Shown: positions 1 to 64,000 of the stretch, one piece after another | Layout of the letters: each line of letters begins with the position of its first letter | How positions within the stretch are numbered: position 1 is the stretch's first letter | Assembly: GCA_017503135.1 (NCBI GenBank) | Contig: JAFVTQ010000002.1 | Coordinates: forward strand, 171,502-235,501 | Source: Clostridia bacterium | GTDB lineage: Bacteria > Bacillota > Clostridia > Oscillospirales > Acutalibacteraceae | Length of the DNA: 64,000 nt | Direction of reading: 5' to 3' | Made by a program: the position numbers and the translations under genes | Notes under the pieces: generated by a model | Told to the model about the DNA's origin: nothing | The model's input: the letters and a program-made list of their open reading frames with translations, nothing else | The model's database searches: none

Positions 1-1008
1 TATATATGTCGCACCGAGTGCTCTGTCGAAAAGACCGTAGCCTGGTTTTCCTGTTTCGCCCCAAATCATTCTACCGTGGTCGGGACGAACATATCCGTCA
101 AATCCAGTATCTACAAGTGCCTTAACTACCTCATACATATCAAGACTACCACAATCTGAAAGATGTCCGCTTTCTTCAAAACTTCCGTCTTCCATAATCA
201 AAATGTTTCTGATATGCATAAATGCAATTCGGTTCATTGCACTATATTTTCTAATCATTTTTACTACATCATTTGATTTTGCACAACCTAATGAGCCGGT
301 GCAAAGGCAAAGGCAGTTTGCCTCACTATCAACAAGTTTTAACATTCTGTCAATGTTTTCTTCGCAAGTGATAATTCTTGGAATACCAAAGATTGGGTAT
401 GGTGGGTCATCAGGGTGAATTGCCATTTTAACGCCACACTCTTCAGCCACAGGAATAACTTTTTTAAGGAATTTTTCAAGATTTTTCCAAAGTCCTTCTT
501 CGCCCAACTCACCATAAGCTGAAATTAATTCTCTTATTTCTTCTTGACTATAGCTTGAATCCCAACCGGGAAGATGAATGTCATCTTTGAGTGGGTCAAG
601 ACCTTTCATCTGCTCCCAATACATAACAAGACTTGTTGAGCCATCTTCTGCCTCTTTATCAAGCTGTGTACGAGTCCAGTCAAAAACAGGCATAAAGTTA
701 TATGTTACACATTTAACGCCATATTTTGCACAACGACGAATGTTTTCACAATAAACCTCTAAAAGCTCGTCCACATTATCTCTGCCGAGTTTAATGTTTT
801 CGTGCACAGGAATTGATTCAACAACATCAAAAACAAGACCGTTTTCTTCACATTGTTTTACCATTTTTTCAATTGACTCTTCCGGCCAAACCTCACCCGG
901 TTTTACATCATAAACAGCACTGACAATGCTTTTCATATTTGGAATTTGACGAATGTATTGCAACGAAATTGGGTCACTTTCGCCATACCAACGGAATGAC
1001 ATTTTCAT
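1..1008 (-). CDS. uxuA: Mannonate dehydratase, 3' end cut by the window edge
   Basis: Absent from the ORF track because it runs off the window. My minus-strand translation from ATG 1006-1008 gives MKMSFRWYGESDPISLQYIRQ...VVESIPVHENIKLG...YNFMPVFDWTRT...HPDDPP, colinear with UxuA. GGAGGG RBS at 1015-1020. Confidence 0.85.
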   Translation of the reverse strand, partial: MKMSFRWYGESDPISLQYIRQIPNMKSIVSAVYDVKPGEVWPEESIEKMVKQCEENGLVFDVVESIPVHENIKLGRDNVDELLEVYCENIRRCAKYGVKCVTYNFMPVFDWTRTQLDKEAEDGSTSLVMYWEQMKGLDPLKDDIHLPGWDSSYSQEEIRELISAYGELGEEGLWKNLEKFLKKVIPVAEECGVKMAIHPDDPPYPIFGIPRIITCEENIDRMLKLVDSEANCLCLCTGSLGCAKSNDVVKMIRKYSAMNRIAFMHIRNILIMEDGSFEESGHLSDCGSLDMYEVVKALVDTGFDGYVRPDHGRMIWGETGKPGYGLFDRALGATYI

Positions 1009-1104
1009 AATTTTCCCTCCAAGTTACCAAATTTACAAAATAATTTTATCACTATAATTTTTCTAATTCAATGTATTATTTATTGCTAATTTAGAAATTT
1101 TTTA

Positions 1105-1824
1105 TTACTTGTCCTTAAAATTGTCGTCGTTCTCCCAATACGCTACGTCGAATGGGTCTTTATCAGGGTCATAGACATCCCAAAGTTCGTGTTCAAACTC
1201 TTTAGGTTGTGATGGGCACTCGTTGATTGCTTCAACTTTCATTCCCCTTGACCAGATTGATGGGTCAACGCGCAGAGTATATCCACAACAAGACGGTGTG
1301 AGCCATTCGTGCATTGCTGCTTCAGGAAGTGCGTAAGTCTGCATAAGTGACATTATCACCCCACCGTGAGTAATAACAGCAGTATTTTTAACACCTGCTT
1401 TAATTACACCATCAACGATTTTTTCAAAACAATCACAAATTCTGTAATTAAATCTCACCTGACTGTCACCAAATGGTGCTGCTTTATTTGGGTTTGTGCC
1501 ACTAAGCCATTCTGCAAAATCTTCATCATCTTGCAATTCTTCTGCAGTTTTACCCTCAAATTCACCGAAGTCATATTCTCTCAAATCGTCAAGAATAATT
1601 GGGTTTTTGTCTGGATAAATTGCCTTTGCAGTTTCAATGCATCTTTTTAAAGGGCTTGAAAAAACAGCGTCAACTTCTGGATATTCACCATAATTTTCTT
1701 TAATATCTTTGAGTTGAGCCATTCCTTCTTCACACACAGACTCGTCAGTGTGACCGATGTATCTTCCTTCAAGACTACCCTTTGTGACTGCGTGGCGGAT
1801 TAAATGAATTTGGTAAGTTTTCAT
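1105..1824 (-). CDS. Histidine phosphatase family protein (phosphoglycerate mutase-like)
   Basis: N-terminal IHLIRHAVT...GHTD (RHG-type motif) and later THGGV, typical of the histidine phosphatase superfamily. Confidence 0.8.
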   Translation of the reverse strand: MKTYQIHLIRHAVTKGSLEGRYIGHTDESVCEEGMAQLKDIKENYGEYPEVDAVFSSPLKRCIETAKAIYPDKNPIILDDLREYDFGEFEGKTAEELQDDEDFAEWLSGTNPNKAAPFGDSQVRFNYRICDCFEKIVDGVIKAGVKNTAVITHGGVIMSLMQTYALPEAAMHEWLTPSCCGYTLRVDPSIWSRGMKVEAINECPSQPKEFEHELWDVYDPDKDPFDVAYWENDDNFKDK

Positions 1825-1918
1825 ATTAGAACTCCTAAAAATTTGTGATTAAATACAATATACAAAATGTTTAAAATATTATATAATTTCTATACTTTCA
1901 GTATAAAGGAATGATTTT

Positions 1919-2542
1919 GTGAGCACATCAATTTCATCAAGACTTATAAGTCTTAGAAAAGATAAAAACTTAAGTCAGAAAGAAGCAGCCGAGCACCTTG
2001 GCGTTTCTCAGGCTTTGCTCTCACACTATGAAAAAGGTATTCGTGAATGCGGCCTTGACTTTCTTTGCCGTGCATCTGCCTTTTATGATGTGAGCACCGA
2101 CTATCTTCTAGGTCTTACTGATAACAAGATGATGTCTGACGCACTTTTTGTTGATTATGAAATTCCACAAGACAGTGAAGTGAGAATGAGTACTGTTTTC
2201 CGTTCGTCTGTTTATATGCAAGAAAGACTTGGTGTTTATGGAAGAAACCACTCGTCAAAGGTCAGAGCTATTTATATTCTAACTCTTTATAAAGTTTATC
2301 TTTCTGCTTTGGTTAAGGGTGCTATTCCCGGTCACGAAAACGCTAAGAAAGAATTAGCACCATTTGTAACAACAAGTATGATTGACCATATTATCGACTC
2401 ACTTGTCTTTGAAGGCGATAACAAGCCAAAAAGAAGTGAACAGTTGCCAAAATCTATGGAAACTATCATTAATGAAGCAACTCGTCTTATTGATAGAGAA
2501 ATTGCAAGAATGTATAAATATTCCAATAAAGAATCAAAGTAA
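1919..2542 (+). CDS. XRE-family HTH transcriptional regulator with a C-terminal domain of unknown function
   Basis: LSQKEAAEHLGVSQALLSHYEKG...DYLLGLTD is a classic HTH_3 signature. GTG start with an AAAGGA RBS. Confidence 0.75.
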   Translation: MSTSISSRLISLRKDKNLSQKEAAEHLGVSQALLSHYEKGIRECGLDFLCRASAFYDVSTDYLLGLTDNKMMSDALFVDYEIPQDSEVRMSTVFRSSVYMQERLGVYGRNHSSKVRAIYILTLYKVYLSALVKGAIPGHENAKKELAPFVTTSMIDHIIDSLVFEGDNKPKRSEQLPKSMETIINEATRLIDREIARMYKYSNKESK

Positions 2543-3358
2543 TTCTTTATATATAAGACTTTTCTTTATGCCAGTATCAGCCGCAACGGTTTTTGCCGCT
2601 TCATTTACGCTGACACCCTTTAAAACTAAATCTTTTGCGAGCTCAACAGCCTGTTCTAATGTAACAGGTTGTTTTTCTTTTTGCTTTTCTACACCGGCGA
2701 TAATCAAAACATATTCGCCACGAGGGTCTTCTTTTTCAAAATATACACAAGCGCCACAAAGTGTTGTTCTCATAACATTTTCGTGGATTTTTGTAAGCTC
2801 TTTTACTATTGCGATTTCTCGGTCACCAAAAACTTTTTGCATATCTTTAAGTGTTGCTTTAAGTTTGTGTGGTGCTTCATAGAAAATCATCGTGCGAGTT
2901 TCATTTCGAAGCTCGTCCAAGTGTTCTTTTCGACTTGGTTTATTTGTACTTAAAAATCCCTCAAAAGTAAATCTGCCACTTTCCATTCCGCTGATTGCAA
3001 GAGCCGTTGCAAAAGCAGTTGGCCCCGGTACAGATTCAACAGGGATGTTGTTTTCATGACAAAGATAAACCAAGTCTTGTCCTGGGTCAGATATACAGGG
3101 CATTCCAGCATCTGTTACAATAGCGCAAGTTTCACCATCAAGAATACGCTTTATGATTATTTCGCCACGCTCACGGCGATTATGCTCATAATAGCTTATG
3201 AGTGGCTTTTTAAATTCAAATTTATTAAGAAGCTTTGTTGTGACTCTTGTGTCTTCAGCTGCAATAAAATCAACCGTTTGCAAAATTTCTTTTGCTCTTG
3301 GAGAAAAATCGGACAAATTACCGATAGGTGTGCCCACTACATATAATTTACCACTCAT
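2534..3358 (-). CDS. rsmI: 16S rRNA (cytidine1402-2'-O)-methyltransferase
   Basis: GKLYVVGTPIGNLSDFSPRA...IAAEDTR...DAGMPCISDPG, a tetrapyrrole-methylase-fold RsmI signature. Confidence 0.9.
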   Translation of the reverse strand: MSGKLYVVGTPIGNLSDFSPRAKEILQTVDFIAAEDTRVTTKLLNKFEFKKPLISYYEHNRRERGEIIIKRILDGETCAIVTDAGMPCISDPGQDLVYLCHENNIPVESVPGPTAFATALAISGMESGRFTFEGFLSTNKPSRKEHLDELRNETRTMIFYEAPHKLKATLKDMQKVFGDREIAIVKELTKIHENVMRTTLCGACVYFEKEDPRGEYVLIIAGVEKQKEKQPVTLEQAVELAKDLVLKGVSVNEAAKTVAADTGIKKSLIYKELL

Positions 3359-4110
3359 TTGTCCGTTTCCTTTCTGTATTTTTCTGTTATCTCCAGCATC
3401 TCATCTGTAAGAGTGCCGTCATCATTATACGCTATAAAAGGCTTGTCCACTTTTAAACCATTTTTTGCACCACGCTTGCCCTCTATCAACACAAGCCATG
3501 GTTGAGTGTCACCTTTTTTAGACACAAAGCGCAATCTTTTAGGCTCAATGCCATTATTTCTCATTGCCATCATTGCATCAAAAACTCTTTCGGGGCGATG
3601 ACAAATACAGAATTTGCCACCAAAACGCAAAAGTTTTGAAGCACTTTTTGCAATATCATCCATATTACAAAAAGTTTCGTGACGGGCGATAGTTGCGCTT
3701 TCGTCTTCATTTTTTATTCCACCATTCTCGATTTTATAAGGTGGATTCATTGTAACCAAATCAAAGCTTGCAAGGGTTAACCCTTCAAGATTTTTCAAAT
3801 CTCTATTATAGAGAGTAATTTTATCTGTATTATTGAGAATAATTGAGCGTTTAACCTGATTGCAAGCATTTTCTTGTATTTCAACAGCGGATATTTCACT
3901 GCATTTTCCGTCTCTCAACCAAAGGAATGGAATTATTCCACACCCTGTGCCGAAATCACAAGCAACGTCATTTCTTTTAGGGTTTGCAAATGCGGCTAAA
4001 AGCATTGCATCTGTGCCAAAGGTATGTTGCTTCGATACTACAACTTTTATGTCACACCCTAAATCTTCAATATGCTCACCATCATACAATGTGATGCTAT
4101 CAGTCAACAT
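3355..4110 (-). CDS. SAM-dependent methyltransferase, tRNA1(Val) m6A37 (TrmN6/YfiC)-like
   Basis: DFGTGCGIIP SAM-binding motif and the NPPY catalytic motif. ATGA overlap with rsmI. Confidence 0.75.
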   Translation of the reverse strand: MLTDSITLYDGEHIEDLGCDIKVVVSKQHTFGTDAMLLAAFANPKRNDVACDFGTGCGIIPFLWLRDGKCSEISAVEIQENACNQVKRSIILNNTDKITLYNRDLKNLEGLTLASFDLVTMNPPYKIENGGIKNEDESATIARHETFCNMDDIAKSASKLLRFGGKFCICHRPERVFDAMMAMRNNGIEPKRLRFVSKKGDTQPWLVLIEGKRGAKNGLKVDKPFIAYNDDGTLTDEMLEITEKYRKETDK

Positions 4111-4843
4111 AAATATCCTCTACATCTTCCATACTTCTGATTGTGCTTAAAATTATTGAGAGAGAGTCGTCATTTTTAGGGAATACAAGAATTTTAATAA
4201 CAGAAGTATCTTTTCTATGCTTGAATTTTAAATCCTTTGCTTCTGTGTAAACAACTTCCATTGAATGAATTGTTCCGCCACATTGTTTAATTGTTTTTGT
4301 GATAAGCGGAATTTGTGTGCCCACATCTTTAATTTCAATAAAGAGAAGCTTGCCTGCTGAACCACGCACAATAAATCTCTTCAATGAGTTAAGTGTGAGA
4401 TAAATAACAAATGTTGCCACCAAAGCACCGACAATGTAACCGGCACCAACTGCGATACCTATACAAGAAACTGCCCAAAGAGATGCAGCAGTTGTAAGAC
4501 CTTTAACTGAAAAGCCTTCACGAAGAATTGTACCTGCGCCCAAGAAACCGATACCGCTGATTACCTGTGCGCTCATTCTTGTAACATCAGTTACCATACC
4601 CTGGTCTTTTGCGATATAAACTGATGTGAGCATTACAAGAGCAGAGCCGACTGACACAAGAATATGTGTTCTGAAACCTGCCGGACGATGTGAGTGTTCA
4701 CGCTCAAAGCCAATTATACCGCTAAGTAATGCTGCAAGACCAATTTTCACAAGAGCGTCAATAGTAAATCTGACTTCATCAAAACCCCAAAGCCACAAGA
4801 AACCATCTTTAATTGTATTTAAAATTTCTGACAAAGCTGTCAT
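4100..4843 (-). CDS. MgtC/SapB family membrane protein with a C-terminal ACT-like domain
   Basis: GIIGFEREHSHRPAGFRTHILVSVGSAL...ISGIGFLGAG is the MgtC family signature. Confidence 0.85.
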   Translation of the reverse strand: MTALSEILNTIKDGFLWLWGFDEVRFTIDALVKIGLAALLSGIIGFEREHSHRPAGFRTHILVSVGSALVMLTSVYIAKDQGMVTDVTRMSAQVISGIGFLGAGTILREGFSVKGLTTAASLWAVSCIGIAVGAGYIVGALVATFVIYLTLNSLKRFIVRGSAGKLLFIEIKDVGTQIPLITKTIKQCGGTIHSMEVVYTEAKDLKFKHRKDTSVIKILVFPKNDDSLSIILSTIRSMEDVEDIYVD

Positions 4844-4851
4844 CCCCTAAA

Positions 4852-7584
4852 TTATTTTTTTCGCAATATTGGGAGCACACTGAGCACTGCTGCCCAGATT
4901 CCCTGATACAATATAATTTGCCAAACGCCAATTTGTGAAAGTCCTGAAAGACTTGCAAGCAAAGTAACAATCGCAACACCCAGGAACGATGATACGAACT
5001 GGATAATCTTTGATGTGTTCACATAAGAATTTATAGCAAACGCACTGTGAAGAGCAGAGAACATTGTCTTTGCGCTACCATCGTGCATTATCATTGCATC
5101 TGCTCGGTCAATTTCGCTATTTTTCACCTTTGTGAACATTTCACCTGCAATAGGATTGATAATCTTCACAACATTTGAAGGAAGACCGAATTCTGATTCA
5201 ATGAATTCTTCTGTAATATTTGCATCAGATGTTCTGAAGAAGATTGTAAGACCATCTTTTTCAAGTTCTTGCATATATCTTGCTGTTTCTTCGTTAGCTT
5301 TATAAACAACCACAAACATTGCAGCGATTTTACCCTCAATAGCAAGATAAATCACATTTCTGCCATTCTGCTTGAATTTATTTTCAAGGTCTTCATCAGG
5401 AGTTTCAACATTATGATGAACAAGCAATTCTCTGTTGCCTACGAGAACTCTGTGATTATGAATCCAGCAAGAACAACCTAATTTTTCTTCATAAGCCAAA
5501 GACTCAACCGGGAATAAAAGTTCTTGCTTGCCAATGATTACACCGTTGAAAATATCTGAAAGAACTCCACCTGATTCAATAATAACTGATGCTGTGTAAA
5601 GAATTGCTTCGTCAATTCTCATTTTATGATAGAGCTTAATACCCTCAATATTGCAACCGCCACTAACGAAAGCATCACAAGCATCTACCATTATGCCATT
5701 TGAGTTAACTGCATCTTCAACAGCGCTGTAACCATTAATCAAAGAGCCTTCTTCATTAAGTTTTTTGTTCTCTGCATAGAGATTTGAAATTGCACAAAGA
5801 CTTGCAGTTAATGGAAGTCCCATAAGCACAGCGCTTGTGAATGCGCTGACACCAACAAAAGCATTCGTTGAGATAATTCCAAAAATTATGCCGACCAACA
5901 AAGCAACACCTGAAACTGCAGGAACTGCAATTTTAAGTAATGGTCCTGTAACCTCTGCTGAACGGGAAAGCTCAACAAATCTTGCAGGGAAGCCGATGTT
6001 TGCCGAATATTTAATATCGGGATTACCAAGCATTAAACCACGGGCAATTTCGTTTGCAGTATCTTCGTCGCCAATATTTTGAACACAATAAAATTCGCTT
6101 TCTTCATCTGACACGATTTCAAAGTTTGCAATATCACCTTTGCAACGGATAAGCTCGCCAACTGTTTTTAAAATCATTGGCAAAACTGCTGCACCTGCCA
6201 ACAATCTTGCGCTTGATTCAACACTATCTGTAAAGCCGAATCCCACAAGGCACTGCAAAACACCTGCAACTGCTGACACAAGAATTACTGTATTCATATC
6301 AAAAACTTTATTTTTAAGTCCTTTGATTGCATCAACAAAACTACGGTAGCAAACACCACAAGCAACAAACAATAAAATGAGTTGAATTGCAACATAAACA
6401 TATTCGTTATTGCCATAAATCTCAAAATTGCCGTTTTCTGCACCTGCAACTGCTGCAAGTAATGACATTATAATGCAAATTGCTGAAAGACCTGAAAGCT
6501 TTGCAACGAGGCTCTTTTTCTCTGCTTCAAAAACTCTGTAAACGGCATTTGTATCTTTGGGACCGTAATATTCACGGGCAACTGACACTTTTCGTCTTTC
6601 AAAACGACGTTTTGGTGTTGGTGCACCAATTTCGCCATCTTCAACTTCTTGTTTGAAAATCAAGCCACCATTCATAAAGTTGTCAACAACAGTTTTTCTT
6701 GTTTCACGAAGCTCTGCTTCTGCTTCTTCTTCAGATTGTTGCATAATTGGTTCATCGTCTGCACCAAAGCCTTCAAGCATAATCTGATTATCTGAATAAA
6801 TATCCTTTTCTTCTGGTGCAATAACAGGATTTTTCTTTTCTTGCTCCAACTCATATTCTGCCGGAACAATAACGGGTAATGGCTCAATGCCATCCGTATT
6901 TGCTTTGAATACGCTATTCTTTTTAACAACAATACCGGGAGTCTCAATGGTCTTTTCGGGGAGGGACTCAATGAGCTTACGGTGTTCCTGTGTCTTTTCA
7001 ATATTCTGCACAGGACGATTCATAAAATGCTTTCTGTATTTTTCTTCGCTCATAACAGGAGTTGAGAGTGGGTCACCCTCGCCTGTTGTAGTTCTAACGA
7101 CCTTATTTCCTAAATTATGAGAAATGTTGGGATTATATTCCCCACGGATTTTAACTTCGTTGAACATTCTTGTTTTTTCAATAGAAATCTGACCGCTGAC
7201 AGATTTAAGCTCTTCTTTGGGCTCTTCTATTTCTTCAAAAACTTCTTCGCTACCGATTTTTGTGCCGTCAGCAGAAAAGCCGATTTGTCCGCTTTCTTCC
7301 ACATGAGTACTCATATCTTCTGTGACTTTTGGCAAAACCACAGTTTTTTCTGTTTCAGCTATTTCAGAAATATTCACTTTGAATTTTTCTTTAACTTCTT
7401 CTTTTGGCAACGAAGAAATCACCATTGTTTTTTCTTCTGCCATTTTTGAAGGCACACTTTCTTTGATGTCTTCTAACAAGGCATCAACATTTGCAGAAGA
7501 AACATCTTCTGTGTCTGCCACTTCATATTTTTTTACGGATGCGAGAATCTCATCAATGAGAGAATCTGGAATTCTGTCTGCCAT
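4852..7584 (-). CDS. Large membrane protein: acidic N-terminal region of about 330 aa plus a degenerate P1B-type ATPase-like core
   Basis: The TM region (KGLKNKVFDMNTVILVSAVAG) and C-terminus (VLVGNRELL...GRNVIYLAIEGKIAAMFVV...) are colinear with CopA-type ATPases. DKTGT is replaced (VDACDAF), TGD becomes TSD, GDGIND becomes HDGSAK, and CPC is absent. Confidence 0.6.
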   Translation of the reverse strand: MADRIPDSLIDEILASVKKYEVADTEDVSSANVDALLEDIKESVPSKMAEEKTMVISSLPKEEVKEKFKVNISEIAETEKTVVLPKVTEDMSTHVEESGQIGFSADGTKIGSEEVFEEIEEPKEELKSVSGQISIEKTRMFNEVKIRGEYNPNISHNLGNKVVRTTTGEGDPLSTPVMSEEKYRKHFMNRPVQNIEKTQEHRKLIESLPEKTIETPGIVVKKNSVFKANTDGIEPLPVIVPAEYELEQEKKNPVIAPEEKDIYSDNQIMLEGFGADDEPIMQQSEEEAEAELRETRKTVVDNFMNGGLIFKQEVEDGEIGAPTPKRRFERRKVSVAREYYGPKDTNAVYRVFEAEKKSLVAKLSGLSAICIIMSLLAAVAGAENGNFEIYGNNEYVYVAIQLILLFVACGVCYRSFVDAIKGLKNKVFDMNTVILVSAVAGVLQCLVGFGFTDSVESSARLLAGAAVLPMILKTVGELIRCKGDIANFEIVSDEESEFYCVQNIGDEDTANEIARGLMLGNPDIKYSANIGFPARFVELSRSAEVTGPLLKIAVPAVSGVALLVGIIFGIISTNAFVGVSAFTSAVLMGLPLTASLCAISNLYAENKKLNEEGSLINGYSAVEDAVNSNGIMVDACDAFVSGGCNIEGIKLYHKMRIDEAILYTASVIIESGGVLSDIFNGVIIGKQELLFPVESLAYEEKLGCSCWIHNHRVLVGNRELLVHHNVETPDEDLENKFKQNGRNVIYLAIEGKIAAMFVVVYKANEETARYMQELEKDGLTIFFRTSDANITEEFIESEFGLPSNVVKIINPIAGEMFTKVKNSEIDRADAMIMHDGSAKTMFSALHSAFAINSYVNTSKIIQFVSSFLGVAIVTLLASLSGLSQIGVWQIILYQGIWAAVLSVLPILRKK

Positions 7585-7619
7585 AATAAAGTCCCCCGAA
7601 AAATTTATTATAGTTAATT

Positions 7620-8381
7620 TTATCTTTGATTAGAGAATTCATACATTAAAATGCCACCCGCTACGGAAGCATTAAGTGAATTAATTTGACCTTTCATTTT
7701 AAGTGAAATAATAAAGTCGCATTTTTCACGAACAATTCTGCTCATTCCGTCACCCTCTGAGCCGATAACGAGCACTGCTGCACCATCAAGATTTGTTGAA
7801 CGGACATCCTGACCATCCATATCCGCACCATAAACCCACAAGCCTTTTTCTTTTAACTCATCGAGAGTTGACGCAAGGTTTGCCACACGGGCAACTTTCA
7901 TATATTCGAGTGCGCCCGCGCTGGTTTTGCCAACAGTATAGTTGAGCGATGCGCTTCTGCGTTTTGGAATAATTATTCCGTGCACGCCTGCAGCTTCAGC
8001 AGTACGGATAATTGCACCTAAATTGTGTGGGTCTTCAATTCCGTCACAAGCCACAATGAACGGTGCTTCGTTTCGCTCTTCGGCAACCTTTAATATTTCT
8101 TCAACGGTTGAATAATCGTGAGCTGCACATATTGCTGCAACACCTTGGTGGTTGTTGTGACCACACATAAAGTCAAGTTTCTTCTTATCAACTTCTTTAA
8201 CCACAGCGCCTTTTTCACGACATTCACCGATTATTTTACCAAGTGAGCCACCCTTTTCACCACGCACAACAAAGAGTGTATCAATCTCTCTACCTGACTT
8301 GATAAGCTCTGTCACGGCATTTCGTCCTATGATTAAATCCTTTTGTCTTTCTTCATTGAATTTGTCAATTTTATTATCCAT
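7620..8381 (-). CDS. rlmB: 23S rRNA (guanosine2251-2'-O)-methyltransferase, TrmH/SpoU family
   Basis: The SpoU_sub_bind plus SpoU methylase pattern (GRNAVTEL...HQGV...PHNLGAIIRTAEAAG...SLNASVA). The ORF track starts at 8402, but a GGAG RBS precedes the ATG at 8381 (MDNKIDKF). Confidence 0.85.
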   Translation of the reverse strand: MDNKIDKFNEERQKDLIIGRNAVTELIKSGREIDTLFVVRGEKGGSLGKIIGECREKGAVVKEVDKKKLDFMCGHNNHQGVAAICAAHDYSTVEEILKVAEERNEAPFIVACDGIEDPHNLGAIIRTAEAAGVHGIIIPKRRSASLNYTVGKTSAGALEYMKVARVANLASTLDELKEKGLWVYGADMDGQDVRSTNLDGAAVLVIGSEGDGMSRIVREKCDFIISLKMKGQINSLNASVAGGILMYEFSNQR

Positions 8382-8429
8382 TTTCCTACTCCGTTCGGGC
8401 ATAGTTACACATATTATTTTTAATATCTT

Positions 8430-8458
8430 ATTATAACAAATATCTTGTGATTTTACAA
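8430..8458 (-). promoter_or_regulatory. Sigma-70-type promoter for the rlmB operon
   Basis: Minus strand reads TTGTAA (8458-8453), a 17 nt spacer, then TATAAT (8435-8430). Confidence 0.5.
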
Positions 8459-8597
8459 GATAAAATTAACAATATATAGTGTTTATGTGCATATTTTTTC
8501 GTGTTTTTTCATTATATTTTGTATTTTAACAACACAATTTTGCAAAAGATGTAATACATCATCAAACCAACTTTAAAATTTAACTTTTATAAATAAA

Positions 8598-9006
8598 AAT
8601 ACCGCGAGCCGAAAGACACGCGGTATTGTGAAAAAAACTATAATATAAATTGAATTATTTTTTTGTTAGGCAATCTTGCAAGAGTTTCTTTTTGAGCAGA
8701 TTTTGCGTCAGACAAGGCGTGTCTTCGAAGAAATATGCAGATATTTCGAGAAGGCACAACAAAATATAAAAAAACCTATACAATAAAATTGAATTATTTT
8801 TTCGCAAGACAATGTGTCAGAGGCGAAGCTGTATAAAAATACCGCGAGCCAAATGACACACGGTATTGCTATATATGAAAATTGATTTTTTATTTTTGAG
8901 CAGATTTTTCGTTGGGAAACCTACTATAAATTGAGTTATTTTTTTGTTAGGCAATCTTGCCGAGACGAAGCTGTATATAGATACCGCGAGTCGAGAGCAA
9001 GGAAGC
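8598..9006. repeat. About three imperfect tandem copies of a ~140 bp intergenic unit that carries terminator hairpins
   Basis: Three sub-blocks recur. AATACCGCGAGCC..ACGCGGTATT is at 8598-8627 and 8838-8867, with a truncated copy at 8981-8990. ATTGA(A/G)TTATTTTTT(TGTTAGGCAATCTTGC) is at 8649-8679, 8788-8816 and 8930-8960. TTTTTGAGCAGATTTT is at about 8690 and 8893. Confidence 0.8.
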
Positions 9007-9026
9007 ATAACAGAAAAAGAACCAAT

Positions 9027-10697
9027 TTAGAAAAGACCGTCGATTTTGCCGTCACTATCTACATCTATTTTGTATGCTGCTGGAACTTTTGGAAGTCCTG
9101 GCATTGTCATAATGTCACCTGTAAGGCATACGATAAAGCCTGCACCTGCACTGAGTTTTACTTCACGAACTGTCATTGTGAAGTTTTCAGGTTTACCAAG
9201 CTTTGTTGGTTCATCTGAAAGTGAATACTGTGTTTTTGCAACGCAGATTGGAAGCTTGTCTTTGCCGAGCGCTTCAATATCTTTTATTGCTTTTTCAGCT
9301 GCAGCTGTGAAAATTACGCCATCTGCACGATAAATTTCTTTTGCGATTGTGTTAAGTTTTTCTTTGATTGGAAGTTTTTCGTCATAAAGTGGTGCGAAGT
9401 CTGCTTTGCCTTCGTCGATAACTGCGCAAACCTTTTCTGCAAGGTCCATACCACCTTCGCCACCTTTAGCGAACACTTCAGCAAGAGAAACAGGCACTTG
9501 CATTTCTTCACAGAATTCCTTGATATAAGCAATTTCTGCGTCAGTATCTGTATGGAATTTGTTGATTGCAACAACAACTGGCACATTGTATTTTCTCATA
9601 TTTTCAATATGAGTTTTAAGGTTTACGATACCCTTTTTGAGTGCTTCTACATTTTCTTCTTGTAAATCTGCACGAGCAACGCCACCGTTGTATTTAAGAG
9701 CACGGATTGTTGCAACAACAACGATACATTCAGGTTTAAGACCTGCATAACGACACTTGATGTCAAGGAATTTCTCTGCACCAAGGTCTGCACCGAAGCC
9801 TGCTTCTGTAATACAGTAGTCAGCAAGTTTGAGTGCGAGTTTTGTAGCAGTAACAGAGTTACAACCATGAGCAATATTTGCGAAAGGACCACCATGCATA
9901 ATTGCAGGTGTGTTTTCAAGTGTCTGCACAAGGTTTGGCTTGATAGCATCTTTTAAAAGTGCTGCCATTGAGCCAACTGCATTCAAATCCTTTGCATAAA
10001 CAGGCTCGTTATCAAGAGTGTATGCCACAAGAATATTGCCAAGTCTTGTTTTAAGGTCGTCGATATCTGTTGCAAGGCAAAGAATAGCCATAATTTCACT
10101 TGCAACTGTAATCATAAAGCCATCTTCTCTTGGCACACCGTTAACCTTACCACCAAGACCAACGATTACGTTACGAAGTGCACGGTCATTCATATCAAGA
10201 CAACGCTTAAAGAGAATTCTTCTCTGGTCAATTCTCAAATCGTTACCCTGTTGCATATGGTTATCAATAATTGCGCAAAGAAGGTTGTTTGCAGCAGTAA
10301 TTGCGTGCATATCGCCTGTAAAGTGCAAGTTGATGTCTTCCATAGGGATAACCTGTGAATATCCACCACCTGCTGCGCCACCTTTCACACCGAAAACTGG
10401 TCCCATTGATGGCTCACGAAGTGCGATACAAGCATTTTTGCCGATTTTGTTCATTGCCTGACCAAGACCAACTGTAATAGTTGTTTTACCCTCACCTGCA
10501 GGTGTTGGGTTGATAGCAGTAACAAGAATGAGTTTTCCGTTTTCTCTGTCTGCATATTTTTTGTTAAGAGAAAGTGGAAGCTTTGCCTTGTATTTGCCAT
10601 ACATTTCAAGGTCGTCAGCGTCAATATTGAGTTTTTTTGCGATTTCTACAATTGGTAAACAAGGTGTCTGTTGTGCGATTTGAATGTCTGAAAGCAT
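9027..10697 (-). CDS. fhs: Formate--tetrahydrofolate ligase
   Basis: Full-length match in pattern to Fhs ([15 protein letters not shown]...[13 protein letters not shown]...). Confidence 0.95.
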
Positions 10698-10714
10698 AGT
10701 TTAATCCCCCAAAT

Positions 10715-11422
10715 TTATTTTAATAATTCATTTAATTTATTCATCATTTCCTTTGTTGGAGTGGGAATGTGCTCAAAAGGAAACTCAATTTTCATATTGT
10801 CGTATTTAGTCTGACAAATTTTCTTGAATGGTAAAAGTTCAACCTTATCAACACAAGAATGATTTTCAACAATTTTGTTAAGTTTTTGAATGTTATTCTG
10901 GTTATCGTTGATAGTCGGAATAATCACTTGTCTTATTGTTGTTGGAATTTTCTGCTCATTTAAATAATACAAAAATTCCAACGGTTTTTCAAGTGAGCAA
11001 CCAACATTTTCTAAATACAAATCATTTTCTGTATATTTGATGTCGAGCAACACTCTGTCCGTTTCACCAAGCAACTTTTTAATGTTGTCATTAAGAATAT
11101 TACCCGAAGTATCAAGGCAGGTATTTATACCCTTTGCGTGACAGAGTTTGAATGTTTCATAACAGAATTGGGGTTGTAAAAGTGGTTCACCGCCCGAAAG
11201 GGTAACTCCACCTTTATCACCGAAATATTCTTTATAATGCAAAGCCTTTTCTACTATCTCTTGGGGTGTGAATTGCTTTTCGCTTTGCATATCCCAAGTG
11301 TCAGGGTTATGACAGCATTTGCAACGAAGATTACAACCTTGCAAGAAAACTACAAAGCGTAATCCCGGTCCATCAAGAGTGCCAAGACTTTGAATTGAAT
11401 GAACATGACCTGTCATAATCAC
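10715..11422 (-). CDS. pflA: Pyruvate formate-lyase activating enzyme (radical SAM)
   Basis: [26 protein letters not shown] is the CX3CX2C radical SAM motif of glycyl-radical activases. Overlaps the pflB stop. Confidence 0.9.
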
Positions 11423-13644
11423 ATTGCCTCGTGGAATGTTCTGCTTATAACTTCTCTCTGCTGTGCTTTTGAAAGTTTATTGAAGTTAACTGCATAACCT
11501 GATACGCGGATTGTAAGGTTAGGATATTTTTCAGGATTCTCATAAGCATCCATAAGTGTTTCACGGTTAAGCACATTGACATTGATGTGATGTGCTTTCT
11601 TTGCGAAATAGCCATCAAGGATTGCAACGAGATTGTTTACTCTTTCTTCGTCATCACGACCAAGTGCTTCAGGTGTGATTGAGAATGTATTTGAAATGCC
11701 GTCACGGCAGTCGTCATAACTGATTTTAGCAACAGAGTTAAGAGAAGCGAGTGCACCGTTTTCTTCACGGTTATGCATTGGGTTTGCACCCGGTGCAAAT
11801 GGCTCTGCATTCTTTCTGCCATCAGGTGTAGCACCTGTGTTTTTACCATACATAACATTTGATGTGATTGTGAGCACAGAGAGTGTATGAATTGCTTCTC
11901 TATAAGTTGGTGTCTGACGAAGTGCAGTAATCACACGGTGAGCCATATCCTTTGCCATAAGGTCAACTCTGTCATCATCGTTACCATATTTAGGAAATTC
12001 ACCGGTTGTGTTGAAATCTACTATAAATCCATCTTCATCCTTAATAGTTTCAACATTTGCAAATTTGATAGCGCTTAATGAGTCTGCCACAACTGAAAGA
12101 CCCGCGATACCGAATGCCATAAAGCGTTCAACATCTGTGTCGTGAAGTGCCATCTGAATTTTTTCATAGGCATATTTATCGTGCATATAGTGAATGACAT
12201 TCATTGTGTTTACATACAAGTGACTGAGCCATTCGATATAAATTTGGAATCTCTCCATAACCTTATCGAAATCAAGAGTATCCATAACAGGCATTTGTGG
12301 ACCAATATGCATTTTGCTTGTTGTATCATAACCACCGTTGATTGCAATAAGCAAAAGCTTTGCAAGGTTACAACGAGCACCAAAGAACTGCATCTGCTTG
12401 CCAACCTTCATTGCAGAAACGCAACAAGCAATAGCATAGTCATCACCATAAATTGGTCTCATTACATCGTCATTTTCATATTGAATTGAGTCTGTATCCT
12501 TTGAAACCTTTGCGCAGAATTTTTTGAAATTTTCCGGCAAAGCATTTGACCACAAAATTGTAAGGTTTGGTTCAGGTGATGAACCGAGAGTATAAAGTGT
12601 GTTGAGAACACGGAAACTGTTTTTAGTAACAAGTGTTCTGCCGTCTTGACCCATACCACCAACTGCTTCGGTAATCCACATTGGGTCACCACCGAAAAGT
12701 TCGTTATATTCAGGTGTGCGAAGGTGACGAGCCATTCGAAGTTTCATAACGAAATCATCCATAAGCTCTTGTGCTTCGACTTCTGTAAGCACACCATTCT
12801 CTATATCTCTTTCAATATAAATATCAAAGAATGTGCTGACACGACCTAATGACATTGCAGCACCATTCTGCTCTTTGATTGCGCCAAGATAAGCAAAATA
12901 TGTCCATTGAATTGCTTCACGAGCATTTTTTGCAGGTTGGCTAATATCAAAGCCATACATCTGAGCCATTTCTTTAAGATAGCCCAAGAAAGTAATCTGT
13001 TGGTAAAGTTCTTCAAATGTGCGAATATCTTCTGTTTTGAAATTGCCTGTTGCACGATTTGCTTTATCTTTTTTCTTCTCTTCAATGAGCTTATCAATAC
13101 CATAGAGAGCAACTCGACGATAGTCACCGATAATTCTGCCACGACCATAAGCATCGGGAAGCCCTGTAATTACGTGGCATTTACGAGCTGCACGCATTTC
13201 GTCAGTATAAGCACGGAAAACACCGTCGTTGTGAGTTGTTCTGAATTTGAATTCTTCTTCAACCTTTTCACTGAGTTTATAACCATAAGCCTCGCAAGCC
13301 TGACGCACCATTCTCATACCACCGAATGGGTTAACGCCACGCTTTAAAGGACGGTTTGTCTGAAGTCCCACGATAATTTCTTTTTCTTTGTCAAGATAAC
13401 CTGGTGAATAGCTTGTAAGTGATGATACAGTTGCTGTGTCAATATCAAGCACACCGCCATATTGTCTTTCGAGCTTGAAAAGTTCGTTGAGCTTATTCAT
13501 AAGGTCAGTTGTACGCTCAGTTGCACCTGCAAGGAATGAGTCATCACCTGTGTATTCTTTATAATTCTGTTGAATGAAATCACGGACATTGATTTCATCT
13601 TGCCATACGCCTTTTTTAAATCCGTTCCAATTAGTGTGTTCCAT
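11419..13644 (-). CDS. pflB: Formate C-acetyltransferase (pyruvate formate-lyase)
   Basis: Glycyl radical motif RVSGYAVNF near the C-terminus and the active-site CC in AIACCVSAM. The start was moved to ATG 13644 (MEHTNWNGF), which is preceded by an AGAGAGGA RBS. The track's 17 aa extension lies inside the leader. Confidence 0.95.
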
Positions 13645-13675
13645 TATAAAGTCCTCTCTTTCTGTTGAAAGTCCA

Positions 13676-13797
13676 TAAAAAACAAAACTGGACAATTCAA
13701 CTTTTTAAAAATTGAATTGCCCAGACGGTCGGCTATTATAAGATATTTTACATTCCCCCGTGGTAGCCCACGAAATCCGTCAGTCATGTAAAATTAC
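13676..13797 (-). promoter_or_regulatory. ZTP (pfl-motif) riboswitch with an intrinsic terminator expression platform
   Basis: Minus strand reads AUGACUGACGGAUUUCGUGGGCUACCACGGGGGAAUG...GCCGACCGUCUGGGCA. This matches the conserved GACUGRCG / CCACNGGGG / CCGNCUGGGC blocks of ZTP riboswitches. GGGCAAUUCAA...UUGAAUUGUCC followed by a U-tract (13722-13676) overlaps the 3' aptamer strand. Confidence 0.9.
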
Positions 13798-13803
13798 AGT
13801 TAT

Positions 13804-13832
13804 ATTATAACTTGCGCACTCTTAAAAGTCAA
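13804..13832 (-). promoter_or_regulatory. Promoter of the ZTP-pflB-pflA-fhs unit
   Basis: Minus strand reads TTGACT (13832-13827), a 17 nt spacer, then TATAAT (13809-13804). Confidence 0.6.
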
Positions 13833-13929
13833 GTTTTGCACAAGACAGATTTTTACACTTTTCGTCACATATTTTTTGTGTATTTGCACAAAAAACAGTG
13901 TGTCAGCAACTGTAACACACTGCATAAAA

Positions 13930-14331
13930 TTATTTTTTCAAATGAGCACCCGTCATTGTTACGATTGCAACATTATTACCCAAATTATCACTGATTACAA
14001 TCTCATAAAAACAAGTTGTTCGACCATCTTTAATGAGTTTGCTTTCACCATAAAGAATATCGCCTTTTGCCATACCAAGATAGCAAATTTGACTAACTGT
14101 TGTAACTGTAATATCTTCTTGATTAAAATTTGTTGCAACTGCAAAGACAAAGTCTGCAAGTGTAAACATTACACCACCCATTACATTACCAACGGCATTA
14201 CGATGAGAAGCATTTAATTTAAGACTACATTTTGCATATTTTTCTTTTACTTCATCAATTACAATGCCCGTACTTTCAGTGGCATATTTATCCCCGCTGA
14301 AAAAATCTCTAGCTTTTTCAAGGTCTGTCAT
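13930..14331 (-). CDS. PaaI-family hotdog-fold acyl-CoA thioesterase
   Basis: HRNAVGNVMGGVMFTLADFVFAVA is typical of PaaI/4HBT thioesterases. The start was moved to ATG 14331 (MTDLEK) behind an AAAGGTGA RBS. The track start at 14349 lies in the upstream terminator U-tract. Confidence 0.75.
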   Translation of the reverse strand: MTDLEKARDFFSGDKYATESTGIVIDEVKEKYAKCSLKLNASHRNAVGNVMGGVMFTLADFVFAVATNFNQEDITVTTVSQICYLGMAKGDILYGESKLIKDGRTTCFYEIVISDNLGNNVAIVTMTGAHLKK

Positions 14332-14346
14332 AAAAATCACCTTTGT

Positions 14347-14381
14347 CAAAAAACAGCGTATTACAAAAGATAATACGCTGT
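14347..14381 (-). terminator. Rho-independent terminator (possibly leaky) between the ligase fusion and the thioesterase
   Basis: Minus strand reads ACAGCGTATTAtcttttgTAATACGCTGT followed by TTTTTG. Confidence 0.6.
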
Positions 14382-14389
14382 AATTTTTA

Positions 14390-16888
14390 TCATTTTTTAA
14401 GTCCCAATCTTTCGCTTGCTTCTTCTCTCATTTTATATTTGAGAATTTTGCCCGCCGCATTCATTGGGAATGCTTTTACAAAGTCAACATAGCGTGGAAC
14501 TTTGTGTCTTGCCATATTAGCGTTAATATATGCCTTCATCTCGTCTGCTGTCATTTCTTCGCCATCTTTTAAGATGATACAAGCCATAATCTCTTCGCCA
14601 TATTGCTCGTCAGGTACACCTATAACCTGAACATCACTAACCTTTGGATGAGTATAAATAAACTCTTCGATTTCTTTTGGATAGATATTTTCACCACCGC
14701 GAATAATCATATCTTTAAGACGACCTGTGATGTTATAGTTACCCTCAGGTGTTCTGCAAGCCAAGTCACCTGTGTGAAGCCAACCATCTTTGTCAATAGC
14801 CTCAGCAGTAGCCTTTGGCATTTTGTAATAGCCCTTCATAATGTTGTAGCCCCTTGCCACAAACTCACCATTGACTCCGTCAGGACAATCTTCACCTGTT
14901 TCAGGGTCGATAATCTTACATTCAACATTTGCGAATGCGCTACCAACAGTTTCTGTTCTGACTTCAAGAGAGTCATAATAACTACTCATTGTGCAACCAG
15001 GTGCTGCTTCTGTCTGACCATAAACTGAAACGATTTCTTTCATATTCATAACTTCAGTTGCTTTTTTCATAAGGTCTGCAGGACAATTAGCACCTGCCAT
15101 AATACCTGTTCTCATATATGAAAAATCAGTTTTCGCGAAGTCCTCGTGTTGCATCATTGCAATAAACATTGTTGGAACACCATTGAATGTTGTAATATGC
15201 TCATTGTGAACACAAGACAAAGCTGGTTTTGGTGAGAAATATGGTAACGGATACATTGTTGCTCCGTGAGTCATTGCCGCAGTCATTGAAAGTACCATAC
15301 CAAAGCAATGGAACATTGGCACCTGAATCATCATTCTGTCAGCAGTTGACAAATCCATATGGTCACCGATATATTTACCGTTATTTACAACGTTATAGTG
15401 TGTGAGCATAACACCTTTTGGGAAACCTGTTGTACCTGATGTATATTGCATATTGCAAACATCATCTTTATTAACGGCAGCAGCCATTCTGTAAACTGTT
15501 TCAACAGGCACTTGTGATGCACGAGCGATTGCGTCATCCCAAGTCATACATCCCTTTTGCTTGAAACCAACTGTGATAACATTTCTAAGGAATGGCAAAC
15601 GACGGGAATGCAAAGTATCCCCTGACTGCATTGAGTCAAGCTCAGGGCAAAGTTTTGCAATGATTTCACCATAATGTGTATCTTTTGCACCCTCAGTCAA
15701 AATCAATGTATGTGTATCTGACTGACGAAGCAAATATTCAATTTCTGCAATTTTATAAGCAGTATTAACTGTAACCAAAACTGCACCGATTTTTACTGTT
15801 GCCCAAAAAGCAATATACCATTGTGGCACATTTGAAGCCCAGACTGCAACGTGATGACCTGCTTTAACACCCATTGCCACAAGTGAACGGGCAAATGTGT
15901 CAACATCATCTCTGAACTCACTATATGTGCGAGTGTAGTCAAGTGTTGTGTATTTAAAGGCATATTGGTCAGGGAATTCTTCAACCATTCTGTCAAGCAC
16001 ATCTGAAAATGTGTTTTCAATCAAAAGGTCTTTTTTCCAGACGAATTTACCTGTATGAGCACGGTTATAATAAAGAGTTTTCTCATTTCTTGATGGGTCA
16101 TTGAACTGACGCATAAAGTTGATATATTGAGAGAAGATAATCTCCATATCGTCAAGCTCTTCGCACCAAGCCGGGTCCCAAACGAGAGAAATGAAACCAT
16201 CATAGTTAACTGAGCGAAGGCTGAGCATCATCTCGGCGATTGGCAATTCGCCCTCACCTGCAAGACAGTATTCAACGCCATTTTCAGTTTTGACTGCATC
16301 GTGAAAATGAACGTGACGGACATAAGCACCAAGATTTTTAATAACATCTTCTGCTGATTCACCACATTCAAAATATGCTGATGAAAGATTCCACAAAGCG
16401 CCTAAATTGTCACAAGCAAAGCCATCAAGCATATCACGAAGCACTGATGTGCTTGCAAAAAGTCCTGATGTTTCAAGCAAAAGTGTAACGCCCTTTTCTT
16501 CTGCTTGTGGAAGAACTTTACGAAGAAATTCTTCTGTCTGTTTTAAAGCACTTTCACTATCTTCAGAAGCCTTTGCGCGAAGACGGATATATGGAATATG
16601 CAAATTTTCTGCGATTTCTAAACATCTTATCAATTCTTCTTCGATATTGCTATCTTTATCTGCTAATTCGCTGATTGTGTCAAGACAAGAAATCTTCAAA
16701 TTTTTATTATATAAACGACGAAGTGTTGCCGCCGCTGTATAATCGTGAAAAGCACCGTCTTTTGCTGTGAAGAGACGATTATAAATATTGTGGAGTTCAA
16801 TACCCTCAAAATGAAGATATTCTGCTACTTCACAAAAATCTTCAAAGGTACTGTTATGCCACCCTTTTGTTGAAAAGGAGAGATTCAT
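14390..16888 (-). CDS. Fusion protein: xylose-isomerase-like TIM barrel (sugar phosphate isomerase/epimerase family) plus FadD-type AMP-forming acyl-CoA ligase
   Basis: The N-terminal ~270 aa (FEGIELHN...LLLET...HVHFHD...EGELP) fits the AP-endonuclease-2/xylose-isomerase-like fold. The C-terminal ~550 aa carries YTSGTTGFPKGVMLTH, GYYK, TGD and RGGENIYPKEIE motifs of adenylate-forming ligases. Confidence 0.8.
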   Translation of the reverse strand: MNLSFSTKGWHNSTFEDFCEVAEYLHFEGIELHNIYNRLFTAKDGAFHDYTAAATLRRLYNKNLKISCLDTISELADKDSNIEEELIRCLEIAENLHIPYIRLRAKASEDSESALKQTEEFLRKVLPQAEEKGVTLLLETSGLFASTSVLRDMLDGFACDNLGALWNLSSAYFECGESAEDVIKNLGAYVRHVHFHDAVKTENGVEYCLAGEGELPIAEMMLSLRSVNYDGFISLVWDPAWCEELDDMEIIFSQYINFMRQFNDPSRNEKTLYYNRAHTGKFVWKKDLLIENTFSDVLDRMVEEFPDQYAFKYTTLDYTRTYSEFRDDVDTFARSLVAMGVKAGHHVAVWASNVPQWYIAFWATVKIGAVLVTVNTAYKIAEIEYLLRQSDTHTLILTEGAKDTHYGEIIAKLCPELDSMQSGDTLHSRRLPFLRNVITVGFKQKGCMTWDDAIARASQVPVETVYRMAAAVNKDDVCNMQYTSGTTGFPKGVMLTHYNVVNNGKYIGDHMDLSTADRMMIQVPMFHCFGMVLSMTAAMTHGATMYPLPYFSPKPALSCVHNEHITTFNGVPTMFIAMMQHEDFAKTDFSYMRTGIMAGANCPADLMKKATEVMNMKEIVSVYGQTEAAPGCTMSSYYDSLEVRTETVGSAFANVECKIIDPETGEDCPDGVNGEFVARGYNIMKGYYKMPKATAEAIDKDGWLHTGDLACRTPEGNYNITGRLKDMIIRGGENIYPKEIEEFIYTHPKVSDVQVIGVPDEQYGEEIMACIILKDGEEMTADEMKAYINANMARHKVPRYVDFVKAFPMNAAGKILKYKMREEASERLGLKK

Positions 16889-16891
16889 TTT

Positions 16892-18271
16892 TTATGCCTC
16901 CTCATAGACGATTTTGTTAACTGCGTTAAGATATGCACGGATACTTGCGCCCATAATATCGGTTGAAATACCGTTACCTGAATAAAGCTTGCCACCTGAA
17001 CGAAGTTTAACAAGCGCCGAACCCATTGCTTCTTTACCCTCTGTAACTGATTGAATCTGGAAATCATCAAGCTCATAGTGATGACCGATAATTCTGTCGA
17101 TTGCAAGGAATGCGGCATCAATAGGACCTGCACCAATGCAGACATCCTGAATTTTTTTGCCGTCTTTTTCAAGTGTAATCTGTGCACTTGCAGAGATAAT
17201 GTTACCATTATTGATAACATAACTAATTAATTTATATGTTGATGGAACTTGCAATGCAGCACTCGCCACGATTGCTTCAAGTTCTTTAAGACCAACCTTT
17301 TTCTTTGCTGCAACACGCAAAAATTCTTCATAAACTTTATTCTGGTCGTCATCTGACAAATCATAGCCAAGATTTGATGCTGCTGCAATAACATCTGCCT
17401 GACTGTCTTTTTCGTCAAGACAAATTGTTTCAGTTACGGCACTTGTAACTGTAACCGCTGCACGCTCTGTGTCTGCTGTGTCGCTAATCCAACGGATTTG
17501 CTTTGCAATTCTCAAAAGTTCTGTTGTTTTGAGATTTGTTTTAACCCCATATTTTTCACCACAGTTTTTAACCATTGTTGCGAAAGTATCCAATGAAACG
17601 TGGCTACCGTCAACTGCAGTTTTAACAAGAGTTGCACCCTTTCGTACAGAAAGAATTGCCTGAGCAGTTGCAAGGCCATTTTTATTGTCACAACCAACAC
17701 CAACAGGCACATTCACCCAAGAGCCAACTTCTGCGATAAAATCTGCAAAGTCGTCAGGCATTGTTTCTGCTGCGCTGTCGCAAACTGAAACTGATGTTGC
17801 ACCGTTCTGAACTGCGATTTCAACAAGCTTTTTAAGGAATTCAGGCTCTGTTCTTGTTGCATCAAGAGCACAGAATTCAACACAATCACATTTTTCTTTT
17901 GCCATTTTCACTGTTTCGCCAACCCAAATAAGCATTTTATCAGGCTTTTTGTGGCAAGTATATTCCATTCCAACAGGTGAAACTGGCAATTCGATACGAA
18001 TGCAAGGATGAGCCGCATTTGTTAGTGCTGTTGCTGCCTGTTCAATGCTTTCTTTTGTAAGTCCTGCTGCAACTGACAATACACCTTTTTTAACAAATGA
18101 TGAAACAGTTTTAACAAATAGAATATCTGTTCTCGCATCGCTAATTGCAGGAATTTCGATTACATCAACACATAGTTTCTCTAACTGACGAGCAATTTCA
18201 ATTTTTTCTTTGAATGAAAATGAGTTTTGCTCTCTGCAGAGAGTAGCATCAGCAATTCTGATTGTTTTCAT
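16892..18271 (-). CDS. 2-isopropylmalate synthase-like protein (HMGL-like barrel plus LeuA_dimer regulatory domain), predicted catalytically inactive
   Basis: Colinear with LeuA. DTTLRDGEQ is replaced by DATLCREQ, and the HxH metal motif (VHTHDDLGLA) is replaced by VGCDNKNGLA. The C-terminal GAGPIDAAF...VTEGKEAMG..ISTDIMGASIRAYLNAVNK regulatory domain is retained. Confidence 0.75.
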   Translation of the reverse strand: MKTIRIADATLCREQNSFSFKEKIEIARQLEKLCVDVIEIPAISDARTDILFVKTVSSFVKKGVLSVAAGLTKESIEQAATALTNAAHPCIRIELPVSPVGMEYTCHKKPDKMLIWVGETVKMAKEKCDCVEFCALDATRTEPEFLKKLVEIAVQNGATSVSVCDSAAETMPDDFADFIAEVGSWVNVPVGVGCDNKNGLATAQAILSVRKGATLVKTAVDGSHVSLDTFATMVKNCGEKYGVKTNLKTTELLRIAKQIRWISDTADTERAAVTVTSAVTETICLDEKDSQADVIAAASNLGYDLSDDDQNKVYEEFLRVAAKKKVGLKELEAIVASAALQVPSTYKLISYVINNGNIISASAQITLEKDGKKIQDVCIGAGPIDAAFLAIDRIIGHHYELDDFQIQSVTEGKEAMGSALVKLRSGGKLYSGNGISTDIMGASIRAYLNAVNKIVYEEA

Positions 18272-18312
18272 AATGAGTATTCATCCTTTCATTTTTTCGG
18301 GAAAATTACAAT

Positions 18313-18590
18313 AAAAAATCCCTGAAACAGTTAGTTTCTGTTTCAGGGACGAAATTTCTTCGCGGTACCACCCTGTTTACCGTTTATTTGCATAAATCGG
18401 TCAACTCTGTAAGGCTCTGACAAGCCTTTTGCCGTGGTAACGGGGCACGCCGTAACTACCTACACAGTTAACACCTTCAGCAGTTATGCTACGGAATGAG
18501 ACTTCTTTTTCTTTTCATACTGTCTTGCACCGAACGACAGCTCTCTGAAATGAATATGGGAAAAAGAATAGTTCCCTCAACGCATTTAAA
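18313..18590 (-). promoter_or_regulatory. T-box leader, predicted Leu specifier (CUC)
   Basis: The minus strand carries UGAGGGAA (K-turn and helix), CAGAGAG and GGUGCAAG distal motifs, and GU-CUC-A-UUCC in the specifier loop (codon at 18500-18498). It also has the T-box sequence AACAGGGUGGUACCGCGAAG (18378-18358) and the terminator UCCCUGAAACAG...CUGUUUCAGGGA plus U6 (18349-18313). Confidence 0.85.
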
Positions 18591-18609
18591 AATATAAAGA
18601 TTGTTTGAT

Positions 18610-18638
18610 AGTTTAGCACAGGTTTTCTTGTTTGTCAA
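18610..18638 (-). promoter_or_regulatory. Promoter of the Leu T-box unit
   Basis: Minus strand reads TTGACA (18638-18633), a 17 nt spacer, then TAAACT (18615-18610). It begins right after the stop of the oxidoreductase gamma subunit. Confidence 0.55.
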
Positions 18639-18648
18639 GAAAAACTCA

Positions 18649-19182
18649 TTAAAAATCTGCGCCGAGCTTCAAAGCTTTAAGGTTTGTTTCAAGCATATCT
18701 GCACGTTTTGCAGAAATAACCTTTGAAAGTGTTGCTTTAACATCTTCTGCGTTAAAACCACCTAAAACTTCAAGAAGTTTGCCCATCAAAATCATATTTG
18801 CAAGTGTTGGGAAACCATTTTCACTTGCAAGACGAGTTGCAGGTATATAATAAACAGTAACATCATCGCGCTCAACTTTTCTTTCGATAAGTGTTGAGTC
18901 TGCTAAAATAATACCACCTGAAACTACACTCTTTTCAAACTTATCAAGAGATGGCAAGTTCATTGCAACTAAAATATCAGGATTTGAAATGATTGGTGAG
19001 CCAACTGCTTCGTCACTGATGATAACGCTACAGCTTGCTGTACCACCACGCATTTCAGGGCCGTATGATGGCAACCAGCTAACCTGTTTTCCGTCTGTAA
19101 GACCTTTATATGCAAGGAATTTACCTGCGAAGAGGATACCCTGACCACCAAAACCTGAAAGTAACATCTGTTTTGTACTCAT
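18649..19182 (-). CDS. 2-oxoacid:ferredoxin oxidoreductase, gamma subunit
   Basis: LLSGFGGQGILFAGKFLA...PSYGPEMRGG is the gamma/POR domain signature. Confidence 0.85.
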   Translation of the reverse strand: MSTKQMLLSGFGGQGILFAGKFLAYKGLTDGKQVSWLPSYGPEMRGGTASCSVIISDEAVGSPIISNPDILVAMNLPSLDKFEKSVVSGGIILADSTLIERKVERDDVTVYYIPATRLASENGFPTLANMILMGKLLEVLGGFNAEDVKATLSKVISAKRADMLETNLKALKLGADF

Positions 19183-19934
19183 TATTTATCCTCCCCTGCA
19201 CTTCTGTCTTTATAAACACCCAATGGATAATATGGAATCATTTTTTCGTCAATCCATTTAAGTGCCTGTTGTGGTGTAAGACCCCAGTTTGTTGGACAAG
19301 ATGAAACAACTTCAACCAATGAGAAGCCTTTTCCGTCTAACTGATTCTGGAATGCCTTTTTGATTGCCTTTTTAGCATTACGAACTGCTTTAACGCTGTT
19401 TACTGTAACGCGTTCAAGGTATTCAGGACCATCAAGCTGTGAAAGCATTTCACAAACCTTAATTGGATAACCACAATGGTTAACATCACGACCATAAGGT
19501 GAAGTCTGTGTAACCTGACCTGGCAATGATGTTGGAGCCATCTGACCACCTGTCATACCATAAATTGCGTTGTTAACGAAAATAACTGTGATGTTTTCGT
19601 TTCTTGCTGCTGCGTGAACAGTTTCTGCCATACCGATTGATGCCAAGTCACCGTCACCTTGGTATGTGAAAACAACGTGATTTTCAGGGTCTGCACGCTT
19701 AACACCAGTTGCAACTGCAGGTGCACGACCGTGTGCTGCTTCAATCATATCGCAGTTAAAATAGTTATAAGCCATAACAGAGCAACCAACAGGTGCAACA
19801 CCGATTGTTCTGCCTTCAATGCCTAATTCGTCCATAACTTCTGCAACAAGACGGTGAATAATACCATGTGTGCAACCAGGACAATAGTGCATTGACATTT
19901 CATTTAATGAATGTGGTTTATCAAATACAACCAT
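19182..19934 (-). CDS. 2-oxoacid:ferredoxin oxidoreductase, beta (TPP-binding) subunit
   Basis: [13 protein letters not shown]...GDGDLASIG...[11 protein letters not shown] is the TPP-binding beta subunit pattern. Start overlaps the alpha stop. Confidence 0.9.
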
Positions 19935-21001
19935 TATTTTGCACCTCCGTTTTCTGCTACTTCTTTAATTGCTTCTAACACCTGTTCAGGTGAAACAATC
20001 ATACCACCAACACGATTGCAAAGAGTAACTGGTACTTTGCATTCTGTTGCCAATCTAACATCTTCAATCATCTGACCCATTGAAAGTTCAACTGAGATGA
20101 TTGCCTTAACTTTATCTGCTGCTTTCTTGAATGGAGCAACAGGGAATGGCCATAATGTGATTGGTCTAATCATACCAACCTTGATGCCCTGTTTTCTTGC
20201 TTCGTTAACAGCATTTTTTGCAACACGAGAAGCGATACCGAATGCTGCGATTGCATATTCTGCATCATCCATAAGGTATTCTTCATACATTGCTTCGTTT
20301 TCTTTGATATAGTTATATTTTTCATAACGCTCAAAGTTAAGCTGTTCGAGTTCTTCTGGAACAAGAGACAATGAGTTAACAATATTGTGCTTTCTTTGGA
20401 GTTTTGTACCTACTGTTGCCCAAGGCTTTTCTGGAGCAGGCTTAACATCAAATTCAAGAGAAACAGGCTCCATCATCTGACCCATTGTACCATCAGCCAA
20501 AATCATTGATGTCATTCTGTATGTATCAGCAAGTTCAAAGCCCTTGACTGTAAGCTCTGCCATTTCTTGAACTGAAGCAGGAGCAAGAACTATCATATGA
20601 TAGTCACCGTGACCGCTGCCACGAGTTGCTTGGAAATAATCTGACTGGCTTGGCTGAATACCGCCAAGACCTGGGCCACCACGCTGAACATTTACAACGA
20701 GTGCTGGCAAGTCCGAACCAGCCATATATGAAAGACCTTCACTCTTAAGTGAAATTCCTGGGCTTGATGATGATGTCATAACACGACGGCCTGCCGCTGC
20801 AACACCATATACCATATTAATTGCTGCGATTTCACTTTCTGCTTGAAGGAATGCGCCACCGATTTTTGGCATTTTCTTTGCCATATAAGCAGCGATTTCT
20901 GTTTGTGGTGTAATTGGGTAACCGAAGTAATGACGACAACCTGCAATAATTGCTGCTTCGGCAATCGCTTCGTTACCTTTCATTAAAACTTTATCTGCCA
21001 T
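19934..21001 (-). CDS. 2-oxoacid:ferredoxin oxidoreductase, alpha subunit
   Basis: [30 protein letters not shown] is the pyruvate-flavodoxin/ferredoxin oxidoreductase N-terminal domain. Confidence 0.9.
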
Positions 21002-21006
21002 TTAAC

Positions 21007-21213
21007 TCACCTCTCCACCTTAATTACACAGTCAGGACACATAATTGCACAAGATGCGCAACCGATACAAGCAGCTTCGTCTGTAAGCTCTGCAGGGTGA
21101 TGTCCCTTTTTGTTAATCTTGTCTGGTGACAACTGCAAAATGTTTTTTGGACAAGCATCAACACAAAGTCCGCAACCTTTACAGTTATCTGTTTTAAAGG
21201 TTAATTTAGCCAT
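21007..21213 (-). CDS. 2-oxoacid:ferredoxin oxidoreductase, delta subunit (2x[4Fe-4S] ferredoxin)
   Basis: Two CxxCxxCxxxCP motifs (CKGCGLCVDACP and CIGCASCAIMCP) in 68 aa. Confidence 0.9.
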   Translation of the reverse strand: MAKLTFKTDNCKGCGLCVDACPKNILQLSPDKINKKGHHPAELTDEAACIGCASCAIMCPDCVIKVER

Positions 21214-21231
21214 ATATATCGCTCCTTTAAT

Positions 21232-21906
21232 TTAGAGAATTTTATCTTGTAATGTCAACGCCAAAGGCATTGGCACTTTATCTGACAATTCATTATGAAG
21301 TTCTGCTTTATATGCCGTTGCAACTAGTGGTAACCCCGTCGCCTTGGACACGGCATTAGCATATGGGAGTGACCCTAACACATCTTCTGCTGTTGTTTCT
21401 TCACCCAAGTTTGAGTTGTTGACAAGCCCTGTAAATTTAATTCCACAGGCAAACTCGATTTCACCCATAACCTCAAGTGTATCTTCAACAGTTCGTGTTA
21501 AAGGTCTGCATTTATTTATTACCATGAGCATCTCATAGTCATTTTCTTCTTTGATTTTAGGGGCTAATCTGCCAAGTGCCAGAGCACCACGGTCATCTCC
21601 ACCCACATCAATGAGCACTCTATGAGATGTATCATCGGTAATCGAATACATTTCTTGTGGCAATGCAGGAATATCAACATTACTATTCGCAAATTCTGAA
21701 CAGATTAGTTTTATACCTGCACGAGCCAATTCTTCACTGCTGTCTTTTGTTCGGAAATATGGATTAACTATATCCAAATCGGCAATAGTGACTTTGTCAT
21801 ATTGCTTTTTCATCATCATTGCTAAATTCACGGCAACATTTGTTTTGCCACTGCCATAATGACCACACAAAAGAGTTATTCTTTTATCAATTTTCATATT
21901 TTTCAT
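21232..21906 (-). CDS. P-loop NTPase of the MinD/ParA/CooC-like type
   Basis: Deviant Walker A CGHYGSGKTNVAVNLA and DLDIVNPYF. The start overlaps the stop of the upstream ligase (TAATG). Confidence 0.65.
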   Translation of the reverse strand: MKNMKIDKRITLLCGHYGSGKTNVAVNLAMMMKKQYDKVTIADLDIVNPYFRTKDSSEELARAGIKLICSEFANSNVDIPALPQEMYSITDDTSHRVLIDVGGDDRGALALGRLAPKIKEENDYEMLMVINKCRPLTRTVEDTLEVMGEIEFACGIKFTGLVNNSNLGEETTAEDVLGSLPYANAVSKATGLPLVATAYKAELHNELSDKVPMPLALTLQDKIL

Positions 21907-24191
21907 TATAATTTATTACGCTGAATTTTACCACTTACAGTTTTTGGAAGTTCTGTTCTGAACTCAACAATTCTTGGATATTTATAAGGAGCAGTTCTGT
22001 CCTTAACATACTTCTGAATTTCTTTTTTGAGTTCTTCTGTTGGCTCTGTGCCATTTGTAAGCACGATAACTGCTTTAACTACCTGACCACGAACTTCGTC
22101 AGGAACTGCACAAACACCACATTCAAGAACATAAGGGAGTTCCATAATAACGCTTTCAATTTCAAATGGTCCGATTCTGTAACCTGATGATTTGATAACA
22201 TCATCAACACGACCAACATACCAATAGAATCCGTCTTCATCGCACCAAGCAGTATCACCTGTGTGGTAATATCCGTCGTGGATAACTTCGTCTGTCTTTT
22301 CTTGGTCTCTGTAATATTCTGTGAACAAGCCACAAGGTGAACCATTCTGAAGATTAACAACGATTTCACCAACCTGACCAACTGGTACTTTGTTTCCGTC
22401 GGCATCCATAAGTGAAACATCATAAATCGGAGCAGGTTTACCCATTGAGCCGATTTTATGTGGTGCGCCTGTAAGGTTACCGATAATCATTGTGCTTTCA
22501 GACTGACCAAAACCTTCAAGGATTTGAAGTCCTGTTGCCTTTTCAAATTGACGATAAACCTCAGGGTTGAGCGCCTCACCTGCTGTTGTCATATGCTGAA
22601 CTGATGACAAATCGTATTTTGAAATGTCTTGTTTAATCATCATACGAAGCATTGTTGGTGGTGCACAGAATGTTGTGATTTTATATTTTGCAAACATAGG
22701 AAGGATGTCTGCTGCATCAAAACGGTCAAAGTCATAAACAAATGTTGCTGCTTCTGCAAACCATTGTCCATAGAATTTACCCCACATTGATTTAGCCCAA
22801 CCTGTGTCTGAAATAGTGAAGTGTAATCCATCAGGGTTAACGTTGTGCCAATATTTTGCAGTATGGAAATGTCCCAAAGGATATAAATGATTATGTACTG
22901 CGATTTTAGGATATCCTGTTGTACCTGATGTGAAGAACATAAGTAATGGGTCTTTGCCTGATGGTGCGTCTTCTGTACGGTTATAATGTGTACTGTAAAG
23001 TGTGTACTCATCGTCAAAACTGCGCCAACCGTCACGAGAGCCATTAACGATTAATTTATTTTTAAGTTCAGGGCATTTTTCTGCTGCCAATTCAACCTGA
23101 TGAGCAGTATCACCGTCGGCAGTACAGATAATAGTGTTAACCCCTGCTGATTGGAAACGATATTCAAAATCGTGCTCTTGCAACTGATTTGTTGCAGGAA
23201 TTGCGATTGCACCAAGTTTGTTAAGACCTAACACAGCAAACCAGAATTGATAGTGACGTTTAAGCACCAACATAACTCTGTCGCCTTTTTGAATACCCAA
23301 AGATTTAAAATAGTTTGCACATTGGTTAGATGCTTTTTTCAAATCTTTGAATGTAAATCTGTTTTCAGTTTTATCGTTACTGATATGTAACATTGCAAGT
23401 TTATTTGGTTTGTCTTCTGCTAACTTATCAATAACATCAAAAGCAAAATTGAATTTTTCAATATTCTTAAACTCAATCTTTGTTGGTGTGCCGTTTTCAT
23501 CTTTTGTAACATTAACATATTTACGATAAACACGGTCTTTTGTGTCTGGAGTTGCTTTCTTTACCGCAACTGCACGGCTTGGTGTAAGTTCCGGAATTGG
23601 CTCACCTGTTGGATTAAGAACGATTGCGTAGAAAACGCAGTCTTTACCGTTAACAGCAATCATACCATGAGGAGTGTCACTATCATAATAAATGCTGTCA
23701 CCAGGTCCTAAAACTTCTTGGTGTTCACCAATCTGAATAAGCAAGTTACCCTCAACAACAACGTCACATTCCTGACCTGCGTGAGTTGTAAGTTCAATTT
23801 CACGTTGCTCTGCACTTGGGTCATATTTACACCTAACATATAGAGGTTCTGCAATACGATTTTGAAAAGCATAAGCCATATTGTAATATGTCATACCGTG
23901 TGCTTCTGCAACTTCCTGACCTGCTTCTTTACGTGTAACTATAAATGATTTAAGATTTGGGCTATAACCCTCAACGATTTCTGTGACATTGACACCAAAA
24001 ATCATTGCGCAACGATAAATGAAAGCGAAGTTCAAATCTCCGTTACCACTTTCGCAGTTACGGTATTCTTCTGCGCTGACACCGACCTTTGCAGCCATTT
24101 CTTCGATAGTGTAGTTCTCAATTTCACGAAGCTCGCGAATACGACGCGCCATCTCTTGAATTTTGTAGTCCAAACCAGTTATGCGTTCCAT
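21906..24191 (-). CDS. XRE-HTH + cupin + AMP-forming acyl-CoA synthetase fusion (paralogue A, behind the Val T-box)
   Basis: The N-terminus has YTIEEMAAKVGVSAEEYRNCESG (HTH_3). A cupin follows (GPGDSIYYDSDTPHGM), then an ACS-like core (FFTSGTTGYPK, YHTGD, SSGYRIGPFEIES, PKTVSGKIQR). The start was moved to ATG 24191 (MERITGL) behind a GGAGAA RBS. The track's extension reads through the T-box terminator. Confidence 0.85.
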   Translation of the reverse strand: MERITGLDYKIQEMARRIRELREIENYTIEEMAAKVGVSAEEYRNCESGNGDLNFAFIYRCAMIFGVNVTEIVEGYSPNLKSFIVTRKEAGQEVAEAHGMTYYNMAYAFQNRIAEPLYVRCKYDPSAEQREIELTTHAGQECDVVVEGNLLIQIGEHQEVLGPGDSIYYDSDTPHGMIAVNGKDCVFYAIVLNPTGEPIPELTPSRAVAVKKATPDTKDRVYRKYVNVTKDENGTPTKIEFKNIEKFNFAFDVIDKLAEDKPNKLAMLHISNDKTENRFTFKDLKKASNQCANYFKSLGIQKGDRVMLVLKRHYQFWFAVLGLNKLGAIAIPATNQLQEHDFEYRFQSAGVNTIICTADGDTAHQVELAAEKCPELKNKLIVNGSRDGWRSFDDEYTLYSTHYNRTEDAPSGKDPLLMFFTSGTTGYPKIAVHNHLYPLGHFHTAKYWHNVNPDGLHFTISDTGWAKSMWGKFYGQWFAEAATFVYDFDRFDAADILPMFAKYKITTFCAPPTMLRMMIKQDISKYDLSSVQHMTTAGEALNPEVYRQFEKATGLQILEGFGQSESTMIIGNLTGAPHKIGSMGKPAPIYDVSLMDADGNKVPVGQVGEIVVNLQNGSPCGLFTEYYRDQEKTDEVIHDGYYHTGDTAWCDEDGFYWYVGRVDDVIKSSGYRIGPFEIESVIMELPYVLECGVCAVPDEVRGQVVKAVIVLTNGTEPTEELKKEIQKYVKDRTAPYKYPRIVEFRTELPKTVSGKIQRNKL

Positions 24192-24214
24192 AGTTTTTCT
24201 CCATTCTCGGGACG

Positions 24215-24485
24215 AAAAAGCACCCGTCCCAAAGTTTATGACTTTGAGACGAGCGCCGAATATCTTTCGTTGCACCCGCGGTACCACTCAAATTGCAGTT
24301 TATAACTGCCACTCAGGGTCTGACAACCCTTATGCATTCACGCAGCAATCACGGAGAGATTCTACTAACCCCACAGGGCTTTCTTTCTCTCGGCTCGGAA
24401 GCTACAAACACAAAATCGAACCCGAATGACTTGCACCAACCGTCATTTCTCTGAAACCGTCTTTTTTGTGCACTCTTCGTCAGTG
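24215..24485 (-). promoter_or_regulatory. T-box leader, predicted Val specifier (GUA)
   Basis: The minus strand carries UGACGAAG, CAGAGAA, GGUUGGUGCAAG, and UUU-GUA-G-CUUC-CGAGC (codon at 24405-24403). It also has the T-box UUUGAGUGGUACCGCGG (about 24293-24277) and the terminator CGUCUCAAAGU..ACUUUGGGACG followed by GGUGCUUUUU. Confidence 0.8.
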
Positions 24486-24508
24486 CCTTTAACATTTAAT
24501 TGAATGGT

Positions 24509-24538
24509 ATTTTATCATAAACTCCATTCATTTGTCAA
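24509..24538 (-). promoter_or_regulatory. Promoter of the Val T-box operon
   Basis: Minus strand reads TTGACA (24538-24533), a 17-18 nt spacer, then ATAAAAT (24515-24509). It sits immediately after the stop of paralogue B. Confidence 0.5.
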
Positions 24539-24547
24539 CACATAATA

Positions 24548-26815
24548 TTACAATTTATTGCGCTGAATTTTTCCGCTGATTGTCTTTGGAAGCTCTGTTC
24601 TGAACTCAACAATTCTTGGATATTTATAAGGAGCAGTATGCTCTTTAACATATTTCTGGATTTCCTTTTTAAGTTCTTCACTGGATTCTGTTCCCTTTGT
24701 GAGAACAATTACAGCCTTAACAACCTGACCGCGAACTTCATCAGGGGCTGCACAAACGCCACATTCAAGAACATAAGGAAGTTCCATAATAACACTTTCG
24801 ATTTCGAAAGGTCCGATTCTGTAACCTGATGACTTGATAACGTCGTCAACACGGCCAACATACCAATAGAATCCATCTTCATCACGCCAAGCAGTATCGC
24901 CTGTGTGATAATAACCATCGTGCATAACTTCGTCTGTTTTTGCTTGGTCACGATAATAGCCCTTGAATAAGCCACAAGGAACTTTTTCAGAAATCTTAAC
25001 TACGATTTCACCAACTTCACCGTCAGGAACAGGATTTCCCTCCGAATCCATAAGGGAAACATCATAAAGTGGAACAGGAATACCCATTGAACCAACCTTA
25101 TGTTTGCCACCGAGCAAGTTAGCGATTGTGAGAGTAAGCTCTGTCTGACCAAAGCCTTCCATAATCTGTAATCCTGTTGCTTTTTCGAATTGACGATAAA
25201 CCTCAGGGTTGAGCGCTTCACCTGCTGTTGTCATATGCTTGATTGATGACAAATCGTATTTTGAAATATCCTGCTTAACCATCATGCGAAGCATTGTTGG
25301 TGGTGCACAGAATGTTGTTATCTGATATTTTGCGAACATTGGCAAGATATCTGCTGCATCAAAACGGTCAAAGTCGTATGTAAATACTGCGCCTTCGCAC
25401 AACCACTGACCATAGAGCTTGCCCCAAAGAGCTTTACCCCAACCTGTATCAGAAATTGTGAAATGCAAGCCGTGTTCACTGACACCGTGCCAATATTTTG
25501 CAGTAATATAGTGTCCCAAAGGATATTTATATGTATGTGATGCAATTTTTGGATAACCTGTTGTGCCCGATGTAAAGAACATAAGCATCAAATCGTCACC
25601 ACAAGGTGATTCTTCTGTACGATAATAGTGAGCACTATAAAGAGAGAATTCTTCGTTAAAGTTATTCCAACCCTCGCGCTTTTCACCAACAAGGATTTTT
25701 GTTGTGAGTGATGGACAAGTTTTCTGTGCTTCATCAACGTGGTCAGCAATTCCGTCGTCAGATGTACAAACGATTGCGCTGACACCCGCTGCGTTGAAAC
25801 GATATTCCAAATCGTGCACCTGTAACTGATGTGTAGCAGGAATAACAATAGCACCCAATTTGTGAAGTGCGAGCACTGCAAACCAGAATTGATAGTGACG
25901 CTTGAGCACAAGCATAACTCTGTCGCCTTTTTTGATACCCAACGCCTTGAAATAGTTAGCACATTGGTTAGATGCTCGTTTCATATCGTTGAAAGTAAAT
26001 CTTCTCTCAACCTTATTCTTATCAATATGAAGCATTGCAAGTTTATCAGGTGATTTTTTAGCAATAGCATCAACAACATCAAAAGCAAAGTTGAATTTGT
26101 CATCATTTACAAAGTCGATTGTCTTAACACGACCATTTTCGTCTTCAGTTGTTGTTATAAAATCTTCACTTACTAAATGTTTATCCCCTGAATGAGCAGT
26201 AACGATTGTATCGCGAATTTCAGTTTCGTCAGCATTTTCACCTGGCAAAACAACTGCTACGAATAAGCAATCCTGACCGTCAACAGCAATCATACCATGT
26301 GGTGTTGAACTGTTGTAATAAATGCTGTCACCCTCGCTTAAGTATTCAACATTGTCACCAATCTGAATTTTAAGACGACCACTCATAACAAAGTCAAATT
26401 CCTGACCTGAGTGCTTTGAGAGATGAATAGGTTTATTTTGTTGCTCTTCGCTATATTCATATCTAACCCAATAAGGCTCTGCAATTTTTTTACGGAATTG
26501 TGGTGCAAGGTTCTGAATTTCAATGCCATCTTCTTTAGCAGTTGCCTGACCCTTGCCCTTTCGAGTAATTGTATAAGAAGACAAGTGAGCGCTTCTACCT
26601 TCAAGCAAAACAGTAATGTCTATTCCGAAAACCTTTGCGCACTTATGAAGAAATGAGAATGGAAAATCCACTTCACCGTTTTCATAACGGATATACTCTT
26701 CTTCTGTTACTTCTGTTTTCTGTGCCATTTCTGCTTGAGTAAAATCTGCAATTTCGCGCATCTCACGAATTCGCAATGCTACCTCTTGCAATTTTTTTGA
26801 TTCAACTGTTGACAT
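24548..26815 (-). CDS. XRE-HTH + cupin + AMP-forming acyl-CoA synthetase fusion (paralogue B, behind the Ile T-box)
   Basis: Same architecture as 21906-24191. Long blocks are nearly identical to paralogue A, for example DFDRFDAADILPMFAKY.ITTFCAPPTMLRMM.KQDISKYDLSS and TAPYKYPRIVEFRTELPKT.SGKIQRNKL. ATG 26815 lies 8 nt after an AGGAGGAA RBS. Confidence 0.85.
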   Translation of the reverse strand: MSTVESKKLQEVALRIREMREIADFTQAEMAQKTEVTEEEYIRYENGEVDFPFSFLHKCAKVFGIDITVLLEGRSAHLSSYTITRKGKGQATAKEDGIEIQNLAPQFRKKIAEPYWVRYEYSEEQQNKPIHLSKHSGQEFDFVMSGRLKIQIGDNVEYLSEGDSIYYNSSTPHGMIAVDGQDCLFVAVVLPGENADETEIRDTIVTAHSGDKHLVSEDFITTTEDENGRVKTIDFVNDDKFNFAFDVVDAIAKKSPDKLAMLHIDKNKVERRFTFNDMKRASNQCANYFKALGIKKGDRVMLVLKRHYQFWFAVLALHKLGAIVIPATHQLQVHDLEYRFNAAGVSAIVCTSDDGIADHVDEAQKTCPSLTTKILVGEKREGWNNFNEEFSLYSAHYYRTEESPCGDDLMLMFFTSGTTGYPKIASHTYKYPLGHYITAKYWHGVSEHGLHFTISDTGWGKALWGKLYGQWLCEGAVFTYDFDRFDAADILPMFAKYQITTFCAPPTMLRMMVKQDISKYDLSSIKHMTTAGEALNPEVYRQFEKATGLQIMEGFGQTELTLTIANLLGGKHKVGSMGIPVPLYDVSLMDSEGNPVPDGEVGEIVVKISEKVPCGLFKGYYRDQAKTDEVMHDGYYHTGDTAWRDEDGFYWYVGRVDDVIKSSGYRIGPFEIESVIMELPYVLECGVCAAPDEVRGQVVKAVIVLTKGTESSEELKKEIQKYVKEHTAPYKYPRIVEFRTELPKTISGKIQRNKL

Positions 26816-26845
26816 AAGCAATTCCTCCTATACAGAAATTGAAAT

Positions 26846-27100
26846 AAAAAAATTCGCCTCAAAACTAATGCTTTGAGACGAATGTAAAATCATCCGCGGT
26901 ACCACTCAAATTGTAGCTTTCACTACCCCTCAAGGTCCAACAACCTTTATGCCTTTACGCAGCAATCACGAGAAACGTCTACTCCCAACAGGTTTCGGGT
27001 TTCCAGCTCAGAAGTGATAGGTTTCTGGATTTTTGTTATTGACTTGCACCAACCGTCAACTCTCTGAAAACAAGACATCCAAACCGTCTTCGTCATAGCT
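26846..27100 (-). promoter_or_regulatory. T-box leader, predicted Ile specifier (AUC)
   Basis: The minus strand carries UGACGAAG, CAGAGAG, GGUUGGUGCAAG, and U-AUC-A-CUUC-UGAGC (codon at 27018-27016). It also has the T-box UUUGAGUGGUACCGCGG (about 26912-26896) and the terminator UCGUCUCAAAG..UUUUGAGGCGA plus U7 (26882-26846). Confidence 0.85.
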
Positions 27101-27120
27101 TTTGCTATTAAATTACGGCT

Positions 27121-27149
27121 ATTATAACACCACAAAAAACCAATGTCAA
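27121..27149 (-). promoter_or_regulatory. Promoter of the Ile T-box unit
   Basis: Minus strand reads TTGACA (27149-27144), a 17 nt spacer, then TATAAT (27126-27121). Confidence 0.65.
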
Positions 27150-27292
27150 GAATTTTTTTGTTTTATTATATATAGGTATTATGTAACATTTTTTACCAAA
27201 TCCAATATAATTTTTCAAACTCTACTTATCGTAGGTTGTAAGTTTTATTGCTTAATATTATAATGTATTCATACAACTCAAAGGAGAAAATA

Positions 27293-27877
27293 ATGAATAC
27301 ATATATAACAGGTGCAACAATTAAAAATTTGCGTGAATCAAAAGGACTTACTCAACTACAATTAGCGGATAAAATTGGTGTCAGCAGTAAAACAGTTTCA
27401 AAATGGGAAACCGCAAAGGGATTACCCGATATTTCACTCGTTGAACCATTAAGTCAGGCTTTGTGCGTTTCAATAATGGAGCTTATGTCGGGTGAAATGA
27501 TAACTAATAAAAATATTTCGTCAAATATTCTTTTTTCAAAGTTCTATGTTTGCCCAATTTGTGGTAATGTAATCCACACAACGGGTGAAGCAGTAATCAG
27601 TTGTTGTGGAATAACTCTCCCACCCCTTGAAGCCGAAGAAATTGACGATAGCCACACAATAACTATTGAAAATGTTGAAGATGAGAAATTCATAACCGTT
27701 AATCACGAAATGACAAAAAATCACAACATTTCTTTTATAGCCTATGTCACTTCGGATAAAATCCACTTTGTCAAACTCTATCCCGAAGGCAACGCCGAAA
27801 CCAGAATACAGTTTCGTGGCAAAGGATATCTCTATATCTATTGCAATAAACACGGACTAATGAAAATGAAAGTATAA
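27293..27877 (+). CDS. HTH (XRE) - desulforedoxin - superoxide reductase fusion (HTH-Dx-SOR type desulfoferrodoxin)
   Basis: The N-terminus reads LRESKGLTQLQLADKIGVSSKTVSKWE. It is followed by CPICGN..x13..CCG (a Dx-type FeS4 site), then H..x5..H, H and CNKH ligand spacing as in SOR centre II. ATG 27293 follows an AAAGGAGAA RBS. Confidence 0.7.
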   Translation: MNTYITGATIKNLRESKGLTQLQLADKIGVSSKTVSKWETAKGLPDISLVEPLSQALCVSIMELMSGEMITNKNISSNILFSKFYVCPICGNVIHTTGEAVISCCGITLPPLEAEEIDDSHTITIENVEDEKFITVNHEMTKNHNISFIAYVTSDKIHFVKLYPEGNAETRIQFRGKGYLYIYCNKHGLMKMKV

Positions 27878-27945
27878 AAATCAGGTAGTGTATTTTGTGC
27901 ACTACCGATTCTTATTATAAAGTATAAAAAATATAAAAATTTCTA

Positions 27946-27974
27946 TTGACAAACAAAATAAAATAGTTTATACT
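27946..27974 (+). promoter_or_regulatory. Promoter of tRNA-Pro
   Basis: TTGACA (27946-27951), a 17 nt spacer, then TATACT (27969-27974). Confidence 0.55.
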
Positions 27975-28002
27975 ATCAAGGCTGACAAAAAAGTACATAC
28001 TT

Positions 28003-28078
28003 CGGGGTGTAGCGCAGCTGGTAGCGCGCCACATTTGGGATGTGGATGCCGCAGGTTCGACTCCTGTCACTCCGACCA
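28003..28078 (+). tRNA. tRNA-Pro (anticodon UGG), CCA encoded
   Basis: Manual cloverleaf: acceptor CGGGGTG/CACTCCG, D arm GCGC/GCGC, anticodon stem CCACA/TGTGG with loop TTTGGGA, T arm GCAGG-TTCGACT-CCTGT, then discriminator A and CCA. Confidence 0.9.
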
Positions 28079-28087
28079 CAGCGAAAA

Positions 28088-28113
28088 AGGTACCCTTTAG
28101 GGTGCCTTTTTTT
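28088..28113 (+). terminator. Intrinsic terminator after tRNA-Pro
   Basis: AGGTACCC-ttta-GGGTGCCT followed by T7. Confidence 0.7.
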
Positions 28114-28129
28114 GTTGTGCATTAAAAAT

Positions 28130-28293
28130 GAGGAGTCGAACCGATAGGTCTGAGCGTTAAGAAAACGATATGGTATATCGTTTTTAGCGAAGAGCACAAT
28201 GCGAATCCCCCATTCGCATTGTGAGTCTATAATTCGACTCCTGTCACGACCACCTAAGTACAACGGTTTTAATACAAATCGTTGTACTTTTTG
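28130..28293 (+). ncRNA. Candidate structured RNA or tRNA-derived remnant (function unknown)
   Basis: A 10 bp closing helix AGGAGTCGAA (28131-28140) / TTCGACTCCT (28233-28242) encloses two hairpins. These are 28162-28184 and a 12 bp perfect stem at 28195-28223. A terminator-like hairpin follows (AGTACAACG..CGTTGTACT plus T5, 28257-28293). Strand and function are uncertain. Confidence 0.3.
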
Positions 28294-28418
28294 TTTAATA
28301 AAAAGGCTCACCAAAACTAATTGGTGAGCCATCTTTTGACGTCGCTATCCCCTATTACATAAAACGCATGCAAAATACGAAAAAAATTGTGTGTATAGCG
28401 GTCAACAAGATATTCATT

Positions 28419-28533
28419 TTACCCTTATTCGGGTAATTCCATTTTATCATAGTTATATTATTAAAGTCAACCCGTATTCGGGTAATAGTTTATAAAATTG
28501 CGGTTATCATATTATTAACCCATAAATGGGTAA
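28419..28533. promoter_or_regulatory. Three spaced palindromic operator-like sites upstream of the small XRE gene
   Basis: TTACCCTTATTCGGGTAA (28419-28436), CAACCCGTATTCGGGTAA (28468-28485) and TAACCCATAAATGGGTAA (28516-28533). Centre-to-centre spacing is about 48-49 bp. The shared core is ACCC-N7-GGGTAA. Confidence 0.6.
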
Positions 28534-28555
28534 TGATTATGATGAGGTGCAAAAC

Positions 28556-28810
28556 ATGGAATACTCTGAAATTTATGTAAAACGCATCAAGTCCCTGTGT
28601 AAGCAAAGAGGAATTGCAATCAACAAACTTGCAACAATGAGTGGTGTTAATCAATCCACTCTTGATAACATTGTCAGAGGTATTACAAAAGACCCGCGAG
28701 TGAAAACACTCCACAATGTTGCAATCGCATTTAATATGACATTAGCCGAATTCCTCGATTTCGATGAACTCAACGATTATTCATTTGAAGACGATAATGA
28801 CGAAGAATAA
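28556..28810 (+). CDS. Small XRE/Cro-CI-type HTH regulator (84 aa)
   Basis: IKSLCKQRGIAINKLATMSGVNQSTLDNIVRG is an HTH_3/HTH_26 pattern. ATG 28556 is preceded by a GAGGTG RBS. The track start at 28526 lies inside operator site 3. Confidence 0.75.
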   Translation: MEYSEIYVKRIKSLCKQRGIAINKLATMSGVNQSTLDNIVRGITKDPRVKTLHNVAIAFNMTLAEFLDFDELNDYSFEDDNDEE

Positions 28811-28932
28811 ACTACACAAGCAACAGTTTTCGCTGTTGCTTTTATTTTTGTGGGATTTTTTATTATGAATATTTACAATATATAGGATTTTTGGTATTAT
28901 AAATATTAGAACAAAACACTTGAGGTGATATT

Positions 28933-30345
28933 ATGAGTAAAATTTCATTTGGTACTGGTGGTTGGCGTGCAATTATTGGTGAGGACTTTATTTGCGAAAA
29001 TGTGCGCAGAGTTGCAAAAGGTATAAGCCTTTTAATGCAAGAAGAAAAAAAGACAGAAAAGCCTGTAATTATTGGTTTTGACAGACGCTTTCTTTCTGAA
29101 AATGCTGCAAAATGGGTTGCAGAGGTGTTAGCTCACGATGGCGTAAATGTATTGTTTATGGACAGAAGTGTGCCTACTCCCCTTGTTATGCACACAGTTA
29201 AAGACCAGTGTCTTGATTTTGGTATTGAAATCACAGCGAGCCATAACCCATCAAGCTATAATGGTATTAAACTCATTATTGAAGAGGGACGTGACGCTCC
29301 CCTTGAAATCACAAATCATCTTGAAGAATTAATTGCTACAGTCGATGAAGTTGAATATACAGAATTTAGTATTGCAGTTGAGAAAGGGCTTGTTACATAT
29401 ATTAATAACCCATTCAACAAATTCCTTGATGATATTATCGGTCTTCTTGATATGAACGCACTCCGCAAACGTGGACTTCGTGTGCTTTTCGACTCAATGC
29501 ACGGTTCTGGCACATATCCATTACTTGTAATCTTCCACACAGCGAGATGCACAATAGATACAATCAATATTAACCGTGACGCATATTTTGGTGGCGTTAT
29601 GCCTGCACCATCTGAGAGAACATTGTTTACACTTCGCAATCAGGTTGTAAACGGTGGTTATGACTTTGGTATTGCAATGGATGGTGACGGTGACCGTCTT
29701 GGAATTATCGACGCAAACGGCAGCTATATCAACGCTAACGAAATTCTTTGTCTTCTCTATTATTATCTCGTTAAATATAAGGGTTGGCGTGGTCCTGTTG
29801 TCCGTAATCTTGCAACAACTCATATGCTTGATAAAATTGCAGAGAGCTTTGGTGAGAAATGCTATGAAGTTCCTGTTGGATTCAAATATATCTCATCAAA
29901 AATCGACGAAGTTGATGCAGTTCTCGGTGGTGAATCTTCAGGTGGTCTTACAGTTCGTGGCCACATTCACGGCAAAGACTCTGTTTATGCCGCATCACTT
30001 TTTGCAGAAATGGTCAGCGTTACTGGTAAATCTCCTACCCAGCTTCTTGACGAGCTCAAAAAAGAATTTGGTACATTTGTAATGGTTGAAGACGATATGC
30101 GTTTTGCACCTGAAGTTAAGCCAATAGTTAACAAGACACTTATGGTCGATAAACTCTTGCCAACATTTAAAGATGAAATCAAACGTGTTAACTATGAAGA
30201 TGGTTGCAAGGTTTATTTTGAAGACGGCTATGTAATCTGCCGTTTCTCAGGCACAGAGCCTCTTCTTCGCATCTTTGCAGAGAGTACAAACTCTGTTCGT
30301 GCAAAAGAATATATAGACACATTTAAGAAATTCTTGTTCAATTAA
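28933..30345 (+). CDS. Phosphohexomutase (phosphoglucomutase/phosphomannomutase family)
   Basis: Active-site loop GIEITASHNPSSYNGIK, metal loop AMDGDGDR, and sugar loop GGESSGG. Confidence 0.85.
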   Translation: MSKISFGTGGWRAIIGEDFICENVRRVAKGISLLMQEEKKTEKPVIIGFDRRFLSENAAKWVAEVLAHDGVNVLFMDRSVPTPLVMHTVKDQCLDFGIEITASHNPSSYNGIKLIIEEGRDAPLEITNHLEELIATVDEVEYTEFSIAVEKGLVTYINNPFNKFLDDIIGLLDMNALRKRGLRVLFDSMHGSGTYPLLVIFHTARCTIDTININRDAYFGGVMPAPSERTLFTLRNQVVNGGYDFGIAMDGDGDRLGIIDANGSYINANEILCLLYYYLVKYKGWRGPVVRNLATTHMLDKIAESFGEKCYEVPVGFKYISSKIDEVDAVLGGESSGGLTVRGHIHGKDSVYAASLFAEMVSVTGKSPTQLLDELKKEFGTFVMVEDDMRFAPEVKPIVNKTLMVDKLLPTFKDEIKRVNYEDGCKVYFEDGYVICRFSGTEPLLRIFAESTNSVRAKEYIDTFKKFLFN

Positions 30346-30356
30346 GGAGAAAATCA

Positions 30357-31853
30357 ATGAGTTCAAAAATCATTTATGACCAACCTTTTGACCATAAAGA
30401 ATACGGCTCAGAGCGCAACCGTATTCCTGCTCTTTACACACTCAATGACGGTAGTGTTATGGCAGGTGCTGATATTCGCTATGGTCACGGCTCAGACTCC
30501 CCTAATAACATTGATATTGCAGTTGCAATTTCAAAAGATGGTTATACTGACTGGAATTATATAATGGTCAACCATTTTGATGACTATGCAGACTTGGTTA
30601 CATCAACTGACAGTGCATCATTTATTGACTCTGTTCTTGTGCAATCAAGCACAAGAAGAATTTTTATGCTTGCCGATGCTCAGCCATCACAATGTGGCTA
30701 TCTTCAGGCAAAAACAGGCACAGGTTATTGCGAAATTAATGGCAAAAAGCATCTTCTTCTCACCAAAGGTAATAACGGTGACAAATTAAGCACCTTCAAC
30801 TTTTATGTTGGAGATTATGATGGTGATTTTGCTCCGGTTTTCACAAGAAATGACAACAAAATCACAGAATATTCTCTTGACCGCGAATTCCGCATTTATA
30901 AAAATGGTGAGCCACTTTACACAGAGCAAAAAGGCTCTGAAAATGTAAAAGTTCAACAGAATATTTTTTATAGTGCCGCTGACCTTAAATGCTATAAAAC
31001 AACATATTTATGGTTAAAATATTCTGATGACAATGGTAAAACCTGGAGCCATCCACAGATTATTTCAGGGCAAGTAAAAAAAGAAAAAGAATCATTTTTA
31101 GGTGTTGGTCCAGGTCGTGGTGTTGTAATTAATCACAACGGCAAAGAGAGAATAGTTTTCTGTGTTTATGATAACAACGGACTTTTCAAAGACCCTATTT
31201 TTGAAAATGCAAGTGCTATTTATTCTGACGACAATGGTGCAACCTGGCACAGAAGCAACAAAATAGAAGTTAAAAAAGGTATAAGAAAAACAAGTGAAGC
31301 ACAGCTTGTAAAAATCGAGGGCGAAAACTATAAAGCACTTCGTATGTATGCAAGAAATCTAAGCAACTACATAGCTTATGCTGACAGCACAGATGGTGGC
31401 GAAACTTGGACAACATTCCGTGCAGACAAGTCTCTTGAAGGCACAAAAAACTGTATGGTTTCACTTATGGAAACCTCAAGAAAAATCCAAGATAAGCAAG
31501 TCATTCTCTGCTCTGCCGGTGGCAGTCTTAAAGCGAGAGCTGACGGTGTGCTTCGTGTTGGTCTCACTGAAGATGATGGTCAAATCAATTGGATTAGCAC
31601 ATATCATTTAACTCAGGGATTTTATGGATATTCTTGTCTTACCGAGCTTTCTGACGGCAATTTTGCAGTTTTCTATGAGGATGAAGCTGCACATCTTAAA
31701 TACACAATTTTCAATGTATCAGATGACGGTGCAATCAACGAAGTCAATGGCGAAAACCTTGACTTCAAGCCGGATAATTCACCAAAAGCTATAAAATCAA
31801 TTAAAACAAAACGAGCTATCGCTAACATAAAATTCAAGTTAGGATTAATGTAA
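30357..31853 (+). CDS. Sialidase-like six-bladed beta-propeller glycosidase (GH33-like, BNR/Asp-box), no signal peptide
   Basis: RIP motif (ERNRIPALY) plus Asp-boxes YSDDNGKTW, YSDDNGATW and STDGGETW. The N-terminus has no hydrophobic leader. Confidence 0.7.
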   Translation: MSSKIIYDQPFDHKEYGSERNRIPALYTLNDGSVMAGADIRYGHGSDSPNNIDIAVAISKDGYTDWNYIMVNHFDDYADLVTSTDSASFIDSVLVQSSTRRIFMLADAQPSQCGYLQAKTGTGYCEINGKKHLLLTKGNNGDKLSTFNFYVGDYDGDFAPVFTRNDNKITEYSLDREFRIYKNGEPLYTEQKGSENVKVQQNIFYSAADLKCYKTTYLWLKYSDDNGKTWSHPQIISGQVKKEKESFLGVGPGRGVVINHNGKERIVFCVYDNNGLFKDPIFENASAIYSDDNGATWHRSNKIEVKKGIRKTSEAQLVKIEGENYKALRMYARNLSNYIAYADSTDGGETWTTFRADKSLEGTKNCMVSLMETSRKIQDKQVILCSAGGSLKARADGVLRVGLTEDDGQINWISTYHLTQGFYGYSCLTELSDGNFAVFYEDEAAHLKYTIFNVSDDGAINEVNGENLDFKPDNSPKAIKSIKTKRAIANIKFKLGLM

Positions 31854-31866
31854 TCAGGATATTATT

Positions 31867-32775
31867 ATGGCATATTTATTCACACATTTTACAGAAAACA
31901 AAGGCGACCAAGAATATGTCTGGTTTGCAGTGAGTCGTGACGGTCTTCATTTCACAGATTTGGGCAGTGACGAGTCGTTACTCAAGTCAAAGCTTGGCAC
32001 AAAGGGTGTGCGCGACCCATTCATTCTCTATGACGAAAAGCTAAAGAAATATTTTATAATCGCAACTGATTTGCTCACCACAAGTGGTAATTGGTATAAC
32101 TTTTCGCATAAGGGCAGTCGCTCAATTATTGTGTGGGAAAGTGAAGATTTAATCAACTGGTCAGAAGAAAGACTTTGCCAAGTTGGTATTAAAAATGCAG
32201 GTTGCGTTTGGGCGCCTGAGGCAGTTTTCTGCAAAGAAAAAGATGCTTGGCTTGTGTTTTTTGCATCTTGTGTGCGTGAAAAGGGTCAGCTTCATCACAA
32301 ACAGAGAATTTATGGCACATTCACAAAGGATTTTAAAGAATTTACACCTGCATTCAAATTTATTGATGCAAAAACCGACGTTATTGACACAAATATTGTT
32401 TGGGATAAAGGCTATTACTATAGATTTTCAAAAGATGAAACCCACAAGAAAATCACTATCGAGAGAAGTGAGCTTCTTATTGACGGAAATTGGGAATCAA
32501 TTCACTCAAATGTTTTTGCAAACTTTTTCGGACTTGAGGGCCCTGAAACATACTATCTTGATGATATGCAAAAATGGTGTCTGATTGCCGACCAATATCA
32601 CACTCACAAGGGTTATACACCTTTTGTTTGTGATGATTTGAGCACAGGCAATTTCGTGCAACTTGATGAAAACCAATTCAGTATGGGCAAACGCAAAAAG
32701 CGTCACGGTGGTGTTATTAAAATCACCGACGAGCAATATGACAAACTCGTTGAAACTTTTGGTATAGATGAATAA
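31867..32775 (+). CDS. Glycoside hydrolase family 43-like (five-bladed propeller)
   Basis: GVRDPFILYDEKLKKYFIIATDL and GCVWAPEAVF fit GH43 catalytic Asp blade patterns. Confidence 0.65.
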   Translation: MAYLFTHFTENKGDQEYVWFAVSRDGLHFTDLGSDESLLKSKLGTKGVRDPFILYDEKLKKYFIIATDLLTTSGNWYNFSHKGSRSIIVWESEDLINWSEERLCQVGIKNAGCVWAPEAVFCKEKDAWLVFFASCVREKGQLHHKQRIYGTFTKDFKEFTPAFKFIDAKTDVIDTNIVWDKGYYYRFSKDETHKKITIERSELLIDGNWESIHSNVFANFFGLEGPETYYLDDMQKWCLIADQYHTHKGYTPFVCDDLSTGNFVQLDENQFSMGKRKKRHGGVIKITDEQYDKLVETFGIDE

Positions 32776-32780
32776 ATTTT

Positions 32781-32812
32781 AAAAAGCTGTTCATATAAGA
32801 ACAGCTTTTTTT
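32781..32812 (+). terminator. Intrinsic terminator
   Basis: AAAAAGCTGTTC-atataa-GAACAGCTTTTTTT. Confidence 0.75.
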
Positions 32813-32950
32813 GTTATATAAATTGAAAAATGTGCAACAAAAAAATAATGAAAAATATCAAAATACCTATTTATTATTTCGCAAATTTAGTGTACAATAA
32901 TATGGATAATGGGAATTTATATTTAATTGTATATAAATCGAGGTAAAATT

Positions 32951-34222
32951 ATGTTTGTTGATATTGCTAAAATCAAAATAAAAGCTGGTGACGGCGGTAA
33001 CGGTGCAGTTGCATTTCACCGTGAAAAATACATCAATGCAGGTGGTCCTGATGGTGGTGACGGTGGTCGCGGTGGTAACATTGTTTTCAAAGTTGATGAC
33101 AATCTCTCTACCCTTGCCGACTTCCGTTACAAAAGAAAATATAAGGCAGAAGCAGGCGCTAACGGTAGCGGTGGCAAGCGTAGTGGTAAAAAAGGACAAG
33201 ACTTAATCATCAAAGTCCCTCGTGGCACAATTATTCGCGAGGTTGAGAGCGGCGTTATTATGGCTGATATGTCAACTGATGATGAATTTATCGGCGCAAA
33301 GGGTGGCCGTGGTGGTTGGGGTAACTCACACTTTGCAACATCAACCCGTCAGACACCTAAATTTGCTAAAAACGGTGCTCCCGGTGAAGAATGGGAAGTT
33401 TCACTTGAACTTAAACTCATTGCAGATGTGGGACTTTTAGGCTTTCCTAATGTGGGCAAATCTTCACTTATCTCAGTGGTTAGCCAAGCAAAACCAATTG
33501 TTGGTGACTATCATTTCACAACAATTATCCCTGTTTTGGGTGTTGTTTCAATGGGTCCTGAAAAGAGTTTTGTTATGGCAGATATTCCAGGTCTTATTGA
33601 AGGTGCTGCAGAAGGCATCGGTCTTGGTCACGAATTTTTGCGTCATGTTGAACGTTGCAGAATGTTAGTTCACGTTGTTGACGTTGCAGGTAGCGAAGGC
33701 AGAAATCCAATCGAAGATTTTGAAGCTATCAACGCAGAATTAGAAAAGTTTAATCCTGAGTTGGCAAAATGCCCACAGATTGTAGCAGGTAATAAAATCG
33801 ACCTTGCAACTGACGAGCAATTAGCAGAATTCCGTGAGTATATTGAGTCAAAAGGTTACGAATACTATGAAATAGTAGCACCAATTAAGCACAATACACA
33901 AGAACTCATAAATGCAGTGGCAAGAAAACTTGATACTCTCCCCCCTGTTAAATTCTATGAGAGTGAAGAAATCCCAATGGAAGTTATTGCAAGTAAGTCT
34001 AACGACGGATTCACCGTTACTGTTGAAGATGGTGTTTATATTGTTGAAGCAGAATGGATTTATCGAATTCTTTGCAAAACTGACCTTGACGACTATGAAT
34101 CACTTCAATATTTCCAGAGAGTTATTCAGGAACGTGGTGTAATTCAGGCACTTATCGACAAAGGTATTCAGGAGGGTGACACAGTCAGCATCTATGACTT
34201 AGAGTTTGACTATGTTCCATAA
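32951..34222 (+). CDS. obg: GTPase Obg/CgtA
   Basis: MFVDIAKIKIKAGDGGNGAVAFHREK..., the G domain GFPNVGKSSL and DIPGLIEGA, plus a C-terminal OCT domain. ATG 32951 follows a GAGGT RBS. Confidence 0.95.
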   Translation: MFVDIAKIKIKAGDGGNGAVAFHREKYINAGGPDGGDGGRGGNIVFKVDDNLSTLADFRYKRKYKAEAGANGSGGKRSGKKGQDLIIKVPRGTIIREVESGVIMADMSTDDEFIGAKGGRGGWGNSHFATSTRQTPKFAKNGAPGEEWEVSLELKLIADVGLLGFPNVGKSSLISVVSQAKPIVGDYHFTTIIPVLGVVSMGPEKSFVMADIPGLIEGAAEGIGLGHEFLRHVERCRMLVHVVDVAGSEGRNPIEDFEAINAELEKFNPELAKCPQIVAGNKIDLATDEQLAEFREYIESKGYEYYEIVAPIKHNTQELINAVARKLDTLPPVKFYESEEIPMEVIASKSNDGFTVTVEDGVYIVEAEWIYRILCKTDLDDYESLQYFQRVIQERGVIQALIDKGIQEGDTVSIYDLEFDYVP

Positions 34223-34649
34223 AAATATGAGATTATATAATAAAGATATAAAAGCGGACACATTGAGTCCTTTAACACTTGCTTTTACGGGTGACGCAGT
34301 ATTCTCGCTTTTTATTCGTGAAATGTTAGTCTGTGATGCCAACCGTCCCGTTGGCGAGTTACATAAACTTTCGGTTCAATCTGTTAAAGCGTCGGCGCAA
34401 GCTCGTGCTATGCGAGAGATTATGCCAATGCTCACAGAAAAAGAGATGGATGTTTTCAAACGTGGCAGAAATGCACACACATCACACACTCCCAAGAACC
34501 AAAGTGGATGTGACTATCATTATGCAACGGGTTTTGAGGCACTTGTCGGTTATTTATATTTAAAGGACGAAAAAGAAAGACTCAACACATTACTTAATGA
34601 AGTCATCAAAATCTTCGGAGATGACGCAGGTGAAAATACACCGAAATAA
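34206..34649 (+). CDS. mrnC: Mini-ribonuclease III
   Basis: LAFTGDAVFSLFIRE...RGRN....PKN...YHYATGFEALVGYLYL is the Mini-III signature. The start is uncertain (TTG 34206, ATG 34212 or ATG 34227). Confidence 0.85.
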   Translation: MTMFHKNMRLYNKDIKADTLSPLTLAFTGDAVFSLFIREMLVCDANRPVGELHKLSVQSVKASAQARAMREIMPMLTEKEMDVFKRGRNAHTSHTPKNQSGCDYHYATGFEALVGYLYLKDEKERLNTLLNEVIKIFGDDAGENTPK

Positions 34650-35487
34650 AGTTAAAGAGTTTTTAATTGACACATTCATTTTTGTTATTGGTGGAATTCT
34701 CTATTCAGTTGCCATTAACTGTTTTCTGTCAAAAAACAATATTCTAAATGGTGGTTTTACTGGGATTGCAACAATTCTCAACTACCTGTTTCAGTTACCC
34801 ATAGGTACAGTTATTTTTATAATGAATATTCCCCTTTTCTTTATTGCCTTTAAAAAACTTGGGGTTAGATTTGTTCTTCGCACTGTTTGGGCAACACTTA
34901 TAAACTCAGCTTGTATTGATTTGGGTGTGATTTTGCCCGTATATCAGAACGATTTGTTGCTCTCATCCCTTTTTGGTGGAGCGCTTGTAGGCCTTGCACT
35001 TGGAATAATATTTATTCGCAATGCCACAACCGGTGGTGTTGATATTATTGCAAAGCTTATTAAACTTCGTTTTCCACACATTTCAATAGGACGAAGTATA
35101 TTGTTCTTCGATATTTTCGTTGTTATTCTAGGTGGAATTATATACAGAAACTTTGAATCAATGCTCTATGCTTCCGTGGTTATTTTTGTCAGCGCACAGG
35201 TGCTTGACTATGTAATATTCGGTGTCAGTCGTGGTGCTATGATTTTAATTATTTCAGAGCAAAGTGAAAAGCTTTGCAATATGATTATCAATGACCTTGA
35301 CCGTGGTGTTACCATTTTAAAGGCACAAGGTGGATATTCAAAAGCCGACAAAGACGTGCTTTTGTGCGCTTGTTTTGATAATCAGACACATAAACTTATT
35401 AAAAAAATAAAATCTGCCGACGAAAATGCTTTTTTCATTGTGACACAATCAAAGCAAATTCTCGGTAATGGATTTATGAAAATGTAA
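34597..35487 (+). CDS. YitT-family membrane protein (DUF2179 C-terminal domain)
   Basis: Multiple TM segments with GGFTGIA and TTGGVDII motifs and a C-terminal DUF2179-like VTILKAQGGYS. The start is uncertain (34597, 34621, or GTG 34630 behind GGAG). Confidence 0.75.
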   Translation: MKSSKSSEMTQVKIHRNKVKEFLIDTFIFVIGGILYSVAINCFLSKNNILNGGFTGIATILNYLFQLPIGTVIFIMNIPLFFIAFKKLGVRFVLRTVWATLINSACIDLGVILPVYQNDLLLSSLFGGALVGLALGIIFIRNATTGGVDIIAKLIKLRFPHISIGRSILFFDIFVVILGGIIYRNFESMLYASVVIFVSAQVLDYVIFGVSRGAMILIISEQSEKLCNMIINDLDRGVTILKAQGGYSKADKDVLLCACFDNQTHKLIKKIKSADENAFFIVTQSKQILGNGFMKM

Positions 35488-35502
35488 TTGAGAGGTGCTT
35501 TT

Positions 35503-36156
35503 GTGAAAATAAACAAATTCACTTTTTTACCCTTATTAGCTCTTTTAATCGGCGTTTTCTTTCTAGGATTAGGCATTTATGAAACTGCTACATCCCAGAC
35601 AAAAGATTATGCCGAGACTGTTGGGTATTATAATGATTCAACAATAGCTGAATTTGAGCATTATGACTCTATCAAAAAGAAGCACTATGCAACTACATAT
35701 TATCTCACATATCAATATGCAGTTGACGGTGAAGTATATTATGTTACAAGTGATTACACAACAGCCATTGAACCATCATACGGTGAAGAGATTAAAGTGT
35801 TATATGACACCGAAAACCCCGAAAAAGCAGTAATTGGTGGACCTGCAAAGAGAAGCAATTTCTTAATATTTTTCGGCATTTTCTTTATTCTCGGTACACT
35901 TCCATTTTTAGTTGTTCTTTTTGGGAACAATAAACAATCACCAAAGGTTGATAAAATGGGGATTCTTATGGGCTCTATTTTAGCCGTTATGGGCTATGGT
36001 ATGTTGGGAGTTATTTGCGGTGGCTTTTCCCCTGTTACTATTTTTAATTATATTGAGTCTTCATTCGCTTTTCCTATGATTATTCTATTTTTAATGATTT
36101 TTGCAGGTGTATTTGCAGTTATTAAAAGTATATTTTTCTATAAAACACAAGACTAA
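35503..36156 (+). CDS. DUF3592-type membrane protein
   Basis: An N-terminal TM, then the pattern YYLTYQYAVDGEVYYVTSDY...IKVLYDTENPEKAV, then C-terminal TMs. GTG 35503 follows an AGAGGTG RBS. Confidence 0.6.
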   Translation: MKINKFTFLPLLALLIGVFFLGLGIYETATSQTKDYAETVGYYNDSTIAEFEHYDSIKKKHYATTYYLTYQYAVDGEVYYVTSDYTTAIEPSYGEEIKVLYDTENPEKAVIGGPAKRSNFLIFFGIFFILGTLPFLVVLFGNNKQSPKVDKMGILMGSILAVMGYGMLGVICGGFSPVTIFNYIESSFAFPMIILFLMIFAGVFAVIKSIFFYKTQD

Positions 36157-36175
36157 TTTCTATAAGAGGTAATAT

Positions 36176-37984
36176 ATGGCAAAGAAAGAAAACATCAGAA
36201 ATTTTTCAATTATCGCTCACATTGACCACGGCAAGTCTACCCTTGCTGACAGACTTTTGGAGCTTACCGAAACAGTTTCAAAACGTGATATGACAGAGCA
36301 ATTACTTGATAATATGGATTTGGAGCGTGAGCGTGGTATCACAATTAAGGCTCACGCCGTTAAGCTCGACTATAAGGCACAAGACGGTGAAACTTATGAG
36401 CTTAACCTTATTGACACTCCCGGTCACGTTGACTTTAACTATGAAGTGTCCCGTTCACTTGCTGCTTGCGAAGGCGCGGTGCTTATTATTGACGCATCTC
36501 AAGGCGTTGAGGCGCAGACACTTGCTAATACATATTTAGCACTTGACCACGACCTTGAGTTAGTGCCTGTTATCAACAAGATTGACTTGCCTGCCGCTGA
36601 CCCTGACAGAGTTGCAAACGAAGTTGAAGAAGTAATCGGACTCCCTTGCGATGAAGCACCAAGAGTTTCTGCAAAGACAGGTGAAAATATCGGTGCGGTG
36701 CTTGAAAGCATAGTTAGTCTTGTACCACCACCTGAAAATAATGACGACAAACCACTTCGTGCCCTTGTTTTTGACTCTGTTTATGACAGTTATAAAGGTG
36801 TTATCGTTTATGTGCGTGTTATGGACGGTAAAATCAAACCCGGTGACACAATGCGTATGATGGCAACAGGTGCAGAATTTACAGTTGTTGAAGTTGGTTA
36901 TATGCGTCCTAACGCTATGGAACCACAAAAAGAACTCACATCAGGTGAAGTTGGTTATATCACAGCATCAATTAAAACTGTCAGTGATGCTCGTGTTGGT
37001 GACACAGTTACTACTGCTGAAAACTCAGCAAGTGAAGCATTAGCAGGTTACAGAAAGGTTAATCCAATGGTGTTCTGTGGTGTTTATCCTGCTGACGGTG
37101 CTGACTATGAAAACTTGCGTGAAGCGTTAGAAAAATTGCAATTAAATGACGCTGCACTCTCTTTTGAGCCTGAAACATCAGGTGCTCTTGGTTTCGGTTT
37201 CCGCTGTGGTTTCTTGGGACTTTTACACCTTGAAATCATTCAAGAGCGACTTGAAAGAGAATACAACCTTGACCTTGTTACAACAATTCCAAGTGTTATT
37301 TATAAAGTTCACCTTACAAATGGTGATGTTATTGAAATTGACAACCCAAGTAATTATCCTGACCCTGCGGTTATTGACTATTGCGAAGAGCCAACTGTTG
37401 AGGCGCATATTTATGCTCCACCTGAATATATTGGTGCGATTATGAATCTTTGTCAGGACAGACGCGGTGTTTATGTAAACACAACTCACTTGGCATCTGA
37501 CCGTGTTGATTTACATTACATTTTGCCACTTAACGAAATTATTTATGACTTTTTCGATGTGCTTAAATCCCGTACTCGCGGTTATGCCTCATTCGACTAT
37601 GAAATGAGCCAATATCAGCGTTCAAGTATTATTAAACTTGATGTGCTCTTAAACGGTGATATTATTGACGCACTTTCATTTATGATTCATAGTGAAAAAG
37701 CCTATGCAAAGGCTCGTCGCATTGCAGAAAAGCTTAAGGATAATATTCCACGCCAGATGTTTGAAATTCCAATTCAGATGGCTATCGGTGGCAAGGTTAT
37801 TGCTCGTGAAACCGTTAAGGCTATGCGAAAAGATGTTCTTGCAAAGTGCTATGGCGGTGACATCACTCGTAAAAAGAAATTGCTTGAAAAACAGAAAGAA
37901 GGTAAAAAGCGCATGCGCCACTTTGGTACTGTTGAAGTGCCACAAGAAGCATTCATGGCTGTGCTTAAACTTGATGATGAATAA
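36176..37984 (+). CDS. lepA: Elongation factor 4
   Basis: [21 protein letters not shown]...DTPGHVDF...NKIDL and the LepA C-terminal domain. Confidence 0.95.
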
Positions 37985-38459
37985 AGAAATTTTTGAAAGA
38001 TTAGAACAATTAGAAATTAAATATGAAAAAATCGAGCACCCTGTTATGTTCACAATGGAAGAAATTGCAGAATATGGACTTAATTCACACAGCCATATTC
38101 CAAAAAATCTTGTGCTTCGTGATGTTAAGGGTACTCGTAATATGTTAGTTCTTGTTCACGGCGACAAAAGAGCCGATTTGCGACTTATCCGTGACGAAAT
38201 CGACTCAACCAAACTGAGTTTTGCTTCTGACGAGAGATTAGACAGATACTTAAAGGTTGAAAAAGGTTCGGTATCTCCTTTCGGCATTATTTATGACACA
38301 GAAAAAGAGCTTGAAATCTATTTTGACTCCGATTTGAAAAAAGAAGAAATTGTTGGTTGTCACCCAAATGATAACAGAGCAACTCTCTTCTTGAAATTTG
38401 ATGACCTTGTTAAATATGTTAAATCCTGCGGTCACACAATCACTTACATAAAAGTATGA
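37974..38459 (+). CDS. YbaK/ProX-type aminoacyl-tRNA editing domain protein
   Basis: Only the last ~161 aa of track ORF 37692-38459 are outside lepA. The ATGATGAATAA overlap with the lepA stop gives [13 protein letters not shown]...KGSVSPFG..., a YbaK/EbsC-like pattern. Confidence 0.65.
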
Positions 38460-39565
38460 AAAACATAGGACTTTATTTACACATTCCATTTTGTAAATCA
38501 AAATGCCCATACTGTGATTTCTACTCATTTTCGGGAAAAGACACACAAAAAGACCAATATACAAGTGTTTTGAGAGAAAAGATTTTGTCAAGTATTTCTA
38601 CTTTACAGAGCAATAGTGAGTGTAAAGTTAATACACTTTACATTGGTGGTGGAACTCCGTCAGTTTTAGGTGCAAAAAATCTCGAAAGCCTTGTAAATGC
38701 GTGCAATTCAGGCTTTTTGACAGATGATGCTGAAATCACAGTTGAGTGTAACCCACACGGATTAGACGAAGCTTTTTTCAAGGTTTTACACGATTGTGGT
38801 GTAAACAGAATCTCACTTGGACTTCAATCTGCTGTTGATAATGAAAGACGGATTTTAGGTCGTTTAAGTGACAGAAATCAGGTTGAGAATGCTGTTAAAA
38901 CGGCTCAAAAGGTTGGTTTTAAAAATATCACTCTTGATGTTATGTTGGGTGTGCCAAACCAAACTGAAAAGAGTTTAAAAGAAACTCTTGATTTTTGTGT
39001 TTCTCTGGGTGTGCCACACATTAGTGCATATATGCTCAAACTTGAAGAGAATACTCATTTTTATAAAAATCAGCACAAATATAATTTCCCTGACGATGAC
39101 ACTACTGCTGATTTATATTTGCAGATGTGTGAAACTCTTGAAAGTCAAGGCATTATGCAATATGAAGTTTCAAACTTTGCGAAAAGCGGATTCCAGAGCC
39201 GTCATAATCTCAAATATTGGCATTGCGAAGAATATTTAGGTCTTGGACCATCTGCACATTCATTTTTAGACGGCAAAAGATTTTATTACGACAGAGATTT
39301 CAATGCGTTTATGAATGGCAACTCACCTATTGGGGATGGTTTTGGTGGAGATTTCACCGAATATGCAATGTTAAATCTTCGTTTGGTTGAAGGATTAAAT
39401 GAAGAAAAAGTTTTTGAAAGATTTGGGCACAGTATCCCAAATTCATTATATCAAAATTCAAAGATTTTCATTGATAATGGGTATATAACAAAAAATAAAT
39501 ATGGTTTAGCATTGACCCGCAAGGGATTTTTAATGTCAAATACGATTTTGTCGGAAATATTATAA
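38456..39565 (+). CDS. hemW: Radical SAM heme chaperone HemW (HemN-like, oxygen-independent coproporphyrinogen oxidase family)
   Basis: LYLHIPFCKSKCPYCDFYS radical SAM motif, GGGTPS, and a HemN_C-like C-terminus. Confidence 0.85.
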   Translation: MKNIGLYLHIPFCKSKCPYCDFYSFSGKDTQKDQYTSVLREKILSSISTLQSNSECKVNTLYIGGGTPSVLGAKNLESLVNACNSGFLTDDAEITVECNPHGLDEAFFKVLHDCGVNRISLGLQSAVDNERRILGRLSDRNQVENAVKTAQKVGFKNITLDVMLGVPNQTEKSLKETLDFCVSLGVPHISAYMLKLEENTHFYKNQHKYNFPDDDTTADLYLQMCETLESQGIMQYEVSNFAKSGFQSRHNLKYWHCEEYLGLGPSAHSFLDGKRFYYDRDFNAFMNGNSPIGDGFGGDFTEYAMLNLRLVEGLNEEKVFERFGHSIPNSLYQNSKIFIDNGYITKNKYGLALTRKGFLMSNTILSEIL

Positions 39566-39566
39566 A

Positions 39567-39595
39567 TTGACAATCCATTTTACTTATGATAAAAT
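39567..39595 (+). promoter_or_regulatory. Promoter of metA
   Basis: TTGACA (39567-39572), a 17 nt spacer, then TAAAAT (39590-39595). No riboswitch-like leader is visible. Confidence 0.5.
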
Positions 39596-39630
39596 ACTAA
39601 CTCGTATATTGAAGAAAGGAGTGGACGATA

Positions 39631-40548
39631 ATGCCTATTAAAATTGATGACCAATTACCCGCAAGACATAATTTAGAGTTGGAGAATATCTTTGTTATGA
39701 CAGAGCAGAGAGCAAGCATTCAGGATATTCGTCCGCTTAAAATTATTCTTCTTAACTTGATGCCTACAAAAATTGAGACTGAAACACAGATTTTGCGTCT
39801 TCTCAGCAACTCACCTTTGCAGGTTGAAGTTGAGCTTTTGCAAGTGGCTACACACGAAAGCAAAAACACAAGTAAAGAGCATTTGCTCAAATTCTATAAG
39901 ACATTTGACGACATCAAAGACCAGAAATTTGACGGTATGATTGTCACAGGTGCTCCTGTTGAATTGATGCCATTTGAAGAAGTTGATTATTGGGACGAGC
40001 TTTGCACAATCTTTGACTGGGCAAAGAGCCATGTTTATTCTTCATTCCACATCTGTTGGGGTGCACAAGCAGCACTTTATTATCACTATGGTATTCCGAA
40101 ATACAGATTATCTGAAAAGATGTTTGGCGTTTTCCCACACAAGCCACTTGATATGTATCACCCATTGCTTCGTGGTTTCAGCGACTTGTTTTATGTGCCA
40201 CATTCTCGTCACACAGAAACAAAGAAAGAAGATATTGCACTTGTTAAAGATTTGCAGATTCTTTCTTATTCAGAGATTTCGGGTGTTCACCTTGTTGCAG
40301 ATATGGATTGCAGAAATTTCTATTGCACAGGGCACAGCGAATATGACAGCGACACATTGGCTCGTGAATATTTCAGGGATTTACATAGGGGATTAGATAT
40401 TAAAGTTCCATATAACTATTTCCCGAATGACGATACACGACTCACTCCCCCACTCACATGGCGTGGCGCAGGTAGTTTGTTGTTCCAAAACTGGCTCAAC
40501 TATTTTGTGTATCAAAGAACACCTTATGATGTTAATGAAATTAAATAA
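39631..40548 (+). CDS. metA: Homoserine O-acyltransferase (MetA family)
   Basis: [11 protein letters not shown]...[16 protein letters not shown]...[12 protein letters not shown]...[10 protein letters not shown] is the canonical MetA pattern. Confidence 0.9.
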
Positions 40549-40560
40549 AAGCATAAAAAA

Positions 40561-40592
40561 GACCGAACAGAAATTAATCTGTTCGGTTTTTT
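40561..40592 (+). terminator. Intrinsic terminator after metA
   Basis: ACCGAACAG-aaattaat-CTGTTCGGT followed by a T-tract. Confidence 0.8.
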
Positions 40593-40659
40593 GTGTAATG
40601 AGTTCAACAAATTAGGGTTTGTTAACAAAAAAGATGGGAACGAGTCCCACCTTTTTGTT

Positions 40660-42135
40660 TTATCCTATTGCCATCTTAAAGCAAAGTGGTAAATCTGTGT
40701 TGATTTCCCCTTTAAGCTTGATTGTAAGGCATTTTTCATCTCTTGTGAAGTTGATTTTTTCATCACTACCCAAAAGTTCAACACTCTCAATTAAATAGTC
40801 GTGTGGGTTGTGAAGTTTAAGAGTTTTGATTTTAACTGTTTTTGATGGTCGCATCTGGAATACATACAAATAACCATTTTTATATGTAAAGCGGAAATCT
40901 TTATTAGTGAATTTCTTTTCGTCGCCGTCTTGGAAGAAGCCATCTTTAGCATTAACTTTGCCTTCACCAAATTGTTTCCAGAATGTTGTGCCATAAATAC
41001 CTTCACCATTGATTTTAAGCCACTCGCCCATTGTAAGAAGCACTTGAGTTTCTTCGTCGGTAATTGTGCCATCAGGTTTTGGACCGATATTGATAAGCAA
41101 GTTACCATTTTTCGAAACAATATCAACAAGGTCGCAAATCACTTGTCTTGCGCTCTTATATTCATTATCTTTTCTGTAACCCCAAGAGCATTTTCCGATT
41201 GCAGTATCAGTTTGCCAATAAAGTGGAGAGATTTCTGTCAATGCACCACGCTCAACATCAAATGTTGCAACAGTTGGTGGGAATGCTTCGTGCTTATAGT
41301 TAATTGTAACTTCTTTACCCCATTCTTCTGCACGGTTATAATAATAAGCCGCTAACTTTTTAAGATATGGTTTGAAACTATGATTATGAATCCACCAGTC
41401 GAAATATAGTACTGATGGCTGATATTTATCAATCAATTCGCAAGTGCGAACAAGCCAGTCTTCAAGCCACTCTTCACTTGCACCGAGAGTATGTGTATTT
41501 TCTGTGGTTTTACCAAGATCATGTGAGTTCCACTCGTCACAATATACTGCAGGACCATAGAAATCGCGATAATTATCGTCATTGACATCACTATCAAAGG
41601 TTCTGCCAAGATTCATAAAGAAATAATGCTCTGCACGGTGAGATGAAGCACAAAGTGTTAGCCCTTGATTTTCACATTCTGCTTTGAGTTCACCCACAAC
41701 ATCACGGCAAGGACCCATTTCTTTTGCATTCCAACGGTTAAACTCTGTTTCATACATAGCAAATCCGTCGTGATGCTCGGCTACTGGCATAACATATTTG
41801 ATACCTGATTTTTTGAAAAGTGAAACCCATTTTGATGCATCAAAATTTTCTGCCTTGAACATTGGAATAAAATCTTTATATCCAAAATCCTTATGCTCAC
41901 CATAGGTTTTTCTGTGATGCTCAAACTCTCGGACACATTTATCATACATACTTCTTGAATACCACTCACTGCCGAACGCCGGCACAGAATAAATACCCCA
42001 ATGAATAAACACGCCTAATTTATCGTGCATATACCAGTCAGGCACTTTGTGATGAGCAAGAGATGCCCAATCAGCCTTGTATTTTCCCTTTTCATTGACT
42101 TCGTCAATTAATTTCAAATATTCCCCAGTTGTCAT
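40660..42135 (-). CDS. Alpha-L-fucosidase (GH29), cytoplasmic
   Basis: KLGVFIHWGIYSVPAFGSEWY...HHDGF... is the GH29 signature. The start was moved to ATG 42135 (MTTGEY), because the track's extension overlaps the xth 3' end. Confidence 0.85.
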   Translation of the reverse strand: MTTGEYLKLIDEVNEKGKYKADWASLAHHKVPDWYMHDKLGVFIHWGIYSVPAFGSEWYSRSMYDKCVREFEHHRKTYGEHKDFGYKDFIPMFKAENFDASKWVSLFKKSGIKYVMPVAEHHDGFAMYETEFNRWNAKEMGPCRDVVGELKAECENQGLTLCASSHRAEHYFFMNLGRTFDSDVNDDNYRDFYGPAVYCDEWNSHDLGKTTENTHTLGASEEWLEDWLVRTCELIDKYQPSVLYFDWWIHNHSFKPYLKKLAAYYYNRAEEWGKEVTINYKHEAFPPTVATFDVERGALTEISPLYWQTDTAIGKCSWGYRKDNEYKSARQVICDLVDIVSKNGNLLINIGPKPDGTITDEETQVLLTMGEWLKINGEGIYGTTFWKQFGEGKVNAKDGFFQDGDEKKFTNKDFRFTYKNGYLYVFQMRPSKTVKIKTLKLHNPHDYLIESVELLGSDEKINFTRDEKCLTIKLKGEINTDLPLCFKMAIG

Positions 42136-42154
42136 TTCTGTCACCAGCTCTTTA

Positions 42155-42907
42155 TCAGATTTCAATTTCAATACCAACCGGGCAATGGTCACTACCCATA
42201 ATGTCAGTATAAATTGTGCTTTCTTTAAGTTTTGATGCAATGCGGTCTGACACAACAAAATAGTCTATGCGCCACCCTACATTCTTTTCTCTTGCATGGA
42301 ACATATAGCTCCACCAAGAATATTCAATTTTTTCAGGGTAGAGATAACGATAAGAATCAGTAAACCCTGCGTCTAAAAGCTCGGTGAACTTGTTTCTTTC
42401 TTCGTCGGTGAACCCTGCATTGTGATGATTTGTCTTTGGGTTTTTAAGGTCAATTTCCTGATGTGCCACATTCAAGTCACCACAATAAATCACGGGCTTT
42501 TTGCTATCAAGCTTCTGCATATATTCACGCAGAGCATCTTCCCAAGTCATTCGATAATCGAGTCGTGTCAATTCTCTTTGAGAATTTGGTGTATAAACAC
42601 AGAGAAGATAGAAATTCTCATATTCAAGTGTAATTGCTCTACCCTCGTGGTCGTGCTCTTCGATACCTAAACCATAAGTCACACTTATTGGCTCGTGCTT
42701 TGCAAAAATTGCAGTGCCTGAATATCCTTTTTTCTCTGCACTATACCAATATTGATGATAATCAGGGGTTAAAAACTCTGCCTGACCCGGTTGCATTTTA
42801 GTTTCTTGAATACAGAAAAAATCTGCATCTTCTGCTTTGAAAAAGTCTTCAAAGCCTTTATTTAAACAAGCTCGAAAGCCGTTAACATTCCAAGATATAA
42901 ATTTCAT
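42155..42907 (-). CDS. xth: Exodeoxyribonuclease III
   Basis: MKFISWNVNGFRA...FCIQETK...SDHCPV is the ExoIII/APE1 family pattern. Confidence 0.9.
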   Translation of the reverse strand: MKFISWNVNGFRACLNKGFEDFFKAEDADFFCIQETKMQPGQAEFLTPDYHQYWYSAEKKGYSGTAIFAKHEPISVTYGLGIEEHDHEGRAITLEYENFYLLCVYTPNSQRELTRLDYRMTWEDALREYMQKLDSKKPVIYCGDLNVAHQEIDLKNPKTNHHNAGFTDEERNKFTELLDAGFTDSYRYLYPEKIEYSWWSYMFHAREKNVGWRIDYFVVSDRIASKLKESTIYTDIMGSDHCPVGIEIEI

Positions 42908-43044
42908 AGGTTTTAGTCCTTTGCTTAATATGATATATTTATTTTATCATTTATTTTGATAATATACAACCATTATGTTTGACTTTAATATAGTTTAGAT
43001 ATATAATTTAATGTGAACAAAATCTATATGATAAGGGGATTTTT

Positions 43045-45429
43045 ATGGATAGCTATGCAAAGCGTTTTAAAATAGATTGCTCTCCCGTTGCAAAGAGTGA
43101 GCAGACTATTATTCGTGGTAACACAAGATTTACAGTAATCACACCTTGCCTTTTGAGAGTTGAAAACCAAAAGAATGCTAAATTCTGTGACGAACCAACA
43201 CAGAGTGTATGGTTCAGAGATTTCTGTGACGCATCATTTGAAGTCAAAGAAGCAAATGGTCTTGTTGAAATCAAGACAGAAAGCACAACATTTACATATT
43301 CTCTTAGTGCAAACAAAATGAAGAGCATCACATTGAATGATGGCAGAATTAATTATAATTTCAAGTCTGGCAACCTTAAAGGCACTTGCCGTACTCTTGA
43401 TATTACTGCGGGTATCATTAGACTCAACGACGGTGTTTGCTCAAAAGATGGTGTTGCAATTCTTGACGACAGCGAAACACTTGTACTTAAAGAAGACGGC
43501 ACAATCTTGCCAAGAGACAACAAAGAAAAGGACGAATACTATTTCGCTTATGGTAACGATTACATAGGCGCTACAACTGACCTTTATAAATTAACAGGCA
43601 AAGTGCCACTTATCCCCCGTTATGCTCTCTCTAACTGGTGGAGCAGATATAAGGCATATACACAAGAAGAGTATTTAACTCTTATGGATAAATTCAAAGA
43701 CGAAGAAGTGCCAATTACAGTTGCAACTGTTGATATGGATTGGCACTGGGTTGACATTAAGAAGAAATTCGGTAAAGATGCTCATAAAATGACAAAGCAT
43801 CTTAACCTTTGGGAATATATCTATGATATATGGTCAGCAGGTTGGACTGGTTACAGCTTCAACACAGACCTTTTCCCTGACTATGAAGAATTCCTTAACA
43901 AGCTCAAAGCAGATAACTATCATATTACATTCAACATTCACCCATCAATGGGCGTGCGTTGGTTTGAAAATCAATATGAAGATATGTGCAAGGCTATGGG
44001 ACAAAACCCTGCTGATAAAAAACCTGTTGAATTTGATATTACAGACAAGAAATTCACAGAAAATTATTTTGATATTCTTCACAGACCATTTGAAGAAAAG
44101 GGTGTTGACTTCTGGTGGATTGACTGGCAACAGGGCAACAACACAAAAACACCGGGACTTGACCCACTCTGGGCACTCAACCACTATCACTTCCTTGACA
44201 ATGCAAAGGATAATCACCGTCCACTCATTCTCTCTCGTTTCTGTGGTGCAGGTAGCCAACGCTATCCATTAGGTTTCTCTGGTGACACAACACAGACTTG
44301 GAAGAGTCTCGATTTCCAACCAGGATTTACTGCAACTGCATCTAACATTGCTTATCCTTGGTGGAGTCACGACATCGGCGGTCACTGTATGGGTAAAAAA
44401 GACGACGAGCTTTATCTTCGTTGGGTACAGTTAGGTATTTATAGCCCTGTTATGCGACTTCACTCAACAAACAACGAATTTGCAGGTAAAGAGCCTTGGA
44501 ATTATAGCGGTCCTGTTGAGAGAATTGCAAAGGATGCGCTCCGTTTAAGACATAAACTCTTACCATATATCTACACAATGAACTATCGCACACATACTGA
44601 ATGCAGAGCAATTTGTGAACCAATGTATTATGCTTATCCAACCGACGAAAACGCATACAACTGCAAAAACGAATTCTTCTTTGGTACTGAAATAATCGTT
44701 GCACCTATTACAGAGCACACATCAAAGAAAACAAACCTTGCAGGTGTTAATGTGTGGATTCCTGAAGGAAGATATACAGATATTTTCACAGGAAAAATTT
44801 ACGAAGGCAACAAATTTGTTAAAATGTATCGTGACATTGAGAATATTCCAGTATTGGCTCGTGAAGGCGCAATTATCCCAATGAGCGCTAACGACAGAAC
44901 TAACGATTGCTCAAACCCAGACGTGCTCGAACTTTTAGTTTATCGTGGCAACAACACATTCACACTCTATGAAGATGATGGTGAAACACTTTCATATCAA
45001 AATGGTGAATATCTCAAAACTGCTTTCACCGTTAGTGAAGAAGCAAACAAGGTTTCATTCACAATCGAAAAAGCAGAGGGTGACTCATCAGTTGTGCCAC
45101 AAAACAGAACTTATGTAATCAAGTTCAAAGATATTGTCAAGGGTGACATCAGTGCAAATGTTGATTATACTGTAGCAAATGATGACACAATGGAAATTAC
45201 AGTTACAGCAAGCCCTGATGCAACTGTTGAAATCACAATTGACAACTGTGAATATCTTCAGAATAAAGATATGAAGAAAGAACTTACAAATGTTATTTCT
45301 AAATTCCAGATGTCAACAGACAAAAAGGGTATGATTTTTGGTGGCTTTATTAAGAATAGCAAACCACTTGGAAACATCTCAAAGGATTTTAAAGGTCCAA
45401 TCGACGAAATCTTAAATCTTAAGAGATAA
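43045..45429 (+). CDS. Glycoside hydrolase family 31
   Basis: DMDWHW..., FWWIDWQQG and GFSGDTTQTW are consistent with the GH31 (beta/alpha)8 core. A DUF5110-like C-terminus follows. No signal peptide. Confidence 0.75.
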   Translation: MDSYAKRFKIDCSPVAKSEQTIIRGNTRFTVITPCLLRVENQKNAKFCDEPTQSVWFRDFCDASFEVKEANGLVEIKTESTTFTYSLSANKMKSITLNDGRINYNFKSGNLKGTCRTLDITAGIIRLNDGVCSKDGVAILDDSETLVLKEDGTILPRDNKEKDEYYFAYGNDYIGATTDLYKLTGKVPLIPRYALSNWWSRYKAYTQEEYLTLMDKFKDEEVPITVATVDMDWHWVDIKKKFGKDAHKMTKHLNLWEYIYDIWSAGWTGYSFNTDLFPDYEEFLNKLKADNYHITFNIHPSMGVRWFENQYEDMCKAMGQNPADKKPVEFDITDKKFTENYFDILHRPFEEKGVDFWWIDWQQGNNTKTPGLDPLWALNHYHFLDNAKDNHRPLILSRFCGAGSQRYPLGFSGDTTQTWKSLDFQPGFTATASNIAYPWWSHDIGGHCMGKKDDELYLRWVQLGIYSPVMRLHSTNNEFAGKEPWNYSGPVERIAKDALRLRHKLLPYIYTMNYRTHTECRAICEPMYYAYPTDENAYNCKNEFFFGTEIIVAPITEHTSKKTNLAGVNVWIPEGRYTDIFTGKIYEGNKFVKMYRDIENIPVLAREGAIIPMSANDRTNDCSNPDVLELLVYRGNNTFTLYEDDGETLSYQNGEYLKTAFTVSEEANKVSFTIEKAEGDSSVVPQNRTYVIKFKDIVKGDISANVDYTVANDDTMEITVTASPDATVEITIDNCEYLQNKDMKKELTNVISKFQMSTDKKGMIFGGFIKNSKPLGNISKDFKGPIDEILNLKR

Positions 45430-45435
45430 TTAAAG

Positions 45436-45469
45436 AAAAAACCGCTTGATTAAATTCAAGCGGTTTTTA
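45436..45469. terminator. Bidirectional intrinsic terminator between GH31 and the serpin gene
   Basis: AAAAA-ACCGCTTGA..TCAAGCGGT-TTTT. Confidence 0.75.
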
Positions 45470-45481
45470 TTATGCGAAATT

Positions 45482-46906
45482 TTATGGTTGATTAATTACC
45501 CCTGCAAATAGTGGCAAGCCATCTTCACCCGTTATTACAAATATAAACGGTCGGTCAACAACAAAGTCAATTTCATCTTCTGGTGGTCGTGCTGCGCCAG
45601 CCATTGGCAAAACTGTATATGCAGCGGCGGTTACGCCCTCTTCGTCAATTGCCACACGAACTCCGTGCTGTACCTTTGACAGATAAATAGGGTCATTGAA
45701 GTCAACAGTAAGTGGGGAAAAGTCTGCCACAGTAGAATCAAAGCAGTCTTTTACGCCCAAATCTTCAAAGTCTTCTTTTAAGTCCGAGTCCGAACACACA
45801 TCAAATTTTGGAATTGACAAATTAACTTTGAGTTGTTTTTGATTATTCCAATCGCCATCTGCATTCATAAACTTCAGGGCTTCACTATCATTTAAAAGTT
45901 CATCAATACTCACATTTTCATCAGGAAGAACAAACCACATTCGTCCGCTCATTTCAATCTCTTTGCCGACTGCTGAGAATTTTTCACCCCAATAGTATAC
46001 TCCATAGGTTTCTGTTTGGTTCATAAATTCACAAAGAATATCTCCCAATGGTGATTTAAAAACACCTTGAGTATTTAGAGAATTCTTAAATTCAGCATTC
46101 CACTTTGCCTGATAATAAATTGTTGTAGCAATGGACATTACAGTTTGTGGGTCTAATTCGATATCTAAAATCTGGTCTTTCAAAAGATTGCCTGTTTGTT
46201 GATTCAACCATTTTTGAAGTGCTTCGTTAAATTGAGACGAACCCATTTCACCTTGATAAGATGATGCAAAATAATTTTCGGCAAGTGTTTTTAAAGTTTC
46301 ACTGTTAAATGTGATATTTTCATTAAGCCATAACGAATTAGCAAGAACGCTTGTTACTGCACCATCGTTATTGTAGTTTGCGTTCCATATAGAGTTTGCC
46401 TGTTTGCGCAAAGTTTCAATGTTTTCTACACCCATTAAATTAAGAATCTGCTGACGACTTTCACCATCTGTTATCTCTGCAAGCATTGCAAGTGCCATAT
46501 ACATATTCACCGGTGAATATAACTTGTTTTCTTTACCTGAATCAGACAAAATCTGCGAATATGTTTTCTTAAAGAATTCATCGAGATTTTCACCAGCACC
46601 AAAATATTGTCTTTTTACTTTTTGGTCTTCAGCCCATTCTTTATAGCCTAATTCAGTTAAAGGATATTGCGTCATCTGTGGATATTTTGCCTCATTTATG
46701 GCATAGGACTTAATAACAAACGGATTATCAGGGATTTTTGTATTTCTCAAAAAAGGTGTCAAAGCGATAACAAGTGCCAGCACCGCAGCAACGGGTATCA
46801 CCCATTTATTTCTACGCTTTTTCTGTTTTATTAAAATATTGTCAGCATCTGCAATCAAATCTTCATCAATCATGCCAATTGCATCTTGTAATTTATCTGT
46901 TTTCAT
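45482..46906 (-). CDS. Membrane-anchored serpin (anti-sigma-like N-terminus + 1 TM + serpin domain)
   Basis: The N-terminus MKTDKLQDAIGMIDEDLIADA is followed by a TM (WVIPVAAVLALVIALTPFL). The serpin core includes SPVNMYMALAMLA, a hinge and reactive loop EEGVTAAAYTVLPMAGAARPP, and the DRPFIFVI C-terminus. ATGA overlap with the sigma factor gene. Confidence 0.8.
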   Translation of the reverse strand: MKTDKLQDAIGMIDEDLIADADNILIKQKKRRNKWVIPVAAVLALVIALTPFLRNTKIPDNPFVIKSYAINEAKYPQMTQYPLTELGYKEWAEDQKVKRQYFGAGENLDEFFKKTYSQILSDSGKENKLYSPVNMYMALAMLAEITDGESRQQILNLMGVENIETLRKQANSIWNANYNNDGAVTSVLANSLWLNENITFNSETLKTLAENYFASSYQGEMGSSQFNEALQKWLNQQTGNLLKDQILDIELDPQTVMSIATTIYYQAKWNAEFKNSLNTQGVFKSPLGDILCEFMNQTETYGVYYWGEKFSAVGKEIEMSGRMWFVLPDENVSIDELLNDSEALKFMNADGDWNNQKQLKVNLSIPKFDVCSDSDLKEDFEDLGVKDCFDSTVADFSPLTVDFNDPIYLSKVQHGVRVAIDEEGVTAAAYTVLPMAGAARPPEDEIDFVVDRPFIFVITGEDGLPLFAGVINQP

Positions 46907-47463
46907 TCTAAAAATCCCTCCTTTTCAAGATGAGAAATCAACTTTTGCCTTGTTCTTAAAAGCATGGTCTTCACTTTGCTCTGCCCGAAATCATATCTTT
47001 CACAGATTTCTTTTATTGAGTCAAAATACCAATATCTACGAACGAACACATTTCTTTCAATTGGTGACAATCCTCTCAAAAATAATGAGATTATTTTTGC
47101 TAATTCCTCAACTTCTAGCTGTTCATCAAATGTTTTTTCATCGGGAATACTGTTTTCAAGCTCATAAATTGATATTTCATATTCACCACCGCCACGCTTA
47201 TCGGCATTTTTCTTGCGCCATTTATCGATAGATTTTCTTCGGGTTATTGTACCTAAAAATGCAGACAATACCGATGGTTTTTGTGGTGGTATACTATTCC
47301 AAGCATCTAAGTATGTATCATTTTCACATTCTTCAGCATCTTCGTGATTGTGAAGAATACGATATGCAATTGTATAACAAAATTTACCATATTTTTCTTT
47401 TGTTACAGATATTGCTTTTTCATCTCGTTGCCAATAAAGATTTATTATTGTTTCATCATCCAT
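46903..47463 (-). CDS. ECF-type RNA polymerase sigma-70 family factor
   Basis: Region 2 (YGKFCYTIAYRILHNHEDAEECENDTYLDAW) and region 4 (LSPIERNVFVRRYWYFDSIKEICERYDFGQSKVKTML). Confidence 0.85.
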   Translation of the reverse strand: MDDETIINLYWQRDEKAISVTKEKYGKFCYTIAYRILHNHEDAEECENDTYLDAWNSIPPQKPSVLSAFLGTITRRKSIDKWRKKNADKRGGGEYEISIYELENSIPDEKTFDEQLEVEELAKIISLFLRGLSPIERNVFVRRYWYFDSIKEICERYDFGQSKVKTMLLRTRQKLISHLEKEGFLE

Positions 47464-47499
47464 AAATGCACCCCCTGTGTATTCCCTTTCACTTGTATA

Positions 47500-47524
47500 G
47501 ACGCATTTTATATAAATTAGTTAC
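47500..47524 (-). promoter_or_regulatory. Candidate ECF-type autoregulated promoter
   Basis: Minus strand reads TGTAAC-N16-CGTCTA upstream of the sigma gene (GTAAC at 47524-47520, CGTC at 47503-47500). Confidence 0.4.
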
Positions 47525-47576
47525 ATTTTATTTCAAATTAAATAAACGGCAGAGAATGTCTCCGCCGTTTTCTTTT

Positions 47577-48662
47577 TTACCATCTGTTTTCAACATATTC
47601 ACAGAATGCGTACATATCTTTGATTTCAAGCTTTGTGCCGTCATCCAAAGTTACATCGCCATTCCAAAGTCCGTGAACCTGATGTGTGTGCATTCTGCCG
47701 ATTTTCAAGTCCAAATCTGTATGATAATCGAAGAATGGTGTCATTGTAAGGTTAAATCTGCCGTCTTCTGAAATGAACACCCATGGGTCCATATATTTAT
47801 CATCTTTAGGGAATGTTTCAACGTCAACTGCGCCGAATTTATGAGCTTTACCGTCAAAGAACAAGCAAGTTTCAGTTGCATTGCTTTCGTCACCGATTGC
47901 CCAAGTAATTTCAAATGAGAAAAGGTGCTTATCACCTTTTGCATCAGTGAGATACTGTGCACCTGCGCCCCAATACCAAACCATTTCGTGAATTGTGTTA
48001 ACGCGGCCCCAGTCAAGAAATGCGAATGTGTCTTCTTTTGAGAAATCATAAGTATCGTTGCCGATTCTCATTGTACCTGCACAAGGCATACCAAGTTGCT
48101 TTGTTGTCATAAAGTAACGTGTTGGGTCTTCTTTAAATGGAAGAACTGTTGTGATGTTTTCAAAGCCTTCTGGAATATCCATTGTGAAATCACATTCAAC
48201 AACGCCACGGTCTTTTGTAACGCATCTAAACCAGAGTCTTCTTGAAGTTTCTCTTGTATCAAAATCGAGCTCTGCGCCACCGCAATTAAGTTTAAGACGA
48301 TTTGGCACATCACCTTTCTTTGGTGGAATAAACTTGTCACCCAAGAAGAATTTTGTGCAGTCAATAATTTCATTGCCGTGTTCAATGTCAATAAGCTTTG
48401 CTGTTACAAAGCCTGCCATATTGATGTTTGCAAAGTTGAGCTGCACTGTGAGCTTACCGTTAGAAACCTGATAAAAATCCCATTCTTTTCTGCTGATGAG
48501 ACCTTTTTTTACAAGATTTCTGTCATACTCAAACACATTATGTCTTGCCCAACCCTTAGCATTCAATGTGCCATCAGCATTAAGCAATGGTGTGCTTTCA
48601 GTATATTCAATCTGTTTTGATTTTTCAGGCCAATCCTGAAAAGGAACATAGGTTCTTTCCAT
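47577..48662 (-). CDS. DUF2804-like hypothetical protein
   Basis: A 361 aa soluble protein. Assigned from memory of the family pattern (NAKGWARH...FYQV...LDWGRV...WYWG), so only moderately confident. Confidence 0.5.
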   Translation of the reverse strand: MERTYVPFQDWPEKSKQIEYTESTPLLNADGTLNAKGWARHNVFEYDRNLVKKGLISRKEWDFYQVSNGKLTVQLNFANINMAGFVTAKLIDIEHGNEIIDCTKFFLGDKFIPPKKGDVPNRLKLNCGGAELDFDTRETSRRLWFRCVTKDRGVVECDFTMDIPEGFENITTVLPFKEDPTRYFMTTKQLGMPCAGTMRIGNDTYDFSKEDTFAFLDWGRVNTIHEMVWYWGAGAQYLTDAKGDKHLFSFEITWAIGDESNATETCLFFDGKAHKFGAVDVETFPKDDKYMDPWVFISEDGRFNLTMTPFFDYHTDLDLKIGRMHTHQVHGLWNGDVTLDDGTKLEIKDMYAFCEYVENRW

Positions 48663-48850
48663 AAATCCAATCTCCTTACTAAAATTTTCCTTAAAAATAT
48701 TATACTGCTAATGTTTTACTAATGCAACAGTTTTAACAAAATATTTTAGTCTCTTAAAGCGCTTTTTTGTATGCTTCACTTGGCTTTTTCGTTGAAGAAT
48801 AGATATAAATATGATATAATTTATTGAATTTTTATTTAGGAGTTTTATTT

Positions 48851-50209
48851 TTGGCACGAAACAAAATTATCGATATGACTCGTGGGCCATTGTTCCACAA
48901 TATAATTTCATATACAATCCCAATTATGCTCACAGGATTTTTACAGTTACTTTTTAACGCGGCAGACCTTATTATTGTTGGTCAGTTCTGCGGAAGTATC
49001 TCTGTTGCGGCAGTTGGTGCAACAGGTGCTATCACCAACCTTATAGTAAACCTTTTTATTGGTCTTTCAGTTGGTACTGGTGTTGCCGTTGCGCAGGCTT
49101 TGGGTGCAGAAAATAACCAAAAAGTTCACCGTGCAATTCACACTGCTATCCCAACCGCTCTTGTTGGTGGTGTAATTTTAACCATTGTTGGTGTGCTTTT
49201 CTCTGAAACTTTTCTTAAATGGATGGATACACCCGCAAATGTTTTGCCACTTTCTGCACTTTATATGAAGATTTATTTTGCAGGAATTATCTTTATGATG
49301 ATTTATAATTTTTGCGCATCAATTCTTCGTGCAAGTGGTGACACAAAATCTCCTCTTATATTCCTCACTATTGCAGGGGTCATCAATGTAGCACTCAATG
49401 TGATTTTTGTAACAGTTTTTCACCTTAACGTTGCAGGTGTTGCATTGGCAACAACAATTTCACAAGCTGTTTCTGCAATCTTGGTTGTTATTGCTCTTGT
49501 AAAGAGAAATGATGCTTGTAAGTTGCAATTCTCAAAACTTCGTTTTTATAAAGACGAGCTTTTGCAGATTATTAAAATCGGATTACCCGCAGGTATTCAA
49601 GGCTCACTTTTCTCAATATCAAATGTAGTTATTCAATCGTCAATTAACTCATTTGGCGAGATTGTAATGTCGGGTAACGCGGCAGCACTCAATATTGAAG
49701 GCTTCATGTTTGTATGCCTTAACGCATTCCATCAGACTACTCTAAATTTTACGGGACAAAATATCGGTGCAAATCAATATAAACGAGCAAAAAAGGTTTT
49801 CCTTTTATGTATGTCAAGTGTATTTGTAATTGGTTTGGTGGTATCAATAGGCGTTTATCTTGCAGGTCCGCATCTTTTAAAAATCTATCTTCCCGACTCG
49901 GTTGAAGCCATAAATTATGGTATGGTGCGACTCAGATGCTTGTGCCTTGCATATTGTCTTTTAGGTATGATGGATGTTTCCGGTGGCGGACTTCGTGGTA
50001 TGGGCATTTCCTTTGCGCCAATGATTATTTCAGTGCTCGGTGTTTGTGGTATCCGTATTGGTTGGATATACACCATTTTCCAGATTCCACAGTTTCACAC
50101 TCCTGAATATCTTTATATGTCCTATGCAATCTCATGGGGTGTTACATTTGCTGCGCAGACAATAGCATATTTTATCACCTATAATAAGAAAAAGAAAACA
50201 ACCCAATAA
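48851..50209 (+). CDS. MATE family efflux transporter
   Basis: Twelve-TM pattern with an N-terminal DMTRGPLFHNIISYTIPIMLTG and the GDTKSPL motif. The likely start is TTG 48851, 8 nt after a TAGGAG RBS. Confidence 0.85.
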   Translation: MARNKIIDMTRGPLFHNIISYTIPIMLTGFLQLLFNAADLIIVGQFCGSISVAAVGATGAITNLIVNLFIGLSVGTGVAVAQALGAENNQKVHRAIHTAIPTALVGGVILTIVGVLFSETFLKWMDTPANVLPLSALYMKIYFAGIIFMMIYNFCASILRASGDTKSPLIFLTIAGVINVALNVIFVTVFHLNVAGVALATTISQAVSAILVVIALVKRNDACKLQFSKLRFYKDELLQIIKIGLPAGIQGSLFSISNVVIQSSINSFGEIVMSGNAAALNIEGFMFVCLNAFHQTTLNFTGQNIGANQYKRAKKVFLLCMSSVFVIGLVVSIGVYLAGPHLLKIYLPDSVEAINYGMVRLRCLCLAYCLLGMMDVSGGGLRGMGISFAPMIISVLGVCGIRIGWIYTIFQIPQFHTPEYLYMSYAISWGVTFAAQTIAYFITYNKKKKTTQ

Positions 50210-50257
50210 TTCAATTTTGCAAAACAAAAGGAGAGTGAAATTCACTCTCCTTTTTCG

Positions 50258-50755
50258 TTAATCTAAAACCATATGTATACCATTGTTTCTTGTTTGACTT
50301 ATTATTGCATCAATAATAAGTACTACTGACAAAACGGATACAGGGTCAACACCATCGACAATATCAACACCATAGGCATCACCCCATGTGAACCATTCCT
50401 TTGAAATTGTTGCGATTGTATAGTCACCACGATAAATTTCATATTCGTGTGCCCAAAAGTCACCAGCAACTTCCCAGTCATAACCATTGATATAATATTT
50501 ATGCTTAAAAAGGGTGATTTGCTTTACAACTTCTGCAACATCTTGACCATTTATTTCTACAAAATATCGTGGCATCAAAGATAGAACTTTTTGGTGAATA
50601 TGGGCTTTATGGTTGTTATCCTTATCAAAAAGGTCAAGCTTCTTACCAAATGAGAAAAAATCACCCTCAACCCAATATGCCTCATTTTCTTGTTCGTCAT
50701 AGATTGTGAATTTGTCAACAAAACTCATAACTTTTTGCTTCATATAGAATTTCAT
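50258..50755 (-). CDS. LURP-one-related (DUF567, tubby C-terminal-like) protein
   Basis: Pattern MKQKVMSFVDKFTIYDE...FSFGKKLDLFD...LMPRYFV...KEWFTWGDAYGVDI. Confidence 0.65.
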   Translation of the reverse strand: MKFYMKQKVMSFVDKFTIYDEQENEAYWVEGDFFSFGKKLDLFDKDNNHKAHIHQKVLSLMPRYFVEINGQDVAEVVKQITLFKHKYYINGYDWEVAGDFWAHEYEIYRGDYTIATISKEWFTWGDAYGVDIVDGVDPVSVLSVVLIIDAIISQTRNNGIHMVLD

Positions 50756-50798
50756 CTTTCACCCTCCGTTCTGCACTTTGCATTTTGCACGCTGCACT

Positions 50799-51368
50799 TT
50801 ATAATGCTTTGCCGTCTTTTGTGAATAATGGTAATTCTTCAAGGAAGATAATGTCATCACGCTTTGCTGCATCGCCTTCAGCAAGAATGAACATTCTGCC
50901 ACAAACAATGCCACCTGCATCGTTAACAAGCTTCTCAACTGCTTTGAGTGATTCACCAAGAGAAACTACATCATCAACGATAAGAATTTTCTTGCCTTTC
51001 ATTAACTCTGCGTCTGCTTTATCAAGATAGAGCTTTTGTTCACCCTTCGTTGTGATTGAGTTAACAGTTGACTCAAAAACACCTGTCATATAAAGCTTTG
51101 GCTTTTTGCGAGCAACGAAGTATTTTTCGTTATTCTGAAGTCTTGCCATCTCGTGTGCAAGTGGAATACCCTTTGCTTCTGCTGTGATTATGTAGTCATA
51201 TTCAGGTGCCTTGTCAAGCAATTCCTTTGCACAAGCAGTTGTAAGTTCAGGGTCGCCGAAAATAACGAATCCTGCAATATTAAGCTCATCATTAAGTGGG
51301 CAAAGAGGTAAATGTCTTTCAAGCCCTGCAATATTCATTTTGTGAAACATATCCATTTTCCCTTTCAT
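50799..51368 (-). CDS. Phosphoribosyltransferase family protein (purine PRT-like)
   Basis: PRPP-binding loop KKILIVDDVVSLGESL. The start is uncertain (51368, 51356 or 51350). Confidence 0.7.
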   Translation of the reverse strand: MKGKMDMFHKMNIAGLERHLPLCPLNDELNIAGFVIFGDPELTTACAKELLDKAPEYDYIITAEAKGIPLAHEMARLQNNEKYFVARKKPKLYMTGVFESTVNSITTKGEQKLYLDKADAELMKGKKILIVDDVVSLGESLKAVEKLVNDAGGIVCGRMFILAEGDAAKRDDIIFLEELPLFTKDGKAL

Positions 51369-51416
51369 TAAAAAATAAAAAACGGCGGATATTTAATCCA
51401 CCGTTTTGCTTGTTAA

Positions 51417-51704
51417 TTAGTTAGCCAATGCGCGACTAAGCCATACTTCTGCAATGTCCATTGCCGCATAAAGACCTTTTTTCTCACTTGATTTAACAAT
51501 TCTCTCACGGGGACTAACATCAGGGTCAGTGTTAAGAAGCTGAATTGAAACTTTTGAAGCAACTTCAACGTCGTCAACAGGTTTAGTTGCAAGAATCTGC
51601 ATCATAATAACATATTTTTCTGATGGGTCGCCATAATAAAGGGTATTGCCGTTACGAACTAATGGCTTGCCTTTATAAGTGAGGAACTTTTCGTTTTTAG
51701 CCAT
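51417..51704 (-). CDS. Hypothetical protein (95 aa)
   Basis: An intact ORF with an AGAGGTG RBS. I do not recognise the family. Confidence 0.5.
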   Translation of the reverse strand: MAKNEKFLTYKGKPLVRNGNTLYYGDPSEKYVIMMQILATKPVDDVEVASKVSIQLLNTDPDVSPRERIVKSSEKKGLYAAMDIAEVWLSRALAN

Positions 51705-51721
51705 GAAAATACACCTCTTAA

Positions 51722-51985
51722 TTATTTGATTTTAAGATATTCTTTTACAAGGTCTTGCAAAAGTTCATCTCTGTCAAGGCGGCGAATAAGACTTCTTGCA
51801 TTGTTATGAGTTGTGATATAAGTTGGGTCTTCTGAAAGAATATAACCAACAATCTGGTTAATTGGGTTATAACCTTTTTCAACCAAAGCATCATAAACCT
51901 GCATAAGAGTCTGTTTAGTAGCCTCTTCACGCTCATCCTTTAATGAAAACTGTATTGTCTTGTTAGGGTCAAGCATTTGCGCCAC
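51722..51985 (-). CDS. ireB: IreB family regulatory phosphoprotein (UPF0297/DUF965)
   Basis: TIQFSLKDE....[45 protein letters not shown] is the conserved IreB pattern. Confidence 0.85.
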
Positions 51986-52086
51986 CTCCTGATAATAATT
52001 AAATATATTATATACTTTATTTTATTAAATTACAATAGTAAAAAGAAAAATAAAAATCCAAATTGCAAGAACAGTCTATTTTTTAA

Positions 52087-52248
52087 TTAGACAAATTAGG
52101 GTTTGTCTAACTCTTTCCCCCCTTCCGTCACTCGCTTTGCTCGTGCCACCTTCCCCTCAGTGGGGGAAGGCTATATTAGGCTCCCCACTTGATGGGGAGC
52201 TGTCACCGTAAGGTGACTGAGGGGTTCGATAAATTCAAATTTGTCTAA
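52087..52248. repeat. GC-rich hairpin-dense intergenic element (MITE/REP-like) flanked by 9 bp direct repeats
   Basis: TTTGTCTAA at 52102-52110 and 52240-52248 flanks a 129 bp GC-rich block. The block contains perfect hairpins CCTTCCCC..GGGGAAGG, GCTCCCCA..TGGGGAGC and GTCACC..GGTGAC, plus a long-range CCCCTCAG/CTGAGGGG pairing. Confidence 0.6.
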
Positions 52249-52333
52249 ATAAATGTTTATCCTTAATTGAATTGTTTTATTGGTTATGATACAATAATTT
52301 TAATTCGCAAAATAAATAGGGAGAATTTCAACT

Positions 52334-53281
52334 ATGCACTTATTAAAAGTTGATAAATCACATTATGTGGGTCAAGCCGACCCTTATATTTTAAAGAGTA
52401 ATGGAAGATATTATATCTATGTTACAGGGCACGACGCAATTTATGCTTATCATTCAGATAACCTTTTTGACGGTTGGGAATATCATGGTGCTGTTATGAC
52501 CATGCCAAATCACGACTCATTCTGGGCACCAAGCGTTATTGAGCTTGACGGCAAGTTCTATATGTATAACTCAATTGAGATTTATAACGACACACCCGAT
52601 AAAGGTGGTCACAGAGGCGCTATGCACGTGTCTGTTGCAGATAACCCCCTTGGGCCATTCACGGGCACAAAACAGATTTTACACCCATTCTCAATCGATT
52701 CTCACATAGTTAAGAATGAAGCAGGACTTTTTCTTTTCTATTCTGCAAACAGATTTGAGGGTGAGCGAATCGGCACTTGCATTTATGTTGACAAGATGCT
52801 TGACCCATTCACTCCTGCAGGCAACCCGGTTTTAGTTGTTGAGCCAACTCTTGACGAAGATATTTATTGTCGCGACCGCTATAAAAAAGGTCAACATTGG
52901 CACACAATCGAGGGTGCATTCTATTTCAAAGAGGGCGACTGGCATTATCTTATGTATTCAGGCAACTGCTTTGAGCAGCCTACATATTATATTGGATATG
53001 CAAGAGCAAAAACCGATGAAACTGACCTCACAAAAATCAAATTCGAGAAATATCCTGATGAGAATACATATCACCCTGTTCTTAAAGCAAATGAGTTTGA
53101 AGAAGGCACAGGCCACCACTCTTTGATTCACGAAGATGGTCAATGGTATGCAATTTATCACGCGCGTGACTATGACGACGGATTAAACGCAAGTGCATTT
53201 GATGCAAGAAACGCAAGAATCTGCAAATTAAATGTTGAAGACGGAATCATCACAGCAGAAAGATACAAAGACCATATATAA
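52334..53281 (+). CDS. Glycoside hydrolase family 43
   Basis: ADPYILKSNGRYYIYVTG, FWAPSVIELDGKFYMY and EGAFYFKEGDWHYLMYS are typical GH43 blades. Confidence 0.8.
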   Translation: MHLLKVDKSHYVGQADPYILKSNGRYYIYVTGHDAIYAYHSDNLFDGWEYHGAVMTMPNHDSFWAPSVIELDGKFYMYNSIEIYNDTPDKGGHRGAMHVSVADNPLGPFTGTKQILHPFSIDSHIVKNEAGLFLFYSANRFEGERIGTCIYVDKMLDPFTPAGNPVLVVEPTLDEDIYCRDRYKKGQHWHTIEGAFYFKEGDWHYLMYSGNCFEQPTYYIGYARAKTDETDLTKIKFEKYPDENTYHPVLKANEFEEGTGHHSLIHEDGQWYAIYHARDYDDGLNASAFDARNARICKLNVEDGIITAERYKDHI

Positions 53282-53285
53282 AAAT

Positions 53286-53318
53286 AAGGTTATCCGAATC
53301 GGATAACCTTATTTTTTT
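53286..53318. terminator. Bidirectional terminator shared by GH43 and rubredoxin
   Basis: AAGGTTATCCG-aat-CGGATAACCTT followed by T7. Confidence 0.75.
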
Positions 53319-53472
53319 ACTCTTCTGAAAAATTGTCTTTGCCTACACCACAGAGTGGGCAAACAAAATCTTCGGGAAGGTCAGAAAATTTTGTTCCTGC
53401 AGGGATTCCGTTTTCAGGAGAGCCTTTCTCTTCGTCGTAAACCCAACCACAGATATCACAAACATATTTCAT
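53317..53472 (-). CDS. Rubredoxin (51 aa), missing from the ORF track
   Basis: My translation gives MKYVCDICGWVYDEEKGSPENGIPAGTKFSDLPEDFVCPLCGVGKDNFSEE. It has both CxxCG motifs and the conserved WVYD/PGT.F..LP core. GGGAGGTG RBS. Confidence 0.9.
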   Translation of the reverse strand: MKYVCDICGWVYDEEKGSPENGIPAGTKFSDLPEDFVCPLCGVGKDNFSEE

Positions 53473-53495
53473 TTTTTCACCTCCCTTAAAAGTTT

Positions 53496-54647
53496 TTAAG
53501 AAAGTTCGTCTGCCAATGCCTTTAACTGTTTTTCACTGTCTTCGTTTAATGCAGACATTATTCTAACCGTTGATTCGGTATATGTTAAGTTTTTGCACTT
53601 TTCAAGCATTTTAGTCATAACTTTTGTAGCAGTTGGTGCCCAAGAGCCATTTTCAATAAATCCGATTGTGCGATTTTTATAACCACGCTCAACAAGGTGA
53701 TTGATAAACTCACGCATAAATGGAAAAACATCTGAATTATAAGTAGTTGTAGCAAGAACAATTTTGCCATATCTGAAAGCATCTTCAACTGCTTCTGCCA
53801 TATCACAGCGTGCAAGGTCATTAACTACTACCTTTGAGCAACCATTCTCTTTAAGCATTTCTGCAAGTTTTTCTACCGCTTTCTTTGTGTTACCGTAAAC
53901 AGATGTATATGCGATTAAAACGCCGTCACTCTCGACACCATAGCTTGACCAGATGTCATAGAGATTAATGTAATAGCCAAGATTTTCTGAAAGCACAGGT
54001 CCGTGTAATGGACAAATAATTTCTATATTAAGTGCAGATGCCTTTTTTAGAAGTGCTTGCACCTGTGCACCGTATTTACCAACAATTCCGATATAATATC
54101 TTCTTGCTTCACAAGCCCAGTCTTCTTCAACGTCAAGTGCACCGAATTTGCCGAATCCGTCAGCAGAGAAAAGAACTTTATCTGCGCTGTCATAAGTCAC
54201 AATCACTTCAGGCCAATGCACCATTGGTGCTGTCACGAAAGTTAGATTATGCTTACCGAGAGAAAGTGTATCCCCCTCACCGACTACAATTTGCTTATCT
54301 GCAAAATCTGTTCCAAAAAACTGTTTCATCATTTTAAATGCTGCCGCTGATGCAACAATTTCAGCATTTGGATATTCATTCACAAAATTTTGAATATTTG
54401 CAGAATGGTCAGGCTCCATATGTTGAATAATAAGATAATCAGGGTTTCTCTCACCCAATACATTTTTGATGTTAGAGAGCCACTCGTCTGTGAAATTTAC
54501 ATCAACCGTATCCATAATCGCAATTTTCTCATCAATAATTGCATAAGAGTTATATGCCATTCCATTTGGCACATCATATTGACCTTCAAACAAGTCAATT
54601 TTATGGTCATTTACACCTATATATTTGATATCATTTGTAATTTTCAT
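53496..54647 (-). CDS. Flavodiiron protein (FprA-type A flavoprotein: metallo-beta-lactamase + flavodoxin domains)
   Basis: Diiron ligand motif IIQHMEPDHSAN and a C-terminal flavodoxin-like IAYTSVYGNTKK. Confidence 0.85.
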   Translation of the reverse strand: MKITNDIKYIGVNDHKIDLFEGQYDVPNGMAYNSYAIIDEKIAIMDTVDVNFTDEWLSNIKNVLGERNPDYLIIQHMEPDHSANIQNFVNEYPNAEIVASAAAFKMMKQFFGTDFADKQIVVGEGDTLSLGKHNLTFVTAPMVHWPEVIVTYDSADKVLFSADGFGKFGALDVEEDWACEARRYYIGIVGKYGAQVQALLKKASALNIEIICPLHGPVLSENLGYYINLYDIWSSYGVESDGVLIAYTSVYGNTKKAVEKLAEMLKENGCSKVVVNDLARCDMAEAVEDAFRYGKIVLATTTYNSDVFPFMREFINHLVERGYKNRTIGFIENGSWAPTATKVMTKMLEKCKNLTYTESTVRIMSALNEDSEKQLKALADELS

Positions 54648-54759
54648 TTGTTTTTTCCTTTGCTTTCTTATTTTTCATTATTTTAACATATATATACATA
54701 TAAAATCAACTTTTGAATAATAGTATTTATTACCACATAAAATATATGGGGTGATAAAT

Positions 54760-55233
54760 ATGGATAAAAGCAAATTAAAAACTTATGGGTTATTCATTCT
54801 GTTTACTGAGCTGGTTGGTGTTGTTGCAGGATTATTCACATCAATGGGTATGGATGCTTATGATGCTGTCGAAAAGCCTGCTCTTACTCCACCCGATATT
54901 GTTTTTCCTATTGTGTGGACAATTCTCTATGCCCTTATGGGTATCAGTGCAGCAAGAATATGGCTCTCGCCACCCACCAAAGAAAGAAATCACGGATTAA
55001 TCGTATGGGGTGCTCAACTGTTTTTCAATTTCTTCTGGAGTCTGATTTTCTTTAATTTAGAAGCTTATGGTTTCGCATTTATATGGATTCTCATTTTGTG
55101 GGCACTCATTATCGCTATGATTTATATTTTCAACAAAACCGACCGATTAGCAGCAATTTTGCAAATTCCTTATCTAATTTGGGTCACATTTGCCACATAT
55201 CTCAATTTAATGGTCTGGTTGCTTAACAGATAG
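54760..55233 (+). CDS. TspO/MBR family tryptophan-rich sensory protein
   Basis: Five-TM pattern with LTPPDIVFPIVWTILYALMG and WSLIFF. ATG 54760 follows a GGGGTGA RBS. Confidence 0.85.
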   Translation: MDKSKLKTYGLFILFTELVGVVAGLFTSMGMDAYDAVEKPALTPPDIVFPIVWTILYALMGISAARIWLSPPTKERNHGLIVWGAQLFFNFFWSLIFFNLEAYGFAFIWILILWALIIAMIYIFNKTDRLAAILQIPYLIWVTFATYLNLMVWLLNR

Positions 55234-55298
55234 AATATTCCCCCCTTTTATTTTCTGTGTTGTTATGTTACAATACAATTATGAAGGGGGATTTTTTT

Positions 55299-56735
55299 AT
55301 GGGTAAAGTTTTGACACCTGAACAAATCAAGAAAAAGGAATTGCGCAAGGCGAGAGAACTTGCATATTGGCAGAAACAAAAAGCCAGACCTAAGGGTAAT
55401 ACATATTTCTGGTATCTCGTGCTTATTATTGCTCTTATATATGCAGTTGATGAAATCGCATCACAGATTAGCACACTTATGCAGACGGAAATTGCAAACG
55501 ACTTTTTCAAGAGTGAAAGTGCCGTTACACTTCTTAATCTTTTGCAAATTGTGGCAATTCCATTCCAGATTGTCGGCATTTTTTACAGACCACTTGCAGA
55601 CCGTTTTGGTAGAAAGACATTTCTAATCATAAACACTTTTGGTATGTCACTTGCATTGTTTTTGATTTTCCTTTCACAGAATGTTTATATGTATTTCTTT
55701 GCTGCTTGTCTTATTATGTTCTTTATTCCTCACGACATGCACGTTGTGTATATTATGGAGACAGCACCAGCAAAGAGTCGTGCAATAACATATTCAGTTG
55801 TTAAATTCTTTGCAAACATGGCAGTTATGCTTGTGCCTTTCCTTCGTAATTGGTTAATGGAAAGTGCGAGTCAATGGCGCAGAGTATATATGATTCCTGC
55901 AATTGTCGGTATTGTTGTATCCCTTATTGCACTTCTTTTTGCAAGAGAAACAGATGCGTTTATCGATTCTCGTATACGTTACCTTAGTATGACTGAAGAA
56001 GAATTAGAAGCAGAGAAACTTCGCAAATCTGCACAAGATTCTCAGGGTGGCGTTATTGATGCTCTTAAATTCGGATTTGCACACAAACAGCTTCGTTGGG
56101 TATTTATCTGCTTTGCACTTGCAGGTATCGGTGTTATCGGCAGTATGAACTATCAGGCAATTCTTACTCACGGCTATGCACAGAGCCTTTATGGTTCAAG
56201 TGCAAAAGAATTTCTTGACATTGTAAGTGTCAATGAAGTTAATCGAGCAATTGTTCTTTATCCAATCGGTATGGCTCTTTCACAGGTAATTATGGGCTTT
56301 ATCTCTGACAAAAAAGGTAGAAAACCTGCGGCAATTACAGTTGCAGCAAACTGTGTAGTATCGTTCGTCATCTTCGCATTAGGTGCAAGAATGAATTTCT
56401 TAACACCTGAAATTATTGGTTTCTTCTGTGGCACATTCGTTGGTAGCTATTATTCAACAAACGACGTGCTTATTATGATGGCAAGTGAATCAGCACCAAC
56501 AAACCTTCGTTCTTCTGCAACAGCGGCACAAACTGTGGTAGGCTTCGCAGGTTATGCTGTGGGATTTATCACAAATATGATTTTAGCACTTATCTTTGGT
56601 GACAGTGTAATCGGTACAGTTGCTCTTTGTCTTCTTGTACCAAGTTTTGTAATCACTCTCATTGCTCTTATTAAAAACACTCACGAAACAAAAGGTATCA
56701 ACCTTGAAACTGTTACAGGCACCGAGTGGGATTGA
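55299..56735 (+). CDS. MFS transporter
   Basis: Twelve predicted TMs and the MFS loop motif PLADRFGRK. ATG 55299 follows a GAAGGGGGA RBS. Confidence 0.8.
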   Translation: MGKVLTPEQIKKKELRKARELAYWQKQKARPKGNTYFWYLVLIIALIYAVDEIASQISTLMQTEIANDFFKSESAVTLLNLLQIVAIPFQIVGIFYRPLADRFGRKTFLIINTFGMSLALFLIFLSQNVYMYFFAACLIMFFIPHDMHVVYIMETAPAKSRAITYSVVKFFANMAVMLVPFLRNWLMESASQWRRVYMIPAIVGIVVSLIALLFARETDAFIDSRIRYLSMTEEELEAEKLRKSAQDSQGGVIDALKFGFAHKQLRWVFICFALAGIGVIGSMNYQAILTHGYAQSLYGSSAKEFLDIVSVNEVNRAIVLYPIGMALSQVIMGFISDKKGRKPAAITVAANCVVSFVIFALGARMNFLTPEIIGFFCGTFVGSYYSTNDVLIMMASESAPTNLRSSATAAQTVVGFAGYAVGFITNMILALIFGDSVIGTVALCLLVPSFVITLIALIKNTHETKGINLETVTGTEWD

Positions 56736-56760
56736 CAAAAAACTCAATAAAACATATAAT

Positions 56761-56789
56761 AAAACCTGTCGATTTTCGACAGGTTTTTT
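56761..56789 (+). terminator. Intrinsic terminator after the MFS gene
   Basis: AAAACCTGTCGA-ttt-TCGACAGGTTTTTT. Confidence 0.8.
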
Positions 56790-56808
56790 GTTTAGAAAGA
56801 GATTTATT

Positions 56809-57504
56809 ATGAAAAAGAAAATTACACTTTATAGCGAATTTGTCTATGCTTTTGCAATTTTGATTTTATCATTTTCAGTTGCAATGGTTTCTGCAGCTGA
56901 TTTAGGGCTTTCAATGATTGTAGCCCCCGCTTACATACTCAGTCAGAAGCTCCAATTTTTGACTTTTGGTCAAAGTGAATATGTTGTTCAGGCAATACTT
57001 TTTATTGTGTTCTGCATATTACTCAGAAGAGTTAAACTGGTTTATTTCGCATCATTTTTAAACTGTATTGTTTATGGTGCTGTGCTTGATTTATGGCGAA
57101 CAATTATTCCAATGTTCAATCCGTCTATCACAGAGCCAGGTAGTATGAGTATGCCAATCCGTATCACATTTTTTGTGGCAAGTGCATTGATTACAGCTTT
57201 TTCAATCGCTCTGTTTTTCAGGGTTTATCTTTATCCACAGGTTTATGATTTCTTTGTTAAAGGAATAACCGAGCATTTTAAACTTAACCAGACAAAATTC
57301 AAGACAGCTTTTGATTTATCTTGCCTTGCAGTTTCGGTGATTATGACACTTGTTTTCTTCAAAGGCTTTGTTGGAATCGGCATTGGCACAATAGTGTTAG
57401 CGGTTGTTAATGGTAGTCTAATTGGTGGATTTGGTAAAATAATTGATAAGTTTTTTGAGATTAAACCCTTATTTCCAAATTTCGCGAAAAAATTTGATAT
57501 ATAA
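56809..57504 (+). CDS. Polytopic membrane protein (YczE/DUF6198-like)
   Basis: Hydrophobic 231 aa protein starting MKKKITLYSEFVYAFAILI. The track's N-terminal extension spans the upstream terminator. Confidence 0.55.
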   Translation: MKKKITLYSEFVYAFAILILSFSVAMVSAADLGLSMIVAPAYILSQKLQFLTFGQSEYVVQAILFIVFCILLRRVKLVYFASFLNCIVYGAVLDLWRTIIPMFNPSITEPGSMSMPIRITFFVASALITAFSIALFFRVYLYPQVYDFFVKGITEHFKLNQTKFKTAFDLSCLAVSVIMTLVFFKGFVGIGIGTIVLAVVNGSLIGGFGKIIDKFFEIKPLFPNFAKKFDI

Positions 57505-57506
57505 GT

Positions 57507-57540
57507 GAAAAGCTCTCCACAAAATGTGAAGAGCTTTTTT
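57507..57540. terminator. Bidirectional terminator
   Basis: AAAAGCTCTCCAC-aaaat-GTGAAGAGCTTTTTT. Confidence 0.7.
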
Positions 57541-57552
57541 ATGTTGTAATAT

Positions 57553-59049
57553 TTATTTAACGCTTGCGATAAATCTTTTAAACTGTGCTTTGCCTTCTTC
57601 TGTTCTGTCGAACACACCACATTGACCGAGAATTGCAGTGAATACAAGCCCGATTTCATCACGAAGAATCTGGTCACAATTATCTGCATTTATATCACTA
57701 AATTTTGCTTTAATTGCTTCAGCCCAGTCTGCATGCTTTGCAATTCTCTCATCTGCTTTAATGTCTTTATTTTCGAGAATAGCATCTTTTAAAAGTGCCA
57801 TTTCTGTTTTAAGACGAGATGGTAAAACTGCAAGCCCCATAACCTCAATAAGACCGATATTTTCTTTCTTGATGTTATGATATTCGGGGTGCGGATGATA
57901 GAAACCATCAGGATATTCTTCTGTTGTGATATTGTTTCGAAGAACAAGGTCGATTTCATATTTGCCGTCTTTAAATCGTGCAATCGGTGTAATAGTGTTA
58001 TGTATTTCACCGTCTGTGAATGCATAGATAAATGCTTCTTCGTCGGTATAATCACGCCAAGTTGCAAGAATTTTGCCTGCCAATTCACAAATTCTGTCAG
58101 TATCGTTACCTCTTAAACGGATAACGCTCATAGGCCATTTAACGATACCCGCTTTAATGTCAGAATAGCCCTCAAAAGCGATTTCATCTTCAATAGGTGC
58201 AGTTTCCATTGCGAATGTATAACTACCACCCTGGAAGTGCTCGTGAGTAAGAATTGAGCCACCTGCAATTGGCAAGTCTGAGTTTGAGCCAATGAAATAG
58301 TGTGGGAATTTTTTAACGAAGTCAAAAAGTCTTCTGAATTTCTTTTCAGATATTTTCATTGGTGTGTGCGCATCATCAAACACGATGCAATGCTCGTTAT
58401 AATAAACATAGGGTGAATATTGTAAGTATGCATCGACACCGTCAAGGCAAATTGGAATAACTCTGTGATTTTGTCTTGCTGGGTGATTAACTCGACCTGC
58501 ATAGCCTTCGTTTTCTTTGCAGAGCATACAAGTTGGATATGAGCTTTGCTCCATCTTTGTTGCTGCCGCGATTGCTTTAGGGTCTTTTTCAGGCTTTGCA
58601 AGGTTGATTGTAATGTCAATGTCACCGTATTCTGTTTTTGTTATCCATTTAACGTCATTCTTGATTCTGTATTCACGAATATAGTCAGATTTTTTTGCAA
58701 GATTATAGTAATAATCTGTTGCCTCTTTTGGTGAAATCTCATATTTTTCCTTAAATGTCTTGATTACTTCTGATGGTCTTGGTGTGAGCACACCCATAAT
58801 TTTTGTGTCAAATAAATCTTTATAAACAACCGAATCTTCGCAGAGCCCTTTTTCAACAGCAAAGTCAAGTATAACTTTAAGAATTTCTTCAAGGTCAGCC
58901 TCCGGATTTGCTTGTGTTTCTGAATCAAAACTATCAAGAGCAAGAATTTCGAGCACACGGTTTGTTGCCCAAATTTTATCTTCTTTTTCGATTAAATTTT
59001 CTTTGATTGCATATTCAATAAGAGATTTTATTGCTTCATAGATATTCAT
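57553..59049 (-). CDS. galT: UDP-glucose--hexose-1-phosphate uridylyltransferase (type 2 GalT of Firmicutes)
   Basis: About 500 aa. The N-terminus (IKSLIEYAIKENLIEKEDKIWATNRVL), CMLCKENEGY, and the HEHFQGG active-site motif fit this family. Confidence 0.85.
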   Translation of the reverse strand: MNIYEAIKSLIEYAIKENLIEKEDKIWATNRVLEILALDSFDSETQANPEADLEEILKVILDFAVEKGLCEDSVVYKDLFDTKIMGVLTPRPSEVIKTFKEKYEISPKEATDYYYNLAKKSDYIREYRIKNDVKWITKTEYGDIDITINLAKPEKDPKAIAAATKMEQSSYPTCMLCKENEGYAGRVNHPARQNHRVIPICLDGVDAYLQYSPYVYYNEHCIVFDDAHTPMKISEKKFRRLFDFVKKFPHYFIGSNSDLPIAGGSILTHEHFQGGSYTFAMETAPIEDEIAFEGYSDIKAGIVKWPMSVIRLRGNDTDRICELAGKILATWRDYTDEEAFIYAFTDGEIHNTITPIARFKDGKYEIDLVLRNNITTEEYPDGFYHPHPEYHNIKKENIGLIEVMGLAVLPSRLKTEMALLKDAILENKDIKADERIAKHADWAEAIKAKFSDINADNCDQILRDEIGLVFTAILGQCGVFDRTEEGKAQFKRFIASVK

Positions 59050-59143
59050 TACAATACCCCCTAAACATCTAATAATATTATAAAGATTTTTTCACATTTT
59101 TCAATAGTAAAATAACAAAAAAGACGATGCATTTTAACATCGT

Positions 59144-60220
59144 CTATTTTTCTGCTTCATAATCAAATGTATAATTTTTAAATCCATCGGAATAGATTTG
59201 TTCACCGTCATTCATAACCCACATTGCTTCAACATTTTCTGTTTCTTCAACAAGTTTCTTGCCGTCTTCATAATCCATAAGGAATAAAGCTGTTGACATT
59301 GCATCGCCAAGACCTGAATCATTTGTAAGAACTGACACTGAACGGTATTTTGTACCAGGCATCAATGTTTCAGGGTCAATTATATGATGATAATTTTCGC
59401 CATTAACCACATAAAATCTCTGATAAGAGCCACTTGTTACAACTGACTCACCAGCTATTTTGAGATATTCAATAAATGGCTTTTCTTTATTCTCTGTATC
59501 AGGATTTTCAATGCCGACCTTCCATTTTTCTCTATCTGCCATACCGATTGTGCGCACATTACCGCCCACATTGAGAATATAGCCTGTTACACCCTTTTCT
59601 TCAAGGTGTTTTGCGATTTGCTCAACGGCATATCCCTTAGCAATTGCACCCACATCAAGCGTCATTTGTGGGTCTGCTAAAAATACTGTGTTATTCTCTT
59701 CGTCAATAACCAAATCATTGATATTTGTGTGCTTTGATGCCTCTTCAAGTTTATCCATTGGTGGCAATTCCGCATTAACAGGGTCATCTAAACCGTCGTT
59801 GCGATAAATATGCCAGATTTTGAGCACACTACCCATTGCAATATTCACATTGCCGTTGGTTTTTTGATACATTTCCTTTGCAAATATGAGCATATCAATA
59901 ATTTTTTTATCAACAGTTACAACATCATGCTTTCCGTCATTGACATCATTGATGGTAACAAGGTTGTTAAGCCCTTCATAACGGTTATAAATGGTGAAAA
60001 GTCGATGATATTCATTAAGCAAAGTTTTGATTTCTTCGCAAGTCGCGTCAAATTCTTCTTGAGTTTTTTCATAACCGATTATTGTTGTCGCTGTATCAAA
60101 ATAGTCAAAATAATAATTGCTATATTTATTAAGTTTTGATTTTTCTTCACAACCAACAAAAGTCAATATCTGTATAAAGAGAATTGACATTGCCATAAAT
60201 ATTGAAATCACTTTTTTCAT
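59144..60220 (-). CDS. apbE: FAD:protein FMN transferase (ApbE family), lipoprotein
   Basis: Lipobox LTFVGC after MKKVISIFMAMSILFIQI, plus ApbE motifs (LDVGAIAKGYA, VTSGSYQRF, HHIIDP). ATG 60220 was chosen. Confidence 0.85.
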   Translation of the reverse strand: MKKVISIFMAMSILFIQILTFVGCEEKSKLNKYSNYYFDYFDTATTIIGYEKTQEEFDATCEEIKTLLNEYHRLFTIYNRYEGLNNLVTINDVNDGKHDVVTVDKKIIDMLIFAKEMYQKTNGNVNIAMGSVLKIWHIYRNDGLDDPVNAELPPMDKLEEASKHTNINDLVIDEENNTVFLADPQMTLDVGAIAKGYAVEQIAKHLEEKGVTGYILNVGGNVRTIGMADREKWKVGIENPDTENKEKPFIEYLKIAGESVVTSGSYQRFYVVNGENYHHIIDPETLMPGTKYRSVSVLTNDSGLGDAMSTALFLMDYEDGKKLVEETENVEAMWVMNDGEQIYSDGFKNYTFDYEAEK

Positions 60221-60356
60221 TTTATCACCACCGATAATAGAATCCGTAAAAATAAGCAAAATAAAACCTAATTTTAAAATTCGACTTTATTTCAACTATT
60301 TTCAAAAAAATGAGGATGTTGCGTTAACAACATCCCCGAATTTTTAATAAGCCAAA

Positions 60357-61376
60357 TTATGCTTTTGCAGCAGCTTCAGCAGCTTTAATCATATCGCCGA
60401 TAGCCATTGTGCAACCTGCTGTTGCGATATCGCCTGTTGCGTATCCGTCAGCACCTGCAAGAGCTGCGAAATCAGCAGCTGTCTTACCAACAAGAGCCTT
60501 GTCGAATTCGCCAGCCTGAGCATACCATTCAAGTGGTTGGCCTTCGCTACCGTCATGCTTTTTGCCGTATTTAGCCATATTGTATTCATCGCCCTGTTCA
60601 AGCTTTGACTTAACAGCAACTGTTGCGTCATATGTAGCTTCGCCCTTAGCGTTGAATGTAATCTTACCCTGTGTGCAGTCTGTCTTAGCAATTACAACTT
60701 TGCCTTCTGCATCTGTAACAGCAGCAACGATTGTTGTGTCAACCTGATTGAGACCATCGTTTTCTGCGTCAGCATCTTTGTTTGAGTATGATGCTGATGT
60801 AACGAGAGCAATTTTGAGTGTGTTTTCTGCTGTTGCAGCTGAATCAACTGCATTAGCAACTGCCTTTTCAAGAGCGCCAACGAATTCGCCAACATTGATT
60901 GTGCAACCTGCAGCTGCAAGGTCACCAATAGCATATTTGTCTTCGCCCATGAAAGCCTTAACTTCATCAAATGTCTTACCAACTGCAAGTTCCATGAACT
61001 TATCAGCCTGAACATTCCACTCTAAAGCTTTGCCGTCGCTACCGTCATGCTTCTTACCAAAAGCAGCCATGTTGTAGTCTGTGCCTTTGTCATACTTTGT
61101 TCTGAAGTCTTCAACGTCAACTTTTTTGCCATCTTCTGTCCATGATGGTTTGATTTGAGCTGTGTCAAGGTCAATCTTTACGATTTTGTTGTCAGCATCA
61201 AGAAGAACTGCAACTGCTGTTGTGTTGAATTCACCAGCTGTAGCCTTAGCTTCGCCATAGTTAGCAACTACGCCAAGACCGAACTTAAGAGTAGCCTCTT
61301 TCTTACCGCAACCTGCAAGAGCAATAACTGTGAAGAGCATTACTACTACAAGTGCCACACTAAGAATCTTTTTCAT
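60357..61376 (-). CDS. Lipoprotein with two tandem FMN_bind-like modules (PplA-like), atypical AGCT motif
   Basis: Lipobox IALAGC. An internal duplication shows as ...YNMAAFGKKHDGSDGKALEWNVQADKF..GDLAAAGCTINV versus ...YNMAKYGKKHDGSEGQPLEWYAQAGEF..GDIATAGCTMAI. Confidence 0.6.
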   Translation of the reverse strand: MKKILSVALVVVMLFTVIALAGCGKKEATLKFGLGVVANYGEAKATAGEFNTTAVAVLLDADNKIVKIDLDTAQIKPSWTEDGKKVDVEDFRTKYDKGTDYNMAAFGKKHDGSDGKALEWNVQADKFMELAVGKTFDEVKAFMGEDKYAIGDLAAAGCTINVGEFVGALEKAVANAVDSAATAENTLKIALVTSASYSNKDADAENDGLNQVDTTIVAAVTDAEGKVVIAKTDCTQGKITFNAKGEATYDATVAVKSKLEQGDEYNMAKYGKKHDGSEGQPLEWYAQAGEFDKALVGKTAADFAALAGADGYATGDIATAGCTMAIGDMIKAAEAAAKA

Positions 61377-61408
61377 TGTGTTTTTCTCCTTTTAAAATTT
61401 TTATTTTA

Positions 61409-61468
61409 TGTGGAAATATTTCCACACGCTTACGCGTTGATTATCGCATAAAAAATAGTTTCTGTCAA
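61409..61468 (-). promoter_or_regulatory. Promoter plus an 18 bp perfect palindromic operator in front of the lipoprotein gene
   Basis: Minus strand reads TTGACA (61468-61463), a 17 nt spacer, then GATAAT (61445-61440). TGTGGAAATATTTCCACA (61409-61426) sits just downstream of the predicted start site. Confidence 0.5.
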
Positions 61469-61511
61469 TATTTTCATAAGAAAATATCCACCAGAAACTA
61501 TTACAACTTTG

Positions 61512-62015
61512 TTATAATTTTATTTTTTCAAAGCGCTTTAAAATAACAGATGCTACTAATCCAACAAAAACGCCTGCAATTGTACCTGTAATAGACAAAA
61601 TCAACATATAATAGCCTATCTGACTAGTCTCAAAAATTGCCATTGCAACGAGAATTTGTCCCAAGTTATGAGCAATGCCACCCACAATACTGACACCCAC
61701 CATTGAGAATAAATTCACCTTTTTGCAAAGGGTCATCAATGCAAGGCTGAATACTGCACCCGCAACACTATAAATAAGAGTCATAGCATTGCCAAACAAC
61801 AATGCAACCAAGAAAAGTCTTATTGCAGAAACTGTTATGGCATCTTTAAGACCGGTTTTATAGAGTATGAAAATTATTATTATATTTGGAAGTCCAATTT
61901 TGATACCTGGTACTGCTGACCAGATAGGTGGCAAAATTGCTTCAACATAAGATAAAACAAGTGCCACAGCAGTAACAAGCCCCAACACCGCATATCTTCT
62001 TATATCTTTTTTCAT
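61512..62015 (-). CDS. Gx transporter family membrane protein (Hpre_diP_synt_I / PF07456-like)
   Basis: Five-TM protein reading LGLVTAVALVLSYVE..LP...PGIKIGLPNI....L.. as in this family. Confidence 0.7.
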   Translation of the reverse strand: MKKDIRRYAVLGLVTAVALVLSYVEAILPPIWSAVPGIKIGLPNIIIIFILYKTGLKDAITVSAIRLFLVALLFGNAMTLIYSVAGAVFSLALMTLCKKVNLFSMVGVSIVGGIAHNLGQILVAMAIFETSQIGYYMLILSITGTIAGVFVGLVASVILKRFEKIKL

Positions 62016-62024
62016 ATTTTACTC

Positions 62025-62426
62025 CTAAACGGCAACATCAATGCCACCGTCAGCGTTTTGATTTGTAATCTCAATTACAAGTTTGTGCGGAAGACAAACA
62101 ACAGTTTCACCCGCATAGGACACTGCTCTTGTTTCAACACAGATTTTATCGGGGCAATCGGCTTCACTGATTGATGCTTTACCGTCTTTTATCACAAGCA
62201 CATTAATATGCTCATCATTATCCCCTGTTTTTATGGGAACTTCACGATTTTCAGCAAGTGGATATGATGCTATTTGTGTACCATTGACCTTAACTGAAAC
62301 AGTTGTGCCTTGCTCACGATTAAAGACAAAAAGCAAAAGTCCCGCCGTCGCTATAAGGACTATAACGACGGCAAGGATTATATCGTTTCTTAACTTTTGA
62401 TTTTTTTGAGAATTATTATTCTTCAT
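62025..62426 (-). CDS. NusG domain II-containing protein (DUF1312), membrane anchored
   Basis: An N-terminal TM, then the pattern VKVNGTQIASYPL...ISEADCPDKICV....S..GETVVCLPHKLVIEI. Confidence 0.7.
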   Translation of the reverse strand: MKNNNSQKNQKLRNDIILAVVIVLIATAGLLLFVFNREQGTTVSVKVNGTQIASYPLAENREVPIKTGDNDEHINVLVIKDGKASISEADCPDKICVETRAVSYAGETVVCLPHKLVIEITNQNADGGIDVAV

Positions 62427-62430
62427 AAAA

Positions 62431-63240
62431 TCAACCGATTACTCCATTTTTCATATCAACGATTTTCAAACGACCTGTTGGACAAACCTCTGCACACTTG
62501 CCACAGTCTTCGCACTTAGCGTAGTCGATAACTGCAAGATTGTCAATAACCTTGATTGCATCGTGTTCACAAGTTTTTTCACACTTTTTGCAACCAAGAC
62601 AAGCGTTCATACAGTTTTTACGAGCAACTGCTCCCTTTTCCTTGTTGCTACAAGCAACTGCAACAACAACGTCTTCGCCAACAAGAGAGATAACTCCCTT
62701 AGGACAAGTTTTAACGCATTTGCCACAAGCTATACAAGTTTTGGGGTCAATTCTTGCAAGAGTATCTTTAACAGAAATTGCACCTACCGGACATTCTGCT
62801 ACACAGTCGCCAAGACCGATACAACCAAATTTACAAGAAAATGGTCCACCATAAACCATTGTTGCTGCTTTACAGCTTTGAAGTCCTTCATAAACTGCTT
62901 TCTGTGCTACTGCTGAGCAATCACCACTACAGTTTACATAAGCAACCTTTGGAGCTTCAACACTGATTTCAACGCCCAAGACTGCTGAAAGCTGACCTGC
63001 AACATCAGGACCACCTGGGATACAAAGATTTGCTTCTGCTTTGCCTTCTGCTACTGCCTGAGCATAAGCGTCACAACCTGCAAATCCACAAGCACCACAG
63101 TTAGCACCTGGAAGACATTCACGAACCGCTTTAACAGTTTCGTTTTCTTCAACCTTGAAGAAGTGAGATGCCAATGCAAGCATAATACCTGCAATAAGGC
63201 CAATTACAACTGCAACAAGAAGAGCTATTAAAATATTCAT
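62431..63240 (-). CDS. rnfB: Rnf electron transport complex subunit B (Fe-S)
   Basis: An N-terminal TM, LPGANCGACGFAGC, and several CxxCxxCxxxCP ferredoxin motifs. Confidence 0.9.
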   Translation of the reverse strand: MNILIALLVAVVIGLIAGIMLALASHFFKVEENETVKAVRECLPGANCGACGFAGCDAYAQAVAEGKAEANLCIPGGPDVAGQLSAVLGVEISVEAPKVAYVNCSGDCSAVAQKAVYEGLQSCKAATMVYGGPFSCKFGCIGLGDCVAECPVGAISVKDTLARIDPKTCIACGKCVKTCPKGVISLVGEDVVVAVACSNKEKGAVARKNCMNACLGCKKCEKTCEHDAIKVIDNLAVIDYAKCEDCGKCAEVCPTGRLKIVDMKNGVIG

Positions 63241-63257
63241 AACCTATTTGCCCTCCC

Positions 63258-63854
63258 TTATGCAAGAATGTTTTCAACGATTCCGGCAAAGCCGAAGAAT
63301 GCCATTGAAATAAATGATGCTGCCACAAGTGTTACGGGAAGTCCCTTGAAGTTTTCAGGAACATCACTCTCTTCAATGCGTGAGCGCATACCTGAGAAGA
63401 GTACCATTGCAAGCAAGAAACCAAGTCCGCAACCAAGTGAGCTTACCATTGATTCGATAAAGTTATATCCATCTGTAATGTTATTGATTGTTACACCAAG
63501 AACTGCACAGTTTGTTGTGATAAGTGGAAGATATACGCCAAGGCTCTGGTGAAGAGCTGGAATAGTTTTCTTCAAGAAAATCTCAATAAACTGAACAAGT
63601 GAAGCAATAACGAGAATGAATACGATTGTCTGTAAATAGCCAAGTCCGAATTCATTAAGAATAAATGTCTGAATAGGCCATGTAACTGCTGTAGCTACGA
63701 GCATAACGAAGATAACTGCGATGCCCATACCAACTGACTGATTAACTTTCTTTGATACGCCAAGGAATGGGCAAATACCAAGGAAACGGTTGAGAACATA
63801 GTTATCAACCAAAACAGATGACATCAAAATAATAATCAATGCTTTAACATCCAT
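63258..63854 (-). CDS. rnfA: Rnf electron transport complex subunit A
   Basis: LVDNYVLNRFLGICPFLGVSK...GVYLPLITTNCAVLG is the RnfA/NqrE signature. Confidence 0.9.
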   Translation of the reverse strand: MDVKALIIILMSSVLVDNYVLNRFLGICPFLGVSKKVNQSVGMGIAVIFVMLVATAVTWPIQTFILNEFGLGYLQTIVFILVIASLVQFIEIFLKKTIPALHQSLGVYLPLITTNCAVLGVTINNITDGYNFIESMVSSLGCGLGFLLAMVLFSGMRSRIEESDVPENFKGLPVTLVAASFISMAFFGFAGIVENILA

Positions 63855-63855
63855 C

Positions 63856-64000
63856 TTATTCGCCCTCCTTTACTGATTCTGCACAACCACCGCTGCAAGA
63901 TGCTGCTGATGGACAGCCTTCGCAACCAAATTCCTTTTTCTTGATAAGCTTGCCTTTTGTAATCTTATTAACAACTGCAATAAGAAGACCATAAACCAAA
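63856..64000 (-). CDS. rnfE: Rnf complex subunit E, C-terminal end only (5' part outside the window)
   Basis: My translation gives ...LVYGLLIAVVNKITKGKLIKKKEFGCEGCPSAASCSGGCAESVKEGE*. Assigned from the conserved rnf(C-D-G-)E-A-B order, because the fragment itself is short. Confidence 0.55.
   Translation of the reverse strand, partial: LVYGLLIAVVNKITKGKLIKKKEFGCEGCPSAASCSGGCAESVKEGE

Follow-up and report, generated by a model that had tools for sequence, protein, structure and literature searches.

Tandem Ile, Val and Leu T-box leaders precede acyl-CoA ligase and 2-oxoacid:ferredoxin oxidoreductase genes: a candidate branched-acid salvage system in gut and rumen Clostridia

We found three transcription units in tandem, each headed by a T-box, on the minus strand of a 64-kb window (the whole stretch of DNA analysed) from a Clostridia bacterium of the Acutalibacteraceae (GCA_017503135.1, contig JAFVTQ010000002.1, positions 171,502–235,501). 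The block of Ile, Val and Leu units lies at window positions 13930–27149 (Table 1), and its gene content as originally predicted from sequence agreed with Pfam and NCBIfam domain calls. With a probability of roughly 75%, in our estimate, the three units together serve to salvage branched short-chain fatty acids by turning them into branched-chain amino acids. The leader–gene pairs recur in a comparison set of 80 genomes of related Clostridia from gut and rumen, and almost every relative with matching loci is a MAG of gut or rumen Clostridia. Rumen and gut bacteria have been known since the 1960s to make nutritional use of branched acids; this block is a candidate genetic basis for that habit. 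A full-text literature search found no description of a T-box-wired arrangement for branched-acid salvage, in line with the original prediction, which knew of none.

Table 1. Features of the block, in order of transcription (positions are those of the window)
Feature	Position	Strand	Evidence or remark
Ile promoter TTGACA-17-TATAAT, TG-extended	27121–27149	-	12/12 matches
Ile T-box leader	26846–27105	-	Rfam 99.0 bits (26871–27105); core AGUGGUACCGCG 26906–26895; terminator 26883–26852
Ile specifier AUC, then A (27015) and basal-helix strand CUUC	27016–27018	-	Rfam alignment; ATC 49/49
ACS_I, 755 aa, HTH_3 + Cupin_2 + Macs/MbcS-type acyl-CoA ligase	24548–26815	-	Pfam, NCBIfam
Val promoter TTGACA-18-TAAAAT, TG-extended	24509–24538	-	begins 10 nt past ACS_I stop codon
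Val T-box leader	24215–24492	-	Rfam match 24242–24492; core AGUGGUACCGCG 24288–24277; 17-bp terminator 24257–24219; covariation
Val specifier GUA, then G (24402) and CUUC	24403–24405	-	Rfam alignment; GTA 70, GTC 3 of 73
ACS_V, 761 aa, HTH_3/HTH_19 + Cupin_2 + Macs/MbcS-type acyl-CoA ligase	21906–24191	-	Pfam, NCBIfam
SIMIBI-class P-loop NTPase, 224 aa	21232–21906	-	start overlaps ACS_V stop by 1 nt
Oxidoreductase delta subunit, 2x[4Fe-4S] ferredoxin, 68 aa	21007–21213	-	Pfam, NCBIfam
Oxidoreductase alpha subunit, POR_N + PFOR_II	19934–21001	-	NCBIfam NF005507 VorB
Oxidoreductase beta subunit, TPP-binding	19182–19934	-	Pfam, NCBIfam
Oxidoreductase gamma subunit	18649–19182	-	Pfam, NCBIfam
Leu promoter TTGACA-17-TAAACT, TG-extended	18610–18638	-	begins 10 nt past gamma-subunit stop codon
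Leu T-box leader	18313–18589	-	Rfam 125.2 bits (18342–18589); core GGUGGUACCGCG 18372–18361; terminator 18350–18318
Leu specifier CUC, then A (18497) and UUCC	18498–18500	-	Rfam alignment; CTC 22, CTG 3, CCC 1 of 26
LeuA paralogue, HMGL-like barrel + LeuA_dimer	16892–18271	-	Pfam, NCBIfam
Xylose-isomerase-like TIM barrel fused to FadD-type acyl-CoA ligase, 832 aa	14390–16888	-	Pfam, NCBIfam; TIM fold
Terminator-like hairpin and U-run, end of Leu unit	14353–14381	-	terminator prediction
PaaI-type hotdog thioesterase	13930–14331	-	behind hairpin 14353–14381

T-box leaders and their specifiers

T-boxes turn on amino-acid supply genes. That the three minus-strand leaders are T-boxes, as first read from the letters, was borne out by a search with Rfam model RF00230 (gathering score, 93), which returned 125.2 bits for the Leu leader, 99.0 for Ile and 83.5 for Val. 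The Val score is under the gathering score, with E = 1e-18 (501 bases searched). Orthologous Val and Ile leaders score near that threshold, and the weaker Val call is backed by covariation in orthologues, since an alignment of 40 of these leaders has compensatory changes in 29 of 53 predicted pairs. The T-box core [AG]GTGGNACC[AG]CG occurs three times in the 64-kb window, every time inside one of these leaders.

The specifiers, predicted as Leu, Val and Ile, are CUC, GUA and AUC in the register of the Rfam alignment and the basal helix. Orthologous leaders keep them: AUC precedes ACS_I in all 49, GUA precedes ACS_V in 70 of 73 (GUC in three), and CUC precedes the LeuA-like gene in 22 of 26 (CUG in three, CCC in one). 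Six of these seven variants are synonymous codons, and the loop columns flanking the specifier vary by 1–1.9 bits. Two metagenome loci (L085 and L086) also have specifiers that match the downstream gene. The UGGU bulge was present in 152 of 152 orthologous leaders.

All three promoters are sigma-70-like with an extended -10 TG. A TTGACA promoter with a 17-nt spacer had been predicted for each leader; the promoters stood, as did the spacer for Ile and Leu, but the Val spacer was scored as 18. The terminator hairpin claimed for each leader was found, followed by a U-run in every case, with folding z-scores of -3.7 to -5.5, and the terminator/antiterminator design is intact in the three units. 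No separate terminator was found between units in the window; each T-box terminator would therefore also end the unit upstream.

These leaders share their RNA architecture and termination switch with Firmicutes T-boxes such as the Leu T-box of Bacillus subtilis ilv-leu and those of ileS, valS and leuS. Also shared are the usual specifiers (CUC, AUC, GUA/GUC), the UGGU bulge for discriminator A, and the logic of the switch, in which lack of charging of a tRNA turns on supply of the matching amino acid. They differ in preceding acyl-CoA ligases, a ferredoxin oxidoreductase and (in relatives) IlvE, rather than synthetases, ilv/leu enzymes or transporters, and in that three specificities stand head to tail without terminators of their own between them. 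Surveys of T-boxes (PMC2494555, PMC3766115) make no mention of CoA ligases or ferredoxin oxidoreductases.

Ligases and oxidoreductase of the Ile and Val units

ACS_I and ACS_V are 67% identical. Their proteins form two clean clusters (50 and 73 members) that match the specifier, the ACS_I orthologues having the Ile leader in front every time. Macs (3ETC) and MbcS of Staphylococcus aureus are short branched-chain acyl-CoA synthetases. Both window ligases are close relatives of Macs, which is the best solved relative of the ligase domain, aligning along its full length (E = 1e-186); to this aligned part the window ligases add an N-terminal HTH_3 + Cupin_2 module of ∼235 residues. MbcS is the top NCBIfam match of both ligases, though at about half the equivalog cut-off score (450 versus 850). 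A further difference from Macs and MbcS is that there are two paralogues, each linked to a different T-box specifier. The preferred substrate of Macs from Methanosarcina acetivorans is 2-methylbutyrate (PMC10455477). We propose that ACS_I is a 2-methylbutyrate-CoA ligase and ACS_V an isobutyrate-CoA ligase.

The Val unit goes on to encode an NTPase and a complete set of four oxidoreductase subunits, of the same delta-alpha-beta-gamma class as the archaeal VOR-type 2-oxoacid:ferredoxin oxidoreductases. The alpha subunit passes the VorB model NF005507 with 539 bits (cut-off, 399). Wherever the oxidoreductase genes occur, the NTPase gene is placed between those for ACS_V and the delta subunit. 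Of 38 related genomes, 36 have ilvE immediately after the gene for the gamma subunit, with a product scoring 480–487 bits against NF009897 (cut-off, 307); with IlvE next to the oxidoreductase genes, the predicted route from acid through acyl-CoA and 2-oxoacid to amino acid would therefore be complete in relatives. In our window ilvE was found neither after the gamma subunit nor elsewhere in the 64 kb. Kinship with Macs, the VorB match and the IlvE neighbour give good, independent computational support to the salvage reading, which the original prediction had also put forward.

MbcS converts branched acids to acyl-CoA primers when amino-acid-derived primers are short, and ruminococci also put branched acids into lipids. 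The ligases might accordingly serve chiefly to prime branched-chain membrane fatty acids, with amino-acid synthesis secondary or absent; this would fit the MbcS match, and also ∼13 of 75 genomes in which the Val leader and ligase have no adjacent oxidoreductase genes but unrelated genes downstream. We consider it unlikely. Primer supply needs neither the oxidoreductase co-transcribed with the ligase nor the IlvE of those 36 relatives, while three amino-acid-specific T-boxes match the supply of three amino acids. Moreover, an oxidoreductase working oxidatively while Val is scarce would use up the precursor of Val.

VOR-type enzymes are reversible, and oxidative in amino-acid fermenters; IlvE is reversible too. 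Both facts would suit a catabolic block, in which the oxidoreductase would oxidise the branched 2-oxoacids that come from Val, Ile and Leu, with the ligases and IlvE taking part in fermenting these amino acids to branched acids. Such a role is very improbable: T-boxes act on amino-acid scarcity, when degradation would be counter-productive, and their switches are intact in all three units. AMP-forming ligases, besides, use ATP to activate acids and do not release acids from acyl-CoA.

The Leu unit

The LeuA-like protein shares with LeuA an HMGL-like TIM barrel and a C-terminal LeuA_dimer domain, in which the regulatory motif GxGP[IV]DA is kept. A Leu T-box precedes it too, an arrangement that leuA has in some bacteria (PMC2494555). 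Unlike LeuA, it has lost the catalytic motifs RDGEQ and HxH; LRDGEQ and HxH, the substrate- and metal-binding motifs, have been lost in varied ways across 26 of 26 orthologues. It scored under every LeuA equivalog cut-off in NCBIfam. Isopropylmalate synthase activity was ruled out on these two grounds and, judged by its motifs, the protein is a catalytically dead paralogue that has kept only the leucine-binding regulatory domain.

The TIM barrel–ligase gene comes after the LeuA-like gene in every Leu unit. The two do not overlap in the window but are separated by 3 nt, the one detail of gene content that departs from the original prediction. In L086, barrel and ligase are separate genes. A search for an informative characterised relative of this ligase found none. 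We propose that it is an isovalerate-CoA ligase.

It is quite unlikely that only the Ile and Val units serve salvage and that the Leu unit has some other leucine-related role, without isovalerate activation. Its ligase does fall in a separate clade, no activity could be assigned to two of its three protein modules, and its leader is more distant from the Ile and Val leaders than those are from each other. Against this, 25 of 26 leaders keep a Leu specifier, 26 genomes carry the unit no more than 10 kb away from its Val and Ile counterparts, and a ligase is the sole step missing for isovalerate to enter the shared oxidoreductase and IlvE.

The PaaI thioesterase had been listed as a possible further member of the Leu unit. 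A terminator-like hairpin precedes it and none of the other 25 Leu units was found to have it downstream, so it is probably outside the system.

Proposed salvage route

Uncharged tRNA-Ile, tRNA-Val or tRNA-Leu would pair with the AUC, GUA or CUC specifier and the UGGU bulge, and this pairing would stabilise the antiterminator and let transcription read on into the genes. The Macs-type ligase of the Ile unit would then make 2-methylbutyryl-CoA from 2-methylbutyrate, its Val-unit paralogue isobutyryl-CoA from isobutyrate, and the FadD-type ligase of the Leu unit, paired with the dead LeuA paralogue, isovaleryl-CoA from isovalerate. With an accessory NTPase, the VOR-type oxidoreductase would run in the synthase direction, joining acyl-CoA and CO2 with reduced ferredoxin to give the 2-oxoacid. 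IlvE would aminate this product; most related genomes encode it in the Val unit, and for the window block it would have to be encoded elsewhere. The analysis establishes that the leaders are T-boxes, which codons they specify, the families of the genes and the conserved pairing of leader with gene; what the enzymes act on, that the oxidoreductase carboxylates, and what the HTH-cupin module, NTPase, TIM barrel and LeuA-like protein do are inferred. The oxidoreductase genes stand behind the Val T-box only, so starvation for Ile only or Leu only would need basal expression or another enzyme.

The proposed chemistry is that of reductive carboxylation in the rumen (isobutyrate, 2-methylbutyrate and isovalerate to Val, Ile and Leu), and the gut and rumen setting is shared. 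Allison, Bryant and co-workers are said to have found that ruminococci and other rumen anaerobes form the three amino acids in this way from the matching acids. That classical work defined the pathway through labelling and is not known to have done so through genes or regulation, whereas our proposal names a defined gene cluster together with its RNA regulators. The additional NTPase and the unusual domain fusions set the block apart from both the classical pathway and VOR systems. The window also holds Rnf genes (62431–63854), and Rnf may supply the reduced ferredoxin.

T-box leaders and their specifiers

The three leaders that the original prediction had called T-boxes each matched the Rfam model RF00230 over its full length (positions 1-219). 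The Leu and Ile leaders exceeded the gathering score of 93 bits, whereas the Val leader fell below it; orthologous Val and Ile leaders score around this same threshold. Stem I motifs UGA..GA, CAGAGA and GGUGCAAG are readable in the leader sequences, and all three contain the T-box core [AG]GUGGUACCGCG. The core pattern [AG]GTGGNACC[AG]CG occurs three times in the entire 64 kb window, once per leader. In an alignment of 40 orthologous Val leaders, compensatory changes were observed at 29 of the 53 predicted base pairs, including pairs of the Stem I basal and distal helices and of subsequent helices. In each leader, the 5' arm of the terminator hairpin is the alternative pairing partner of the T-box sequence. 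A UGGU bulge was found in 152/152 leaders (orthologues plus the three of the window), which fits a discriminator A. A promoter does precede every leader, as had been claimed, but the TTGACA-N17 spacing does not hold throughout, with the Val spacer scanning as 18.

Features of the T-box block and its surroundings in the window
Feature	Position	Strand	Detail
Ile-unit promoter	27149-27121	-	sigma-70-like, extended -10 TG, 12/12 matches
Ile leader	26871-27105	-	RF00230, 99.0 bits
Ile specifier	27018-27015	-	AUC-A
Ile-leader terminator	26883-26852	-	strong hairpin and U-run
Val-unit promoter	24538-24509	-	sigma-70-like, extended -10 TG
Val leader	24242-24492	-	RF00230, 83.5 bits, E = 1e-18 for 501 bases searched
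Val specifier	24405-24402	-	GUA-G
Val-leader terminator	24257-24219	-	strong hairpin and U-run
Val-leader GTCCC	24208-24213	-	just past terminator U-run
Leu-unit promoter	18638-18610	-	sigma-70-like, extended -10 TG
Leu leader	18342-18589	-	RF00230, 125.2 bits
Leu specifier	18500-18497	-	CUC-A
Leu-leader terminator	18350-18318	-	strong hairpin and U-run
NTPase gene	21232-21906	-	224-residue P-loop protein
Terminator-like hairpin	14381-14353		between Leu unit and PaaI gene
PaaI thioesterase gene	13930-14331	-
tRNA-Pro(UGG) gene	28003-28078	+	just upstream of block
Divergent HTH protein gene	27248-27877
ZMP/ZTP (pfl-motif) riboswitch	13712-13797	-	65.9 bits, gathering score 39
Riboswitch promoter-like site	13832-13804
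Riboswitch terminator	13724-13688
Pyruvate formate-lyase gene	11419-13695
Activating enzyme gene	10715-11422
Formate-tetrahydrofolate ligase gene	9027-10697
RnfB and RnfA genes	62431-63854	-
ApbE gene	59144-60259

The specifier register was fixed by the Rfam alignment together with the basal helix, which is GGAA/UUCC in the Leu leader and GAAG/CUUC in the other two. A shifted register for the Ile leader, reading UCA or UCC (Ser), was rejected: the codon would abut the basal helix, and AUC is invariant. Relatives were found by scanning species-representative genomes with the Val-linked ligase. Matches were obtained in at least 591 genomes, and the best 80 of these loci formed the comparison set, nearly all of them gut metagenome-assembled genomes (MAGs), ruminant or human in origin, of Acutalibacteraceae, Oscillospiraceae, "Ruminococcus" and other Clostridia. 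The T-box core pattern had 153 matches in the 80 loci, at least one of them false; the match in locus L032 sits within a coding gene.

Leaders were sorted by their first downstream gene, and the specifier was then taken from the aligned column. Before ligases of the Ile type it was ATC in 49/49 cases. Before those of the Val type (n=73) it was GTA in 70 and GTC in 3, and before LeuA-like genes (n=26) it was CTC in 22, CTG in 3 and CCC in 1. Codon columns are thus invariant or vary only synonymously, the single CCC excepted, with adjoining upstream loop columns varying at 1-1.9 bits. Two metagenome loci agree with the pattern, L085 with Leu CTC and L086 with Leu CTG, Ile ATC and Val GTC. This conservation and synonymous variation support the proposed Leu, Val and Ile assignment, the matching to tRNAs being predicted, and we regard the T-box identity and the specifier calls as very nearly certain.

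The sole Leu-type leader with a CCC (Pro) specifier (L019:1250-1494, + strand) precedes a distant LeuA-like protein (43% identity) and a TIM barrel-ligase fusion, followed by Ile and Val units; CCC could reflect a true specificity change or a MAG error. No genes for tRNA-Leu, tRNA-Val or tRNA-Ile lie within the 64-kb window, where a lone tRNA-Pro(UGG) gene was noted just upstream of the block. A GTCCC sequence conserved just past the Val terminator (41/75 orthologous Val leaders) is the complement of GGGAC in the terminator stem's 3' half, and could form an extra hairpin immediately upstream of the ribosome-binding site in read-through transcripts.

Two junctions lack a terminator: from the stop codon of the Ile-unit ligase (24548) to the Val promoter and leader, and from that of the gamma subunit (18649) to the promoter and leader of the Leu unit. 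Transcription begun in the preceding unit must hence reach the next T-box, stopping there unless its tRNA is also uncharged. Val and Ile leaders share 79% identity, more than either shares with the Leu leader, as would be expected had a leader-plus-ligase unit been duplicated and its specifier then changed. In the 10-kb flanks retrieved around the Val unit, 26/80 loci had a Leu unit, and 21 of these also had an Ile unit. The divergent HTH protein was rejected as a cluster regulator, not being conserved beside the cluster.

Ligases and oxidoreductase of the Ile and Val units

The ligases behind the Ile and Val leaders, ACS_I and ACS_V, are proteins of ~760 residues with Pfam domains HTH_3, Cupin_2, AMP-binding and AMP-binding_C, and are 67% identical to each other. 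Across the species compared, such proteins separate cleanly into a cluster of 50 Ile-linked and one of 73 Val-linked members, and cluster corresponds to specifier without exception. [quoted passage not shown] Among NCBIfam models the top match of both was MbcS, the staphylococcal branched-acid ligase. Their scores of 450.7 and 453.6 bits are about half the equivalog cut-off of 850, so by this measure they are MbcS relatives, not equivalogs.

The two classes are told apart at 17 positions; the ligase domain holds 6 of them and the N-terminal HTH-cupin part the other 11. At residue 466, after a conserved Gly-Trp, the Val class has Ala and the Ile class Gly; in the alignment with 3ETC, Macs also has Gly. 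The equivalent position presumably lines the acyl pocket in acetyl-CoA synthetase, and a part for residue 466 in acyl specificity is only a lead. Comparison of the HTH-cupin module with solved structures gave a weak HTH match and no informative relative.

Downstream of ACS_V follow a 224-residue P-loop protein and then four adjacent, packed genes for the delta, alpha, beta and gamma subunits of the oxidoreductase, with Pfam assignments of two [4Fe-4S] domains, POR_N plus PFOR_II, TPP-binding and POR, respectively. The alpha subunit passes the VorB model NF005507 (539 bits, cut-off 399), while the other three matched generic or 2-oxoglutarate-type models, all below cut-offs. In relatives, a gene of ~355 codons in the same orientation lies a short distance past the gamma subunit. 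It encodes a class II branched-chain aminotransferase, IlvE (NF009897, 480-487 bits, cut-off 307), and directly follows the gamma subunit in 36 of the 38 related loci that extend at least 1.3 kb past that subunit. The usual Val operon thus comprises ligase, NTPase, oxidoreductase and IlvE, and encodes every step from isobutyrate to valine, as judged by predicted enzyme activities. With a Val T-box upstream and IlvE so regularly downstream, the oxidoreductase is a candidate carboxylating branched 2-oxoacid enzyme. The window is an exception to the IlvE pattern (18590-18649): its Leu promoter begins 10 nt past the gamma stop codon, and no IlvE homologue was found anywhere in the 64-kb window. 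That the Val unit carries the oxidoreductase, as first described, is true of the window and common in relatives; it is not universal, since in ~13/75 genomes the Val leader and ligase are followed by unrelated genes instead.

The P-loop NTPase belongs to a family of >8000 homologues, none informatively named. Invariant cysteines were noted at C14, just ahead of the Walker A motif, and at C69, along with the motifs DxGGDD and NNSNL. Sequence comparison with solved structures gave weak Mrp/ApbC matches alone, and the structural model (pLDDT 84.5) bears a loose likeness to SRP/FtsY GTPase domains and to ATPase-type HypB (TM 0.5-0.6). A role in oxidoreductase assembly or cofactor insertion is our guess.

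The Leu unit

Behind the Leu leader lie a LeuA-like gene and a gene whose 832-residue product joins a xylose-isomerase-like TIM barrel to a FadD-type ligase. A role of the LeuA-like protein as an active isopropylmalate synthase is rejected. Compared with 3RMJ and 3EWB, LRDGEQ has become LCR-EQ and HCHND has become GCDNK, so that substrate and metal-binding motifs are lost, and these catalytic positions (the Arg-Asp of LRDGEQ and the His-x-His) are unconserved among 26 orthologues. By contrast, the LeuA_dimer regulatory domain is retained (PF08502, E = 2.5e-31), and all 26 orthologues have a motif of the GxGP[IV]DA type, a few with minor substitutions.

The TIM-barrel model (pLDDT 89) resembles IolI, AsbF, ketose epimerases and similar barrels, generic members of the xylose-isomerase-like type. 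In the barrel's "SLEWDP" motif the window copy has Val where most relatives have Glu. L086:6592-10513 (+ strand) has three overlapping genes, one each for the LeuA-like protein (470 aa), the TIM barrel (280 aa) and the ligase (562 aa), and their transcription is divergent from that of the Ile and Val units. This arrangement supports a functional link among the three. No informative characterised relative was found for the ligase of the fusion, which makes the Leu unit the least secure part of the salvage interpretation discussed below. The PaaI thioesterase gene, which had been tentatively included in this unit, is probably unrelated to the block: a terminator-like hairpin intervenes, and no PaaI gene follows any of the other 25 Leu units.

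Proposed function and neighbouring genes

We interpret the block as a salvage regulon that would convert branched short-chain fatty acids through their acyl-CoA and 2-oxoacid forms to Val, Ile and Leu, and assign this a probability of about 75% from sequence comparisons. In this scheme ACS_V is predicted to act on isobutyrate, ACS_I on 2-methylbutyrate and the TIM barrel-ligase fusion on isovalerate. Support comes from the conserved pairing of specifier and gene, from the relatives of the ligases and from the presence of IlvE in related operons. Supply of membrane primers, in an MbcS-like role, would account for the ligases, yet it leaves the co-transcribed oxidoreductase and IlvE unexplained. 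Were the genes instead catabolic, both the T-box logic and the use of an AMP-forming ligase would be contradicted.

A broader scheme, extending past the salvage route, is unlikely, though we set it out as a possible unifying idea. Every ligase would come with a sensor of its own, giving rapid amino-acid feedback. In the Val and Ile ligases this sensor would be the HTH-cupin module fused to them; it might bind DNA as well, making the ligase double as a transcription factor. The sensor of the isovalerate ligase would be a pseudoenzyme derived from LeuA and retaining only a leucine-binding domain, the binding being predicted. The conserved NTPase, of the SIMIBI class, would serve specifically to assemble or activate the oxidoreductase, enabling its uphill carboxylating direction. 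The head-to-tail T-boxes may act as a relay, each terminator also closing the preceding unit. The sole oxidoreductase gene set of the block is behind the Val T-box, not the Ile or Leu T-box, so that under starvation for Ile or Leu alone the route would lean on basal expression or another enzyme.

Branched-chain volatile fatty acids are given to dairy cattle under the name "isoacids", and many fibre-degrading Clostridia of rumen and gut need them or profit from them. The reductive carboxylation pathway was established by labelling and has been known since the 1960s. Each of the three elements, T-boxes, VOR-type enzymes and the carboxylation route, is already known in its own right. In the literature searched we found no description of the pathway's genes and their regulation in these bacteria. 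Nor did that literature, T-box surveys included, link T-box control to acyl-CoA ligases or a 2-oxoacid:ferredoxin oxidoreductase, in keeping with the original view that the arrangement is undescribed; coverage was incomplete and a prior mention is possible. We see in the block a known RNA switch connected to a probable non-canonical route of amino-acid supply, with unstudied protein architectures: the HTH-cupin-ligase fusion, the LeuA pseudoenzyme and the oxidoreductase-linked NTPase.

The T-box regulon would thereby widen past synthetases, canonical biosynthesis genes and transporters. The clusters offer candidates for every step (three ligases, oxidoreductase and aminotransferase), with specifiers showing the amino acid served, and their reach is broad: the species-level genomes with relatives of the Val-linked ligase number at least 591. 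Where they ignore the salvage route, genome-based forecasts of Val, Ile or Leu auxotrophy for gut bacteria could be wrong, and the LeuA-like gene of such clusters should not be scored as leucine biosynthesis.

Two neighbouring elements of the window were noted. Genes for RnfB and RnfA stand near its right end, with rnf C, D, G and E just past that end on the same contig, and an ApbE gene is also present. Rnf could be a source of reduced ferredoxin for the carboxylating oxidoreductase. The other element is a ZMP/ZTP riboswitch with its own promoter-like site and terminator, ahead of genes for pyruvate formate-lyase, its activating enzyme and formate-tetrahydrofolate ligase. A pfl-motif riboswitch before genes for pyruvate formate-lyase and formate-tetrahydrofolate ligase is a classic arrangement.

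What the first reader, a model, noticed from the sequence alone, without database searches (positions are those of the whole stretch)
16892..18271. LeuA-like protein that has lost all three metal ligands but keeps the leucine-binding regulatory domain, first gene behind the Leu T-box
The protein aligns with 2-isopropylmalate synthase over its whole length, but key catalytic elements are replaced:
- The catalytic DTTLRDGEQ segment reads DATLCREQ, so the Arg-Asp pair is lost and there is a one-residue deletion.
- The HxH metal motif (VHTHDDLGLA in E. coli LeuA) reads VGCDNKNGLA.
- GIGERAGN reads VDGSHVS.

The C-terminal LeuA_dimer allosteric domain is well preserved (GAGPIDAAF..., VTEGKEAMG..., ISTDIMGASIRAYLNAV). 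It therefore looks like a pseudoenzyme that still senses leucine or a 2-oxoacid. It is co-transcribed with an acyl-CoA ligase fusion under Leu-tRNA control. It could be a regulatory or scaffolding subunit, or it could use different chemistry.
Basis: partly seen in the sequence, partly recalled or inferred. Interest (0 to 1): 0.65.

Follow-up and report, generated by a model that had tools for sequence, protein, structure and literature searches.

The report
Catalytically dead LeuA-like leucine sensor
This gene encodes a conserved copy of the first leucine-pathway enzyme that has lost its catalytic machinery but kept its leucine-binding tail; it always sits beside a fatty-acid-activating enzyme under a leucine-starvation switch, so it is probably the leucine-sensing brake of a gut/rumen route that makes leucine from isovalerate.

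Summary
ORF 16892-18271 (-) has a LeuA fold.

Its C-terminal LeuA_dimer domain scores as well as in real LeuA. The protein belongs to a large family of about 105 clusters at 50% identity, in gut and rumen Clostridia. In this family the former active-site positions vary freely, while subdomain II and the regulatory domain are nearly invariant. dN/dS is 0.02-0.16, so it is a working protein and not a decaying gene.

In 77 of 77 species loci with enough downstream DNA, the next gene is a fusion of a xylose-isomerase-like TIM barrel and an acyl-CoA ligase. All 43 parsable upstream T-boxes carry Leu codons (CUC or CUG). Neighbouring genes are usually VorABCD-type oxidoreductase, MbcS-like branched-acid ligases and IlvE.

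Best reading (confidence about 0.5, inferred): a pseudoenzyme that acts as the leucine-sensing regulatory subunit of an isovalerate-CoA ligase feeding reductive carboxylation to leucine. Leucine binding and complex formation are untested. No description of it was found in the literature searched.

The parts
18610..18638 (-). Sigma-70-like promoter (TTGACA-17-TGnTAAACT) upstream of the T-box leader
   Evidence: Consensus scan, 10/12 matches with an extended -10 TG. This is a pattern match only.
18342..18589 (-). T-box leader with Leu (CUC) specifier
   Evidence: Rfam RF00230, 125.2 bits against a gathering score of 93. The specifier was read from the cmscan alignment (GAAGU-CUC-A). The homologous leaders in 43/43 parsable loci carry CUC or CUG.
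18318..18350 (-). Intrinsic terminator of the T-box (13-bp stem followed by a T-run), overlapping the 3' side of the T-box antiterminator
   Evidence: Terminator scan; sequence read.
16892..18271 (-). LeuA-like pseudoenzyme, 459 aa (the finding)
   Evidence: An RBS (AAAGGA) lies upstream of the ATG.
17498..18232 (-). Degenerate HMGL-like (DRE-TIM) barrel, residues 14-258. The Arg-Asp pair, the HxH motif and the GERAGN loop are lost.
   Evidence: Pfam scores 114 bits here and 61-100 in other family members, against 231-280 in canonical LeuA. Alignments. dN/dS 0.08-0.16.
16910..17287 (-). LeuA_dimer allosteric/dimerisation domain, residues 329-454. It is preceded by a conserved subdomain II (about residues 291-338).
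   Evidence: Pfam 108.7 bits, against 106-135 in canonical LeuA. This is the lowest-entropy part of the family. dN/dS 0.02-0.04.
16034..16888 (-). N-terminal xylose-isomerase-like TIM barrel of the fusion protein (residues 1-285). Its metal tetrad is degenerate (E-N-H-V).
   Evidence: Pfam AP_endonuc_2. AF2 model pLDDT 87.9. Foldseek finds sugar epimerases, IolI and AsbF at TM about 0.7. The tetrad is intact in only 21/66 homologues.
14390..16033 (-). AMP-forming acyl-CoA ligase domain of the fusion (residues 286-832); proposed isovalerate-CoA ligase
   Evidence: Pfam AMP-binding 307 bits plus AMP-binding_C. NCBIfam PRK12583-like 664 bits. 70-89% identical across species. dN/dS 0.025.
14353..14381 (-). 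Terminator-like hairpin closing the two-gene Leu T-box operon
13930..14349 (-). PaaI-type hotdog thioesterase; a variable accessory gene
   Evidence: Pfam 4HBT and NCBIfam hotdog thioesterase. It is absent in a strain variant and in L085, and replaced by Amidohydro_2 in other species.
18649..21213 (-). Four-subunit 2-oxoacid:ferredoxin oxidoreductase: gamma 18649-19182, beta 19182-19934, alpha 19934-21001, delta 21007-21213. VorB-type.
   Evidence: The alpha subunit passes NCBIfam NF005507 VorB, 539 bits against a cut-off of 399. Pfam POR.
21232..26821 (-). CbiA/Mrp-like P-loop protein (21232-21906) and two HTH-cupin-fused MbcS-like short branched-chain acyl-CoA synthetases (21906-24287 and 24548-26821)
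   Evidence: The best NCBIfam hit is MbcS at 451-453 bits, below its equivalog cut-off.
26871..27105 (-). Second T-box, specifier AUC (Ile), heading the ligase/Vor operon
   Evidence: Rfam 99 bits. The specifier was read from the alignment.

Best explanation
The gene encodes a LeuA-derived pseudoenzyme. It no longer condenses acetyl-CoA with 2-oxoisovalerate.

It most likely works as the leucine-sensing regulatory (and scaffolding) subunit of the enzyme encoded immediately downstream. That enzyme is an AMP-forming acyl-CoA ligase fused to a second, also largely degenerate, TIM barrel.

**Proposed pathway**
- The ligase activates isovalerate to isovaleryl-CoA.
- The neighbouring Vor-type ferredoxin oxidoreductase reductively carboxylates isovaleryl-CoA to 2-oxoisocaproate.
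- IlvE transaminates that to leucine.

**Proposed control, two layers**
- Transcription is opened by uncharged tRNA-Leu at the T-box.
- Once leucine is back, it binds the retained LeuA regulatory-domain dimer. Through subdomain II and the dead barrel, this throttles the ATP- and CoA-consuming ligase.

**Shown**
- Loss of the catalytic residues.
- Preservation of, and purifying selection on, the regulatory domain.
- Invariant gene pairing.
- Leu-specific T-boxes.
- The Vor/MbcS/IlvE neighbourhood.

**Inferred**
- The ligase substrate.
- Leucine binding.
- A physical complex.
- The direction of regulation.
For: **Catalysis is lost**
- Arg-Asp, HxH, GERAGN and the HESGIH segment are all missing.
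- R80A and R80K changes abolish activity in M. tuberculosis IPMS (table in PMC10464499).
- His379 and Tyr410 of subdomain I are functionally important (PMC9860122).

**Relaxed active site, constrained sensor**
- In 106 diverse family sequences the former ligand positions are variable.
- Residues 300-459 have about half the column entropy of the barrel.
- Nearly every invariant C-terminal residue equals the canonical LeuA residue.
- Pfam LeuA_dimer scores 101-111 bits against 106-135 in real LeuA. HMGL-like drops to 61-114 against 231-280.

**It is a functional protein**
- dN/dS is 0.08-0.16 for the barrel and 0.02-0.04 for the C-terminus.
- Metatranscriptome contigs cover the gene.

**Obligate partner**
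- The TIM-ligase fusion follows immediately in 77/77 species loci, and the full ligase in 62/62.
- The median gap is under 10 nt.
- The pairing holds even for the most divergent member, at 31% identity.
- The partner's RBS lies in the last codons of the LeuA-like gene.

**Link to leucine**
- 43/43 parsable leaders have CUC or CUG specifiers.
- Rfam confirms T-boxes in 8 of 10 sampled loci.
- The nearest NCBIfam models are LeuA, not CimA.

**Pathway context**
- VorB passes its cut-off, and MbcS-like ligases, IlvE and a ferredoxin-like delta subunit are nearby.
- 23 of 38 long loci carry Vor within 10 kb.
- S. aureus MbcS uses 2-methylbutyrate and isobutyrate but barely uses isovalerate (PMC10026030). 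This explains why a separate ligase for leucine would be needed.
- Rumen microbes are reported to make leucine by carboxylation of isovalerate (PMC7356843).
- The PF08502 domain works as a stand-alone amino-acid sensor (PMC13381585).
Against: - There is no direct evidence for leucine binding, for a complex with the ligase, or for isovalerate as the substrate.
- The barrel is still under clear purifying selection. It keeps several residues on the LeuA active-site face (S98, E132, D137, R140, D165), so it may still bind a ligand rather than act as a passive scaffold.
- A T-box already gives leucine control, so a second sensor is not logically required.
- One family member (L091) stands without the fusion.
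- No Rosetta-stone fusion of the LeuA-like protein with the ligase was seen.
Confidence: 0.5

Rival explanations
1. It is a sensor, but of a different ligand. The retained regulatory domain, or the residual barrel pocket, binds 2-oxoisocaproate, isovaleryl-CoA/CoA, or another branched-chain amino acid, and tunes the ligase or hands the product on to Vor.
For: - PF08502 domains bind Ile in CimA as well as Leu in LeuA (PMC13381585).
- M. tuberculosis LeuA crystallises with ketoisocaproate in its barrel (PDB 3hps, listed).
- Residues on the barrel face (E132, D137, R140, D165) stay conserved.
Against: - The closest models are LeuA, not CimA.
- All 43 leaders are Leu-specific.
- The oxoacid-binding Arg and the metal that hold the 2-oxoacid in LeuA are gone, and those positions vary across the family.
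Confidence: 0.17
2. It is a non-sensing structural subunit. The dimeric dead LeuA only assembles or stabilises the ligase, or tethers it to the Vor complex. It does not respond to any metabolite.
For: - The gene pairing is strict and shows translational-coupling geometry.
- Both barrels are degenerate, which fits scaffold roles.
Against: The ligand-binding signature motifs of the regulatory domain (GxGPIDA, TxG..A.G, GxGxSTD, AY..A.N) are the most conserved part of the protein and are identical to canonical LeuA. A pure dimerisation role would not need this.
Confidence: 0.15
3. It is an enzyme with new, metal-independent chemistry in the old barrel. One example would be Cys12/Cys194-based acyl transfer acting on the ligase product.
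For: - In the close clade (at least 66% identity) Cys12 and Cys194 are conserved in 117-118 of 121 sequences.
- The barrel has dN/dS of 0.08-0.16.
Against: - In the wider family these same positions are Q, R, S, K, V, L or A.
- No alternative invariant polar constellation appears at the former active site.
- Subdomain I, which closes the active site in LeuA, is deleted.
Confidence: 0.1
4. It is a decaying or mis-assembled leuA pseudogene with no function.
For: Catalytic motifs are lost. NCBI calls relatives 'hypothetical protein'.
Against: - The ORF is intact in hundreds of clusters, all of similar length.
- dN/dS is far below 1.
- The fold is predicted with confidence.
- Synteny is conserved.
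- The gene is transcribed.
Confidence: 0.02

Closest known systems
Bacterial short-form 2-isopropylmalate synthase LeuA (EC 2.3.3.13; DRE-TIM metallolyase superfamily; PDB 3ewb, 3rmj, 1sr9/3fig)
   Same: - Same fold and domain order: TIM barrel, then subdomain II, then LeuA_dimer.
- 26-29% identity to the solved catalytic domains, with 1.7-1.9 A rmsd.
- The regulatory-domain motifs are identical.
- Both belong to a Leu regulon.
   Different: - It lacks the Arg-Asp pair, the HxH motif, the GERAGN loop and subdomain I with HESGIH.
- It fails all LeuA equivalog cut-offs.
- It is about 50 aa shorter.
- It is not in a leuABCD operon and is always paired with a TIM-ligase fusion.
HisZ, the catalytically dead HisRS paralogue that is the histidine-responsive regulatory subunit of short-form ATP-PRT HisG (own knowledge)
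   Same: Conceptually the closest mechanism. A paralogue of an enzyme from the same amino-acid system lost its catalysis and serves as the allosteric subunit of the committed-step enzyme.
   Different: - The fold and ancestry are unrelated.
- The complex and the feedback are experimentally established for HisZ-HisG.
- For this protein they are only inferred.
CimA citramalate synthase and its PF08502 regulatory domain (Ile sensor)
   Same: - Same domain family.
- PF08502 was shown to work as an autonomous amino-acid recognition module (PMC13381585).
   Different: - CimA is catalytically active and Ile-regulated.
- The present protein scores far better with LeuA models than with CimA models (275 against 26-70 bits).
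Plant methylthioalkylmalate synthase (MAM; PDB 6e1j)
   Same: It is an IPMS paralogue recruited to another pathway. It is the top Foldseek hit over the barrel plus subdomains.
   Different: MAM is the mirror image. It kept catalysis and lost the regulatory domain. Here catalysis is lost and the regulatory domain is kept.
S. aureus MbcS branched short-chain acyl-CoA synthetase
   Same: It is the functional precedent for salvage of branched short-chain acids. The two upstream ligases in the window resemble it.
   Different: - MbcS is not related to the finding's protein.
- It hardly uses isovalerate.
- It feeds fatty-acid synthesis, not amino-acid synthesis.

Membership tests
2-isopropylmalate synthase (LeuA, functional enzyme) | HMGL-like (beta/alpha)8 barrel fold | tested here: met
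   Pfam PF00682, E 1e-32. Foldseek rmsd 1.7-1.9 A to 3ewb and 3rmj.
2-isopropylmalate synthase (LeuA, functional enzyme) | Strand-1 motif LRDGxQ: Arg binds the 2-oxoacid and Asp ligates the divalent metal | tested here: not met
   The motif reads LCR-EQ. These positions are variable across 106 family members. R80A/K inactivates MtIPMS (PMC10464499).
2-isopropylmalate synthase (LeuA, functional enzyme) | HxH metal-binding motif after strand 7 | tested here: not met
   HCH is replaced by GCD in the window protein, and by K/G/R-x-D/N/S or other residues in the family.
2-isopropylmalate synthase (LeuA, functional enzyme) | GxGERxGN loop after strand 8 | tested here: not met
   A five-residue deletion; no family member has the motif.
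2-isopropylmalate synthase (LeuA, functional enzyme) | Subdomain I with the HESGIH catalytic His (Pfam HCS_D2) | tested here: not met
   An alignment gap of about 35 residues. HCS_D2 is absent in 6/6 family members and present in 5/5 canonical LeuA tested.
2-isopropylmalate synthase (LeuA, functional enzyme) | Score above the curated equivalog cut-off | tested here: not met
   The best score is 275 bits against a cut-off of 532 (NF002086). TIGR00973 scores 248 against 599.
2-isopropylmalate synthase (LeuA, functional enzyme) | Claisen condensation activity | not testable with these tools
   This needs an enzyme assay.
PF08502 LeuA allosteric/dimerisation domain proteins | Full-length match to the domain model with conserved signature motifs | tested here: met
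   108.7 bits over model positions 5-130 of 131. The invariant G380, G382, P383, G417, G434, D438, A446, A450 and N452 are shared with canonical LeuA.
PF08502 LeuA allosteric/dimerisation domain proteins | Binds the pathway end-product amino acid (Leu) | not testable with these tools
   Only indirect support: a Leu-specific T-box and LeuA rather than CimA ancestry.
T-box (tRNA-Leu) regulon member | T-box leader with a Leu specifier and a terminator immediately upstream | tested here: met
   RF00230 at 125 bits, CUC specifier, terminator at 18350-18318. 43/43 homologous leaders carry CUC or CUG.
Pseudoenzyme allosteric subunit (HisZ-like concept) | Catalytic residues lost but the gene is under purifying selection | tested here: met
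   (dN/dS 0.02-0.16).
Pseudoenzyme allosteric subunit (HisZ-like concept) | Obligate co-occurrence with a catalytic partner | tested here: met
   77/77 and 62/62 loci. There is one stand-alone exception among the look-ups, L091.
Pseudoenzyme allosteric subunit (HisZ-like concept) | Physical complex with the partner and ligand-dependent modulation of it | not testable with these tools
   No multimer prediction or experiment was available.

The most novel reading that the evidence does not exclude
Gut and rumen Clostridia moved the leucine-sensing module of the canonical committed enzyme (LeuA) onto the committed enzyme of an alternative route to leucine.

- A dead LeuA dimer, docked on a second dead TIM barrel fused to an isovalerate-CoA ligase, forms a leucine-gated entry complex.
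- That complex would feed the isovalerate-to-leucine reductive-carboxylation pathway, which has long been inferred but is genetically undefined.
- It would be a HisZ-type solution that evolved independently for branched-chain amino acids.
Probability: 0.4. Interest if true: 0.78.

Novelty: new variant of a known kind. Interest (0 to 1): 0.66.

Why it matters
- Rumen and gut Firmicutes have been known since the 1960s to need, or profit from, branched short-chain fatty acids, which they turn into branched-chain amino acids. The genes and the control of that route are poorly defined.
- This locus offers a complete, testable gene set: T-box(Ile), two MbcS-like ligases, VorDABC (plus IlvE in relatives), then T-box(Leu), the pseudo-LeuA and the TIM-ligase.
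- It also offers a candidate feedback sensor for that route.
- It would add a clear bacterial example of a metabolic enzyme recycled into a regulatory pseudoenzyme.
- It warns annotators. JGI names a fragment of it '2-isopropylmalate synthase', so automated pathway reconstruction could wrongly credit these organisms with LeuA activity.
- The conserved stand-alone regulatory module could also serve as a scaffold for a leucine biosensor.

Tried and rejected
**Literature**
- Eight full-text searches were run. Six of them (reductive carboxylation/isovalerate/leucine/ferredoxin oxidoreductase, IPMS pseudoenzyme, T-box plus isovalerate, Vor plus Ruminococcus) looked for this protein or operon and found no description of it.
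- The structural papers that define the Leu-binding and metal residues (Koon 2004, Zhang 2014, Casey 2014) are not held.
- The ligand-contact residues of the regulatory domain therefore could not be mapped. The metal-ligand identities rest on my own knowledge and on the canonical motifs seen in the alignments.

**Rosetta-stone search**
- I looked for LeuA-like/ligase fusions with the TIM domain as query. None were found.
- That search listed only proteins under 500 aa, many of them partial, so it is weak negative evidence.

**'New chemistry' via Cys12/Cys194**
- This looked attractive in the close clade.
- I rejected it as the main reading because the cysteines are not conserved in the wider family.

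**Not possible or not done**
- Complex prediction between the LeuA-like protein and the fused TIM barrel was not possible. Only single chains from the window can be folded.
- I did not determine whether the same genomes also carry a canonical leuABCD. Only 20-kb loci were available. L068 does carry a canonical-length LeuA homologue 4.5 kb away.

**Caveats on specific results**
- Metatranscriptome evidence comes from assembled contigs, which may include DNA.
- The E-D-H-E tetrad positions of the fused barrel were assigned from motif memory and from predicted strand ends, not from a structural superposition.
Full report
**1. What is at the coordinates**

- The minus-strand ORF 16892-18271 encodes 459 aa. 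It has a plausible RBS.
- Pfam finds an HMGL-like barrel at residues 14-258 (E 1e-32) and a LeuA_dimer domain at residues 329-454 (E 2.5e-31).
- All NCBIfam LeuA equivalogs are hit but lie far below their cut-offs. The best is 275 bits against 532.
- HMMER alignments to solved LeuA catalytic domains (3ewb, 3rmj) show three changes:
  - DTTLRDGEQ becomes DATLCR-EQ.
  - HCHNDLGLA becomes GCDNKNGLA.
  - The GLGERAGN loop collapses to DG-----SH.
- An alignment with canonical LeuA representatives shows a further loss. The ~35-residue subdomain-I stretch with AFxHESGIH is deleted. Pfam HCS_D2 is absent from every family member tested and present in canonical LeuA.
- AlphaFold2 with a 59-sequence alignment gives mean pLDDT 90.5.
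- Foldseek places the barrel on LeuA domains at 1.7-1.9 A. The whole chain matches full-length M. tuberculosis LeuA and plant MAM synthase.

**2. It is a family, not an accident**

- A word-indexed search returned over 120 clusters at 66% identity or more. Nearly all are 456-461 aa, apart from one 415-aa sequence at 89% coverage. They come from Clostridia, Ruminococcaceae and Oscillospiraceae MAGs, and NCBI names them 'hypothetical protein'.
- An exhaustive HMMER search of 50%-identity representatives gave about 105 full-length clusters of 453-497 aa, down to 32-37% identity. Canonical ~500-516-aa LeuA proteins appear only after these.
- In this broad family the positions that were catalytic are not conserved. 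These are residues 12-13, 193-195 and 221-226.
- Cys12 and Cys194 are conserved only in the closest clade.
- Subdomain II and the regulatory domain (residues 300-459) have about half the column entropy of the barrel. Their invariant residues are G380, G382, P383, D385, T410, G412, G417, G434, S436, D438, A446, Y447, A450 and N452. These are the same residues as in canonical LeuA.
- Pfam scores put numbers on this:

| Domain | Family members | Canonical LeuA |
|---|---|---|
| HMGL-like | 61-114 bits | 231-280 bits |
| LeuA_dimer | 101-111 bits | 106-135 bits |

- Nei-Gojobori dN/dS between the window gene and two relatives at 91-94% identity was 0.08-0.16 for the barrel and 0.02-0.04 for the C-terminal part. 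The protein is under strong purifying selection, strongest on the sensor half.

**3. Regulation and operon**

- Rfam finds a T-box at 18342-18589 (-) with 125 bits.
- In the cmscan alignment the specifier-loop segment reads GAAGU-CUC-A, which is a Leu codon followed by the conserved purine. This reading is mine.
- A promoter-like site (18638-18610) precedes the T-box. A 13-bp terminator hairpin with a T-run (18350-18318) overlaps its 3' end.
- The next gene starts 3 nt after the stop codon, and its GAGGAGG RBS lies inside the last codons of the LeuA-like gene.
- A terminator-like hairpin follows that gene at 14381-14353. The T-box unit is therefore a two-gene operon.
- Contigs from rumen and gut metatranscriptomes span both the leader/ORF boundary and the junction between the two genes. 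This fits co-transcription, with the caveat that such contigs may contain DNA.
- Among 80 species-representative loci, 43 had a leader I could parse. All 43 carry CUC (35) or CUG (8) at the specifier position.
- Rfam confirmed T-boxes at the expected place in 8 of 10 sampled loci. The switch between two synonymous Leu codons across taxa supports the assignment.

**4. The invariant partner**

- The downstream 832-aa protein is a fusion. Residues 1-285 form a xylose-isomerase-like TIM barrel (Pfam AP_endonuc_2). The rest is an AMP-forming acyl-CoA ligase (PRK12583-like, 664 bits).
- This fusion follows the LeuA-like gene in every species locus with enough downstream DNA. That is 77/77 for the barrel and 62/62 for the ligase.
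- The gaps are mostly 3-12 nt.
- The pairing also holds in the most divergent family member examined, at 31% identity. One stand-alone exception was seen, L091.
- Across species the ligase part is 70-89% identical. The fused barrel is only 30-67% identical.
- The fused barrel folds confidently as a generic sugar-epimerase/IolI/AsbF-type barrel.
- The four positions where that fold normally carries its E-D-H-E metal tetrad are intact in only 21 of 66 homologues. The window protein has E-N-H-V. This assignment comes from motif knowledge and predicted strand ends.
- The operon thus combines two relaxed TIM barrels with two highly constrained modules: the ligase and the LeuA regulatory domain.

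**5. Neighbourhood and pathway**

- Directly upstream lie the four subunits of a 2-oxoacid:ferredoxin oxidoreductase. Its alpha subunit passes the NCBIfam VorB model, 539 bits against a cut-off of 399.
- Further upstream are a CbiA/Mrp-like P-loop protein and two ligases with N-terminal HTH and cupin domains. Their best NCBIfam match is MbcS.
- A second T-box with an AUC (Ile) specifier heads this group.
- Relatives add a class-IV aminotransferase (IlvE) and often an Amidohydro_2 gene.
- Of 38 loci of 15 kb or more, 23 carry the Vor genes and 24 the MbcS-like ligases.
- S. aureus MbcS activates 2-methylbutyrate and isobutyrate but hardly isovalerate, with KM above 500 uM (PMC10026030).
- Rumen microbes are reported to form leucine by carboxylation of isovalerate followed by amination (PMC7356843).
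- Taken together, the most economical reading is a salvage pathway from branched short-chain acids:
  - An acid is activated to its acyl-CoA by a ligase.
  - Vor reductively carboxylates the acyl-CoA to a 2-oxoacid.
  - IlvE transaminates the 2-oxoacid to the amino acid.
- The Ile-controlled MbcS-like ligases would serve Ile and Val. The Leu-controlled TIM-ligase would serve leucine. The substrate assignment is inference.

**6. Mechanism proposed**

- In real LeuA, leucine binds the C-terminal domain dimer. The signal passes through the accessory subdomains to the barrel of the other chain (PMC9860122).
- The PF08502 domain can act as an autonomous amino-acid sensor (PMC13381585).
- Here catalysis is gone, but the sensor and subdomain II are kept under the strongest constraint, and the protein is never separated from the ligase.
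- I therefore propose a leucine-sensing regulatory/scaffold subunit that feedback-controls the ATP- and CoA-consuming entry step. It would complement the slower T-box control.
- My confidence is about 0.5. Leucine binding, complex formation and the sign of the effect are untested.

**7. Rivals**

| Rival | Confidence |
|---|---|
| Sensing of another ligand (2-oxoisocaproate, acyl-CoA, Ile/Val) | 0.17 |
| A purely structural subunit | 0.15 |
| New metal-independent chemistry | 0.10 |
| A dead gene | 0.02 |

- New chemistry is disfavoured by the variable active-site positions.
- A dead gene is effectively excluded.

**8. Comparison with known systems**

- It resembles LeuA in fold and in the regulatory domain.
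- It fails every catalytic membership feature tested, so it should not be filed as a 2-isopropylmalate synthase.
- Functionally the nearest precedent is HisZ, the dead HisRS paralogue that regulates HisG (own knowledge).
- Plant MAM synthase is the mirror case: catalysis was kept and the regulatory domain lost.
- I found no paper describing this family or operon.

**9. Verdict**

- This is a real, widespread and apparently undescribed LeuA-derived pseudoenzyme family with a strong contextual link to leucine supply from isovalerate.
- I class it as a new variant of a known kind, namely pseudoenzyme regulatory subunits and the LeuA superfamily.
- Interest is 0.66. The anatomy is solid. The mechanism is plausible but unproven, and straightforward biochemistry can test it.

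Noticed in passing
window 14390-16888 (-), residues 1-285: The ligase carries an N-terminal xylose-isomerase-like TIM barrel. Its presumed E-D-H-E metal tetrad is degenerate (E-N-H-V here) and is intact in only 21/66 homologues. This looks like a second pseudoenzyme-like domain in the same operon.
   Followed up: partly
window 21906-27105 (-): An Ile-specifier (AUC) T-box heads two paralogous ligases. Each ligase has an N-terminal XRE-type HTH plus a cupin domain fused to an MbcS-like acyl-CoA synthetase. A CbiA/Mrp-like P-loop protein and VorDABC follow. The HTH-cupin fusion on a CoA ligase is unusual and may be another built-in sensor.
   Followed up: partly
window 13930-14349 (-): The PaaI-type thioesterase after the operon is strain-variable. 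A metatranscriptome contig joins 13929 to 14392 without it, and locus L085 lacks it. Other species carry an Amidohydro_2 gene at this position instead.
   Followed up: partly
window 9027-13797 (-): A ZMP/ZTP riboswitch (13712-13797) lies upstream of pyruvate formate-lyase (11419-13695), its activating enzyme (10715-11422) and formate-tetrahydrofolate ligase (9027-10697). This is a typical one-carbon regulon.
   Followed up: no
L088 8001-9536 (protein P0251): This is a different, full-length (511 aa) LeuA homologue with partly degenerate motifs: DTTLCDGEQ, RAY in place of HxH, and GIGKRAGC. It sits directly upstream of an aconitase-family (LeuC-like) gene. It may be an independent or intermediate case of LeuA degeneration. 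P0265 (L089) is similar.
   Followed up: partly
L091 1287-2693 (protein P0244): This is the only family member seen without the TIM-ligase fusion downstream. It is flanked by RhuM- and HTH-type genes, possibly in a mobile-element context.
   Followed up: no
window 16889-16903 (-): The RBS of the ligase gene (GAGGAGG) lies within the last codons (Y-E-E-A) of the LeuA-like gene. The conservation of the C-terminal EE may partly reflect this overlap.
   Followed up: no
window 4852-7584 (-): A 910-aa ORF has no Pfam match at E <= 1e-5.
   Followed up: no
L048 9330-9562 (-) and 9716-9958 (+); L058 236-468 (-) and 634-873 (+): In some species two divergently oriented T-boxes sit back to back. One drives the LeuA-like/ligase pair and the other drives the MbcS-like/Vor operon on the opposite strand.
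   Followed up: no

Follow-up and report, generated by a model that had tools for sequence, protein, structure and literature searches.

What does a serpin do in the gene position of an anti-sigma factor? In the stretch of DNA analysed here (64 kb; the window), the gene of an ECF sigma factor is directly followed by the gene of a membrane-anchored serpin. A sequence-only reading of this locus had taken the serpin for the sensory domain of an anti-sigma factor, which might release the sigma factor when attacked by extracellular proteases. The organism comes from gut metagenomes, several of which are labelled as bovine gut, and host proteases are abundant in this environment. The features of the locus are listed in Table 1.

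Table 1 Features of the sigma factor and serpin genes in window coordinates. Residue numbers refer to the serpin protein.
Feature	Position	Strand	Basis or remark
Upstream terminator-like hairpin bounding the two-gene unit	47570-47544		
Autoregulatory ECF-type promoter (predicted)	47485..47524	minus	read from sequence; conserved in related loci
Promoter -35 box, GTAAC	47524-47520	minus	followed by a 16-nt spacer
Promoter -10 box, (G)CGTC	47503-47500	minus	
ECF (group 4) sigma factor, 186 aa, sigma-2 and sigma-4 only	46903..47463	minus	Pfam, NCBIfam
ATGA overlap	46903..46906	minus	sigma stop TGA inside downstream start ATG; translational coupling
Serpin gene, 474 aa	46906-45482	minus	
Cytoplasmic module, residues 1-34, putative sigma-binding segment	46805..46906	minus	motif conservation, profile search
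Single TM helix, residues 35-53 (WVIPVAAVLALVIALTPFL)	46748..46804	minus	hydropathy
Short tether (54-60) and conserved juxtamembrane extension (61-108)	46583..46747	minus	alignments, AF2
Serpin core, residues 109-474 (stop codon 45482-45484)	45485..46582	minus	Pfam, AF2, Foldseek
Hinge and reactive-centre loop, residues 422-443 (EEGVTAAAYTVLPMAGA/ARPPE)	45578..45643	minus	sequence, conservation
Terminator-like hairpin closing the two-gene operon	45437..45468	minus	13-bp stem, then T run

The sigma factor and its operon

In Pfam, the sigma protein matched Sigma70_r2 (residues 23-86), Sigma70_r4 (residues 129-175) and Sigma70_ECF. Regions 1.1 and 3 are absent, which corresponds to the domain composition of ECF group 4. 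The protein scored 64.9 bits against the NCBIfam model TIGR02937 (sigma70-ECF; cutoff 42.9). None of the NCBIfam equivalog or subfamily cutoffs was reached, with PRK12519 scoring best at 57 bits versus a cutoff of 222. A search of the PDB with the single sigma sequence returned no match at 1e-3. The profile of the sigma family matched B. subtilis SigW (5wuq, 7.5e-13), M. tuberculosis SigE, SigL, as well as CnrH, in a search that also drew matches to an artificial GS linker in the alignment.

The overlap of the sigma stop codon with the serpin start codon, from which translational coupling had been proposed, lies exactly where it had been placed, and a 4-nt overlap recurs in most related loci. 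Gut metatranscriptomes contain the operon, with one contig comprising the whole sigma gene and the junction; the contigs from these data run across the upstream terminator as well, so that neither a transcription start nor an induction state can be read from them. Together with the ATGA overlap and the sigma adjacency described below (69/70), the spanning contig points to the co-transcribed downstream regulator that is characteristic of ECF sigma factors.

Upstream of the gene pair, the sequence-only reading had marked an AAC-N16-CGTC promoter candidate at 47500-47524. The motif is present and, in the form GTAAC-N16-CGTC (47524..47500, minus strand), represents the sole match in the 64-kb window, compared to a chance expectation of 2.2. 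On the 3' side of the -10 box follows a conserved block, TATACAAGTGAAAGG, which reaches 47485. The same promoter architecture is found 5' of the sigma gene in 33 of the 70 related loci, as opposed to 1.7 in shuffles. The operon promoters of these relatives show a GTGACC/GTAAC-N16-GCGTC pattern, and their consensus, tGTGACC-N16-tGCGTCtATATAgGTGAAAGG, is located 24-46 nt 5' of the sigma start codon. With an AAC-type -35 element, a CGT-type -10 element and a position in front of the sigma gene itself, the motif has the form of a self-regulated ECF promoter. The recurrence of the motif supports the assignment of the predicted promoter as a conserved ECF-type promoter.

A complete serpin behind a short tether

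The ectodomain adopts the serpin superfamily fold according to Pfam, AF2 and Foldseek alike. Serpin (PF00079) is the only Pfam family in the 474-aa protein, covering residues 109-474 with an E value of 2.8e-61 and profile positions 4-370 of 370. The AF2 model, calculated from an alignment of 116 sequences, reached a mean pLDDT of 82.5 and is confident from residue 61 on; a first run with 23 sequences had given a mean pLDDT of 64. Residues 1-60 in isolation were predicted with a pLDDT below 35. A Foldseek search against the PDB yielded 415 matches at E values of up to 1e-3, and 50/50 of the matches listed were serpins. Among the matches listed, native tengpin ranked at the top (1e-29, aligned over 419 columns), followed by antithrombin, PAI-1 and alpha-1-antitrypsin. 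By sequence, the closest solved proteins were likewise tengpin entries (2pee, 2pef and 2vh4, about 1e-33).

The hinge EEGVTAAAYT, previously described as inhibitory-type, corresponds to residues 422-431 and continues into the loop VLPMAGAARPPE at residues 432-443. In the predicted register, E422 represents P17, G424 P15, V425 P14, A438 P1 and A439 P1'. Small residues occupy the hinge positions P15, P12, P11 and P10, including A427-A429, and P14 is uncharged. From P17 to P5', we take this register to equal that of alpha-1-antitrypsin residue for residue, including the two prolines at P3'-P4' and the glutamate at P5'. The length of the loop is constant, and the hinge pattern conserved, in 113 of 115 homologs; Gly at P2, Ala or Ser at both P1 and P1', and Pro at P3' are conserved as well. 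The reactive-centre loop shows a low pLDDT in the AF2 model, which fits a flexible loop that is exposed, as had been proposed. With the consensus of inhibitory hinges and a P17-P1 loop of 17 residues, the serpin looks, from its sequence, to be of the inhibitory type.

Between the TM helix and the serpin core, the window protein and its nearest relatives have almost no tether, with about 7 residues preceding an ordered extension (residues 61-108; pLDDT 81-93). This juxtamembrane extension follows the consensus YAxxEAxYPxMxQYP...GAGENL. In many relatives (e.g., L033), TM helix and serpin unit are separated by a low-complexity insert rich in P/T/S/E/N, roughly 20-90 residues in length. Lipoprotein-type relatives retain the juxtamembrane extension, too. 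Such relatives also occur without any sigma coupling, an observation that we counted against the explanation preferred below.

A portable N-terminal module

The serpin protein begins with MKTDKLQDAIGMIDEDLIADA, as had been noted before. Residues 1-34 comprise the motif MKxxKLxDAIGxIDxDLIxxA and a subsequent basic stretch; K2, K5, L6, A9, G11, D14 and L17 are each at least 90% conserved among 116 homologs. Even at E values of up to 10, no Pfam match was obtained for the N-terminal part of the serpin protein. Neither here nor in the non-serpin members described below did a Pfam or NCBIfam model match the N-terminal module. Class I anti-sigma domains have four helices and span about 80-90 residues, in many cases including an HxxxCxxC zinc site. 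The cytoplasmic part of the window protein comprises 34 residues without a Cys/His motif, which sets it apart from class I domains (ASDI) of the zf-HC2 or RskA type.

Residues 35-53 form the sole 19-residue window with a mean Kyte-Doolittle value above 1.6 (2.43). The basic sequence KQKKRRNK before this TM helix predicts an N-in topology. Within the helix, all family members share A40, and A41 is kept in at least 90% of them. The architecture that had been proposed, namely a short cytoplasmic segment, one TM helix and a full serpin, was recovered in all of its parts.

The consensus of the module also starts 51 non-serpin proteins that have nothing else in common. A profile search with the module retrieved 2203 protein clusters (50% identity), and every match was N-terminal. 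A9 and G11 are nearly invariant across these otherwise unrelated module proteins. Together with the TM helix, the module is joined to many unrelated ectodomains, e.g., an RHS/YD shell or DUF4349. One non-serpin module protein, P0234, carries RsgI_M, an RsgI-like anti-sigma central domain.

Five non-serpin module genes were checked for their genomic context, and 5/5 overlap the upstream gene by 4 nt. Three of these upstream genes encode full 186-aa sigma factors, the other two contig-truncated sigma fragments (135-174 aa), and the sigma factors match the window sigma factor at 1e-47 to 1e-67. These findings support the view that the N-terminal segment is a portable module which, where checked, always lies directly behind a gene of the window sigma subfamily. 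When metagenome contigs were scanned at the DNA level for the motif variant DGITDIRDDL, a single locus emerged, which again consists of a sigma factor and a module-bearing serpin.

Co-occurrence of the motif and the sigma gene

The pairing was surveyed in 80 GTDB loci and the window. The sigma gene is located directly upstream of 69 of the 70 motif-bearing serpins and of 0 of the 13 serpins without the motif (Fisher p = 2.6e-14). The synteny is therefore conserved across Clostridia for serpins with the motif, which supports the anti-sigma gene position that the sequence-only reading had assigned to the serpin. More than 4500 homologs cover the whole serpin protein including its N-terminus. Serpin relatives with a lipobox anchor have lost the sigma gene as well. 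Since adjacency to the sigma gene is linked to the motif, and since the module is general beyond serpins, this indirect evidence makes the serpin protein very probably the cognate anti-sigma factor of the adjacent sigma factor.

In rare cases the operon is unfused and contains a sigma factor, a module protein with another ectodomain and a separate lipoprotein serpin gene downstream. The unfused anti-sigma protein of one such locus, L070, has a long G/S/E/P-rich stretch after the TM helix. The unfused operons show that the serpin can be a regulated output rather than the sensor.

In the literature searched for serpins with anti-sigma, ECF or sigma factors, no link was described, and serpins are unmentioned in the main text of the 2021 ECF classification (PMC7826278). 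Likewise, no characterised serpin with the N-terminal module was found in the literature searched. Within this literature, the earlier remark that no characterisation of the coupling of a serpin to a sigma factor was known stands.

Relation to known signalling systems

The B. subtilis systems sigma-W/RsiW and sigma-V/RsiV resemble the window pair in several respects. Their sigma factors likewise consist of sigma-2 and sigma-4 only, and among solved proteins SigW matched the family profile best. The anti-sigma gene likewise lies directly downstream and encodes one TM helix in N-in orientation, and the self-regulated promoter likewise has an AAC-type -35 and a CGT-type -10 element. In both systems, the single-pass anti-sigma factor is released by regulated intramembrane proteolysis (RIP), and the direct binding of lysozyme, a host hydrolase, by the ectodomain of RsiV sets a precedent for such contacts of an anti-sigma factor. 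In contrast to RsiW and RsiV, the window protein has a motif of its own of about 34 residues, no class I/zinc-finger domain, and a serpin as ectodomain.

Sigma-I/RsgI of Clostridium thermocellum shares with the family described here the large paralog sets in Clostridia and the combination of a constant N-terminal module and TM helix with swapped sensor domains. However, the window sigma factor has a canonical region 4 rather than the SigI C-domain, RsgI_N is absent from the serpin protein, and the sensor domains of the family are not carbohydrate-binding modules, which places the pair outside SigI/RsgI.

The beta-lactam sensors BlaR1/MecR1 offer a resemblance of logic only. On the outside of the cell, one of their domains forms an irreversible covalent bond with the beta-lactam, and this encounter with the threat induces the countermeasure. 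The protein families are unrelated, however, and BlaR1 signals by its own zinc-protease domain and a repressor, without a sigma factor.

A possible route from protease attack to sigma release

How could a serpin outside the cell act on a sigma factor inside? In the explanation that we prefer, the cytoplasmic helix motif (residues 1-34) would hold the sigma factor at the membrane, with a complete inhibitory-type serpin kept outside, near the cell surface. Attack on the reactive-centre loop would come from a luminal serine protease with a preference for small P1 residues (elastase- or subtilisin-like), upon which the serpin would flip from the stressed to the relaxed state and covalently trap the protease. 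The spent serpin may then become a substrate for membrane proteolysis, with a site-1 cut near the membrane followed by the cut of a site-2 protease. The freed sigma factor would transcribe its own operon from the GTAAC-N16-CGTC promoter, and the used-up inhibitor would thereby be restored in proportion to the protease attack.

Release of the sigma factor by protease attack on the serpin is plausible, and through the pairing the cell can probably notice a protease attack and step up production of the inhibitor. The single TM helix with its predicted N-in topology fits the arrangement of RIP substrates. The ordered domain follows the membrane after a mere 7 or so residues, so that a site-1 protease would find little space, and no site-1 or site-2 protease genes were found among the annotated immediate operon neighbours in the window. 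To our knowledge, there is no precedent for a serpin conformational change that is read across a membrane. On balance, we give about an even chance to a self-regulated operon in which an ECF sigma factor is paired with a membrane anti-sigma factor bearing a surface serpin, and in which proteases would trigger the release of the sigma factor. A more far-reaching version would make the serpin a suicide-substrate transmembrane receptor that frees the sigma factor and rebuilds the inhibitor shield, and the 34-residue motif an unrecognised minimal class of anti-sigma domains with about 2,200+ clusters in gut Clostridia. We put this version forward tentatively, as somewhat more apt to fail than to hold.

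The low-complexity inserts of roughly 20-90 residues in many family members would form an obvious, protease-accessible bait, and the signal might thus arise in the tether. An outside protease would cut the juxtamembrane tether, the active serpin would be shed, and a site-2 protease would remove the remaining stub and free the sigma factor. The long G/S/E/P-rich stretch in the unfused anti-sigma protein of L070 fits such a labile ectodomain in control of a serpin gene. However, such a tether is nearly absent from the window protein and its closest relatives, and a tether alone leaves the frequent fusion of serpin and module unexplained; we regard shedding as rather unlikely. The serpin could also be an output only. 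Another cue, e.g., envelope stress or anti-sigma turnover, would then drive the system, with the serpin as surface effector and the fusion saving a gene and setting the copy number by negative feedback. The unfused triad, with its separate serpin downstream of an anti-sigma factor with a different ectodomain, is in line with this homeostatic role. So is the range of module ectodomains (RHS/YD shell, DUF4349), as it is unlikely that each of them senses a ligand of its own, and in the window the promoter motif stands solely before the operon, leaving the serpin as the sole visible output. Yet characterised single-pass ECF anti-sigma factors such as RsiV and RsgI receive their signal through the ectodomain, and an inhibitor that is consumed stoichiometrically would gain from sensing its own consumption. 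Such a purely homeostatic role seems improbable to us, albeit not negligible.

A cytoplasmic part of about 34 residues, far below the length of a class I anti-sigma domain, and the lack of any match to a Pfam or NCBIfam anti-sigma model could mean that the module is not an anti-sigma domain. It might be a membrane anchor made under the control of the sigma factor, or it might assist the sigma factor as a positive partner or co-factor, in the manner of two-subunit sigma factors. But short anti-sigma domains exist, e.g., CnrY, and the conservation of A9 and G11 goes far beyond the needs of a mere anchor. In addition, the lipobox-anchored relatives lose the sigma gene simultaneously, and gene order, 4-nt overlap and the predicted self-regulated promoter represent the standard layout of an ECF sigma factor and its anti-sigma factor; we consider a module with another role very unlikely. 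Still harder to credit is a serpin without any protease role, acting as a ligand-binding or chaperone-like sensor. Non-inhibitory serpins do exist, and siropin 2, a characterised gut serpin, starts with a signal-type N-terminus in place of the module. Nonetheless, the small hinge residues at P15 and P12-P10, the uncharged P14, the canonical loop with its uniform length and the conservation at P2-P1-P1' argue for inhibition, and inhibition is also the function of tengpin and alpha-1-antitrypsin, the closest relatives of solved structure.

If the preferred explanation is true, and capture of a protease by the serpin frees the sigma factor, the system would be the first bacterial signalling receptor built on a serpin and a clean example of a cell that measures the consumption of its own suicide inhibitor. 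It would also explain the surface protection of many gut Clostridia (Oscillospiraceae, Acutalibacteraceae, Lachnospiraceae and others) from pancreatic, neutrophil and microbial proteases. Whatever the trigger, the short, recognisable N-terminal module marks a very large, unannotated family of ECF sigma/anti-sigma pairs. The ectodomains of this family are swappable and most of them lack a Pfam domain, which opens many gut-bacterial signalling systems to study. For synthetic biology, the module family could represent a compact modular sensor scaffold.

Comparison with other bacterial serpins

Tengpin from Thermoanaerobacter, the closest solved protein by sequence and fold, shares with the window protein an N-terminal extension before the serpin core. 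In tengpin, this extension controls the native-to-relaxed switch (PMC1905895), which sets a precedent for a coupling between the juxtamembrane segment and the serpin conformation. The siropins of Eubacterium siraeum are serpins of gut Clostridia that inhibit elastase-type proteases. For neither tengpin nor the siropins is a sigma factor or an anti-sigma motif on record. As candidates for module-bearing members, siropin 2 was rejected on account of its cloning primer, which encodes the signal-type N-terminus KRRILSA, and tengpin was judged unlikely, with only 56 residues preceding its serpin domain.

Serpin transcription in Bifidobacterium breve and B. longum is described as protease-inducible and autoregulated in PMC8201313, citing Alvarez-Martin 2012. 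The Bifidobacterium serpins are secreted and under two-component control, whereas here the regulator would be an ECF sigma factor, with the serpin belonging to the receptor. Gut bacterial serpins have already been explored as anti-inflammatory agents.

Architecture of the sigma-serpin operon

The sequence-only reading had placed an ECF sigma factor gene, followed by a gene for a membrane-anchored full serpin, at 45482-47524. This was borne out exactly, and both open reading frames and the shared ATGA were read on the minus strand. The only Pfam family within the 474-aa protein encoded behind the sigma gene is Serpin (residues 109-474, E 2.8e-61), and residues 35-53 represent its sole strongly hydrophobic segment (mean hydropathy 2.43), in line with the proposed membrane anchor. 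The N-terminus of the protein reads MKTDKLQDAIGMIDEDLIADA, followed by the basic stretch KQKKRRNK. Since the hydrophobic residues come after this basic stretch, the N-terminus is predicted to be cytoplasmic and the serpin external. On domain, synteny and promoter grounds the window sigma belongs to the ECF family; in NCBIfam it was assigned to the generic sigma70-ECF superfamily and reached no curated equivalog or subfamily cutoff.

Features of the sigma-serpin operon, its neighbourhood and the unfused loci
Feature	Position	Strand	Remark
ECF sigma gene, 186 aa	47463..46903	minus	ORF; Sigma70_r2, r4, Sigma70_ECF (Pfam)
Serpin protein gene, 474 aa	46906..45482	minus	ORF; Serpin (Pfam)
ATGA overlap	46906-46903	minus	sigma TGA stop inside ATG start of serpin gene
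Candidate promoter GTAAC-N16-CGTC	47524-47500	minus	36 nt upstream of sigma start codon
Terminator-like hairpins	47570-47544 and 45468-45437		frame the two-gene unit
Alpha-L-fucosidase	40660-42258
Exo_endo_phos protein	within 40660-45429
GH31	43045-45429
DUF2804	47577-48662
MatE transporter	48824-50209
LURP-one-related protein	within 47577-50755
Unfused triad	L070 3606-6365; L082 3450-6002; L083; L084		sigma, module protein, separate serpin

The operon neighbours comprise glycan-foraging and unrelated genes, and none of those annotated in 40660-45429 and 47577-50755 is protease-related. The exact window sequence is present in gut metagenomes, and close variants were found in runs labelled bovine gut and as contigs in gut metatranscriptomes. 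One metatranscriptome contig of 846 nt (46631-47476) spans the complete sigma gene and the junction and runs 275 nt into the serpin gene, which is consistent with co-transcription of both genes; these contigs define no start site. The terminator-like hairpin that separates the DUF2804 gene from the sigma promoter (47544-47630) is crossed by contigs from two metatranscriptome runs, owing either to transcriptional read-through or to DNA carried over into the RNA libraries.

Conservation of the gene pair and its promoter

More than 4500 homologs of the serpin protein were found, named only 'hypothetical' or 'serpin family protein' in their sources among the matches listed; most of the 120 matches listed span the full query including the N-terminus. 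Scanning one genome per GTDB species yielded 497 relatives, and the best 80 of these loci, from Candidatus Fimenecus, Ruminococcus, Oscillospiraceae, Acutalibacteraceae, Lachnospiraceae (Acetatifactor, Roseburia, Coprococcus), Flavonifractor and others, were taken for comparison. Frames called in all loci were searched with three queries: the sigma and the serpin of the window and a profile built from the N-terminal segment. Where upstream room was available, a homologous sigma gene ends a few bases from the start of the motif-bearing serpin gene in 69 of 70 cases, mostly with the 4-nt overlap seen in the window; the one serpin that departs from this follows another serpin in tandem behind a single sigma gene. 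In contrast, a neighbouring sigma gene is absent in all 13 serpins whose N-terminus is of the lipoprotein or signal type in place of the motif (Fisher p = 2.6e-14). The pairing, whose synteny and domain architecture the sequence-only reading had proposed to check across Clostridia, is conserved.

The juxtamembrane extension YAxxEAxYPxMxxYP of the serpin unit is retained in the lipoprotein-type relatives, and only the anchor is swapped between both types, a lipobox versus the motif and TM helix. In loci L024, L028, L034, L054, L069 and L074 and in the serpin relatives P0080 and P0103, a lipobox Cys signal replaces the motif and TM helix, the extension is kept and a sigma gene is missing. Another relative, P0085, bears a plain TM or signal anchor and a serpin core 79% identical to that of a module-bearing protein.

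A clear common footprint precedes the sigma genes: tGTGACC, 16 nt (17 in a few), tGCGTCtATATAgGTGAAAGG, ending 24-46 nt before the sigma start codon. Of 70 upstream regions, 33 carry the strict pattern, compared to 1.7 on average and at most 5 in shuffles; more distant loci retain the -10 block with variant -35 boxes. No site in the 64 kb other than the window copy, GTAAC...GCGTCTATACAAGTGAAAGG, matches, leaving the sigma-serpin operon itself as the sole visible target within the window, and the earlier promoter candidate is upheld by both observations. Such an AAC/CGT architecture is typical of self-regulated ECF promoters (sigma-W, sigma-X, sigma-M). Directly after the -10 box lies a conserved block, TATAgGTGAAAGG (47485-47499 in the window, minus strand), which was also seen in related upstream regions (L004, L006, L009, L013, L033, L039, L041, L061 and L065). 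In many loci its own reverse complement follows (AAAGGCCTTT, AAGGGCCCTT, GGGATCCC, GAAAGGaCTTTC), with seemingly compensatory changes; neither the window copy nor its nearest relatives have this dyad. Because its centre measures 0-2 nt, the dyad is too tight for an RNA hairpin and may be a dyad site at the DNA level or an element at the start of the transcript.

A portable N-terminal module

No Pfam or NCBIfam model matches the N-terminal segment. With 34 cytoplasmic residues the putative anti-sigma part falls short of a class I anti-sigma domain in length, and it did not qualify as RsgI_N either. Among 116 homologs with 51-91% overall identity, K2, K5, L6, A9, G11, D14 and L17 are at least 90% conserved; residues 1-60 in isolation were predicted by AF2 without confidence. 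Searched against 1.84 billion cluster representatives, a profile of the segment and TM helix (A4) matched 2203 clusters with an E of 1e-3 or below. In all but one of the 150 matches listed the module lies at the N-terminus (within residues 1-74), of proteins ranging from ~100 to >800 residues. The 1773-aa protein P0229 has an internal match (nine stretches around residues 1564-1591), which is probably a spurious hit to repetitive or hydrophobic sequence and no true module.

The best 150 of the 2203 clusters include 44 serpins and 51 proteins (170-999 residues) without serpin similarity. Within these 51, one beta-propeller (PF09826), one RHS/YD shell, one DUF4349 and one protein with three PepSY domains and an RsgI-like anti-sigma central domain were identified, and the remaining 47 have no Pfam domain. 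Their consensus reads MKSxKLxDAIGxIDxxLIxxA, with 8% column identity over the rest of the alignment. All five non-serpin module genes examined overlap the upstream gene by 4 nt; this upstream gene encodes a full 186-aa sigma in three cases and a homologous sigma cut by the contig end in two. The similarity of these sigmas to the window sigma (1e-47 to 1e-67) exceeds that of some serpin-coupled ones. As the same module and sigma subfamily occur with varied ectodomains, the module is a portable partner of one ECF sigma subfamily, with the serpin as one of many ectodomains. Together with the 69 of 70 serpin loci, the five non-serpin genes agree with the anti-sigma position suggested earlier for the serpin protein, and provide strong indirect evidence that the module is the sigma-binding part.

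The gene pair of P0234, the PepSY/RsgI_M module protein (L087, L088 1-7148), is flanked by a large serine recombinase gene and, on the other side, by a 1228-aa protein with TIR_2 and LRR_5 domains, and may lie in a mobile or defence-related neighbourhood.

The serpin domain

Nearest solved sequences are tengpin (~1e-33), conserpin and alpha-1-antitrypsin. An AF2 model from 116 sequences (mean pLDDT 82.5) is confident for residues 61-474, including the conserved extension 61-108, and the best Foldseek hit was native tengpin (E 1e-29, 419 aligned columns), with antithrombin, PAI-1 and alpha-1-antitrypsin ranking next. In tengpin, it is the N-terminal extension that traps the metastable native state, by docking on a hydrophobic patch (PMC1905895).

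One loop length is shared by 113 of 115 homologs, the hinge hardly varies and residues 427-438 are disordered in the model, which fits a native serpin with its loop exposed; the inhibitory-type hinge and exposed loop noted from the sequence are thereby supported. Hinge and loop, E422-E443 (EEGVTAAAYTVLPMAGAARPPE), can be aligned position by position with P17 to P5' of alpha-1-antitrypsin, including the P3'-P4' Pro-Pro and the P5' Glu. From this shared register the scissile bond is predicted at A438-A439. Homolog loops have Gly at P2, Ala or Ser at P1 and a small P1', while P7-P3 vary. The small P1 points to proteases of the elastase or subtilisin type as targets. Gut siropins inhibit neutrophil elastase and proteinase 3; they are not module-bearing (siropin 2 has a signal-type N-terminus in the cloning primer).

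Proposed protease sensing and alternative explanations

Taken as a whole, the locus is very probably an ECF sigma/anti-sigma operon that regulates itself and in which the anti-sigma factor displays an inhibitory-type serpin outside. A protease attacking the reactive-centre loop would drive the serpin into its relaxed, protease-bound form, marking it for site-1 and site-2 proteolysis; the freed sigma would then induce the operon and replace the consumed inhibitor. We consider this sequence of events the most likely reading, with chances that we judge to be about even. The operon would resemble sigma-V/RsiV and sigma-W/RsiW in its working, sigma-I/RsgI in the modular paralogy of the module family, and BlaR1 in its logic.

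That the module is not an anti-sigma at all is highly improbable, as it accompanies one ECF sigma subfamily with varied ectodomains, and a non-inhibitory serpin is more improbable still given the hinge and loop conservation described. Two further explanations, both unlikely, draw on variants of the architecture. Cleavage of the tether, with shedding of the serpin, might itself be the signal: many fused members have a low-complexity insert of ~20-90 residues between TM helix and serpin unit, which could serve as protease bait. Alternatively, the serpin might be an output only, an option we likewise regard as improbable. It is favoured by the unfused triad, an arrangement kept in four loci, in which a sigma (184 aa) and a module-plus-TM protein (210-252 aa) precede a separate lipoprotein serpin (400-443 aa; lipobox N-terminus read in L070). 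Besides module and TM helix, the middle protein has a low-complexity stretch and a small domain without Pfam match, and forms a small clade of five clusters in a database of 5.8 billion proteins. The triad shows that the module is separable from the serpin, that the sigma subfamily is tied to serpin genes and that a serpin can be an output rather than a sensor.

A full-text literature search returned no relevant work linking a serpin to an anti-sigma, ECF or sigma factor, and the main text of the 2021 ECF classification (PMC7826278) does not mention serpins. For bifidobacteria it has been described that proteases induce serpin transcription, with serpin expression under the control of a two-component system (PMC8201313). 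The physiological logic thus has a precedent there, whereas the sigma/anti-sigma-serpin wiring is without a known one. The architecture is well supported and found in many genomes, and its module belongs to a large family that lacks annotation; should the proposed principle of sensing be confirmed, it would be new.

Single genomes can contain tandem sigma-serpin pairs (L033, L039 and L041, two pairs each), and L050 has one sigma with two serpins. The tandem copies differ in their -35 boxes (GTGACCG versus TGTAACAA) and in the sequence of their reactive-centre loops, which points to several protease specificities in parallel. One of the two copies has a shorter loop in L039 and in L041.
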